From contig OZ234494.1 of NCBI GenBank assembly GCA_965153455.1, positions 1,116,001 to 1,180,000 of the forward strand: a DNA stretch of 64,000 nucleotides, given 5' to 3'. A program made the translations under genes and the position numbers. Source of the DNA: Sphagnum compactum (lineage: Eukaryota). Positions 1-64,000 of the stretch are shown one piece after another (position 1 is the stretch's first letter; each line of letters starts with the position of its first letter). The notes beneath the pieces are model-generated. The model saw only the letters and a program-made list of their open reading frames with translations, searched no databases and was not told the origin of the DNA.

Positions 1-253
1 GGATAAACTTTTCAACACTTGCCCTTAAACACTACGTTCATATCCTAAATTAGAAATCATCAATATAATCAATTATCCCTTCATCATATCTTAAGTTTTT
101 AACTAAATCAACTATTACTTATGCTTGTATCCCTTTCAGGGAGTTCTTCAACCTAGACTCCATCTTCCTTTTGTAAAAAAAACACATCAATTGCACTTTT
201 ATATTTCACATGTTTTATTTTTAGAAACTTTTAGACCTAGGCAGTCAACAAAC
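1..253 (+). repeat. Dispersed direct repeat (second copy at 25422-25673)
   Basis: ggataaacttttcaacacttgcccttaaacactac...ttagacctagg(c/a)agtcaacaaac recurs almost base for base at 25422-25673; this copy is truncated by the window start. Confidence 0.9.
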
Positions 254-434
254 ATTTGCATGTAGCGTACTAGGAGCCGTCCGTGTCGTGCCATGCCGCA
301 TACTTTGCTGACTTTTGCTACCGTCGTGATGTCGTTATCTGCTGTCATCTACTCAAGCAGACGGGCATCGCTGGTAAAGACAACTCAGCTAGTTAGAGTC
401 TTCCACGGTACCCACACCTAGGGATTCCCTCTCG

Positions 435-637
435 CAATTTCTGGCAAATAGATGGATGATGCCCCGACAAAAAAATTGGCTCCTGTCATACACACTTTAC
501 TCCTGTAATGGACACTAACAGGCATAATCTTGGCCTGTTAGTGTCCATTACACGGCCAAAGCGTTTATAATAAGACACACAATTTTTGTGTTTCGGCACC
601 ACCAAGATGTGCCCCAGCTGGGCAGTCAGGGAAATTT
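435..637. mobile_element. Fold-back/MITE-like palindrome
   Basis: Perfect 20-bp stem tgtaatggacactaacaggc (504-523) / gcctgttagtgtccattaca (533-552) with a 9-nt loop; imperfect complementarity extends outward. Confidence 0.55.
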
Positions 638-762
638 TTTTGTAGAGGATAGGTTTCTACTGTCTGCAATAAGCACCCATTGCTGATGTACTGTCCTCAG
701 AAGAAGTTCCTGCCGGCTTGCTCACATCTGTCCAGTGTACTGTTGGAGTCTGAGAATTTGCA

Positions 763-1200
763 TTATCTTTTCTTTGCAAATAACTCATTAGTTTTTAGGA
801 CTTCAAATAGAACCTTCAAGTGCTCCATCTGTTCTTCTTTGGACTTGGAATATATTAATATATCATCCAAAAACATAAACACAAATTTACCTAGGTATTC
901 TTGAAACAAGGAGTTCATAAGACTCATAAAGGTGGTTGGGGCATTTGTGAGCCCAAATGGCAATACAATAAACTCATAATGCCCATTATTGGTTCTAAAG
1001 GTTGTTTTTGGTATATCTTGTTCTTTCACACAAATCTAGTGTAGCCACTTTTCAAATCTATTTTGGAAAATATTTTAACACCATAAAAATGATTGAGGAG
1101 ATCATCTATCCTTAGTAAGGGATATTTATTTTTGATTGTGACCTCATTTAAACCTTTGTAATTCACACAAAGTCTAAGGGTGCCATTTTTATTTTAACAA
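763..1200 (-). mobile_element. Degenerate Ty3/Gypsy reverse transcriptase fragment
   Basis: ORF 763-1029 reads KTTFRTNNGHYEFIVLPFGLTNAPTTF...FLDDILIYSKS (RT motif with catalytic DD). Upstream on the same strand is [31 protein letters not shown]...[10 protein letters not shown], interrupted by a stop/frameshift. A pre-RT-like remnant (LLEEYFDVF) lies near 1680-1740. Confidence 0.9.
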
Positions 1201-1915
1201 AATGTACCTAGGCACCCCAAGGGGATTTACTACATCACAAACTTCATGGGCCACGATTTGATAATAATAGTCATGTGAAATTTTTTTCATAGGTTCATAT
1301 GGGATAAACATGAATGTCATTCATCTACATGTATCGTTTGAACATTGATGTCATGCACATCGTTTAGACACAAATGTCATATGCCTATTTGTATTGTTTA
1401 GTCACAAATGTTATATGTCTATTCATGTTGTTTAAACACAAAAGTTGTGCACACGACTTCTATGTTTAAATAATGCACAACATTCATGTTTAAACAATAC
1501 AAACCTATGAACCTTGTAAATTTGTGATGCAGGTTTTATGTACCTTTTTTCCAAAATGTCACTTAATTGTTTTTCCATTTCTTTATTTTTCATAAAACAA
1601 TGACGATAGGGAGTTTAATAATTGGTTTTGCATTACGGTCTAGGTCAATGGCATGACCCACCTCCTTAGTTGGTGCATCTTTGGTAAGTCTCTTTGAAAG
1701 ACATCAAAATATTCTTCTAACAAACTATCCAACAAACCATTCAAATCATTTCGTATCCCACAACCCTTGACTAGCTCATACATGTATATGGAAAACAATT
1801 CTACATTTCCATTGTAAAATTTTGAAAAGTGAGTTGCTAAAAGTAAGGCCTGCACAAGTTGGTGCATTATTCTTACACAACTTGAGGTTGTGCTGACTTT
1901 TTTGGCGTGTTTCAG

Positions 1916-2048
1916 GCAGTATGCCGGAAGGCGTTGGGTGCAGGGTGATGGCCATCCACTGGTACGGACCCCTTCTGGGTCCCTCAGACCACAAAAAGGT
2001 CCTGTGTTCAAACCAAGACGAGGTGTGCAGGTGAAACTCTGGCAATGA
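1916..2048 (+). CDS. Possible terminal exon of an unidentified gene starting left of the window
   Basis: Branch point, pyrimidine-rich tract and acceptor (tgctgacttttttggcgtgtttcag|) followed by a GC-richer open frame QYAGRRWVQGDGHPLVRTPSGSLRPQKGPVFKPRRGVQVKLWQ*. Product not recognised. Confidence 0.35.
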
Positions 2049-5000
2049 GCTTGACTTGGGGGTGCCAATGGCTTGTCAGGTTGGGTGTGCTGTTTTTGGC
2101 CTTCAACATATACACATATGTTATTTTTTCATTTATAGAAGTAGTTGAAAGCAAGTTATAAGAGTTCAATGGAAAAGGTTGTTCCCATGTGCTGTGCATG
2201 TAAGCTGTTTAATCACCGTTTTCTAACCAAACACTTGGAGAATACTCAATCAAAACATAGTGGAGTTGCGTTCATATGTGCAATGAACTGCTCTGTCAGA
2301 ATCTCATCCTTCTACCAGACACAAACAATAAACCCTATGTAGAGAGCCATGGTAGACCAAATGATAAAACTTGTAATAAATTAGCTCACTGGCAAGAACC
2401 AGTTTCATGACTGTCATCTGTGAGTGAATGTGCAAAAAGTTGAACTGCTCAAATCTAGTGGGTGGGGGGAGGACCCATTTGAAAACTATGGAATCTGTCA
2501 ATGGGGGTAGTCCACCAGTTGATTTTATCTCACATGTGAACGCTCCTCCATCCCTACATTCCAGAAAATAGCGATTAAGCAACTTACATGTGACATGACC
2601 CTTAGGTTGCAGGAGTCAGTTTAAGTTCAAAGAACTCAGATAAGGCACATACACCCAGGATTTCTAAGGCTAGCTTCACACTAGGGCTCCAGATGAAGAA
2701 ACATCTGGCTCAATTTAAACTCTCTAGTCTGATTTCTTGTGATCAGAAAAAAATTTAGAGTAGGTAAGATTTCTGTCTCAAAGATGTTCCATCTATTTTA
2801 AAACTGGGGAGAAATTTGGGCACCTGTTTTGAAATTATCCCCAAAAATTAGTCAAGTAAGTTAGCTACCAAGCAAGACACCAAAAGGATTTCAGGAAGCC
2901 TGTCTTCCTGGAGAACATTCATATACCTTGGCACTAATTATATTGTTTTCAGAAATGTTGATTTTTTTTCAAGAAATAAATTTTTCTACAGGAAAAAAAG
3001 AATCTGATGGAATATTTGAGAATATATCACTTATCAAAATGGAATTCTTGAAATTAATTACTTATTCGAGAAACATGTTTGGAGATGGCCAAGGTACTAT
3101 GGTATTTGAAAAGAACTGGGTTGCTGATTATGGGTGCTGAAACCTCAGCACTCAAGCTGGCGAACCTTGAATCCCACATAGTCATAATTTATGGGTAAGT
3201 GACACCCTAAATCCCCAAGACTAAAAGTTCCAAGTTATATAATCTTACAATTGTCATGGAATAAAATATTGTGTAAATTGCATTGCAATTTCTAATGTGT
3301 GAAGTGCCGTTAGGTGGTGGAATAAAGTGTCCTCTATACTTCAATTTGCAAGGTGTACAATAATGCATTGCATTACAATTTCGAAGTAATAATGTGTTAA
3401 ATGCAGTGCACTTCACAAATTTCATGGCAGTCATTTTGTAGGTGCGACTGGGTTATTTACTGGCAATCACAGCATGCCACCCACTTGCAACGAAAGGTGC
3501 CTTTCATCATGAGTACACATAAAAGGGTATCTTTTTCCTTTACAACTTCTCTTTCTATTAGACATTTGGTGCAAAGAATAGAATAAGTACCCCCAGTTTA
3601 TGATGGGGATATTAGCCCAGGTTGATAATGGTGACACAAGAAATAAGAATCTCATGCGGCCAATGCGAAGCCTCGGCATGTACTAGGGGGGCTTAGTTTT
3701 TTTCTTTTGGGTTTTTGGGGGGTGGGTTGACCTGTTCCAAATGTATTCCCATCAGGCTCTCAAAATGTTCCCCATTGTCTTCCCTTAGTTGTTCCCAATT
3801 GGACCTCAGTTTTAACCCATATTGTTTGGTCACGGTTCAACTTCCATGTATATAACTTCGAAAGGGGGGCTTGTTGAGAAGCATAGATATGCTTTTATGT
3901 TGTAGAGTGACCATGTTGCAGAAACATTGGTGATATCTCAATCATGTTGGTTTGTTTTCGCAGAAAAAAAAAGCTGTGGGTACACCGCCCTCCTGGTAAT
4001 TAATAGAAGCACATCCCTGCATTTCATGCCCCTGCCATTAGCCTAGTCTAAGCATGGTGATCATTACAATTAGAAATTGGGTTCATTTCCAACCAATGAG
4101 GCAAGACAACATGCACCCAAAGAGGCCTAGTTTTTTTCATTTGGGGGGGAGGTGTGGATGGGGTTCTTTTGCAATTTGATGTTTCCAAATGTATACCATA
4201 TGATTCCTTCATGTTTCCCATCAAGTGCTCAATTGCTCTTTATTACGTTCCCAATAGCAGCATACTTTGTCCCATATCCACTTTTGCCGAAATAGTCAAA
4301 GAAAATACTACATTGTTTTGGGATCTTTTGAAGGTTGGGGTGCATGTCACAAGGACTTGCAGGATTGATTGTAAGGGGTGGTTTGGTGCTTCGACTATTG
4401 ATCCAAAAAAAGCATCAAGAGGACAACTTTGATATCGCATGCATGCTTTAGGTAATTTGTTATAATATCTTGGTTTGACAACAAACCAATTTCCATTTTG
4501 TCCACTACTTTTAGTTTAATTTACATTACAGGTGCAACATTTGCCACTTGGTGAGATCTAACTAGTCCATTGGAGATTCCCACTAGCCCAATGCTAATAC
4601 ATTACCAAGAGCACATGCATGGAATTGATGTGCAAGATCAACTCTTTGGATATTATACTTTGCAAATGCATGATCACAAATGGTGGCATTGAATAATGTT
4701 CCATGTCATTCATACCACCACTGTGAACTCCTACATCATGTACAAGCATTATTACAAAATCCACCCCCCACCCAATAGCCTTGAAATGTGGTAAACTTTT
4801 ATTTGTATCAAGGATACTAGGTAGTGCTAGCCAAAGTGTGAACTTGTTACCCAACTAATTTTTCCTTCTAAAACCAAATTTTGTAATTTAATTAATTTCC
4901 AATGCCAAAAACTACTAAAAACTTAGTATCTCCTACAACTTAAATCTAAAAGAATTCAAATCACCTTCATTAAATCCTATTTATTGAAGGCTTTCCAAAA

Positions 5001-5407
5001 TTACCAAGATTGTGCCCAAATTCTCCAATAATTTTCAGTTTTGATTTAAATGAAGAATTTTCAGTGAAAAAATTGTTCAATATTTAAGAACTTCTCCACT
5101 AGAGCTTGAAACATTATGAAACCCACTCACTGCACTCCGTACTCATTGAAGGCCATCCAACAGTACCAAAAGCACAACAAGAGACACCATGAATATGGGA
5201 GACCTCAATGTGACAAGCAAACAAAACAAACCAGGCCAGAACAAACAACCTTCCATCATAGATAAATTTCAACTAAAGGTTTTAATAGTCAAAATATTGC
5301 TCCTTTCATGGGCCATGCTCAACTTTTTACACTATATGGATGACCACAATGACATACTAAGATTTTAGTTGTGTTCACACTGAGCTGGCCCTGGTTTTTC
5401 ACACTAA

Positions 5408-5618
5408 AAGTGCATTCACACTTGGTGTTAGGGACTCAAGTTTGAGTCCCCTAACACCATGCTAGTCATTTAGGACTTAACTTATTTATCATGAAGAATT
5501 TATATTAAGCTAACATTCACTTAACATTAAGCCATCACCCATTTAACATTGGGTGCCACCCAGGATGCCACCTAGATTTTCATTTAACACTGACTTAACA
5601 TCAAGTGTGAATGCACCA
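5408..5618. mobile_element. Tourist-like (PIF/Harbinger) MITE
   Basis: Terminal inverted repeats gtgcattcacacttggtgtta (5410-5430) / taacatcaagtgtgaatgcac (5596-5616), flanked by TAA on both sides (5405-5407, 5619-5621). Confidence 0.75.
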
Positions 5619-6390
5619 TAAGCGTGTCGACTGGCATGAGATTTTGGTCATGTCTAGACCGAGTTAGTCTTGGGTTAGGGTTTGGGCATGTTTTTTTCTT
5701 TCTTGAACATGATCTCTTGGATGTTCTTCAATGACTTCACACCAGATGCAACAAGTACATTCGGGATTCAACTTGAAGCACAAGAGTCAAGCATGTGGAA
5801 GAGGCTTGCTGTTGTCATTTTGACAACTGGTGATCAAACCAAAACCAGTTCAGCCACCCACCACTTACATGAACATAAATAGAAGCCTTAAAAAGCCATG
5901 TTAGTTTCTTTGTAATGTGAAGAAATGGTCGTATATGTTGTATGACACAAAGTAGCCATGCAAGTTTTGTAAATGCCTTCTTCTGTAGGCTTTTATAAGT
6001 CGTCCTCCGTTGTACCACTGTCTCAATTGTGGCTATTGGTTCAGTAACCCGCTCCATCAATTAGGTTTTCATGCATGATAAAGCCCTTGGAACAGAGCTT
6101 TTTACTCTTGAAATTGGGCATAGGCCCTTATTTCGAATGTGCCCAGCTCTGTCGCTTCCTTACACACACACCACTTATTGTCCTTCAACGGAGTCTGATT
6201 CAGTGCTGTACTGGTACGTTCACTTTCACATACCAGTTGGGTACCAGTCTTGACTACTTTCATATCACCCTGGTATTGGTATTGGATCGAATATTAACAC
6301 TTTCATATTGGCCTGGTCCTGGTATTGGGCCCAAGCCTGATTTTGGTGTAGTATGAGGTAAGTATAAACCTGGTGTTGAGACAGGTATAA

Positions 6391-7083
6391 GAGCATCTCC
6401 AGTGGTGCTCAGTATGTGATCCTACACAACACAATTGGATGAAGAAAAGTTAGAATATGCCGGTTTGGCTCAGAGTTTGCGGTGGCTGGTAAAGGGCACA
6501 GCAAAGGTGTGCACCTCCAAAAAAGACTGTAATAAATATGATTTGACTGGTGCTCACTGTTTTCTGATTGGTCCAGGTGGTTTGCTATTAGTAGTCCCCC
6601 ACCTATTTGCTGTCCCAGTCTTCATTTTATGTGTGGGGTTGCAAAAAAGTAAATAACTAAACTTGGATGGGAAAAATACTTTTGCAGGGTCACATACGGA
6701 GCACAGCTAAAGATGCTCATAGATGAGCATCCGAACCAACGCTCACTCTGTGACCCTGCAATAATGTTTCTCACATCCAAATTTTTTTAGTTACTAACTT
6801 TTTTCCACCCCACCATTAAACTGAAACTCGGATTGCAAGTGGGTGGGAGACTACTAGTAGCAGTCCACTTGGACCAATCAAACTATCTACCCAATCAGAA
6901 ACAGGGAGGGAGCAGTCAATAAATAGGAATTGACTGTCTTTTTCAGACAGTTCCCGGGCTCTGAAAGATCTGCATCTTTTCAGGGTCCCAGGAGTGTTCC
7001 AATGGATTCACTGGATTTCATTGATGAACCTCATCAAAGATGTCCAGTCCAGAGTCACATACTGAGCATCGGTGGAGATTCTC
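6391..7083. mobile_element. Tourist-like MITE (two subunits), nested in a GGTAT-rich repeat
   Basis: TIRs gagcatctccagtggtgctcagtatgtga / tcacatactgagcatcggtggagattctc with TAA target duplication; an internal degenerate end sits near 6690-6735. Confidence 0.75.
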
Positions 7084-8809
7084 TAAACCTGGTATAGGCT
7101 GGTACTATCTCTGGTTCATACCAGTCTGGTACTGGTATTAGGCTGGTATTGCCTCAGGTGTTGTACTGGGATGTTCTTCCATACCAATATACATACCAGT
7201 ACTAAATAGCTAGGTTGCTCCCTATATACCAGTACAACACTGGTCTAATCCTTCTAATAACTCATGGTAAAATTCAGTACCTAATTCTTCAAACCACAAA
7301 GCTCTCCCATTTATTCTATAATGCTGTGTTGACAGAGCCTTGCAAAATTTGGGAAATTTTGGATGATGTGCAGGATGTATACTAAGATTTGCATTTGCAA
7401 GCACACTCTAATTCAGTGGCATCAGGGTGTTTCAATTGCAATCAAAACTTCTTCCATCCGAAGCTGAGTTGCATAATTGGGTTGGTTTCCTCCTCCTGAC
7501 ATCCTTCCTTTGTTGAGTTCCCCCCCAACCCCCCTCCCCCAACACCCACCGGCAGACCATGAAGGATGGATGGTAAGTGATGAGGAAATAATTTTCTGTT
7601 GCATTTCAATTTAACAGCTAACCATACTGGTTAGCTCAGTTGCTTTTTTTTACAACCTACCTATTAACCCTTAAATGTCAGTGCAGACCAGAATGGTTTG
7701 GGCTCAACAACATGCCCTAGAACAGTAAAAATAGCTTGCTTTTTTTTTTTTGTGCTTGTGCGCAAATGACCATTGTATGTGCAAGGCCACTCATTTTTAC
7801 CTCATCTCAAGTCCAAATGTTGAATTTCTTTTTCCATCAACCTCATATGTCCCCTTCCATTTACTATAAAAAGTTTAGGATAATTGAAATATGATAGCTA
7901 ACTCAAATACTTGAAAAACTCTAAATTTTGAAAGCTGCCCGTATCTCATAAAATTGCACTTAAGATGGTGGGGATTTTTCATTTATCATCCAAATTACAC
8001 ATTTTTACTACCAAAAGATTCAGATTGAAATCCCCTTCAACTCTATTGAGTTGAATTTTTCAAAAATGTCACCAAATTCCAGCTATTGGGAAGTTATACG
8101 GTTACAACTCCCTCCTGCCACTTGACACTGGTTTGGTCAAATATCAATTAAGGGTTAACAACCTGTTGAGTGGGTTGTTAGTAGGTAGGTTGTAGAAAAG
8201 CACTTGATCTATCTATGTATAAACCATCTACTTACTTAGTAGTTACTTAGTTGCCTACCTATGCGTGACCCATTTCTTACAGAACAGGTTATCAAGGTGA
8301 AACCGGATATTAACTCGGTTGAGGTTCATCCACAACTTAGTCATAACTCATAAGTGAAATCCAGTGGATGGTCGGCTGGTGGGTGCTGGTGCACTCTGGT
8401 CAAGTCTCCCACCCTTTTACTTACATCCAATCCAGTTTAATGGCAAGTAGTTTGTAAAGCTACTCCCACTTTTTGGTCTCCTTTTATTCCAGCAATTTTA
8501 GTGAAACATTATTTTATTTTATTTTTTGGGTTTTACTTTCTCTCTTCTAGAGAGGTAAGTTCACTTGAATAAATTGCCAAAGATTTTCATAATGTACAAT
8601 GCTGGTAGATATGGTGCTACATATGGTGTTAAAGTTATTGAGTTAAATAAAGCACCTCCACTGGCAGCAAACCCAATGGCCTGAAAATAATATTCTTGAT
8701 GAAATTTAGTTTTTACATTTCATGGATGACAATTACTGTTCTGTATAATTGGAACCTGCGCGGACTGTGTTGTATAATATCGTATAATATCGTATAATAC
8801 CAGATTGTA

Positions 8810-10230
8810 TTATACAACAGTCAAAGTCCACCTCAATTCAATTGAAGATGTTACCCTCGTCCACCACCTCCTTGTCGAAGCTTTGTGTTGAACAAGATGG
8901 TGGTCCGCATCTCGATCGATCTTGGCTTGACCCAACCGAGCACGTGAGCGACTGTGAACGCGCTTGCCCGCCTTGTGATTGCGCTCGCCCCCGCTTGCCT
9001 CGGCCGGGTTCTTGTGCAATGCCGATAGTGGACCCTTGATGGAGCCCTCACACGAATCGTCACACAATGTCCACAATTCTGATGGCTTAAACTTGATATC
9101 GTTGAAATCATAATCATTGTCTATTGGCCGCATGATAAACGTGGCGAACTCACTGAAATATCATCGTTGGAGGTCCTCGTTGCCATTCGAGAAACGGACG
9201 AGTGCGGCCTTCGCCTGTTGGTTGATCGAACCTTTCCCAACTTGCAGGAAGTTTTCGCCGAAATTGGCCGCGATCTTACTACACATGTCGATGAACATTG
9301 GATCTATCGCAAATGCGAGACCATGGGCCTCCGAATAGATGGTTGAGAAACGGTGGTGGAGCAACGTCATCATCTGTTCGATATCATCGTCACCCAAGTT
9401 GAAGGCATCCATGACGGCGCGATTAAGCTTCTTAATGTGGTACTTGATCGCCACGAAGCACGCATACACGGCAAAAAATGTGCAGAAAATGTCGCTTCGT
9501 CTCCCTCCAGGTAAGTTAAACAAGAGCTAATCGTCATGAAGAGCGTCTCCATCGTAGCGACGCCCTTCCAATAGGCTGGATCAGTAACCAATTCTTTGAG
9601 CTCGTCGCATATATCAATGTCGAGTTCGGCGTTCAAAATTTCACCTAGCAGTGCTGCGCACGCCGCCTTGACCGTGTTGGCACACTGCACAGTGAAGAAT
9701 ACGGTGCCCCATCGGGTCTCCGTGAAGAGGATGAGCACGTAGGTCTTCTTGAACTTCTCCAAACACAGCTTGTTAAATAATTGTAGAAGAAGATGCGACA
9801 ATTTCAAGGTTTTGACCATGAATACTATCTGCTTCAAAACATGCTTCATTCCAGGGAAGTTCTTGATCAGATCCATGTAAAGATTGTGGATTGCATGGGG
9901 CGCACAGCCATAACAAACGTGAACTCCTTTGTTTTCAGGCACTCCTTGCACAGCTTGACCATGACGCTTGGGGAATCGTTGCAGAAGCAAAACATCGAGG
10001 GATTAATGAAGTGTTCATTCTTGGTGCAGACCTGTCCTTCTTCCTGCTGCTCCACCACTTCAACGTTGCTGTCGTCAAACATTCCGACGTCCCTCAATAG
10101 CACAAAACCAGGAGCCGATTGACGAATCGATCTAAGTAGGCGCAGCTTATAATTCAAGAACTTCTCTAGCAAATTGGCCGCACTCTCTCTGCGGAGCTCC
10201 ATCGTGAAGTGCTCAAGGAAGAACCTTGCA
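8810..10230 (-). mobile_element. Frameshifted hAT-superfamily (DUF659-like) transposase relic
   Basis: Overlapping ORFs in different frames: CYGCAPHAIHNL (CxxH), ETRWGT, LAFAIDPMF and dimerisation-like SELWTLCDD...ASGGERNHKAGKRVHSRSRARL. Subterminal (gtataatatc)n at about 8770-8800. Confidence 0.8.
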
Positions 10231-10332
10231 TTTTGTAACCAAATTATAAAGTTACAACAATTTATTTTTCTTATATAATTTTTTTCAATTCTATAAATTG
10301 CAAGCATCTACATACGTGGTTAACCGCGTTAA

Positions 10333-12110
10333 TTAGTTAGGTATTTGACTGTGTAAAAAACATAGGTAGGTAGGTGAACATAATGGTAGGTAGGAAGGTG
10401 GGTGCATAGGTAGGTAAGTAGGTACATAGGTTGGTAGTTGGGTTAGTAGGCAAGTTAGTAAGTAAAAAGGAAGTTCAAAGAACAAGGTAAATAGGTTGTT
10501 AGAGTAGGTAAGCATGTAGGTAGAGAAGTTAATAGGTAAAAAGAAAGTTACATTAACAAGGTAGCTAGGTAGATAGACAAATTAATATGTAAGAAATAAG
10601 TTACCTTATCAAGGTGACGAGGTTTGTAAAATACTTATGTCAATAGGGTGTTTGTAAATATAGAGTTAGTAAATAGTAATGTAACTAGGTCAGTAGGGTA
10701 CGTAGTTAGTACAATGGTTAGGTCAGTAAGGAAGTTAAGTTAATAAGGTATGTAGTTAACAGGGTAGCTAGATTAGTAGGGTAAGTAGTTAGTATAGTAG
10801 TTAGTTAGTATAGTAGTTAGGTCAGTAAGATAACTAGTTATTAAGACAGAGTTTGACAAAACAGAGCTAAGGGGGATTAAGTGGGGATGAGAGAAGAGAG
10901 CGCCAATTTTCAAGACCTCCGAATGCATATTATGCATTTGTTCCAAGTTGTATTTCATCCGTGAGTCTAGTAGGGGTAGTGGGTTGCACCAGACAAATCC
11001 CTGGTGAAAAGTTTTACAGCAAGTTTTTCGCATTCTGTGGGGTGATCGGAGTCTGTGAGGATGGAGCTTGTTGTTTTGCCGACACTGTCAGTGGAAACTC
11101 ATGAGAGAAGGATCGGAGTGATCTGACCCCCATAGGCTCTTAGAATTTAACCTTATGCAAGGGAAGTGGATTGTGTTCAAGGTTATGGACTTTTGATGTG
11201 ACGAGAACTTACATGTGCCCCTGGTTTTTCGGTACAAGGGTTTCTTCAATAACACTTAGTCTGAACAGCCAATGAAACGCTTTTCTCAGTGACCCTGTGC
11301 TCCAAGGCTCCAAAAGGGACAAATGTACATTCCGATAAAGATTGCTCCAGAAAGTTGTTCTAGAAAGTTGTTCCAAAAAGTTGAAATTCTATAAAGTCAA
11401 TGGATGAATATGTAAGGCCCGATAGATTGTGAGAAATGATGGATCAAATGTGAAAATTGTTGTACTATGCATGCACATCAATAACTGTGAGAAATGATGG
11501 ATCAAATGTGAAAATTGTTGTACTATGCATGCACATCAATAACGTCATGTAAAGTCTAACCTGAGACTTTCCAAAATATTTTATACACAACAACCTCTGT
11601 GACAAGCATGCCCAAACTTGTCAAACGTGTTTAGTTGCAAGACCTGCTTGAGCAATCTGCTGCCAATTTACCACTACAACTGACCTATCACATGGACAGA
11701 GTGCGCTCCACTATTAAGAAATTGATGCAACAAAGTTCTAAAGTCTCTAGAAGTACACAATCTGCTGCCAATGAAAATAAAATTTTCATTACAACTAACC
11801 TATCACATGGATGGAATGCACTATATTGCTAAGAAATTGACACAACATTGTGTTTAAGTGCATTAGTGCAGTAAGCTTGCTAAACTTTATTAATGAAGGC
11901 TTCAATTGGGGAGAACGGGATGCATAAAAGGAGAGAATCTTATGAGTAAGGATCTTTGGTGGATAATTTGATATAAAAGTTGTTATTGTTGCGATGTGAA
12001 GGAGTAGAAATTGTGTTTCTGTGGAATAGGTGATCATAGCTATTTCAGTGATTTTGTGCATTTCAAAGTTCGTTTGTGAAGAAGAAGAAGAAGAAGATAT
12101 GGGGTCCGGT
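10333..12110 (+). repeat. Internally deleted third copy of the CCD upstream region
   Basis: Colinear direct matches: ~10333-10845 to ~33180-33665, ~10846-11025 to ~34280-34460, ~11028-11945 to ~34535-35397, ~11946-12110 to ~36920-37077. It ends at ggggtccggt, about 170 bp before the ATG-equivalent position. Confidence 0.85.
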
Positions 12111-13866
12111 ATCCACCATGACTTTTTATCACTTGTGACCACCAGGTATTAATTAGTTCTATTTCAAGTTTTGCTTTTGTGACTTACACAATATTCAAAT
12201 TATCCTCCTAAGCCCTATTTTACTTTTCAAAAATTTCCAAAATCTTTCAAATGTTGTTCAATCTTCAAGAGTCACTATTTATCACCTAGTGACCACTAGG
12301 TATTAGTTTTATTTTATGTTTTGCTTTTGTGATTTATGCAATATTCATATTAGCCTTCTCTCATTTGATTATTGTAATCACTACCAATAATGATAATGGG
12401 TCAAAGCAAGATAAAATATATGAAAAAAATAGACGTCTTCATTTTGACCTTGTGCCTCTCATATAACTAACATAAAATAACATCAAATTAGGTGAAAGTA
12501 TGTGTCAAATAACATTAATTGCTCTATTAAATTTATAAGAATTTAATTCTAAGAGTATTTTTTTAAAAAGAATTTGAAAAGTAAATAAAAAGTATATTTA
12601 AAACCAACTAAAAAAATGAGTTCAAACCTATTTTTTGGTTAGAAAAATTAATGAAATTGACATGTAATAAATTAGGAAATGAATGTCAACATATGTTCTA
12701 GCAAGACTTCATTAAAAAAAAAATTATTTCCTTTTTGTAAAAACCTACTTGACACTTACTTGAAACCAAAAGCCCATAATGAAAAGTACACGTCAAAACC
12801 CTTAAAACTACTTTTACAATTTGAAATATGAAAATCAATGCACATTAGGGTGAACATATATCATACTTAGTTATTGAAATGAAAGCATTCAATGCTTCAC
12901 AATTTTATAATGGGTTTTGTTGCTATTTTAAATTTACTTGTTCTAGTTTTGACAAGGAAATCATGTTGTTCACTATATTTTGCTTACACCAAGTTCAATT
13001 TGTAATTTCAAATTTTTTAAAACTATTTAAATTGTTTTAAGTTATTTTCAGACTTTTCGAAAGTTTGAAATTAATTAAAAACATGTTCTATCCTTAACCC
13101 TAACCTAAACATTACACTTCAACATCAATTTATATGTAAAACCTTAATGTTAAACCTAAAACCATAATCTTAAACCTTAAGCCTAACCTTAAAACTTTAA
13201 AGTTAAACCAAAAATAAATAAAATAAATAACTGGTAAGTTTTTTGATATCAGCCTAATATTGGTATTAGGCTACTGATTTTGGGCTCATATATGCTTGGT
13301 ATATAGACTAGTATGACACTAGTATAACCTCAAGTTCCTACGAGCTTGTACTAGTATTAAACTGGTACCAGACTTAAGTCATATCAGATTTGTCTAGTAT
13401 TTGATATCAGTGTTCATACCAATATTGATACCAGTTTCTCACCCTACATTGGTCAACATCAGTCTCAAACCATCAATGAAAATCTATTAACCTTAACAAG
13501 GTTATTAAACATGATCATTGCTAATGCCATTGATGCTAACCTAGCACTGTTCTTATTGCACTTTTTTGATACTGAGATTTTGGCAAAATTTAACCAAAGA
13601 AAATAGTTGAATTGGTCGAATTTATGTTAGGAAAGAAAAAAATTCTCAATTTCTTTGTGAAAAATTTCACCAAATTAAAATAATACCTTAGATTTGTTTT
13701 TTGAGCTGCCAAAATGAACAAAGTCTTGGGTCGCAGTCAAATGGGGATCCTCCATCCTGCAAAGTACTCAAAATCTATTTTCTGGTTGTATTCTCAAAAA
13801 AATTTCAATACTCAAGTTGCTTCTAAGCACTTACTCTCTAAACTTCATTCCTATCGGGAAACATGA

Positions 13867-16800
13867 CTATGCCAAAGAAGGCCTTCGGTTAGAAAGTTGT
13901 TCATTTGTGACAAAAAGACCATGGAAGCCATAAGGAATTCGATGTGGCAACTTGAGAGATGTAACTATTTCAAGAGTTGGTGAACGTGCATCTAAAATAA
14001 GGAGTTTTGATACATTGGCAGTTTCGTCATGGTAATATGTGAGGATGTAGCCATCATCCTCCAAAATAGACGGATCCGTACTACGGGGTACAAAATAGGG
14101 TTCACTACAATAACAATTTGCTGGGAATTTTTGCCAACCAACAACAGCTTGTTGTGTAACATCATTATTTTGTGAAGCTTCCAAGTCGAATTTGGCTATT
14201 CCTCCATATTTCGGGAATGGTCCTGACAATACTCCATACACATATCTTGTCTTCTTACATTGATACATCTTGTTGAATTGTCCACCATCAAAGTTGGCAT
14301 TACTTGCAACCTCTTGTTTATATGCTTTTCCTGTCTTGAGGTTGAGATGAAATGTTGCTAACCGCAATTCAAGTTTGTCCGGATGCTGAAAAGTGAAATG
14401 GATTGGTGATAGTGTAGATCCAACCACAACAATCTCATCACCCTCCTCCCAAGCATTCACATAGTGGAAACATGTGCTATCCGGAAGGTCAAACCACTTG
14501 ATTCTTGCTTCTGTTGTGGCATTCCTTGGCAACACTCCAAACCTAGGGATCTTTTTATCATCAATGCAAACTGGTGATTTTGCATTGAACATCTCCTGCA
14601 AGAAAAATGTGGATTTGAAGACACCATAATATAATATGTCAAAAGTCTTAGATACCCATTCACATGGATGGACTCTATTTATATTTACCTCATCTTGGCC
14701 TCACATAAAAACATAACAAATGCATTTCCCTGAGAATGGTTGAACTTATGTAAAGGTCATAATTACCTTTAACATGATCAATGGAAGAAAAGAAGTCTTG
14801 AATCATTTGAAATGTCATATTGTTGCAACTCAAGTGCATGCTTGCATTCTAACTACAAAAAAAAATCAATTTTATTTGGTGAGGCCATAGATACCTGCAA
14901 GCGAAAGACAATTTGAGTATCTGGAAACACTATGTATTTGCTTGTGATTGCAAAGTCATGTATGAGACATGGTTCCGGAAGAGTGATGTTCACATTTGCA
15001 TGTTTTCTCCCATCAACTGAAATTTTGAAGAGTGTTAGGTATGGAGCTTGGAAAAAGTTGACACTGTAACTGAACATCTCCCCTGTTTTAGGATCAATCT
15101 TTGGATGCGCAGTCTTGTTGGTAGCTTTGAGTGCTCCATTAAAATCGTATCTACAACCAGAAGGTATAATACAATTGATCTCTATGTGAACCATGCCCAT
15201 GTCAGTTGCAAGCACAACATTGGATGTAATAGTCCTCAAACAATAATTTAATGCCCTTACTCTGTGTTCTATTGTAGTTTTTGACAATTAGTCATACATT
15301 TGTGCCAAGAAGATGGATTACTTGGAATTTTATATTTTCCAATGTGATTGAGTAACCTGCACCTACATTTAATCAATGAATGAAATGCCTTCAGATAATG
15401 TATGATACATCATTCACAGTCATCAGTTCGAAGACTCAAACAATATGGGGGAACTTTTTGTTGATTGTTTTCATAAACGGAACATCTAGGTCAAATCCTT
15501 CACTTTGACTGGCAGGTTAATAGAAGCCCATTCTCCTCAAAGGGCAAGGCAACCCTGCCTTCAAAATATTTGGCCCCAGGTGTTTTTTAATCGCAATTTT
15601 TTGCCATTTTTGGACCTAGATACAAAGGATTTTCAATGAAAAAATGGGTGAAATTCACCAGATATGTATGATAAGTTCCAGCAGGTAGCCAAATAATAGA
15701 AGGATGATTATTTTTTCTTTGGCTATATCACAAAATTGGACAAAGAAAACACTCTGCCCAATAGTCTAAAAACTTAGAAATTTACAGTTAGATTATTGTA
15801 GTAACATAAAAGAATCAATCAGACTCTTGTTCAACCAGGGGGAAAGTGAACAAGCACATCTGAAAGTCAGCTAGGGAATTCCAAGCTCTCCTTGAATTCT
15901 ATTTGTATAGGTGTTCTAATACGGAAAGGGAATGAAGCAGAGTTCGTTTGTAAACAAACTCTGAACCAGTGTACTAGTTAGTGGTGGAATGTTGCCAGAT
16001 TTCACCCATGAAATGGATTTGGCAACCATATGGCTTAAATTTTGATGGTGTTTTTGAGGCAAAATCATTAAATGGTTTGGAGAGCTGGCCTCCTAGTTCA
16101 GCCAGACTCATTGTGTACTATCGCCCCCAGAGTCCAGACAGGAGTGTCAATTTAGACACAATCATAGAAACTTACAAACTTCCATTGCACACCATTGTGA
16201 GGTTAATGACAATAGTCTTTGAGAATAGAGGAAGTTTAGAGCTGAACCGGAGATTTTCAAAGTGCTCTGGTGGGTGCTAAACCAGCTATTACATGCAAGT
16301 CTGGAATCCCAACAGCTAAGGGAAAGGTCCCACGAGGCTTAAGGAACAGAGTGCAAGACACCAAACAAAAGCGTTTAAGGACTCGAGAGTGCAAGAGAGC
16401 AAACAAGAGACTTCAGTACTCAGGAGAGCAAGACACCAAACAAGAGCCTTAAGGAAGTCTAGAGAGTGCAACAGACTCCACGCGAGACTTAAGGACTCCA
16501 GAGTGCAAGAGAGGAAACAAGCTCGACTGTGCACCAGCGAAGTCGCGGGACAAACTAGATCACGGGGTTTTGTTGGGAAGAACTCAGAACCTACCTTCCA
16601 ATGGTGCGGAGGTCTCCATCGTCTGTGATATGAACGGCATAAGGTTGATCATCCTCCGACATTGCCAGCAATTTGCCATTGAAGAACGCCAAGCCTGCAT
16701 TGGCAGTCCCGGTACCACCAGCAGGGTCAAGCACACCTAACGTAGCTCGAAGACCAAACAGTGCTAAGCGTGGCAACCCAATCAACCCGTGTATCTCCCC

Positions 16801-18305
16801 CATCATCTTCGGAAACAAAGGCCTTCCTGCCTTCTCCTCTTGTATAACCTAGTGCAGTTCAAGTTCACACCAAGTACAACACATGATTGCAATAAGTCCT
16901 TCTGAGCTTCATCATTTCTGGAGCTTCATTTAACTAGAACAATCGGGTAGAGTACATCCTGTTTCTATGGGACCCTAATCGTCTCTTTCCACTAGGCTGC
17001 TTACGGCACACTGCGTGTAACTGTGATCACAGCAGCCTAATGGAAGGCCATGACATAGGGTCTTGTTTCTTACTGCACTCACAGTCACTTTCCAACTCTA
17101 ATGAAAATAAGTAATTAATCATGTTAGGAACTCTGGAAATGCATGTTCTAATGAAAAGCCCTTCATATAGCGATTTGGTGGAGGGTTAGTCGTTTTCCAT
17201 TGGAGACCTGCAAATTGTGATGAAAATATGTAATTAATCATGTTAGGAACTCTTGAAACACATGTTCTGATGGGAAGCCACTAACATAGGGTCTTGTTTC
17301 TTGCTGCATGGACAGTGGCTTTTTTTTGGAGAGCTGCAACAGTAATGAAAATATGCAATTAATCATGTTAGATACTCTGGAAACATGTTCTCTTGAAGGA
17401 ATACACAGATGTCATCGTATGGTGAGTCACTGTTTCACTCCTAGGTCTTAGCGCTCCTGAAATTGACCGGTAGAGCTGTGAGATGACTGTGAGCACACCT
17501 AATGGATCACAGCAGCCTAATGGAAAGATGTCCTTCGTGCGTACCTGTTGGTGCGAATGTAGCGGCAGCAATAGGTGGCTTTACCGTCGCGGAACTTGAC
17601 AATGTGCAGCATACCGTCGCCATCGAAGTAATGGTAACCAAAGCCCGGCTCATGGCGAGGATTGGCACCATTTCTCAAATACACCCCGCCATTCAAGCAG
17701 CTGGGGATAGTCCCGGACTCAATCTCCACGTTCTCGTCCGGAGGGCATTCACGATCAACAGGTGCGAAATTTCCAACCGTGAACATCTCTGGGGCAGATG
17801 GGTTTATCAGAGGTGATACCGTTGTCGATCGGCCTACTTCTATCCAAGTCGCTAGTAATGTCTCAGCCGTGTTCAAAACTGCTTTCTCGATTAAATTACC
17901 GCCAGCTACTGATGATGCTGCTGCTGAGATCCGAGGTCCCACTTCCGCGATCTGAGCTCGAACTTCTCTTCTTGTTGTTGCAGCAGCCTCTCTGCGCGCC
18001 GAGTTCGAGTCATCAAAAGATGTCAACTGCAACTCCCTAACTACACGATTGCTACGAGTAATTCCAACTTGAATATGCTTCAATTGCGCATTCATGAAAA
18101 CTGCATGAGATGGGTTATAAGTACTCATGCTCCGTTTCCAGATGAATGCAGGTGTAGGCAGCGAGCTAGTCGGTGATCTCCAATTACAAATTGCAGTATA
18201 TGATATTGTTCTCTCCCGGGCTGCACCAGCTGCAGAATACTGACTCGGCAAGGCAATTGCAGGACTAGTACTCGGAAACAACATAGTACTCACGTGGAAC
18301 GCCAT
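13867..18305 (-). pseudogene. NCED/CCD4-like carotenoid cleavage dioxygenase, copy 1 (frameshifted)
   Basis: Exons 18305-17545, 16848-16595, 15150-14895, 14595-13867 with GT-AG introns. Motifs [20 protein letters not shown] and four Fe-binding His ([23 protein letters not shown]). Exon 2 is 254 nt versus 255 nt in copy 2 (ggttataca vs ggttcataca), which shifts the frame to an early TGA. Confidence 0.85.
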
Positions 18306-19579
18306 GATGCTCAATATCTTTACTACTACTGCCAAGGACGTCTCCTGAAGTAGCTACTAGCTAGCTCTCTCTCCCCAGTCCCTCAACCTCAGCTGAATTT
18401 TTTTGCAACAGCTAGCTTCACTACATGAGCTTTCACACTCAAATTATCTCAGGCTTGAAAGATCTACTGCAACAGCACCCCATATCATCTTCTCATTCTT
18501 CTTCTTCACAAACGAACTTTGGAATCCACAAAATCAGTCATATAGTTATGATCACCTATTCCAAAGAAACACAAATCCTAATCCTTCACATCGCAACAAC
18601 AACAACAACTTCTATTATCAAATTATCCACCAAAGATCCTTGACTGGTCATAAGCTTGCCCAAAAAAATTTATAAAAATTCTGTAACCCTCCAACCACTT
18701 TGAAAACGAAGTGATCAACAAAGAAGCGCTACAAAAATGCCACAAAGGACAGATTAGATAGAGTGGGGAAGCAAAGAGCCTGCATAGGCCTGTGTTTTAC
18801 ATGATTCTGTTGATTTACGGAACTGCAGATCATATCCTTTCCCCCCCCCCCAATCCTGGTACTTTTTGTGTGTTCATTTGCATGCAGGTACACTTTTTCC
18901 CACTAGAAGCTCCAAGTCGTCAAGATGCCGCAGGGGTCACTGACATGCAATGGGTCGGTCACTTTTACATTTCAATGAAAATGAGGGAAAAACAATTACC
19001 TCAGTCCAAGCTAAGGGATTTTGTTTGATGGTTTTACTTCTGGAAGTAAATTTATAAAACGTTTAAGAAATAAACCAGGCTCACCAAAACAAATATTTGG
19101 AATGGTTATAAAATTTGAAAAAATCGAATATCTATTGAATATATTTTCATTATTGGTTAGTTATCATATTTTATCCTATTTATAAACAAAATAAGTAAGT
19201 ACCGCCTTGCCTTAAGGCAAAAGAAGAAATAAGGACACTCAAATATTTCACCAGAGAAGAATATAATCTTCAAAAAATCCTCTAAAAGAAACCAAAATCC
19301 TTCAAGATATTTTAACTCTATAACAACTTTCAACACAAGCCAAAATATAATCTTTCAAAGATCCTCTTATACAAATAGACCTATTACCTAAGGGCCAAAA
19401 TCCATTAGGCTCCTATAATCTATAATGAATCTAAACACAATATTCTTGCGTTGGTAGGCAAGGCCAATAAACAACAAGAGACATTTATCTCATCTTTAGT
19501 TCAGAATTACGGTAGTTACCCAAAAAGTACCCATCTCAGCCTCTGATTCCACTTGCATATGTCAACTTTCCAGTTGACG

Positions 19580-20563
19580 TCCAAGCTGCTGGAATCTGCT
19601 GCCTCCCCTTGCAATTGGGATTTATAAATAGCTTCTGCCACAAACAGGAAGCGATCTCTCCATCTAATATATTAAAGCAAACGTGGTGTCTGTCTGTCTG
19701 TGTGGACAAAAATTGGGCAGTGCCTGGAAGATTCTTCCAGTCACTGCCCGTTCCCTGGTGTCTGTCTGTCTGTCCAAAATATCGCGGGCAGGGCAATCTA
19801 ATATATTAAAAGTTAAACCTACCTACTTAACTGCCTTAAATTTTTGGTTGGTACAGACAGTTGGTAGGAAAAGAAGGGAGGTAGGTAGGTAGGTAGGTAA
19901 GTGTGAAAGAGAGGTAGGAGGAGAGGTAGCCAGGTAGGTAGAAAAAGTGGGTAAGAAGACAAGATAGGTAGGTAGGAAGGAGAGGCAGCCAGGTAGGTAG
20001 AAAAGGTGGGTAGGGAGACAAGGTAGGTAGCTAAGAAGAAAGGAGAGCCAGCCAGGTAGGTGGAAATTGTGGGTAAGAACACAAGGTAGGTAGATAGGTA
20101 GGAAGGAAGGAGAGCCAGATAGGCAGGTAGAAAAGCAGGGTGAGAAGTCAAGGTAGGTAGGTAGGTAGGTAGGAAGGTAGGAAGGTAGGTAGGAGAGGCC
20201 AGGGCAGCCGCTGCGGGGGCCCGGGCGAGGTGCCACGGGTGGCTGGAGTGGCGTAGCCACGGGTTGCCCTCACTCGTTCCACTTGAAGTCCAAGCTGCTG
20301 GAATCTGCTGCCTCCCCTTGCAATTGGGATAACAACTTGGCCACCTTTAGCCTGGGATTTATAAATAGCTTCTGCCACAAACAGGAAGCGATCTCTCCAT
20401 TCCACTTGAAGTCCAAGCTGCTGGAATCTGCTGCCTCCCCTTGCAATTGGGATAACAACTTGGCCACCTTTAGCCTGGGATTTATAAATGGCTTCTGCCA
20501 CAAATAGGAAGGTTCTCCATCGCATGAAAGGTTGAGAATTGACGTATTTCATCATCCATCTTT
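19580..20563 (-). other. rbcL: 123-bp tandem repeat containing a plastid rbcL-derived fragment (NUPT-like)
   Basis: Minus strand reads [10 protein letters not shown](T/DR)[13 protein letters not shown], matching RuBisCO large subunit [26 protein letters not shown]. Units start at 20278 and 20401 (period 123), with a deleted third unit at ~19580-19662. Confidence 0.85.
19663..20276 (+). mobile_element. Non-autonomous Helitron
   Basis: Inserted between A and T without a target duplication (removing it restores the repeat junction ctcca|ttccacttg). 5' end TCTAATATATTAAA, 3' hairpin GTGGC-gta-GCCAC, terminal CTCG (variant of CTRR); TAGG-rich interior. Confidence 0.8.
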
Positions 20564-21427
20564 GCACAAGGTAAGGGACTTATAAAGTTCTCTACTTTTG
20601 TATATCCCCTTCTACTGATTGGAGCCTTCATTAATAAAGTACACTCCATCCATGTGATAGGTCAGGTTTCATGCAATTTACTTTTTCCCCTCGAAATTGG
20701 GACAACTACATGGCCCCCCCCACCTTTATCTGTGCCCAATGAGTAAGGGAGTCATAAGATTCTCTCATTTTATGCATCCCCTTCTCCCCATCCGAGCCTT
20801 CATTAATAAAGTTTAGCAAGCTTACTGCACTAATAGACTTTAAGACAATGTTGTGTCAATTTCTTAGGAATATAGTACATTACATCCATGCGATAGGTTA
20901 GTTGTGAAAATTTTATTTTCATTGGCAGAAGATTGTGTACTTCTAGAGACTTCAAAAATTTGTTGAATCAATTTCTTAAGAGTAGAGTGCACTCCGTCCA
21001 TCTGATAGGTCAGTTATAGTGTTAAAGTTCTTTTTTGGGTTGGCAGCAGACATTTTACTCATAGCTCAAGCAGGTCTTGCAAGTGTGACAAGTTAAATGC
21101 AACACAATCTTCAATATAAGTTTGGGCATGCTTGTTACAGATGGTGCCAATAAAATATTTTGGTAAGTCTCAGGTAAGACTTTACATGACATTATTGATG
21201 TGCATCGTACAACAATTTTCACATTTGATCCATCATTTGTCACCATCTATCCGGGCTTACATTCTCATCTATTGTCTTTATGGAATTTCAACTTTTTTGA
21301 ACAACTTTCTGGAGCAATCTTTGTTAGATTTTCCATGGTTCCCTTTTGGAGGCTTAGAGAATAGGGTCATCAAAAAATGGGTTTCATTCGCTGTTCAGAC
21401 TAATTGGTTATTGAAACTCTTTAGTAC

Positions 21428-21763
21428 TAAGCTCAATTTCAGTGAATCCTGAAATTAGTTCATACCTGAGGCAGAGCTGAGCGGCACTTCCAACTGGCTT
21501 TTATGCTCTGAATTTGGTTTCTCTACTACTTTAGTAACCTTCTCTAAGCTAAACTTTCAATTGGGTTTTTTCAATGTTCCAAAATTGTTAGTGGCCTACA
21601 AAAGACAAAAAGAAAAGCTCCAGAGAAGTGGCATGGGAGTTTTGTAGACTGTTTTGAAGCTTTTTGAGATTGTGAGACTTTTGTGGAACTTAGTAACTGT
21701 TTTGGAGTTGAACACGTCGTTTGCAGGGCCCAAACTATATCTCACTTAATCTTAGTTATAACC
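21428..21763. repeat. Inverted repeat of 28238-28572
   Basis: About 335 bp matches the reverse complement of 28238-28572 (e.g. tctactactttagtaaccttctctaagctaaactttcaat). Confidence 0.85.
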
Positions 21764-23199
21764 AGCAGAAAAAAGGGGGCAAGTGCCATAGCTGAGGAAT
21801 GTACATGGGCCCATAAAAAAGTGGCCGTGAAAGTTCAACTTGCTGCATGGAATTGAAACCAATGTTGTGGGTATCTAAGGCCCACTTTAGACAAGGGTCC
21901 AGGGTCCAATTTCCTAGGAACCAATTTGGACTGATTTGAAGCAAATTGAATCCTTGAGTTGGACTGTATCTTTGTCCCTAGCCTAATTCTTGGTTCTCCA
22001 CATCAGGAGCTCTCCTTTGGCACTGTTTTTGTGTCTAAACCAATTGATTTTCCCTCCAAAATAGCTGCCATGTAGGTTTAGCCTCAATTTGCCACTTTTT
22101 GGTCTTGGACCCTTCTCTTAAGGCCTTGGGACCAACTTAAAGCTTTTGACAATAAGATTGCTTGAATTCATTGGTCCCTGGACTTTGGTCCCTCGTCTAA
22201 AGTCGCCCTTAGAATCAACTACAGAACTTTTAAACCGATTTTCCTCAAAAACCCAGAATCGCTGATTCTTTGATTCTGAAAGTTTTAAATCACCAGAACT
22301 GCTTGTTATTTAAAAAATCAAATAACTACACAACACTGATTGAAACCAGGAAAATATTAAACAGGCCAAAAGAAATGAATGCAGTCAGTACAAAAGTGCT
22401 GCTGCGATATTTTCCTCCAGTCTGCCCATTTGCCCCATCCATATTTTCTCAAGTGACACACAGGCATGTTTTGTACTCGTAACCTCATATAATACGGCAT
22501 GTTTTGCACTTGTAACCTCACATAACATGCCAAGTAATATGTTACATACCCCTTTATACCTCTCATGTGTTCAACCAGGACCCCATAGGTAATTGTCTTT
22601 TATTGAGCTGTGCCTTTAATAAAGGACTGCACATTCACCTGGTGGAATACCTTAATGTTATATCTTGCATGTACCTTGTGGACAGACATAGGTTATCTTT
22701 TAGGAAACCTGACCAGGGTTTTTTATATAAAATATAAAATGTGCACAAGTGGCAATAGGATATCCCTCTAATATGCCTAACTGACTTCTTTTGACAGAGG
22801 ATTATGTGCTTCTTGATCATTTGTTGAGTCAGTTTTTGGTACACATGGATCTTTCAAAATAGTCCAAAGTGGCTATTCATGTTTTTTAGAAATAAGTTCA
22901 CGTGGCACCCACAAAATATTTCAAGTAAGTCTCATTGGCACCCCAGCCACAAAACCACTGAAGAATGTGGCTCCATTATTGAAAAGGAAGGAGAAATAAA
23001 GACAAAAAGTGACATTGATGCATCAAAGTTCAAAATTTCAAACTTACAAACTAACACAAATATTTCGAAGGGGAGTTGAACCCCACTCTAATATCAGACT
23101 TTGTCCAATGTAAACTCAAAGTCTCATCCATCACACCCAAATGTCAATAAATCTCATAATCTCATAAGGAACCAAACATAATCACAATTCATTGGACTT

Positions 23200-25000
23200 G
23201 TCCACATCATGAAAACATGAACACTTGAGGCTAGGGTTGTGAGAAGAATAGAACTTGTTAAGTGGTAGCACCAAGCATGGTAATAACCTCTTAATAAAAG
23301 AAGGTATATTGAATATAAAACTCTTGTGCAAACATGCGGAGAGTTGCGTCCAAATTGAACCTATTCGATTGTGCATTTTAACTCTCATGAATGCAAGTGT
23401 GTGGAGAAACTCCATTCATCTTCTATAAATCTAAGCATTGATATCATTACAATTTCAACTAACTTCAAATATTCACTTAGTTGTTGAATGAACAAGTCAT
23501 TATTGTTGATTGTGACCCACAACTTAGTCATTATATTAATATCAAATGGTTCAACATGGCCTTTGGCACATGCATCTTCATGAACTTAAAGAAGCACATT
23601 TGCAAATTCAAGAGGTTGGCATTCAAAGGTTTAACAACTTGTAACACCAGGGGTTTCACCTTCTTTGCTTCACAATAATTTTTCTTTATGATAATGAAAT
23701 GTAAAGGGAAAAAATTCAACATCAAGCTACATCCAAAATTGTGGATACATAATGTTGAAGACATTTATCAACTCAAAATCTAGAAATTGTTAATCTAATT
23801 CATTGATGAACATTTAGTTACAACAAAACATTGACCTTTCACATGCATGATGGATGTCTCAAAAGCATACTTTCACATAGGTTCATTAGCCCCTACAAAT
23901 GGATTGAAAATCTGAGTTCAATAATTGTGACCAACCATACCTAAACAATTGTTTCCACACCATTGTCAGGTTAGTAACCCAATCTTAGGTGATTGTGGTG
24001 GAATTTTTTTCCACCACATCTTAAAACACTTGGATTTAACGCTAACAGGTAGTTGTTGGATTTGGCAACATAAGGAGATTTGGCAACATATTTGGCAAAT
24101 CTTTACAGCTATTACAAAGTCACAAATGAAGACTTCCTTCCTTGGGTGAAAGCACAATTAGGTGGACTATTTGGATTGTCATAATTGTAATTTTTTAAGA
24201 TTATAAATGGACTTAAAATGTAAAATCATATCAAACATTAAAATTTTCAATTTTTTCATTATCCATGTTATATTATACTTTATTGAAAATACTATTAAAA
24301 ATTATGGATGAGTTTTAATAAGAGAATGGACTCGTTGTGGACTTTTGAAATAATGACATTATGTTTGTCACACACAAAATGAAAAATGTGGACTCAAAAT
24401 ATGTCATAGTAATATCAAAATTAAAATTAAAAAGTAGCCGCCATAAAATGAATAATTTTATTGTATTATGCATTGAAATTTTTCCAATATAATTTTTTTT
24501 CATATTTAAAAATTTAACACGTGATTTTCATCATTTTTTACAATTGATATTCCATTTCACATTGAAATCTTTAGTTTTTTTTCTAAATTTCTTGACCAAT
24601 CACATGTTTAAGGATATTTATAGGGTGTTCTATTAATATTTGTGACGAAAACCATAAGGGATTATTATAGGACTTATAGTATGATAATTATTTTAAATAC
24701 AGGAATTATAGCTAATGTAAGATGTGGACGCTTCAAAATGTCAAACATGAACCATTTAACCATGCTTTTACCCCCCTTACGCAACTTGATCAAAACATTG
24801 ATTGCTTCTAATAATGGTAGCAAATAAAACAAGCCTAGCAATGTGTGGAAATCACAAAAAAGGTTTAGATTCAACCTTGCTTGAACAACAAATACACTAT
24901 CACAATCAATGTCTTATACTTTGCCATCACACATTTCAAAAGCTTCAACATGTTTATCCACTAAGTCTTCACATTTTGCCAAATTTTTGGGCCCTTATAT
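23200..25000 (-). mobile_element. Highly decayed hAT transposase relic
   Basis: Near 23360-23470 the minus strand reads KLVEIVMISMLRFIEDEWSFSTLAFMRVKMHNRI, resembling the hAT C-terminal ER-x-FS...K...RNRL dimerisation motif. The rest is riddled with stops; boundaries are approximate. Confidence 0.55.
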
Positions 25001-25759
25001 CCATGATCCTAACAAGTTTAGTGAATTCCAAATGTTGTTTAAGAAAGCTGAAAAAATAAAAATACAATGACTACAACAAATTCCAACTAACCACAATACC
25101 CAAATTTGAATAACAAGATTCATATAATATTACAATTTCCAATTTTCTTTGAAAAAACATGTGGGGAGATGTGGGGCGTCCCAATTTTTGGGGTGTTTGG
25201 TATGGATATAGCAGGCCAGTTGCCAAAATAAAAGGAAAATGTAATAAAACTTTATGAATCATTCCCTTAATCAAAAAAGAAAAAAATCAATTTGCAAGAA
25301 ATTGTGTTACCAAAAACAAACCACACAAGGTATTTACAAAGGTATAGTCAAAAGACAAGATCTTAAGTAAAAAGATATGATTCTTAATCATATGCTTAGA
25401 CTTCAATCAAAATTGAATTAAGGATAAACTTTTCAACACTTGCCCTTAAACACTACATTCATATCCTAAATGAGAAATCATCAATATAATCAATCATCCC
25501 TTCATCATATCTTAAATTTTTAACTAGATCAACTATTACTTATGTTTGTATCCCTTTCAGGGAGTTCTTTAACCTAGACTCCATCTTCCTTTTGTAAAAA
25601 CGACACATCAATTGCATTTCTATATTTCACATGTTTATTTTTAGAAACTTTTAGACCTAGGAAGTCAACAAACGTTTTTTTAGTGTTGTTAAGACATGAG
25701 GTGCATTCCCCTAGTCTCTAATTTTTTTCAATAAAATGTGTTTGGCTCTTGCATGAAAT

Positions 25760-27900
25760 TTGGGATTTTTGCAAGCACAATAATATTTTGATTATTTGAA
25801 AAAAATGTTGTAGGAGGAGAAATGCCATTTGTTAGGCTTTTTATGTGGCAAATGATAATAAACCAGAGGATGGCAAAATTCCTCAAGTCATAAGATGTCA
25901 TTTGTGTTACAAAACACTTGTGCTATATAATCCAAGAACAAAACTAAGGAAGGGACTAATTTCATATTATAAGACTAATGGATATTAGTTTTGAAAAAAC
26001 ATGTGGATGTAGAACACAATTTGCTTGCAAAAAAACCTGATGAGGAAGTGAATACTTCAAAGAGAATGAAGTTGAAAAACAACTAGCTAAAAAGAGGAAA
26101 AATGTATCTTCATTTGAAATTTTTAAATTTTTCTTTGCAAAATTCCTTACAAGAAGGATGAAATGCAATAGAAACAATTTTTTGAAGATCTAGCCTTGCT
26201 GATTGTTAAAGTTATTTGCATGTACATTTTTTGGAAGTTGAAGTGATTTGCTTTACAATTGAATCTTCACATTACCTTTCCTTCTATAATAACTTTTTCA
26301 CAAGAGATTTTGCCAACCTTGGTTTAGATTACAAAAGATGTTTATGTTTTACCAAAAAGTTTCTGATGTATGTTAGCTACTACATGTTTTGATTTGTGGA
26401 TGTCAAAAGGTGTTTATGACATTTTTGCCTTGGTCATTAACTTTTTGAACGAACATTGGCAACCTAAGAAAGTGACAATTGGTCTCTTTGAAACAAGAAA
26501 AACAACATGTCAAGTCTTAGTTCGAAATTTGAAAAAACTCTTGGATTCTTATGGGTTAAATAAAAAGATCATTGTTTATGTAAAAGTTAAAGGGGCAACC
26601 TTAAACTCTATGATCATAGCTCTCAAATCTATTGTTAATTATGAGGTTTTAGCATTGGAAGAAAGTTTCAATGGCATCTGTTTTGGTCATGCATTTTCCA
26701 AAACATTTAAGTATGCTATTGCTAAAGAGAAGGTATGAAAAAGTTATAAGTATGTCTCAATCAAATCTGTGCAATTTAATATCCAAAAATGTATAATGTG
26801 GCCAAAAAAATATAAAAAGGGAAACCAAGAATGATGAAAACTTGTATTGAGTTTGGAATTCAACCAAGGAAACTGAATACACCTATTAAAATAAGGTAAG
26901 TGTTTCTTTATTCATCTTTTTATGTTGAATACTTTGTATTATTAAATAAATAAAGAAATATAATTTTTAAAATTAACTATTTGAATTATTTTGCAAGTAG
27001 GGTAATGTTATTCCAAGAGTTATTATCATGTGTTACAACATGCAAACTAATGTTCGAAAGTTTAATCGTGTTCCTCTTCCTGTTATATGGTTCATTTGTT
27101 AAACAATAGTTGATTTTTTGAGCCTTGATATCTGTGTTTGCATCTTGAACCAATCCGTTGGAAATTGGTTATTATTAGATGCCTTGAATTCTGCCATCAC
27201 CATGAGTTTTAAAGCTAGGGATGAAATGTATTTGAGACCTTCTTTTGAATCCTTCATGAATGATAACATTGGATTTTTTTAAGAAGTAGCAACCCTTGCT
27301 TCTAACATTAAATCAAAAGTGTTTGGGGTTTTAGATTCTTTCCTTTCATTCTTGAGGAATATGAAGACAAGAAAACACACTACATGTTGTCTTTGATGTT
27401 TGACCCTAAGTTCAAGAATCTTCATCTTGTTTTTTCATATGTTGGTAAATAACAAGGAATGTTTATTATGGAGCAGTATGATAGGAGAACGCAATATCCA
27501 ATTTTGGTCAAGTCATACAATCACAAGTTTACATCTTGTTGGAGATACTGCTTCTGGTTTTGCAGATCAAGTTGATTAGGACTATGGATTAAATATTTTC
27601 CAGATGACTAGCAACAACGCTAAAATTGCAAAGGAAATTGTAAAAAGGGAATTGGATCTTAGAAGGTTTCATGTGGATCTGAAAGATATAAAAGACCTTT
27701 TTCAATGGTGGGACAAACATGAGTTTAAATTCCCTATAGTTGGCTTTTTTACAAAACAAATATTAGGAATTGTAGGTTCCCAAATTGAGATTAGACACAT
27801 TTTAATGAATCTAGGGTAGGATGTAATATGCCATCATGGTGGAGTTCATAGAAAAGGATGAAATTGTTGGATTTTGAGGAGTTTGAGGAATTTGAAGGGG
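25760..27900 (+). mobile_element. Degenerate hAT transposase with BED-finger remnant
   Basis: FDLWMSKG...FALVINFLNEHWQPKKVTIGLFE (26370-26738), CFGHAFSK, and WWDKHEFKFPIVGFFTKQILGIVGSQIE (27604-27819). N-terminal RCHLC...KKHVDVEH remnant; many stops and frameshifts. Confidence 0.85.
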
Positions 27901-29149
27901 AGTTTGAAAGGGGAATAATTGTAGATATGGATTTTATGAACCATGATGGCATTTTTATTATGATTATAAAAAGAAAAACACAAAAAACCCAAAAAAAAGT
28001 TTTTAAAAATATAAAAAACAGAAAACCTTGATTTATGATAATCAATTTGTGAGATCTGCCCTTGTAATAGGTGGTTTGAAATTCTGTGAGACTTGCTGAC
28101 CTTGAAAATTGCCTTATTAGATTTTTTTTAGAATTATGAAAACCTAGGCAATTCTCAAAATGAAATTTTAAAAAAAAAAGGAAAAAGAAGCTAAACGATT
28201 TTCTAAACCTGCACAGAAAACGAGAACCACCCAACATTGGTTAAAACTAAGATAAAATGAGATACATTTTTGGCCTTTCAGACAACATGTTCAACTCCAA
28301 AATAGTTACGAAGTTTCAAAAAAGTCTGAGAATTTCAAAAAGTTTCAAAACAGTTTATAAAAGTTCCATGCCACTTTTCTGGAGCTTTTCTTTTTGTCTT
28401 CTTGTAGGCCATTCACAATTCTAGAACATTGAAAAAAATTTAATTGAAAGTTTAGCTTAGAGAAGGTTACTAAAGTAGTAGAAGAAGCATTAAAGCATAA
28501 AAGCCAATTAAAAGTGCCCCTCAGCTTTGCCTCAGGCATGCATTAATTTCGAGATCACCCAAATTGAACTTAATACTCAAGGGTACGATGAAAAATTAGG
28601 GGATGAAACCCTAATGGTTATGTATAGTACCATCATTTGTCGAAATTTGAAGGTGACAAAACTTTGGCAATTGATGGTGATTGATGATGGGTCTTGTGAG
28701 TTTTTGTTTTTGTGTTTTCTTGTTTTTTTTGCAAGTTATGAACTTGTTGGGATCTTTATGAATGACGATGTTCAATTTGGAGTGAATCTCCTGATGGGTG
28801 AGCTCTATGGGTTGGAGTGAACCAGTAACCACTAGTGCACTAGTTCGCGATGAGGCCCTTCAAACTATTTTGGGGATGAACCAAAAACACATCCTCTTCC
28901 CTTGCCCATGGATTTTTCAGCCCCCTTCCCTGGCTGAAAGTTTTTCCCTCCTACCTACTCCCCCACCCTCCTACCTACCTCCCTCACCTCATTTCCCGCT
29001 CACTCCATCTCCAGAGCTTGGGAGAGCTCCCGAGCTTGAGTAGCATAGAGCTTCGAAAAAACGTGAGATATAAGGCTTGAGGAAGGTGGAGAGCTCAACG
29101 TTGAAGGAATGTGAAGAGGAGAAAATAAGAGGAGCACTTCATCCCAAAT

Positions 29150-30350
29150 GCAAAAGCGAGAGAAGAAAGGTAAACTCTCTCCCTTTTTTGCATTTTCTTA
29201 CTTCTCTATAGGTTTTTATTTCTTTGTGTTTTTTTCCTTTTCTTCTGGTTGAGAAGAAGAAAATGCTCAGGAGAAAGCGCTTGAAACGAAAAGGTAGAAA
29301 CAAGAGGCCAGAAGCGAGAACCAAAAGTGAGAGGGCAGAGCGAGAGCTTGAAGGTAAGCTCCCTCCCTTCTTTACATTTTTTTTCATCTCTATGGTTTTT
29401 TTTTTCTTTGTTTTTTTTTCTTTTCTTCTATTTGAGAAGGAGATGCCAGGAGAAAGCGTTTGAAACAGAAGGGTAGAAGCGGGAGCCAAAAGTGAAAGGG
29501 TAGAGTGGGAGCTTGAAGGAAACCTCCCTCCTTTCTCTGCATTTCTTTTCTTCTTTATGGTTTTTTTTTTCTTTGTTTTTTTTTTTCTTCTGCTTGAAAA
29601 GAAGAAGATGCCAAGAGAAAGCGTTTGAAACAAAAGCGTAGAAGCGGGAGCCAAAAGCGAGAGGGTAGAGTGGGAGCTTGAAGGAAAGCTTCCTCCCTTC
29701 TCTGCATTTCTTTTTTTCTCTATGGTTTTTTTTTTTCTTTCTTTTCTTCTGCTTGAAAAGTAAAAGATGCTAGGAGAAAACGTTTGAAACAGATGGATAG
29801 AAGCAAGAGCCAAAAGTGAGAGGGCAGAGCAGGAGCTTGAAGGTAAGCTCCTTCCCTTCTCTTGGTTTTTTTTTATTGTTTTCTTGTGTGTTTTGTCTTC
29901 TTTGTGTTTGAGAAGAAGAAGACGACGGCAATGTGCTATCGTCTTCTTTTGTGGTGGTGTTGTAGAGAAGAAAAAGACGATGGCAATGTGTTGTTGTCTT
30001 CTTCTATGGTGTTGTTGCAACGAAAAAGGCGATGGCAACTTGTTGCCATCGCCTTCTTCTCTACTGGTGTTCAAGCAAAGAAGGCAACGATAACTTGCTA
30101 CCGTTGCCTTTCTTTTGTGTTAGAAAAGAGTAAGACAATGACAATGTGTTGTTGTCTTCTTCTGTGGTGCTATTGGAACAAAGAAGGCAACGACAACAAG
30201 CTGCCATCGCCTTCTTCTCTGTGTCTAAGAAGAAGAAGAAGAAGAAAAAGAGGACGGCGTGGTAACGCGCTGTCATCTTCTTCTATGGTGGTGTTCTAGC
30301 GAAGAAGGCGATGGTAGCTTGTTGCCATCGCCTTCTTCTTTAGTGGTGTT
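29150..30350. repeat. Tandem low-complexity repeat arrays
   Basis: About four ~165-bp units (gagcttgaagg...ctccctt...gcgtttgaaac) followed by shorter gaagaagacgatggcaa...gtcttctt units; these produce the Lys/Phe-rich spurious ORFs. Confidence 0.85.
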
Positions 30351-33300
30351 AAGGTTTAATTTGGTGGTTTTTAGGTGTTTATAAGGTTTAGGGCACAACA
30401 AAGGAAGAGTTTATTGTAAATGCAGTTCAAGCTAAGATGCAACGTTGCCATCTATACACTGCTCGTCATGCAAACAAAGGCTAAGGGCTACAAATGCAGC
30501 AACTTCTTACAGAATTAAACACGAGATTATAGATAATGATATGGTTTAGGGTTTCCACTTTATATAGTTAGCTAGGTTTCGTTAGCCTTTTCATTTTTTG
30601 GACTACCCAATTTTTGAATTTTGTTCTTTTGATATATTATAGAGAACCTTTTTTTTATTATGTTTTTTAGCATTTTTTGATCCATTCATATTTGTACATC
30701 TTTTATCAATATAATATTTTCTTCTAGTCACACTTGTTTGATGGGTATATGGTTAATTATATGTCTTTTTTTTCATAATCTTCTTAGTATTTTAGATGTA
30801 AGAATCAAAACTTAAATATGCCATACGAATAGGTAACATTAATTTGTCTGAGGTTTACAAAGATCAAAATGAACATTGTACAATACCTACATCCTTTGTA
30901 TAAGGTCATTTCAAATATGCAATACCCACATATAGGTTTTGTAAATAGTTGCTAATTTTTTTACATCCATTGCAATACCAGCATATAGGTCTTATAAATA
31001 GTTGGTTTTTTAAACATCTATTGTAATATTCGCATATAGGTTTAATAGTTCATTTTTTTAATATCCATTACAATACTCGCATATAGGTCCATAAATAGTT
31101 GTTGATTTTTAACATCTTGTGCAATACTTGCATATAGGTTTCCATTGTAATATTTATGGGACTCACATGACATAATAATTTAGTTTACTATCAACAAATA
31201 ATGTCATAATTAAGGAATTACAAAAAAATAATTTTAGATAATATAAATGATTGATTATCATATTTAAACAATCAGTTATTTCATAATATAAATTAACTGA
31301 TTATTTGGTTGAATTTTAATTATTCAGATAATTAAAATTTAGATCTAAAAATCAAATGAATAATTTGATATTTAATTTATTATCTTAATTAAATTTTTTA
31401 TGTTGATAAGTTATTCAAATCATTATTTTTGATAATTATTCATGATAATTAATTGTCATAAAATTAATTTAGATATATATAAAGAAACATATTTTGGGTA
31501 CCCAAACCACTTATTTTGAAGTGACCTTACATGTGGATATTGCATTTACGGTTGATTATTCACCTAAGGTTGTCTAAATCACCTATGGATTATTTCAAAA
31601 TGAACTTGCAGCAGGAATTGCATATAAGTTTTGGTTTTCATTGAAAGGCCACCCAAACTACATACTAGTTATTTCGAAATGACCCTACATGTGGGTATTG
31701 CATTTAAAGTTGGGTCTACACCTTAAGTTACCTAAATCACTTAAGGGTTATATTAAAACAAACTTGAATATGGGTATTGCATTTAGGGTAACAAAAAAAA
31801 GGTATTTCTATTACCATTTGGTAATATTTCCAAGTTAAGTTCTTTCATTTTTAAAAAAAAAATATAAAATGACATTGTATTGTTTTACATATGTTTAAGC
31901 CTTAAAAATTCCACCCAAAATGCACCTTAGATTTATTTTAATTATTATAAACTTGTAAAAAAAATGTTAATTAATTTATATGTCCTAAACTCTAAACTTA
32001 AACCATAATTCTAACATTAAATAGTAAATTTTACATTAAACCCTAACCCCATGTAGCATCAATGTGACCAATTTTGCATTATGTTCATTTTTATATATGT
32101 TAAATCATACTATAAGGTGAATAAATAATTTTGAAAACATGAATTTCATGATGTATTGGTGGGGAATCAAATATTTAAAAAATATTTTTATGTTTCATGG
32201 TTAATGAATTATCACAATATGATAATGGGTATTACATTTAAACAAAAGTGGGTTAGGAAATATTGAACTTTAACAACTATGGAACATATGGAAACAAAGG
32301 AGATTCATAATTATGTTATAAATCTAAACAAGTGGTAAAAATAAAAACCAATACAATGAGCAAAGTCTAAAGTATAAACCTTAAGCCTTGATATATATGA
32401 ACCAAATTCCCAAACATTAAATCACAAGGCATAACCCTAAAAATCCAAATGATATTTTTCCATAAGCCCTATTACAACCTTAATTATACAAACCTTAACA
32501 AAACATAATCCGAATGATTTATGTCCTAAACCCAAAAAACTATACAAAGTATACAAATTATATAATGTAAAAGAAAAAAATTCAAAAAAACATAGGAAAA
32601 ATTTTAGAAACCAAATTTTAAAGCTTTTAAATTACAAAAATTTACTCACCAAAAGAATACCTTAATATTCAAAAACAATCAAATAAATTTTGTAAAAACC
32701 AAAAGAAAAGATATGTCTCTTACCTTTGTGTGATCTCTCCAAACTAATTTTTTCCACTCTTTTTCAAAAAGATATAGAATGAAATTATATTACTTCTCAT
32801 ATGTTTAAACACTAAAATTTTCCCCCCAAATTTAGCCTAATTTAGGTTAATTACTATAAATTTGTGAAAATTTGCTAACTAATTTATGTGTCCCAACCTT
32901 AAACCTAAACCTTAATTCAATAATACATATTTATAACAATTACATGAAAAGATGTACTATAATGTCCATTCCATAAATAAATTAGATAAATAAAATTTAA
33001 TAAAATATGCATTAACTAAACCAAAATGGCTGCAATTATGGCATTGTTCCATTGTAAATTGTTTGTAATAACTACATATGGGAACCTATGTTCATCATCC
33101 ATGAATTAAGGCCCACAGTAATAAATTGATAGGTAGGATTGGGGGGTTGGGGGGTGGGAAAAGTGAGTAGGTAATTAATTAGGTATTTGGTTATGTAAAA
33201 AAATAGGTAGGTAGGTCAACATAGTGGTAAGTAGAAGGTGGGTGCATAGGTAGGTAAGTAGGTATATAGGTTGGTAGTTGGGTTAGTACGCAGTTAGTAA

Positions 33301-36300
33301 GTAAAAAAGAAGTTCAAGGAACAAGGTAAATAGGTTGTTAGAGTAGATAAATATGTAGGTAGGGAAGTTAGTAGGTAGGAAGAAAGTTAAACTAACAAGG
33401 TAACTAAGTAGATAGGCAAGTTAATATGTAGAAAACAAGATATTTTATCAAGGTGATTAGGTTTGTAAAATACTTATGTCAATAGGGTGCTTGTGTATAT
33501 AGGGTTGGTAAATAATAATGTAACTAGGTCAGTAGGGTATGTAGTTAGTACAATGGTTATGTAAGTAAGGAAGTTAAGTTAGTAAGGTATGTAGTTAACA
33601 GGGTAGCTAGGTTAGTAGGGTAGGTAGTTAATATAGTTAGGTCAGTAGGATAACTAGTTATTAAGGTATTTATGTTAGTAGGGGATAATTAGTAAGGTAC
33701 CAAGGTTGGTACAGTACTTATGAGGGTAAGATGGTGAGTAGGGTAGCTATGTGTGAGGTCAGGTCCAAGGAAAAAATAGCGAAGAACAAAACCCCCAAAA
33801 AAAAAGAATAATGGTCAGCAGTGAAAAGAAACGGACTGTGATGAACCCCATCTGACGTCAAATGAAAACACGTAGCTCATCCAGTGGATTGAAAGGTCAA
33901 CTGGTGCATTGGTGACTGCTGGTTCACTCTGGCCAGCTCTATGTGATGTGGAGCAACCGGTCAGATCTTCTTTGTTGGATGTCAATCAAGTTTGAACGGT
34001 GGTTGAAGCCACAAAGGGTTACAAAGTTTCTGCGATGAAGGGAAGTTTTTCAGCACTCATTGTGGCTTGGTTTTTAGTTTTAGTTTTTGGATTTGGTTCT
34101 GTTGAAGGTTTTAGTTTTGGGAGTAAGAGGGGACACATTGGAAGGAAAATGCCAGAAGGTGTGAGTTTCATAAATACTGAGGGCTGATAGAATTTTCGTT
34201 GCACTATTCATCCTTTAGAGTGTTTCACAATAAAAGTAGGAGCTTATGATTGGGGGGATGATAGGGATCTTGAGAGTGATAGAGTTTGGCAGAACAAAAC
34301 TCTTGGGGATTAAGTGGGGATGAGAGAACAGAGCGCGGATTCTCAGGAACTCAAATGCACATTGTGCATTTGTCCCGGGTGGTATTTCATCTGTGAATCT
34401 AGTAGGGGTAGTGGATTGCATCAGACAAATCCCTGGGGAAAAGTTTATCTACAGCAGGAGATACTATCAAATCTTCTCTCACACCATGTTCTCAAATCCT
34501 CAAGGTCTTTTGATTGGTAGGCATTTAAGGGTGTCGCATTCTGTGGGGTGATCGGAGTCTGTGAGGATGGAGCTTGTTGTTTTGCCAACACTGTCAGTGG
34601 AAATTCATGAGAGAAGGATTCGAGTGATCTGACCCCGTAGGCTCTTAGAATTTAACCTTATATGCAAGTGATGTGGATTGTGTTCAAGGTTATGGACTTT
34701 TGATGTGATGAGAACTTAACTTACATGTGCCCCTGTTTTTTCGTTACAAGGGTTTCTTCAATAACACATAGTCTGAACAGCCAATGAAACCCATTCAGTG
34801 ACCCTATGCTCCAAGGCTCCAAAAGGGGAAAATGGACATTCCAACAAAGATTGCTCCAGAAAGTTGTTCCAAAAAGTTGAAATTCTATAAAGACAATGGA
34901 TGAATATGTAAAGCCGGATAGATTGTGACAAATGATGGATCAAATGTGAAAATTGTTGTACTATGCATGCACATCAATACCGTTATGTAAAGTCTAACCT
35001 GAGACTTTCCAAAATATTTTATAGACAACAACCTCTGTAACAAGCATGCCCAAACTTGTCACACGTGTTTAGTTGCAAGACCTGCTTGAGCAATCTGCTG
35101 CCAACCCAAAAAACATTCAACACTACAACTGACCTATCACATGGACAGAGTGCGCTCCACTATTAAGAAATTGATGCAACAAAGTTTTAAAGTCTCTAGA
35201 AGTACACAATCTGCTGCCAATGAAAATAAAATTTTCATTACAACTAACCTATCACATGGATGGAATGCACTATATTGCTAAGAAATTGACACAACATTGT
35301 CTTTAAGTGCATTAGTGCAGTAAGCTTGCTAAACTTTATTAATGAAGGCTTCAATTGGGGAGAAGGGGATGACATAAAGGGAGAGAATCTTATGAGTCCC
35401 TTACTCATTGGGCATAGATAAAGGGGGGATGGGCCATGTAGTTGTCCCAGTTCAAGGGAAAAAAGTAATTTCCATGACAACTGACCTAACACATGGTCGG
35501 AATGTACTATCACTATATGGATGGAGTGTACTCTACCAGTAAGAAATTGATGCAACAAAGTTTTTAAACCCCTTAGTGCGGTAAGCTTGCTAATTATACT
35601 ATTTTATTTTGTGAGCCTGGTTTATTTCTTAAACGTTTTATAAAATTTACTTCCAAAGTAAAACCATATAACAAAATCCCTTAGTTTGAACTGAAGTAAT
35701 TTTTTCTCCTCATTTTCATGGAAATGCAAAAAAGGTGACCCCAGCAGCCTCTTGAGTGAAATGAAGAGCTGAGTAGATGCCACACGCAAACAACTTGGAG
35801 CTTTTGGGGGAAAAGGTGCACCTGCAAGCAAATGGAATCATGTAGCACACACAAAATGTCAAGAAGGATTTGGAGGAAAGATATGATCCGCAGTTCCGTA
35901 GATCCACATGAGGCCTATGCTGGCAAGATGCTTTTTCAATGTATCTCATTTGATTTTATTTTTTATTTTTTGAAGAAGAAGGCAACAGGTTGCGATCACA
36001 ATCGAATGAGCCAACCATGACGAAACACTCAAGGACTACAATACTATTTGTGGTTATTTTCATTTTTTCAGAGAAAAGGTTTTTGGGATGAAATTTTTTA
36101 TAATATGTTATTAAAAATATATATCATTTTTTTAATATATCGCAATTTTTTTATTAACTTTTTATGAGTAATTATTTTTTTGAAAAAATGTACAGATTTT
36201 ATTAAATTTTGCGTTTTGGTTTGAAATTATTTTAATTTTAAATTGTTTATAAATATGTTAATTATTTAATGTTTTTCTTTGTTTTTTTATAAACTATAAT

Positions 36301-37243
36301 TTTATTTAAATGTTATGTTCATTACACCCTGTTTATCTTGTGGTAAAGGACATTTAAAATTTTGTTCAATAAATTTTTAATTTTTAAAATTTTTAAATTG
36401 TGAGTGCTTTTTGAGTGTGGATAATCAATTAACATTATTTTATTTGTTTTCTAATAAAAAAATATAAAGAATTTTTTTAATTTAATAATTTATAAAACTG
36501 ATTCCTTTTCATTCAAGTGGTGTTCCAATTCAAAAGTGCTTTACTAAAATCAAAATTCAAAATATTAATTTTTTTTAAAAAAAATTCTTAACATTCATAT
36601 TAATTATTTAACAATACATTTCATGACTAACATGGCATTAAAGTGACACGAAAAAATATATGTAACAAAATTATAATTTTTATAGAGTTTTGACCATTGC
36701 TAGATGTGTTTTTCGACTCATTTAATTGTGACTGCACCCAATAGGAAATTCGACAAACAAGTAAATTCGAGTAACTTGGGTGCCAATACACCCAAGTCTG
36801 CTTTGTTTGGTCCACTTATTTAAACATTCACCTTTGATAAAAAGAAAAAGCTCTTATTTCTTCATCACTTTGTTCTCAAAGTGGTTGGAGGGTTACACAA
36901 TTGTTATACTTTTTTTTGGCAAGGATCTTTGGTGGATAATTTGATATAAAAGTTGTTGTTGCGATGTGAAGGATTACAAATTGTGTTTCTGTGGAATAGG
37001 TGATCATAACTATTTCAGTGATTTTGTGCATTTCAAAGTTCGTTTGTGAAGAAGAAGAAGAGGATACGGGGTCCGGTTGCAGTAGATCTTTAGAGCTTGA
37101 GATAATTGAGTGTGAAAGCTCATGTACTGAAGCTAGCTCTTGCAAAAAAATTCAAGCTGAAGTTGAGGGACTTGAGAGAGAGAGCTAGCTAGTAGCTACT
37201 TCAGGAGACGTCATTAGCAGTAGTAGTAAAGACATTGAGCATC

Positions 37244-40200
37244 ATGGCGTTGCACGTGAGTACTATGTTGTTTTCGAGTACTAGTCCTGAAATTGCCATG
37301 CCGAGTCAGTATTCTTCAGCTGGTGCAACCCGGGAGAGAACGATGTCATATACTGCAATTTGTAATCGGAGATCACCGACCAGCTCGCTGGCTACACCTG
37401 CATTCATCTGGAAACGGAGCATGAGTACTTATAACCCATCTCATGCAGTTTTCATGAATGGGCAATTGAAGCATATTCAAGTTGGAATTACTCGCAGCAA
37501 TCGACAGCGCCAGGTAGTTAGGGAGTTGCGGTTGACATCTTTTGATGACTCGAACTCGGCGCGCAGAGACGCTGCTGCAACAACAACAAGAAGAGAAGTT
37601 CGAGCTCAGATCGCGGAAGTGGGACCTTGGAGATCAGCAGCAGCATCAGTAGCTGGCGGTAATTTAATCAAGACAGCAGTTTTGAAAACGGCAGAGACAT
37701 TACTAGCGACTTGGATAGAAGTAGGCCAATCGAGAACGGTATCACCTCTGATAAACCCATCTGCCCCACAGATGTTCACGGTTGGAAATTTCGCACCTGT
37801 TGATCGTGAATGCCCTCCGGACGAGAACGTGGAGATTGAGTCCGGGACTATCCCCAGCTGCTTGAATGACGGGGTGTATTTGAGAAACGGCGGCAATCCT
37901 CGCCATGAGCCGGGCTTTGGTTACCATTACTTCGATGGCGACGGTATGTTGCACATAATCAAGTTCCGCGACGGCAAAGCCACCTATTGCTGCCGCTACA
38001 TTCGCACCAACAGGTACGCACAAAGGACATCTTTCCATTAGGCTGCTATGATCGGAGCAGCTTCCCAATATGTTTTTTCAAGTCGCTGTGCTCATAGTCA
38101 TCTCACAGCTCTACAGGTCAATTGCAGGAGCTGTGAGGGTAGCGAGTCAAACTGTGACTCACCATACAATGACATCTGTCCTTTCTTCCATGACAACACT
38201 TGTTTCCAGAGTTCCTAACATGATTAATCACACATTTTCACCACAGTTGCAGCTCTCGAATGTGAAGCAACTGTCCCTGCAACAAGAAACAAGGCCCTGT
38301 GTTAGTGGCTTCCCTTTGAAACATGTGTTTCAAGAGATCCCAACATGATTCATTACATATTTTCATCACAATTTGCAGCTCTCCAATGGAAAGTCACTGT
38401 CCTTGCAACAAGAAACAAGGCGGTATGTCAGTGGCATTCGTTTAGAACATGTATTTCCAGAGTTCTAACATGATTAATTACATATTTTCATCACAGTTGC
38501 AGCTTTCCAATGGAAAGTGACTGTCCTTGCAGGAAGAAACAAGACCCTATGTCAGTGGCTTTCCATTAGGCCCGGGCTGCTGTGATGAGAGTTACACGCA
38601 GTGTCCTGTGAGCAGCCTGATAGAAAGAGACCCCTGTACCTTACATCATTGTTCTAGTAAAATGAAGCTCCAGAAACAATGAAGCTCGGAAGGACTTATA
38701 ATCATGTGTTGTACTTGGTGTGAACTTGAGCTGCACTAGGTTCATACAAGAGGAGAAGGCAGGCAAGCCTTTATTTCCGAAGATGATGGGGGAGATACAC
38801 GGGTTGATTGGGTTGGCACGCTTAGCACTGTTTGGTCTTCGAGCTATGCTAGGTGTGCTTGACCCTGCTGGTGGTATCGGGACTGCCAATGCAGGCTTGG
38901 CGTTCTTCAATGGCAAATTGTTGGCAATGTCGGAGGATGATCAACCTTATGCCGTTCATATCACAGATGATGGAGACGTCCGCACCATTGGAAGGTAGGT
39001 TCTGAGTTCTTCCCAACAAAACCTCGTGATCTAGTTTGTCCCGAGACTTTGCTGGTGCACACAGTCGATCTTGTTTGCTTTCTTGCACTCTGGAGTCGTA
39101 AAGAGTAAAGGTCCGGTAGATTTTTTCTAGTGTATTTTTAGGACGATTTTGTCTTCACATTATTCAAACATACCTCCTCGAAAGATCCGCTTTCAGTACC
39201 TAAAGTTTAGCTTCAGGAAAAAAATTTAATTTTTTTGGGCAAAACTTAATTAAAAAAAAGTGTGAAAAGTTACTATCGTCATAATTTTATTTATTAAATT
39301 TATATATTTTGAGTAATAACCAGATTTGGCTATGTATTAAAGGACCAATTGCATGTTTTTCAACAAGAAATCTCCATTTTGGCTACTACAATGTGAATTT
39401 TCTCTTTGCGCATTAGTCATCGTTCACACCTACTCCTCGTTAGATTCGCTTTCCATTTAGCGAAAGGACATAATACCAAAAAAAGCATAGAAAAAGTGGA
39501 AAGATGGAAAATTGTTGAAAGAAAAATCTACCAGGATCTTTACCGAGGTGAAGGTTCCGCTGGTAGTACCTTCCAGATTTTGGGGCCCCTCCTCTCGGCC
39601 TAAAAAATCTGGCCTAATGGCCTCAGGTGGGCCCTCAAATCCGGAAGGTACTACCATGCAAAACCTTCTCCTACACCTAAAGTCTCGTGCTGGGTCTGTT
39701 GCACTCTTTAGACTTCCTTAAGGGTCTTGTTTGGTGTCTTGCTCTCTTGAATACTTAAGCTCTTGTTTGCTCTCTTGCACTCTCGAGTCCTTAAAGGCTT
39801 TTGTTTGGTCTCTTGCACTCTGGTCCTTAAGCCTCATGGGACCTTTTCCTTAGCTGTTCGGATCCCAGACTTGCATGTTAATAAGCTGGTTTAGCACCCA
39901 CCAGAGCACTTTGAAAAATCTCCAGTTCAGCTCCAAACTTCCTATGTTCTCAAAGAATATTATCATTAAGCTCACAATGGTGTCCAATGGAAGTTTGGAA
40001 GTTTCTATGATTGTGTCTAATTTGGCACTCCTGTCTGGACTCTGGGGGCGCGATAGTACACAATCAGTTTGGCTGAACAAGGACGCCAGCTCTCTAAACC
40101 ATTTGATGATTTTGGCTCAAAAGCACCACCAAAACTTAAGCCATATGGTTGCCAAATCCATTTCATGGCTGAAATCTGGCAACATTCCACCACTAAATAA

Positions 40201-42495
40201 TACACTGGTTCAGAGTTGAGAACTCTGCTTCATTCGCTTTCTGTATTAGAACACCTATACAAATAGAATTCAAGAAGAGCTTGGAATTCCCTAGGTGACT
40301 TTCAGGTCTGCTAGTTCACTTTCCCCCTGGTTGAACAAGAGCCTGATTGGTTTTTTTATGTTACTACAATAATCTAACTGTAAATTTCTAAGTTGTTAGA
40401 CTATTGGGCACAGTGTTTTCTTTGTCCAAGTTTGTGATGTAGCCAAAGTGTTGATCACCCATAAGAAGATTTAGCCAAATATAGCTCTAAACTAATTATG
40501 ATTTTTTTTTTAAAAGTAATCCTTCTATTATTTGGCTACATGCTGGAACTTATTATACATATCTGGTGAATTTCAGCCATTCTTATCATTGAAAATCCTT
40601 TATATCTAGATCCACAAATGGCAAAAATTTGCCATTAAAAAACATGGTGTCTAATATTGTAAAGGTGGGGTTGCCTTGTCATTTTCGGAGAATGGGCTCC
40701 TGTTAACCTGCCGTTCAAAATGAAGGATTTCACCTACATATTCCCTTTATGAAAACAATCAACAAAAAGTTCACAGATATTGCTTGAATCTCAGAATTGA
40801 TGACTGTGAATGATGTATCATACATTAATATCTGAAGACATTTCATTCATTGATTAAATATAGGTGTAGGTAACTCAATTACATTGGAAAATATAAAATT
40901 TCAAGTCATCCATCTTCTTGGCACAAATGTATGACTAATTGTCAAAAACTACAATAGAACACAGAGTAAGGGCATTAAATTATGATTGTGTGGAAAATCT
41001 AGGTCAAATAATCTTGGAAGTTTTATTCCTTCATAGCAGCCTAGGATATCAAGTGGAGTAGATAAGGTGACCTTATTCACACCTGATCTATAGAGTATAC
41101 ATATTTTAACTTGTGGCATTAGAGGTTGAGGACTATTACATGCAATGTTGTGCTTGCAACTGACATGGGCATGGTTCACATAGAGATCAATGACTCCCAT
41201 ACCTTTTGGTTGTAGATATGATTTTAATGGAGCACTCAAAGCTATAAACATGACAGCGCATCCAAAGATTGATCCCAAAACAGGGGAGATGTTCAGTTAC
41301 AGTGTCAACTATTTCCAAGCTCCGTACCTAACACTCTTCAAAGTTTCAGCTGATGGGAGAAAGCGTGCAAATGTGAACATCACTCTTCCGGAAGCATGTC
41401 TCATACATGACTTTGCAATCACAAGCAAATATATAGTGATTCCAGATACTCAAATTGTCTTGCGCTTGCAGGTATTTATGGCCTCACCAAATGAACTCAA
41501 TTCTTTCCTTAGTTAGAATGCAAGCATGCATTTGAGTTGCAAAAATATGATGTTTTCAAATGATTCAAGACTTCTTATTTTCCATTGAAGTTAAAGATAA
41601 TTATGACCTTTACATAAGTTCAACCATTCTCAGGGAAATGCATTTGTTATGTTTTTATGTGAGGCCGAGATGAAGTAATATAAATAGAGTCCGTCCATGT
41701 GAATGGGTACCTAAGACTTTTGACATAGTATATTATGATGTATTCAAATCCACATTTTTCTTGCAGGAGATGTTCAATGCAAAATCACCAGTTTGCATTG
41801 ATGATAAAAAGATCCCTAGGTTTGGAGTGTTGCCAAGGAATGCCACAACAGAAGCAGGAATCAAGTGGTTTGATCTTCCCGATAGCACATGTTTCCATTA
41901 TGTGAATGCTTGGGAGGAGGGTGATGAGATTGTTGTGGTTGGATCTACACTATCACCAATCCATTTCACTTTTCAACAATCGGACAAACTTGAATTGCGG
42001 TTAGCAACATTTCATCTCAACCTCAAGACAGGAAAAGCTTATAAACAAGAGCTTGCAAGTAATGCAAACTTTGAAGGTGGACAATTCAACAAGATGTATC
42101 AGTGTAAAAAGACAAGATATGTGTATGGAGTATTGTCAGGACCATTCCCGAAATATGGAGGAATAGCCAAATCCGACTTGGAAGCTTCACAAAATAATGA
42201 TGTAACACAACAAGCTGTTGTTGGGTGGCACAAATTCCCAGCAAATTGTTATTGTAGTGAACCCTATTTTGTACCCCGTAGTACGGATCCGTCTATTTTG
42301 GAGGATGATGGGTACATCCTCACATATTACCATGACGAAACTGCCAATGTATCAAAACTCCTTGTTTTAGATGCACGGTCACCGACTCTTGAAATAGTTA
42401 CATCTCTCAAGTTGCCACATCGAGTTCCTTATGGCTTCCATGGTCTGTTTGTCGCAAATGAGCAACTCTCTAACCAATGGCCTTCTGTGGCATAG
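37244..42495 (+). CDS. NCED/CCD4-like carotenoid cleavage dioxygenase, copy 2 (intact, 669 aa)
   Basis: Exons 37244-38013, 38740-38994, 41216-41471, 41767-42495 (770+255+256+729 = 2010 nt) with compatible phases and GT-AG introns. Ser/Thr/Arg-rich N-terminus suggests a plastid transit peptide. Motifs [45 protein letters not shown], four conserved His, EPYFVP, EDDGY. Confidence 0.93.
39100..39680. mobile_element. Insertion in intron 2 of CCD copy 2, absent from copy 1
   Basis: Copy 1 reads ggagtccttaagtctcg uninterrupted; copy 2 has about 580 bp inserted there with TAA at both junctions, and an internal hairpin at 39561-39656. Confidence 0.65.
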
Positions 42496-44099
42496 TCATG
42501 TTTCCCCATAGGAATGAAGTGTAGAGAGTAAGTGCTTAGAAGCAACTTGAGTATTGAGAAGAATTTGAGAATACAACCAGAAACTAGATTTTGAGTACTT
42601 GAATTGGGTGAACCATTCTATGTAAATTTGGTCAAATCTTTTTATTTTTTAGACCCACATTAAATCATATTTTAGAATTTTATTGGTGACATGTGTTGTC
42701 TTTTGGTTGCACATTAAAATGGTATCTTCAGTTTTTTACATTTGGTCACCTCTAATAACTTTTTGGTGACACATTAAACTTAGGTTTTTTTTTTTTTTTT
42801 TCCTTCCCCCCATTCTATTGAATTTACTGATTTATTTGGCCCACATTAACAAATGAATTTTGGCTCATTGTTTTTGGTCATTGGGTTTTCACAAATTAAC
42901 AAGTAAATTTTCATTTTTTGTCATACTACTATGATGTATAAGTTGCATTCACATTATAGTTATATAATCGCATGCTATATATTATGGTGTATTTTTAAAA
43001 TCTTAGTTGATTGCTATGGTAATTGTTTTATCAACATGTATTGTACAATTTCTTATGGCAAGGAATATTTGCATCCAAATTGAAAAGACACATATGGACA
43101 AATTGATGTCTCACATGAAGTCATGTTGTGTATCATATTTTCAAATGGAAGCTCTTCATGATGTCCAAATTCCTCAACATCAACAAATTGATTAACACCT
43201 TTACATTTTGTTTTATTAATTCACTTTAGAAAGATAGCTGAATTTTGTCCATTGTAGTTTTTTTAATTTATTTAAAATGTTTTTTTTTGTTAATGATAAA
43301 TTTCCTTGTTGATATTTCAATCAAATTATAAGATTTGAAGTCTAAGCTTAGAAATGTGTTCTCAGCCTCAAGGTTTGGTATTTTTCTCATCCATTTTGTG
43401 TGCATAAGCTTCACATTCAAACATTATAAATTTGACGTTCCATTGAAGGTCATCCACACTTGTGTGTCATCCTATTCATAACCCTACAAATGCATGTAAC
43501 CCTGATGTAAGTTATGATTTTTAAAACATTTGACCAAAATTTTGAGATTGAATTAGGCCAATGAGTGATTACTTTAGAAGTCAAAGGAGGTTGAATCCTC
43601 ACACATTGTTTTTCTACTTCTGAAGTTGAAAGAACATTTGTAGTCCTCCACCTAACATTTATAATGTCGCAAAAATTGCTCAATTCGATAAATGAATGGA
43701 GAAGATATAAGGTGTTTGGGGTAAAGGGGTTCAATGTTCCATCATGGATAAATTAAAACAAATTAGAATTTTGAATTTCAAACCTTGGATCATTGCATAT
43801 TTGCCTTTGGAATATAAAGAAGTTTTGTAAAACGTCAGTTGGTGTGCCCATAAGTTTTAAATCATCATTACCAAAAATCATCTTGGAAAACTAAACCAAA
43901 AACCAATCATTTTGACATTTGGTCAATTTGACCATTTAGTCATACTGGACAAGTCAATTTGAACACGTTCAACTTGACTAGTGGTTGTTTTGATTGACCA
44001 TAAAATGGTTTTTTTGACTAATCAAATCAGCCAGCAAAAATTAGGCCAACAAAAAAAAAATTTAAAAAATTGTTCAATTTTTAAATATAAAAATATAAA

Positions 44100-44825
44100 T
44101 AATAAGTACCTACCTACCCACCCTCCCATCACCTACTTACCCACCATGGCCTTCTACCTACTTCTCCACAACCCACCTAAGTACTATACATTTACACACA
44201 TGTACACGATATATATATGAATACATATTCTACATAATATATGTTGGTAAAGGGGATTGAAACTTGGTCTCCTTGGTTTCACACCAATGTCTTGACCATT
44301 AAACAACCCCACCACTTTGTAAAACAATATGATACCAATTACATTTAACATGTTTCCTTGAACTTCCATGAATTTTTTTGTTAATGTGTATAACAACATT
44401 TGAACTTTAATTCTTTTCATAAATAGAAAAGTAAATACCTAACTAGATAGATATGTAAGTAAATAGTATGTAGGTATATACAAATATATAGGTAGATAAT
44501 AAAATAAATAGGTAAATAAATATTAAATAGGTAAGTAGATAGATAATAAGTAGGTAGGTAGGTAAATAGATAGGTAGGTAGATGTTTAAGTGAGTAGATA
44601 GTAGGTAAGTAGATAAATAAATAGATAGGTAATTAGGTAGATGGTAGGTAGGTGGATAAATAGATAATAGGTAGGTAAATTGGTAGATAAATTGGTAGGT
44701 AGGTAAATAAATAAAAGCTAGGTAGGTAGATAGTAGCAGGTAGGTAGGATATAGGTAGGATGTTGGTAAATAGATTGCAGGTAAGTAGGTAGGTAGGTTG
44801 TTTAATAAGCATATCAAGTAGGCTA
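44100..44825. repeat. TAGG/TAGA-rich degenerate simple repeat
   Basis: Long runs of taggtaggtagata and the complementary cctaccta; similar tracts at 10350-10840, 19860-20190 and 33170-33750. Confidence 0.85.
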
Positions 44826-47800
44826 ACTAACCAAATTAATGTGGCTAATTTGATTAAGCATTACCACTCAGTATGGCCAATTTGACTAAGTTAGGGACAT
44901 CTTGATGGACCATTTTAAAAAATTATCCTTTTTGATTAAATATACAACTTAACATTTGGTTAATATGGTCACTTTAGTCAAAAGAACTAACTAAAAGAAC
45001 CATGTGTCTTTCAGGCCCCCTGCCTTTAGTCAAAATGAACATTTTTTAGTCGATGTGAACATTTTGGTCAAGTTGAACCTTTTGAAAAACTGTGATTTCT
45101 TGTAGTGCAATCAAAATGAACTAAAAATGAGAAACATATAAGGTTAAAACTAGGGAAAGCCTTAAGCCATTTTTGCAATTTTTTGAAGCAAACTATCACT
45201 CACCTTTTTCATGTGTTTTCAGTGTTGTTCCTTTGCTTCTGATGTTCAAAGAACATGTGAGCCCTCCAATTTGCATGTCCAATGACTCAAAAATGGCTCC
45301 ATTTGATTAAGGAACAAGGGAAATATTGGAAATTGTTCAATGATAAGTAAATGTTTGATGATGAATGATTTTACTATATTTTGTTGTAGTAGGCAACAAA
45401 CCCAAGGCATAAGCCTGGTAAAGTATGCTAATCAAAGACATTTTCTTTTTTGGAAAGTATCCATAAAATATACCTTAACATATTGAATTCATGAATATTA
45501 TTTAGTCAATGATCAACACTAAGAAATTCTTTGATTTCATTGTATAATATTAAAGAAACACATGTTTTAATATGCATTTAAGGACTTTTTTTGAGATGTA
45601 AGTACTAGAAAGTACGAATCATAGTTCTGCAAAATAGAGTTACACGTACATGAAAGTAAGACATCAATTGGAATCATTATACTTTCAAGTTGATAATATA
45701 ACATCAACTTTTCATATTATAGTCATAATCTATCAAAATTTTAATGTAAAAGTATTTTGAAAAATTTGAACACCAACCAATTTAGAACATAATTTTCATC
45801 CACTTTTACAATAAACTCAATGAAATGTTCTATGATTTCAAAATGCAACTTAAATAAGTTTTTAATATCTTTTTGAATGTGAATGTTAAAACAAGACTTT
45901 TTTTTTAAATTAAATTTTTTTAGGAATATTTTTTGGGCATACTTTATTATGCTTGGACCCCATGCATATTTTGGTAATGGTTAGTTAACTTGTTCTATTC
46001 TTTCAAGTTATTGTGTATAAGATAGATTTTTAGTATTGAATCCACTAAGAACCATTTTTTTTAAAAGCTAGGGTTTTTATGTTTTTTTATGTAGTTGAGT
46101 GTTGTTTAAAGTCTATTTTTGATATTTTGAATGGTTGCTTGTTGAAAATAATAATGTATCTATACTTTTTTTTATTTTAGTTTTGGTATCACTTATAATT
46201 TTTTGTAATAGATTTATATAGACTTAACATTTTTTGTAAATTATATTTGAAAGTATTTTGCATGTTCCTTTTTATTTTAATGAGTAAAATTTCAGCAAAC
46301 AACTTTTGTAATTTGACAAGCTCCCATCTAAGTTCAAGTATGATAAGAAACTAATAATTACTTCACAAACCAAGATATATATATATATATATATATTCAA
46401 GTTCTAATAGCATTTAGTTCCCCATTGCCAATACTAACTTTAAGATGTTACTCCATGAAAAGGGTTGGAGTCATATGAACAGCATTAAACTATTTAGTGA
46501 GGAAGAGCTTGTTCATTAACCCTTTATCATCACCTCATTTTCCTAAATTTCTCAAATCCATGTGCATTGTTCTCTTTCAAACATTGTTCACTGACAACTA
46601 ATTATTAGAAAGACTTTGAACAACAAAATTGAAGTATTCTCCTATTTGGCATGTGTTACAATAATAACAATGTTAGTCTGGGTGGCTAGATTAGAGAGCT
46701 GATGAAAGTAATAAAGTCAACAAAAATTTCAATTTCAAACTTTCATAAATAATGAAGTATCAAGTCAAAAGCTTGTATGATAATTTAATAAATATTTCAA
46801 ATGATATATGTCATATATCATGTGTCAATATGACATTTGTCATATATTTGATCTTTTCTATTGAAATTTAATGATTATCTTTTGTCTTTTGTATGCGGTG
46901 TTATGTTATAAATAGAATTTTTAACATATTGTCATCTTACAAGGGGTTTCAAGTTGAGATTTAAAGTTTTACATTAAGATTTATTTATTTTTGGTTTGAG
47001 TTTAAAGTTCTAATGTAAACTTTAGGTTTTATGGTTTTAGGTTGAGGATTTAGGCTTTAAACCTTAAAGTCAAAGGTGTCAGGTTACTAGAAAAAACAAG
47101 TTTTATTGTTAAGGTTTTATAATATCATTGTAACTCTTTGTCAGTAAAAATGGATGAGGGATTTAGTGGTGATTAAAGATTATGTATTAGACATCAGTTT
47201 TTGAACTCAAATGAGATTGAAAGGAAAAGATAGATTTTAAAAATATGTTAGGTATAGAAGGAATCTGATTTGATTGGTAGACTTAATTTTTTACTTTTCA
47301 CATTGGAGAATTAGGGGGTTAAAGGATTCACAATATCCTAGACACAAAGGCCTTTGCTATGTCCTCACTTTTTTATGCTCAAAAACTCTAAGCATATGAG
47401 TCAAAAGGGATATAAACTAAATTAATAAATCTATTTGAATTCATCCAACTTCTAGAACATATTAGAGATTGAGTTTTACCTATAATGAACATTTATTCAT
47501 TTCTTCATTTAAAACTACATACATGTTTAATTCTATTTTGTAATTCTTCAAAGTTGGAGAATTGTTGCTAATGGGTTAGATACCTAGACCTTTATTCTAC
47601 TAATGTGCCAAACTGAAAAAATAAGTAAATCAGTTTATGCAAGAAACAATCATGGAAGAAAACCACTCATTATGCCCATCAAATTTCTTGAGAGAATTTC
47701 ACCAATTCGTGGTCAATCCATTGATAGAAATGACATCCAAACAATAGTTGGATTGAAGTGATGTCTCAAAAGAGACAAATATGAAAACATTGTGCACACA

Positions 47801-48713
47801 ATAGCTCAGCCCTAGTTGTGAAATTACATATAGTAAAGGAACAATGGTACCGACAATGAAGCCTCCCTTAAATCCGTTCATCTACTGCGTGACCATTCCT
47901 GCTGTAACAGACACACGTGTAGGCGCGCGGGAGGTTGGAGGGGAGGTATTTTTTTTCAAGCTGTATTTGGACAGTGGACAGTCCATGTCCACTTGGACAG
48001 TGGACAGTGGACAGTCCATGTCCACTTGGACAGTGGACAGTGGACTTTCCATGCAAGTTTTATTTGGGCGCGGGGGGGAGGACTATTTTCCTTTCAGCCA
48101 ATGGGAAGGCCCAAGGTGCCTTGCTTTTATTCCTTTTAAGTTTGGGGGGTGGGAAGGATTTTTTTGGGGAACACATGGGGAACCCCCAAAAAAATTCAAC
48201 ACTCCCCTTTATAAACTGGTGGTACTTATTATTAATTAGTAAGGGGATGCACCCACTGTTTGTTTGTTTTTTTTTTCCCAGAAGCAGCCATTTGATTGGC
48301 CCATCACCAATACTTTTGGAACATGGGGCACTCCCCAACATAAAAGCCTAAATATGGTTCCCTCCCAAAAATAGACGCATGATTTGTCATACTTCCTTTT
48401 GCTCCCCTATGGAATAAAAAAATGAGGTGCTATTGGGAGCACCTTAGGGAACATATTGAGAACAAACATAAAACCAAAAATCCCACACCCCCAAACCCAA
48501 AAGAAAAAAACTATGCTCCCTTGAGCCTTCTCATTGGCTGCATGTAATTTCTATTTCCAAAACAATTCATCACCATTTCAACCTCCCCATTATAAACTCG
48601 GGGTACTTATCTGAGTGTGAACTCTGAGTTCATTTTGTGGGAAATTCATGGAACGTTTATTTATTTTAATCGCCCCTGAAGCCGGACGGACAGTCTACTT
48701 CGCGGACGGACAG

Positions 48714-51700
48714 TGTCGCAACCCTAGCCTTTGGCTTGCGACCAAGGCAAGGGGGTTGTGAGGTTGCGGGCCTAGTAGTAGACCCGGGAGGCACATCACA
48801 TGCTCCCGGGAGTGCAAGGAGTGCAAAGAGTCCAGAGAGTGTGAGGGAGTGAACCCTCACACTCCCAAGTGAACTCCCACGTTGGGAGTTGGTGAGAGTT
48901 GGAGTCCCGGAGGGACTCCCGAAATTTCAGAGAGCGTTTTGAGGGGTCAAAACTCCATGGCTTGTTTTGCACTTTATATCAATGGAAAGCTCTTGAAGTG
49001 TAGATGTCCAAAATGGGCTCGCATTGCTCATTTGGACATCTGAAACACAAGTTATGGCCAAAAGAAGGCCCGGGAGTCGAATTCCCGGGAGTCGTCCAGT
49101 TTTGACTCCCGACCACTAAAAGTCGGGAATCGACCCGAAATACTAGGCTGCAGAGGACGTGCCACATATCGTTGGAAAGCTCTCGACGAGAGCTACAACT
49201 TTGCTTCAGACCGCATCGCGATCCGAGGTCTGCTCGCAATGTTATGGGGCTCCAAAGTCGCGGGAGTCCCATTTGGCGCGATTTCGGGACTCCCACGCGG
49301 GAGTCCCGGGAAAAATAGCCATTTGGATGTAGCCTCCGTGGAGAGTCACAGAGTATACTATAAGGGGGGAAGTGGTTGGCTTCCCCAAGGGGGAAGGTGC
49401 TGGCTTCCCCACCAAAGGGAGTGAGGTGGTGGCTTACTCCCGAGCCCGGAGTGTGTGTGTGTTCAAAGTGAGTCCGAGTTCACCCGTGGCTTGTCCCAAC
49501 ACCAAAAAGGATTCAACATGAGTCCCAAGGGGGAAGGTGATGGCTTCCCCAAGGTCCGGGCCGTGGCTCTTCCTAGCACCAAAGGTGCTCCAACTTTGGA
49601 CTAACCACTTGGAGTGGTTAATGGAGGGTCCGTGTGAGTGAGTCAAGCTTGTCAACTCTTCCTAGTCCCATCCCGGAGCTCCAACACACCCTTCTACCCC
49701 TCAAGTGTTGTGAGCTAGGGAGCGGCTCCAAGTTCCAACCGCTTCCGCATTGCCGCATACTTGGACCCTCGAGTGGGTCCACAAGGAACTTGGGAGCGCG
49801 TCACTTGGTATCAGAGCTCCGGTGAGCTCGATCCACTTATTGGGGAGTTCCGATGGCACCAAAGAAGTCCCCCAAGGTAGTCCAAGAGACCGTGGTGGAA
49901 GAACCCACGCAAGAGTTGGATGTTCCACCCCAAGCCATAATGGGGGATGAACAAAATGTTTCCGAAGGTGAGGAAGACCGTGATAGCCATGAGGACCATG
50001 AAAATGAAGAGGAGCAATCAAATGCGGTGCTCTTCACCCCGGAACAATTGGAAGTCTTACTCAAAATGAATAGGCCCGATTTTAGTGAATTGGTTGAGGC
50101 CCTCAAGGGAGGTTCATCCAAAGGTGTGGAGTTCAAGCCCGCTAGGCCCGGGAACTTTGATGGGGCCCGGGACCGAAAGGTTGTGGATGCTTGGCTTGCG
50201 GAAATGGAAGATTACCTCCATGCCGCCAAGGTTGGTCGGCACTCGGCCGTGGAACTTGCCCAATCCTAATTGAAGGGGAATGGAGCCGAGGCCAAGAAAC
50301 CTCAAAGGGGAAAAAGCCCAAACAATTCCAAGGCTCAGATTTTAAACCCAAAGGAAATTTTGTCAAGAAATGGGCTCCTTTCAAAGGGAGCCAACCCAAG
50401 GGAAATGCTAGTGGGAAACCCAAAGGAGTGTGCTTCAATTGTAATGAAGTGGGGCATCACTCTAAGGATTGCCCCAAACCCAAATCGGGGAGTGGGGTTT
50501 CTAAGGGACTTCCCACAACTTCATAACCAAGAAAGTGCGAAAAGAATGGAGCTCCCCTTGGAGGAGCTCAAGGCACCCATGGAGGTGCACTTTGCGGATG
50601 GGATTCCCCATCCCACCAAGTTGTGAGCCAAAGATGTGCCCCTCCAATTGGGAAATTGGAGAGGCAAGGTGGACTTTTAGTTTCCACCTTAGGGGGAATG
50701 GAATTCATCACCCGTGACAATGTGCTCATGGAAGGGCACAATAGGCTAGTTAGGATCCCATCCAAGAATGGGATCGCGCGAGTGAAGGCACATGAAGTGC
50801 CTAGTGTGGGTGGGACCACAATCCACTTGATGTTGGGAAATTAAGTTCCAAAAGGAAGTTCAACTTGGGTTGGGCAACCCCCAAGTGATGCAAGTGAGGA
50901 AGTGCTCATGGTCACACAACTTGAAGAAGCAAAAGAAATATAGACCGTGATGAGGACATCACCTTTCTTTTAGGGGGTGGAAAGGTACACAAATGTACCA
51001 CATCAAGTTGTAAGTGAAATAAAGGCTAAGTTTTTGAGCTTCCAAGAGATTGCATCACAAACAAGAGATTGCATCACAAACATAGAGATTGCATCTCAAA
51101 CAAACAAACAAACAAAAAAAAAAAAAAAAAAAAACCACAATAAAAAGGGGTTGTCAAGTGGCATGGGCAAATGGAACTCTCTCGCGTACGCCCAAATCAA
51201 AATCGGACTCCACTTAGAGGCTAGGAGAAATCTTGGTCCCAAAAGAGGAGGTAAGCAAGGTGAGCTTACGGGGACGTGCACATGCCCAACGTGCATCCCA
51301 AAGGGTTGGTTGGTAGTGGCGGCCAACGCGGGGAGTCATGACCCCGTTCACGTACTATAATCGTGTAGCTTGGGACTTAGGCCTTTGCAAAGCCTAAACG
51401 TTGCTTCTCGTACCTTGATAAGCATACCTTTTCGTGAAGGCTTGGTTGTTGTGACCGAGGCGCGAGATGGGGGAAAGGAGTCATGTCAAGTAGCTTGAGT
51501 CAAGAGTAGACTTGTCTCGAGTTCCTCATGAAGGAAAGGATGAAAGAGTTCCTCCCGAGTGAGGGGGGGGGTTTAAGAGAAACCCTCCCGGACTTGTCAA
51601 GAGAGTGTTGGAAGCTTGGGGGACGCCCGAGTTAGCTTGAGACAAGGTCCGAGCCGCAAGGTGTCGGCTCGAGTTCCTCATGAAGGAAAGGATGAAAGAG

Positions 51701-53329
51701 TTCCTCCCGAGTGAGGGGGGGGGTTTAAGAGAAACCCTCCCGGACTTGTCAAGAGAGTGTTGGAAGCTTGGGGACGCCTAAGTTAGCTTGAGACAAGGTC
51801 CAAGCCGCAAGGTGTCGGCAAATGATGACTCATGAGGGGAAGGATGAAATAGTTCCTCCCGAGTGAGGGAGGGGGTTTAAGAGAAACCTTCCTCGACTTG
51901 TCAAGAGAGTGTTGGAAGCTTGGGGGATGCCCGAGTTAGCTTGAGACAAGGGCCAAGCCGCAAGGTGTCGGCAAGTGATGGCCAAAGATCCAAAAGAAAG
52001 CAAGTGCAATTGTGTGGGTGAAAACCCTAAGTGTCAATGAGGACATTGACCTCTTCTTCTAGTGAGGGAGAGTGTCGCAACCCTAGCCTTGGCTCAAGGC
52101 CAAGGCAAGGGGGTTACAAGGTGCAAGCCTAATAGTAGACCCGGGAGTCACATCGCATGCTCCCGGGAGTGCAACCGTGAGAGAGAGAAAACTCTAAGTG
52201 TCAATGAGGACATTGACCTCTTCTTCTAGTGGGGGAGAGTGTCGCAACCCTAGCCTTTGGCTTGCGACCAAGGCAAGGGGGTTGTGAGGTTGCGGGCCTA
52301 GTAGTAGACCCGGGAGGCACATCACATGCTCCCGGGAGTGCAAGGAGTGCAAAGAGTCCAGAGAGTGTGAGGGAGTGAACCCTCACACTCCCAAGTGAAC
52401 TCCCACGTTGGGAGTTGGTGAGAGTTGGAGTCCCGGAGGGACTCCCGAAATTTCAGAGAGCGTTTTGAGGGGTCAAAACTCCATGGCTTGTTTTGCACTT
52501 TATATCAATGGAAAGCTCTTGAAGTGTAGATGTCCAAAATGGGCTCGCATTGCTCATTTGGACATCTGAAACACAAGTTATGGCCAAAAGAAGGCCCGGG
52601 AGTCGAATTCCCGGGAGTCGTCCAGTTTTGACTCCCGACCACTAAAAGTCGGGAATCGACCCGAAATACTAGGCTGCAGAGGACGTGCCACATATCGTTG
52701 GAAAGCTCTCGACGAGAGCTACAACTTTGCTTCAGACCGCATCGCGATCCGAGGTCTGCTCGCAATGTTATGGGGCTCCAAAGTCGCGGGAGTCCCATTT
52801 GGCGCGATTTCGGGACTCCCACGCGGGAGTCCCGGGAAAAATAGCCATTTGGATGTAGCCTCCGTGGAGAGTCACAGAGTATACTATAAGGGGGGAAGTG
52901 GTTGGCTTCCCCAAGGGGGAAGGTGCTGGCTTCCCCACCAAAGGGAGTGAGGTGGTGGCTTACTCCCGAGCCCGGAGTGTGTGTGTGTTCAAAGTGAGTC
53001 CGAGTTCACCCGTGGCTTGTCCCAACACCAAAAAGGATTCAACATGAGTCCCAAGGGGGAAGGTGATGGCTTCCCCAAGGTCCGGGCCGTGGCTCTTCCT
53101 AGCACCAAAGGTGCTCCAACTTTGGACTAACCACTTGGAGTGGTTAATGGAGGGTCCGTGTGAGTGAGTCAAGCTTGTCAACTCTTCCTAGTCCCATCCC
53201 GGAGCTCCAACACACCCTTCTACCCCTCAAGTGTTGTGAGCTAGGGAGCGGCTCCAAGTTCCAACCGCTTCCGCATTGTCGCATACTTGGACCCTCGAGT
53301 GGGTCCACAAGGAACTTGGGAGCGCGTCA
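48714..53329 (+). mobile_element. Non-autonomous Ty3/Gypsy LTR retrotransposon with both ends intact
   Basis: LTRs 48714-49803 and 52240-53329 (each 1090 bp, TG...CA); 5-bp TSD GACAG (48709-48713, 53330-53334); tRNA-Met PBS tggtatcagagc (49806-49817); PPT agtgggggagag before the 3' LTR. Interior has only truncated gag (49853-50269), a CCHC knuckle CFNCNEVGHHSKDC and protease remnants. Confidence 0.96.
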
Positions 53330-53352
53330 GACAGTCTCTCTGTGCTCTGTAG

Positions 53353-53960
53353 TTGCAACTCCAGAGCTTCAAGCCCATCAACGGGATCCACTGCCATCTA
53401 TGTGCTTTCCGTTTTTACGTGTACGACATGAGCAGGCAAGTGGAGGCGCACCACTACTGCATGCACTACAACCAGGACGTAGTCATCGGTGTCCAGTACA
53501 TCATCTCCGAGAAGCTTTTCGATACTCTGTCTGATGAGGAGAAAAAACTGTGGCACTCCCATGACTACGAAGTCAAGGGTGGGATTCTCTTCATGCCGGG
53601 AGTTCCCAAAGCAATCGAGAGAAAAGAGCTTGAAGAGGTACAAATGTCTAGCATTTGAACCAGCTGAATTTCTTCACAAGTCGTGGAAAAAATCTTCTTC
53701 TGCAGTTGCTGAAAGTTCTCAGACTTCGTTGCAATCCATGATCACCGAGCTTGAACTCAAACTCTCTTTCTCTATTTGTCTCTCTCTGTGGGAGTCTAAA
53801 TTTGGGATATGGTCGATTTCTGTTTTGCTGCTGCAGATAGCCAAAACGTATGGGAAAGTGTTCCATTTTTGGCAGTTTGACAAGGGCGACACTCTTCCAA
53901 TCGGCCCACCATAACTGATGATGGCCATCACTGCTGATAATCGGCTCAGGCTTGCAGCAG
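53353..53960 (+). pseudogene. OBAP1: Oil body-associated protein (OBAP/DUF1264) pseudogene fragment
   Basis: Exons ~53353-53637 and 53837-53960 read [16 protein letters not shown]...RQVEAHHYC...[22 protein letters not shown]...KTYGKVFHFWQ. In-frame TAA at 53912-53914, the usual RQCLIYD segment is missing after NQDV, and no start or last exon is visible. Confidence 0.85.
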
Positions 53961-54508
53961 GTGAGTGCGTACCTCCTACTCCTCATCCTCTTATTGATCT
54001 CCTGCTTTTGCTCAACTCCTAGATTCCATTTCAGACAACATGGGTGGTGCTGCAATTGGGTGCAAACTCAGTAGAAACATGAATTCCCAATTGTGGGATT
54101 TTGGGATTTTGGGATTTTGTTTCTTACTTCTACTCTTAAAAAAGTTCTCTCATGCATTTTTTTTGTCGTCTTTGAATTTTCCTTTTCCTATGGTGTCTCT
54201 GTGACAAAAACTTACACAAACCTGTGCATTAGGCACGGGGTTGACACTAGCACACATTGAAGAAGAGAACGTACAAGGTTGCAGACAAGGATTCAGAACC
54301 TTCTTTAGCTGAGCTTTTAACTCTGCTATGAACTGCAAATGTTGTGCATGAACCAGCTGCAGATAATCAACTTCGAGTGCTTTTGTGTGAAGAACAGAGC
54401 AGACACCTCAGTTCGAATTTTTTAAGTCACTGCAAAGTTTATTCTAATTTTTTTAATCACCAAAAATTATGCATTTGTGAATTCCGGGTTGCTGGATTGT
54501 ACAGGCCA

Positions 54509-54719
54509 GTGGCAGTAAGTTTAGCATCAGCAACTGATTTATTGAGTAAATCCACCAGGTTCCCAGGCCATATCCTACTTAAAGTGAAGGCACATGAAGA
54601 CCATGTAAGCTGGAGGAGTGGACCTTGCTGACCGCAATTTAGGAGCTGATTCAATTTTGTTCTGGGAAGCTACTGGATTTACTAAACTGATCAGTTGCTG
54701 ATGCTAAACTTACTGCCAC
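54509..54719. mobile_element. MITE-like element with long TIRs
   Basis: gtggcagtaagtttagcatcagcaactgat / atcagttgctgatgctaaacttactgccac form a perfect 30-bp inverted pair, extending imperfectly (agtaaatcca..ttcccag / ctgggaa..tggatttact). No clear TSD. Confidence 0.75.
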
Positions 54720-54949
54720 CCATAATTAAGCACTTCTCCTTCATTTCCCGAACTGTTGTTTCTGCAATCTTTGGATTGGGAAATTTGACCAAGGCCTCCA
54801 CTGTCCACCCAAATGCCTTGCCAACATGGGAGTCACTGAAAGCATACAATACCTATACAACATAGCACAAAGTCCATTTTTTCTTATGAATATTTTTGAT
54901 TGAGAAGGTGGGGAAAGGTGGTAGTGGCAACTTACAAGAATGGAAGTGC

Positions 54950-57900
54950 CTATAAGAGGGTGGTACACCTGTGCATTATGCACGGGGCTCACACAGTTAA
55001 ACATGAAACAAAAAAGGGAAATACAGTAAAATAATATTTAAAAACGTTTAAAAAATAGATGACAAAAAATAAGAAACAAAACAGAGAGCAAAAAAAGAGA
55101 AAAAAAACCATACTTGAAAAAAAAATGAGGTTTGTCTTCTTTTCCAAACTTCAAAGCTGCATCTAATCAAACAAAAATAATTTTTTTTTAAAATTATTTT
55201 AATTACAAAACATATTAGAAAAACTACATTTAAAAGGAAAATGAAATAGAAACTAAATAAATAAATAAACGCATAAAATAGAAAAAAATGAACATAGACA
55301 AAATAAGAATAGAAAAAATTAAAACATGAAGCAAACATTTGTAATAAATTTTTAAATGTCTAATTTTATTTAAGTTTTTTTTTTTTGTGTTTCAAGCATG
55401 GTTTTGCATTCATTAAACTTGATTGAGTGAGTTTAGTCTTTTCATTATTTATTTTTCTTATATGTATATAAGAGGGTGGTACACCTGTGCATTATGCACG
55501 GGGCTCACACTTTTGTCTGAAGAACAGAGCAGACACCTCAGTTCGAATTTTTTAAGTCACTACAAAGTTCATTCTAATTTTTTTAATAATCACCAAAAAT
55601 TTGAGAAAAAAATTCAATTTTTTATATAAAAATGGCCAGATTCTATACTATACATGGTTCAAGTAAGTATTACACAATAGGATACACACATCTGTGCATT
55701 ATGCACCGGGCTCAAACTATTTCCGACATTACAAAACAGAGAGCAAAAGAAGAGAAAAAAAAACCATACTTGAAAAAAAATGAGGTTTGTTTTCTTTTTC
55801 CAAACTTCAAACCTGCATCTAATTACCGGACTTGTGTTGGGTGAAGCGTCACCAACAGATTTTGGGCCAGAAGCACAAGCATAACCTGCATCTATTACCG
55901 GACGGACATTTGACATTCCACCCTTCGACTTGACGTCCTCCTTAGATGGTTCCGGCTACACTGTTCCGGCTTGGATCCGTCGCTCTTGGGTGAGTCCTGC
56001 CTTAGTAGCTCTTTAATTTAGAACTCTTCTTAAACACTTAAAGATGAAACAACAAAGGGAAATACAGTAAAATAATCATTAAAAAAAATTTAAAAAATAG
56101 ATGACAAAAAATAAGAAACAAAACAGAGAGCAAAATAAGAGAAAAAAAAACCATACTTGAAAAAAAAATGAGGTTTGTTTTCTTTTTCCAAACTTCAAAC
56201 CTGCATCTAATACCGGACGGACATTTGACATTCCACCCTTCGACTTGATGTCCTCCTCAGACGGTTCCGGCTTGGATCCGTCGCTCTTGGGTGAGTCCTC
56301 CCTTAGTAGCTCTTTAATTTAGAACTCTTTTTAAACAGTTAAACATGAAACAAAAAAGGGAAATACAGTAAAATAATACTTTAAAACGTTTAAAAAATAG
56401 ATGACAAAAAATAAGAAACAAAATAGAGAGCAAAAAAAGAGAAAAAAAACCATACTTGAAAGAAAAATGAAGTTTGTCTTCTTTTTCCAAACTTCAAAGC
56501 TGCATCTAATCAAACAAAAATAAATTTTTTTAAAAATTATTTTAACTACAAAACATATTAGAAAAACTACATTTAAAAGAAAAATGAAATATAAACTAAA
56601 TAAATAAACGCATAAAATAGAAAAAAAATGAACATAGACAAAATAAGAATAGAAAAAATTAAAACATGAAGCAAACATTTATAATAAATTTTTAAATGTC
56701 TAATTTTATTTTAGTTGTTTTTTTTAGTGTTTCAAGCATGGTTTTGCATTCATTAAACTTGATTGAGTGAGTTTAGTCTTTTCATTATTTATTTTTTTTA
56801 TATGTATACTATGTTCTGTTTTGTTCAAATTATCAAGTTTTGCTCCAATTAATTTTGACAAGAAAACAAAATGAACAATCAAATGTGCAGGAGGAACCCC
56901 CCGCCCCAAGATGCTCGAATTGTTTGGAGACGGAGATGCGTAAGCTCAAGGCACGTCAGAATCTGCACATGAACGTCGCAATCGCCTACAGAGAAATCGG
57001 CGTGCTAAGCAACGTGAACAACCTTCTCTTCGCAATGATGCGTTACAATTGTTTAGAGACGAAGATGCGTCAGCTGAAGGCACGTCAGAATTTGCACATG
57101 AACGTCGCAATCGCCTATGGAGAGAAAGTCGTGCTAAGCAACGTGAACACCCTTCTCTTCGCAATGATGCGTTACAATTGTTTGGAGACGAAGATGCGTC
57201 AGCCCCGGGACGATGCGATTGTGGAGAAATGGACACAATATGTGGATTCTGCAGTGCGAAAATGTGGATCAAAGAACGATCGGCAAAGTCGAACAACCAC
57301 CCACAATTTTCTCTGTGTTGCGAGAATGGCAAAGTTCTGTTGTCGAATCTTCCTGCAACACCGCAAGAGCAGGAAGTTCTTTTAACCAGCAAAGAGAGCA
57401 GTGCCGTCAAATTTCGAGATCAGATTCGCATGTACAATTCGGTGTTGGCATTCACTTCGCTCGGTGCCAAAGTTGATGAGTCGGTAACAGGAGGGCTTGG
57501 ACCGTACTCCTTTCGCATTCAAGGTGAACTTTATCACAAAATCGGATCCCTATGTCCTGCTGAAGGACAACGGCCACAGTTTGCACAGCTGTACATTCAT
57601 GATACGAAATGCGAACATCAAAACCGGCATGCTGTTATGCCCTCGCTTGATCCAACGACGTTGGATTGGTTGTTGACCATGATGTACAATATCAATCCCT
57701 ATGTCGAAGTGTTCAAAATGGCAAGGGATATGATGGCAACAGAAGGTGCTCCCATGGATCTGAAATTGCGTCTCATTGCCTCTCGAACAAAGGATGCTCG
57801 CCGATACAATGTGCCGACGGCTGATGAAGTCGCTGCATTGATGATAGGAGATGGTTCTGAGGTTGTAGACAAACGTGACGTCGTCCTTGCTCAACAAGCT

Positions 57901-60900
57901 GGCCCGTTTCAGCGCATTTCTGAACTACATGTCGGATACATGGCTCTACATTATCCGTTGTTATTTCCTTACGGTGAAGATGGATGGCATCCAAATATTC
58001 TGGTCAATGTTGTTGTTGCTGATGCAGATTTGGATGAAGACCATGCGAGAGAATCTGAGCTTCAAAGAAAACATTGCAACGTGACAATGGCGGAATTTTA
58101 CGGTTATCGACTTCAACATCGAGACACCGATGGCATTGCGTTGCTTCGGGGTGGCCGATTACGGCAACAATACATTGTGGATGCTTATGCGGGTATCGAA
58201 CAAAATCGCTTGAAGTACCTGCGCCTGAATCAAAAAAAACTTCGTGCGGATCTTTATCAAAGCCTTCAAGACGCCATCGCTGCAAGTGACAATAACGCTG
58301 TTGCCATCGGACAGAGGATCATTCTGCCATCTTCTTTCACAGTAGGTCCACGTCACATGGTTCAGAATTATCAAGATGCTATGGCAATCTGCAGATGGGC
58401 CGGATGTCCGAATGCATTTGTTACATTCACTTGCAATCCTCAGTGGCTTGAAATCAAGAGAGCGTTGCTGTTCAGACAACAACCTCAGGATCGACCGGAT
58501 TTGGTAACCCGAGTGTTCAAAATCAAGCTGAACGAGTTGATCAATGACATTCACAAGAACCATATTTTGGGACGCACGATTACGGGAATCTATGTTGTTG
58601 AGTTTCAAAAGCGTGGGCTACCGCATGCACACATTCTCATCTTCTTTACCGAAAACTGCAAGCCACACACGGTCGAGGATGTAGACCGCATGATCAGTGC
58701 TGAACTTCCGAATTCAGAAACAAACAAGTTGGCCCACGAGACAATTGCCAGATGCACGATGCATGGTCCATGTGGAGCTGCGTTTCCAAATGCCCCGTGC
58801 ATGGAAGAAGGCAAATGCAAAAAACAATATCCACGCAAGTTCCAATCCGAAACGATGACGGATGTAAACGGATACCCTATTTATCGGCGTAGAGATACGG
58901 GGCACACAGTTGTGGTTCATGGCATTGAATTGGATAATCGTTGGGTGGTACCGCACAATGTCTATTTATCGACCAAATACGATGCGCACATCAACGTTGA
59001 GGTCTGCAACAATATTCGTGCAGTCAAGTATCTATTCAAGTACGTATATAAAGGACATGATCGTGCGACTGTTGAGATCTCGCGCCAGAGCGACAATGCC
59101 ACCGAAGGGAATGTGGTCGATATTGATGAAATTAAAAAATATCTCGACTGTCGATATGTATCTGCATCGGAAGCAGCGTGGCGCATCTTCAAGTTTGATA
59201 TGCATGAACGGTTTCCTACCGTCGAGCGTCTGCAATACCATTTGCCCAATCAGCAAATGGTGTTGTTTGGCGATGTTGATGATGTGGAGGAAGTGGCAAC
59301 ACGGTCAGCCATTTCCAGAACGATGCTCACAGAATTGTTCAAAACAAATCAAGAATTGGAAGTTGCACGAAGCCTTACGTTCGATCAATTCCCTCAGCAA
59401 TGGGTGTGGAATCGGAAGTTGAAGCGATGGACACTGCACAAAAGAGGCTTTGCCATTGGTCGCATGTATTATGCACATCCGACATCGGGTGAACGTTACT
59501 ATTTGCGAATGTTGCTGAACTGCGTCAAAGGTGCCACATCCTACAAACATTTGCGGACAGTGGATGGTAGAGTGCACGACACATTCAAAGATGCATGCAT
59601 TGCGATGGGTTTGCTTGCAGACGACAATGAATGGGATCAAGCCTTGGAAGAAGCCGATGTTTGGGCCTCAGGACGACAGCTGCGTGACATGTTTGCCTCC
59701 ATGTTGATGTTTTGTGAGGTCACGAATCCCAGACAACTATGGGATGCACATTGGGAGTCTTTGAGCGATGACATTGAAGCAATGACACGCTGCGAGCGTG
59801 CTGATCCAACTGTTACGCTTCCTGAGGATGCGTTAAAGGATCGTGCATTGTATGAGATCGATCAAGTTCTCATGCGCAATGGACACCGCCTGGAAGATTT
59901 TCCAACGCTTCCGAAGTTAATTACATCCCTTCTGTTCATGGAGGAAACCGATTGGTCCGAGAAGAACTGGCTTATGATCAGCATTCATTGACCACAGATG
60001 CGGACAATGCAGAAGATAGGCTCAATGATGATCAACGCAACACATACGAAACTATTTTGAATGCCGTGACAAACAAAGAGGGCAAACTATTCTTTGTGTA
60101 TGGCAGTGGTGGAACCGGTAAAACATTTGTCTGGACAACACTTCTATCCCGTTTATGAGGGCAAGGCAAAATCGTGCTTATAATTGCTTCATCAGGAATT
60201 GCATCTTTGTTGTTTCCGGGCGGCAGAACCGCCCATTCAAGATTCAAGATTCCGATTGATTTGCACGATGAGTCAACTTGCAACATCACACAACAGATGA
60301 AAGTGGCCGAGTTGGTGCGTAAAACTGATCTAATCATTTGGGATGAAGCACCGATGATGCATCGCCGAGCTTTCGAAGCTGTTGATTGCACGTTGCGTGA
60401 TTTGATGCAATTGGATGACACACAAGCAACCGAGAAAATCTTTGGTGGGAAAACCGTGGTCCTTGGTGGGGATTTTCGACAGATCTTGCCTGTGGTTCCC
60501 AAGGGAGGACGAGAAGACATTGTCAGTGCTTCGTTGCCTCGATCGCATCTTTGGCAGCATGTTATAATTCTTTGTCTTCATGTCAACATGCGAGTCATGG
60601 CAAGCAATTCTGAAGAGCAGCGAGAGTTTGCCAAATGGGTGTTGGATGTTGGAGACGGTAATCTTCCCACGATTACAGGAGAAGAAGGTGTCGATCCAGA
60701 TTGGATCAAGATTCCATCCCATATGAGGCTGCCAACAGAAGATTGCAGCTTAAGAGGATTAATCCGAACCATCTATCCGGATCACCAATGCCACTCTGGA
60801 GATGCCATGTATCTCATGCAACGCAGCATTCTAGCCCCCAAAAATACTGACATTGATGAAGTCAACAATGCAATTTTAGAATCACTATCTGAAGAATCGC

Positions 60901-61850
60901 ACACGTACCTGAGCGCAAATTCTTTGATTCCAACAGAAGAAGGTGCAAGTGTTGCTGCAGGAGTTTCAATGGATTCATTGTATCCGGTGGAATTTCTAAA
61001 CACTTTGCGATTCAGCGGTATCGCAAATCATGAGCTGCAACTCAAAGTGGGCGTGCCAATTCTTTTGTTGCGCAATCTCAATCAATCAATAGGATTGTGC
61101 AATGGTACCAGGTTGATTATCAAGAGATTGGGTCAGCGTGTCATTGAAGCGGAGATCATCACAGGGAACAATGTCGACAAACGTGTGTTCATACCCCGCA
61201 TCATCATGTCCCCCTCCGGGATTGATTGGCCATTTGTTTTACGTCGTCGTCAATTTCCTATTTGAGTGGCATTTGCGATCACAATCAACAAGAGTCAAGG
61301 TCAGACATTCAACAACGTTGGGGTGTATTTGCCGTCTCCGGTCTATTCCCATGGTCAGTTCTATGTTGCTATTTCACGGGTCACAAGTAGTGCAAACATC
61401 AAGATTTTCAATGGCCAGGGTCCCGATGGATACATGCGAAATGTCGTATATAAAGAGGTTTTGGAAATGTAGTTGGTAGGTCTAATTTTGTAATATGTAT
61501 CGTCAAATGCACAGGCAAAAATGGATTCATACTAGATTTTTTATTTAAAATAAACAAATTAACTGCGACACCAATATCATTGAGCATCATTTTGTGATAT
61601 GTACCGTCAAATACACACACATGTGCATTATGCGCGGGGCTTAAATCCGTCCATTTGGTCGGCTTCCCCTGAATCCGTCCATCCATCCCGTCATCCAGTC
61701 GGACGGACATTTCATCCATCCCATGATCCATCTATTTAAAACTAGAAGCATGCCAATTACGGAGGTGAGGCACGAATCTATGAAGCCGGTGAGGAAAGCG
61801 GAAGCGATGATTATCACACACCTGTGCATTATGCACGGGGCACACACTAG
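54950..61850 (+). mobile_element. Helitron (5' boundary uncertain)
   Basis: 3' end cctgtgcattatgcacggg hairpin followed by cacacaCTAG (61850) and T; contains the RepHel gene. The 5' region 54950-56800 consists of tandemly duplicated A-rich blocks carrying the same hairpin. Confidence 0.9.
56920..61472 (+). pseudogene. Helitron Rep/PIF1-helicase (RepHel) transposase, disrupted
   Basis: Zn-finger-like CGFC...CCENG; Rep motifs FVTFTCNP, VEFQKRGLPHAHIL (HUH), YLFKYVYKG; PIF1 motifs [44 protein letters not shown]. Frameshift near 59915 and stops at 56941, 60156 and 61263. Confidence 0.95.
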
Positions 61851-62570
61851 TAGTTCAAACAAAAGAGGTTGTTACCCCTTAATTTTGCAAAATCTTCAAA
61901 TTAATCATACAAAATTTACACAAGATGACCAAACGTCCTCAGAAGTGGCTATAGGATGAAATGCCACTTTGAGGCTTTGATTGGCCATTTTAGGTGATTT
62001 CGGCAACCATTTAAAGGGTATATCCAACAAGTGTTAGGAAATATATAAACCAATTGTTAAAACCCATTTTTGATATACCAAAGCTGTTGTAGTAATCACC
62101 TTAACTTTAAGGTTAAATGTGGATATTAAGTTGGTAAACTAGTTGTCCAAGTTGTGGTGACCTACAAGGTATAGTTTAAAAATTCCACACTATACTCTTA
62201 ATATCCATCTTTCACAGTGGCCTTTGCAATAATTATTCATCATTTTCTGTGAAAGCCATTAGTGTGGCTACCACTTGGCCCAAGTTGGTTGTTATTCATG
62301 AGACCTAACTAATTACAAACATAATTAGATGCACATGGTACATTGATCATCCCATGTGTGTGACTCTTTTAGATCTTTGAAGTAATCCCTTGAGCAAATA
62401 ACATCCAACTTGTTTTCAACTTTTACTTTTTGGTTGCAGTAAGACGGGTGCTTGTTCCACAACATTTCTACACTCTTTTATGAAAATATATGCAAAATTT
62501 GAATTTAAAAAATGGGAGGCTTGAGGGAAATACATGTTGAGAATCTTGTAAAAGTGATGTGTATTATTTG

Positions 62571-63819
62571 TTACTGGAAACCAATAGCCACTCCACATGC
62601 ATCTGAAACTATGGCTAGGGCCTTGTATTGGGACCCCATTCCAGTTGGAGAACTTTTTGGGTCATCATCCTTGTCTAGCCAGGGTGGTGGACCATCTCCC
62701 ACTAAACTCCAATAGCCAAGTTGCAGAGCCTCTGCTTGCTCCTCAGTTGCATTCTGCAGCAGAGCTTCCAGTCGAAAATTGATCCCCAAATGCACCCAGA
62801 AACTGCGACTGACAAACTGGGCCAAAGGGAGAAGACCCTGCTATTGCCCAACCCACCATGCAAACCCACCCGCCCACATTTCAACTCATCTTCAGATCAC
62901 ATTTGCACCATCTGAGTATTTCCAATTCACTCCAACAAGCATCCCCCAGGCATAAGAGTGAACAAGAAGACAGCACATTGGTCATACAAAGAAGAATCCA
63001 TATCTGCCACAGAGAATCCTGTAGCAAATTGGGAACTTGTTCATGCTTGAAATCTTCTCATTAATATTTTTGTCCAAGATGTGTTGACTTTGATAAGACA
63101 ATAATAAACACAACTTTTCTTTTCAAACATTCTTTCATGTTGAACAAGGTGTCCCACATTTTCCACTATCCACTTCAAAGAAGCGCAGGATCAAGAAGGT
63201 GGCTTCTTCCCCCTTCTTCAGTCCTCAAAGATGCTCACTAACATGAAAATTTGGTATGACCATTCAAATGTGATGAGCAGTGCAGGGATTTCCACAAAGA
63301 AAACTTACCTGCTGCATCTTCCACTGCATGTTTGATGGCTGCAAAGTCCACATAAGCACTCAGGTCTGCTGAGCCTGGGTCTTGGAGTACCTTTACCAAC
63401 TCATGCTTTCTTATTGCCTGCCACAATGTCCTAAACAGTATCAGCGGTATTCTTCACAAATGCTGGACCTGACCGTACCATGCAATAAATTGACTACCTA
63501 TCCATGCAAATCATATCTATGTTGCCTGAAATGTTTCAAGAAAAAGCAACAGAAATAAGGAAATCACCAGATAGAGGTTGCACTAACCTGTAAGCTGTCT
63601 GATACCATGACATTGTCACCATAATCAACAACAAGGGCACCACCTCCATCCTCTCCAACTCTTCGGGCAATCTCAGCTGTCAGTTTGAGGGCACTTGGAC
63701 AAACTTCCACATGTTCAATCTTGGCCTTTTCCTCCAGTGATGCCCACTTCATCCATTTTGCTAGGTATAGACTACTAGCTGTTGTGGGTCCTGGTGATAG
63801 GACAAACCAGAAACCTGGC
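62571..63819 (-). pseudogene. NDUFAF7: 3' exons of an NDUFAF7/MidA-like mitochondrial arginine methyltransferase (frameshifted)
   Basis: Exons 63819-63588, 63417-63309, 62837-62571 read FVLSPGPT...HVEVCP...GGGALVVDYG...DSLQ|AIRKH...PGSADLSAYVDF...|GPVCQSQFLGA / LGINFRLEALL...GMGSQYKALAI. An extra base at 62788-62790 splits the last exon between two frames. The gene continues beyond the window. Confidence 0.8.
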
Positions 63820-64000
63820 CTGAACAAAACCAATATGTTAGAACCAGTCACATTAAGAATTTGCAAAAAAGCACACATAAAATATGGCTTCAAAGCCTCC
63901 ACTGAATTGTGCTCTGAATGTCCTTGCAACATTGAAGCAGCTGCCACTTCTGGGTATTGCTTGAGCAAAACTCCTTTGTTTTGTTCATGGCAAGGGTTCT

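Follow-up and report, generated by a model that had tools for sequence, protein, structure and literature searches.

Introduction

The junctions of NUPTs, plastid-derived sequences joined to nuclear DNA, typically show microhomology of 1-7 bp, according to the part of PMC7037861 available to us. In the rice nupts, host bases were lost in only 2 of the 14 cases covered by the accessible text of Wang and Timmis (2013, PMC3698918). For tandemly duplicated NUPTs, the role of slippage is described as unconfirmed in the excerpted account of PMC12863932. Our literature search found no paper on NUPTs of Sphagnum among the titles listed.

In this study we analyzed a window of 64,000 nucleotides (the whole stretch of Sphagnum compactum DNA under study, contig OZ234494.1; positions are counted from its first letter), in which a short piece of the plastid gene rbcL lies upstream of a carotenoid cleavage dioxygenase (CCD) gene. 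The block contains plastid-derived sequence, is joined to nuclear DNA and has an empty site, which is seen in two paralogues within the window and in a contig of organism C (X13) that may be a close paralogue rather than an orthologue. It resembles the indica-specific rice nupts, as far as the consulted text of PMC3698918 describes them, in that a plastid piece stands between host flanks and a relative shows the empty site, and also in its junctions, one with a short microhomology and one with just one shared base, and in that no host bases were lost. Unlike them, it is found in a moss, measures 87 bp and was later tandemly duplicated along with host DNA. With the tandemly duplicated NUPTs of PMC7037861 and PMC12863932, in the portions available, it shares the same-orientation copies of one organelle fragment and the association with a transposon. 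The unit found here, however, straddles the plastid-host junction (41% plastid, 59% host), and, in contrast to what the available portion of PMC12863932 describes, the pattern of the copies points to homology-guided exchange, the transposon having probably come after the amplification. We consider it highly probable that the block is a small NUPT whose history can be read and which most likely has no function. In kind it is known, an ordinary though clean chloroplast-to-nucleus leak of the sort treated in the parts of PMC7037861 and PMC12863932 at hand.

Results and Discussion

The locus and its surroundings

The first exon of CCD copy 1 (Pfam RPE65) was found at 17517..18305 on the minus strand, with the block situated 1.3-2.3 kb upstream of the ATG. 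The gene is part of an inverted duplication (13762-18730 and 36849-42600; Pfam RPE65) with 86-94% DNA identity, and the first exons of copies 1 and 2 are stop-free and 88% identical as protein. The CCD upstream region has a third copy, a partial one, at 10330-12105; it matches 33172-35397 and 36921-37077, apparently with no CCD gene behind it. Self-BLAST found no counterpart of 19096-20557 upstream of CCD copy 2, except for the likeness of the host part of the unit, and the metagenome rbcL loci had no further match in the window. The restriction of the block to the region upstream of CCD copy 1, as proposed in the initial annotation, was thus borne out.

The window contains several other repeats. 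Two direct repeats of 1096 bp (48708-49803 and 52234-53329), 99.8% identical and about 2.4 kb apart, start with TG and end with CA; the letters TGGTATCAGAGC directly follow the first of them. Judged by these features, the pair resembles a short LTR element of very recent origin. A stretch of about 316 bp (6565-6880) is self-complementary and MITE-like, with 75% identity to its own reverse complement. Two dispersed repeat pairs were also found, one 95% identical (1-257 and 25422-25677) and one 83% identical (21416-21764 and 28238-28584), the latter starting where the likeness to the region upstream of CCD copy 2 ends.

The plastid donor

The captured plastid piece occupies 20472..20557 on the minus strand. 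As the donor reference we used the 1428-nt rbcL CDS of a moss-type plastid contig (L001). The piece, which includes the rbcL part of the first of three tandem copies, corresponds to nt 604-690 of this CDS (codons 202-230). It differs from the CDS by two substitutions, a loss of 3 nt, an insertion of 1 nt (20546) and one additional base at the left junction. Copy 2 corresponds to nt 640-690 (50/51 identical) and copy 3 to nt 640-686 (46/47 identical). In the BLASTN search against plastid contigs, copy 1 gave a significant rbcL match (90% over 91 nt, E 1.5e-27). At the protein level, Pfam RuBisCO_large matched the RbcL part of the frame above the curated cut-off (E 9.4e-8), and RbcL residues 206-235 were matched in the PDB (E 1.6e-8), where all 60 of the sequences listed (62 matched) were RbcL. 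The proposed rbcL origin of the first half of the unit is thereby confirmed. The unit had also been placed just past the KDDE motif; the 1-nt insertion at 20546, however, shifts the DDE codons out of the reading frame of the unit. A transferred gene would show a near-complete frame with KDDE in frame; the piece holds 29 of 475 codons, with DDE out of frame.

A scan of the metagenome contigs with a 33-base motif gave five loci. Two of them (L001 and L004) have an uninterrupted rbcL frame, and the other three (L002, L003 and L005) carry short or mutated rbcL pieces. These three would be other nuclear rbcL copies, and, because they make up three of the five motif loci, rbcL scraps look common in these mosses. 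L003 and L005 end at an almost identical rbcL position, and an X13 contig (461 bp, depth 31) resembles another, separate low-copy rbcL piece. The plastid contigs of organisms B (X9) and C (X13) depart from the window at 20545 and 20349, respectively, at the ends of the rbcL match. Since the plastid DNA here already encodes the conserved residues, there is no editing site that could serve as a marker, and donor DNA and donor mRNA are indistinguishable. Outside the captured piece, codon ~105 of the L001 rbcL specifies Ser (in AYPSDLFEEG) in place of the usual Leu, which we take to be a likely C-to-U editing site.

Host flanks and empty sites

The left host flank (20558..20640, minus strand) is the start of a non-coding sub-repeat of about 175 bp in the CCD upstream region and showed 78-79% identity to 20728-20812 and 35333-35419 in self-BLAST. 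The right host flank, which is the 72-bp second half of the unit (20400..20471, minus strand), showed 82% identity over 33 nt to 20686-20718. Two empty paralogues of the sub-repeat were recognized, one adjacent (20640..20815, minus strand; by alignment) and one upstream of CCD copy 2 (35330..35510, plus strand; by self-BLAST and alignment). In the alignment, the filled site and both empty paralogues are collinear on either side of the insert, and the rbcL piece appears as a clean gap. The score of the 72-bp half against the adjacent paralogue (36) was reached by none of 1000 shuffles and that against the paralogue near CCD copy 2 (29) by 1 of 1000. When the comparison was extended to the whole masked window, 1 of 60 shuffles reached 36. 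The shuffle score by itself is modest, and the collinearity of the sequences is the stronger pointer to a host origin.

An X13 contig of organism C (depth 21.7) connects 20329 directly to 20558. It skips 228 bases and lacks rbcL, and the 17 letters at the join resemble the host half of the window. This contig represents an empty site, orthologous or closely paralogous. Because the second half of the unit is collinear with the empty paralogues, and because the flank in X13 is joined without rbcL, this half is host DNA of the landing site.

Two further likenesses were considered and dropped. The end of the host half recalls RbcL FQGPPHGIQVE, but its DNA score against the rbcL CDS was reached by 154 of 300 shuffles (reverse strand, 30 of 300), so that a second rbcL piece was rejected. 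The likeness of the host half to 35600-35900 is attributable to chance (603 of 1000 shuffles). A coding origin of the host sub-repeat found no support: stops occur in all frames, and of eight short frames, which are weak queries, seven had no Pfam family and one had a sub-threshold match (E 0.12).

The junctions

At the left junction, the six letters AAAGAT (20558-20563) are common to the host and the plastid rbcL, and a short repeat of those letters adjoins. On the minus strand of organism B, A replaces G at the extra base 20557, which gives a plain 4-nt repeat. The right junction shows one shared T (1-nt microhomology), with a looser likeness beyond it. Relative to the empty site, no host bases were lost. 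A break in the non-coding sub-repeat upstream of CCD copy 1 may thus have been patched by 87 bp of plastid rbcL, held by AAAGAT on the left and T on the right, and we infer end-joining repair at the insertion. The idea that the block began as filler DNA captured during repair agrees with what was seen here: the donor, the host flanks, the empty site and the junction microhomology.

The repeat array

Tandem Repeats Finder detected 1.9 copies of a 123-bp unit at 20277-20511, with 98% matches. A minus-strand frame (20148-20579) is uninterrupted through copies 1 and 2 and yields the 41-aa unit that had been noted before. All three copies lie on the minus strand. Copy 1 (20400..20519, 120 bp) consists of rbcL nt 640-690 minus 3 nt plus the host half. 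Copy 2 (20277..20399, 123 bp) shares its first 47 nt with copy 3 and its last 90 nt with copy 1. Copy 3 (19568..19662, 95 bp) has lost 28 bp between two ATCCCA repeats, carries two further substitutions and is out of frame. The exact 41-aa unit is present in copy 2 only, since copy 1 reads WRT for WRDR as a result of the 3-nt loss.

The initial annotation had described an in-frame array of three 123-bp units encoding a repeated 41-aa sequence. The frame is indeed open over copies 1 and 2 and there are three copies, but the adjacent in-frame units are only two; copy 3 is frameshifted by its 28-bp deletion and is separated from copy 2 by an element of 614 bp. The block, moreover, does not end at 19580 as had been given but reaches 19568. 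The Helitron-like insertion and the broken copy 3 had been overlooked. Just beyond copy 3, at 19546-19584, the sequence holds an inverted repeat of 7 bp, and the last 9 letters of the unit occur there once more; this might be the scar of a repair or what was originally the right flank.

Proposed order of the amplification

The differences among the copies are arranged in blocks. Between copies 1 and 2, the last 90 nt are identical and all three differences lie within the first 33 nt; between copies 2 and 3, the first 47 nt are identical and the three differences all lie past nt 47. The two identical blocks overlap by 14 nt. Under an even scatter of differences such a pattern is expected in about 0.5% of cases, a figure calculated post hoc. 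Copy 2 is thus likely to be a hybrid of copies 3 and 1. The block pattern itself is observed; the order of events and the mechanism are our reconstruction of it. A 123-bp segment, made of the last 51 bp of the rbcL piece and 72 bp of host DNA, would have been duplicated in tandem, and both copies would then have diverged. Unequal exchange or slippage within the 14-nt stretch that is identical in all copies could have produced the hybrid middle copy, making three in total. The tandem amplification to three copies that had been postulated earlier is accordingly upheld by the copy alignments and their blocks of identity.

The 614-bp element

The element between copies 2 and 3 (19663..20276, plus strand; 614 bp) is high-copy, as judged from its 3' 77 bp, has an AGGT-rich interior and is inserted between the A and the T of the copy 2/copy 3 junction. 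Helitrons are characterized by a 5' TC, a short palindrome close to the 3' end and integration between an A and a T with no target duplication, as given in the available portion of Grabundzija et al. (2016, PMC4778049). The element starts with TC, preceded by A, and ends with CTCG, followed by T. A target duplication is absent, and excision of the element recreates the exact unit junction, identical to that between copies 1 and 2. A hairpin with a 5-bp stem (20248-20260), 16 nt from the end, was found in a 56-nt fold and was absent from an 81-nt fold. Among the X21 reads of related element ends, 56 read CTAG|T and 89 read CTCG|T. In the X21 raw reads, the 3' 77 bp of the element had a depth of about 175, versus 0-3 on single-copy DNA, with many different loose ends.

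The 5' TC, the insertion between A and T, the lack of target duplication and the many copies are all features of the non-autonomous Helitrons as described in the excerpts from PMC4778049; the short 3' palindrome, another of these features, was seen in one of the two folds. In contrast to these Helitrons, the present element ends with CTCG where they have CTRR, and its hairpin stem has no more than 5 bp. Since the CTRR end is lacking, we call the element Helitron-like and not a Helitron. It would have entered the A|T of the second unit junction after the amplification; because it is present in one of two otherwise identical junctions, it was probably the last to arrive.

The block in other organisms

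The comparison with reads and contigs covered 4 of the 23 listed sequencing runs. An X9 contig of organism B (462 bp, depth 77) covers 20365-20824 with 6 differing letters and 2 gap letters. Both NUPT junctions lie within it, and it extends 35 letters past the junction between copies 1 and 2. Five substitutions and the gap fall in the flank. Since the differences lie mainly there, organism B has both indels of the rbcL-derived DNA, the insertion of 1 nt and the loss of 3 nt, together with no fewer than two of its three substitutions. The shared junctions and changes show that the insertion and the first duplication are older than the split of organisms A and B. Organism C shows the empty form, and its flank differs by about 6% (18 of 319 letters). 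The joining of the plastid piece to nuclear DNA is supported by this X9 contig over both junctions and by the intron-containing CCD gene nearby. In a Hi-C run of organism A, the depth was 0-4 outside the element, too thin to confirm the junctions. A multi-copy mobile carrier of the rbcL block was also considered and rejected: the flank depths (77 in X9 and 22-29 in X13) match those of single contigs in other parts of the stretch.

Alternative explanations

The depth of plastid DNA in X9 exceeds that of nuclear DNA about 50-fold (3982 for the plastid piece versus 77 for the nuclear contig), a setting in which plastid reads might be merged into a nuclear contig during assembly. The window, however, carries substitutions and indels relative to the plastid, the independent contig of organism B has identical junctions and nearly all of the changes, and, in three studies of organism A, eight runs contain 55-84% of the sampled words, so that an assembly artefact is extremely unlikely. 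The initial annotation had further suggested that the unit is a patchwork of abundant transcripts, an rbcL piece being followed by a piece of eEF2, on account of a likeness over 10 residues, to which the tools used here gave no support. The empty paralogues and the empty site of organism C identify this second half as host flank, that is, the sequence beside the break. Its 24-aa translation, a weak query at that length, had no PDB match at E<=10 and no Pfam match at E<=1, and stop codons occur in all frames of the host region. The patchwork and the second donor are therefore abandoned, as they have practically no chance of being correct. A weak peptide likeness beside a NUPT junction, as this case cautions, can be mere host flank. 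Somewhat less remote, though still quite unlikely, is a single complex repair event in which repeated template switching (plastid, host, plastid) made the array, the first tandem copy being an independent second capture of rbcL nt 640-690. Such an event would be in keeping with the closer resemblance of copies 2 and 3 to the plastid (50/51 and 46/47) than of copy 1 over an equal stretch, with the short TGGA on both sides of the copy junction and with the 4-nt repeat at the left junction. Against it, the host half was repeated along with the rbcL half and is identical between copies 1 and 2 (72/72), and both second captures would have had to stop at the very base where the rbcL of the first capture ends. 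A simple duplication takes fewer steps, and we prefer duplication followed by exchange.

A further alternative concerns the open frame. An ATG-started frame of 135 aa (20148..20555, minus strand) runs through the RbcL piece and the host half twice and then reads through into the element. It might be a proto-gene, born from a plastid scrap and host DNA, transcribed and under weak purifying selection. The ATG was brought in frame by the 1-nt insertion, the 3-nt loss preserves the frame, and the unit length is a multiple of three. In the rbcL-derived DNA, all three substitutions are silent with respect to the open frame (P ~0.016, calculated post hoc with a simple neutral model). None of them is C>T or G>A, the changes that dominate NUPT decay according to the part of PMC7037861 consulted. 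Between organisms A and B, at most one difference was found in 191 bp of the frame (3.6 expected) versus 5 substitutions in 268 bp of flank; this deficit is, however, non-significant (P ~0.13). In the RNA run X22, a single poly(A) library of which 11.9 million records (about 12% of the run) were searched, with no positive-control gene in the stretch, 24 records were placed, 20 of them only partly. Their depth did not exceed 1 on the rbcL part, the remainder fell on the element end, and the depth was 0 at 20282-20445 and 20569-21400, which include the host halves and junctions. Furthermore, copy 3 is frameshifted, the frame ends within a transposon, the piece represents 29 of about 475 RbcL residues, and a stop-free 24-codon host half arose in 24% of 20000 shuffles. 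The proto-gene is thus very unlikely, and the 135-aa frame is probably not a gene. Because the rbcL codons are without stops and the unit length chances to be a multiple of three, the open frame can be understood as a by-product of the insertion and duplication. The substitutions are only synonymous and the divergence between A and B in the frame is low; for these reasons we leave a slim chance for a broader reading, either a young gene, its 135-aa frame selected open since before the A/B split, or a regulatory change that makes CCD copy 1 respond unlike copy 2.

Significance

The significance of the locus is limited, since short NUPTs are common and the block looks inert. Should the frame prove to be expressed and under selection, it would be a compact example of a gene born from DNA of organelle, host and transposon. 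The amplification apparently proceeded via short local homology, a step still unconfirmed for NUPTs in the available account of PMC12863932. As it stands, the block has a modest value as a worked example from a moss, in which the donor, the empty site, both junctions and the order of the later events can be read.
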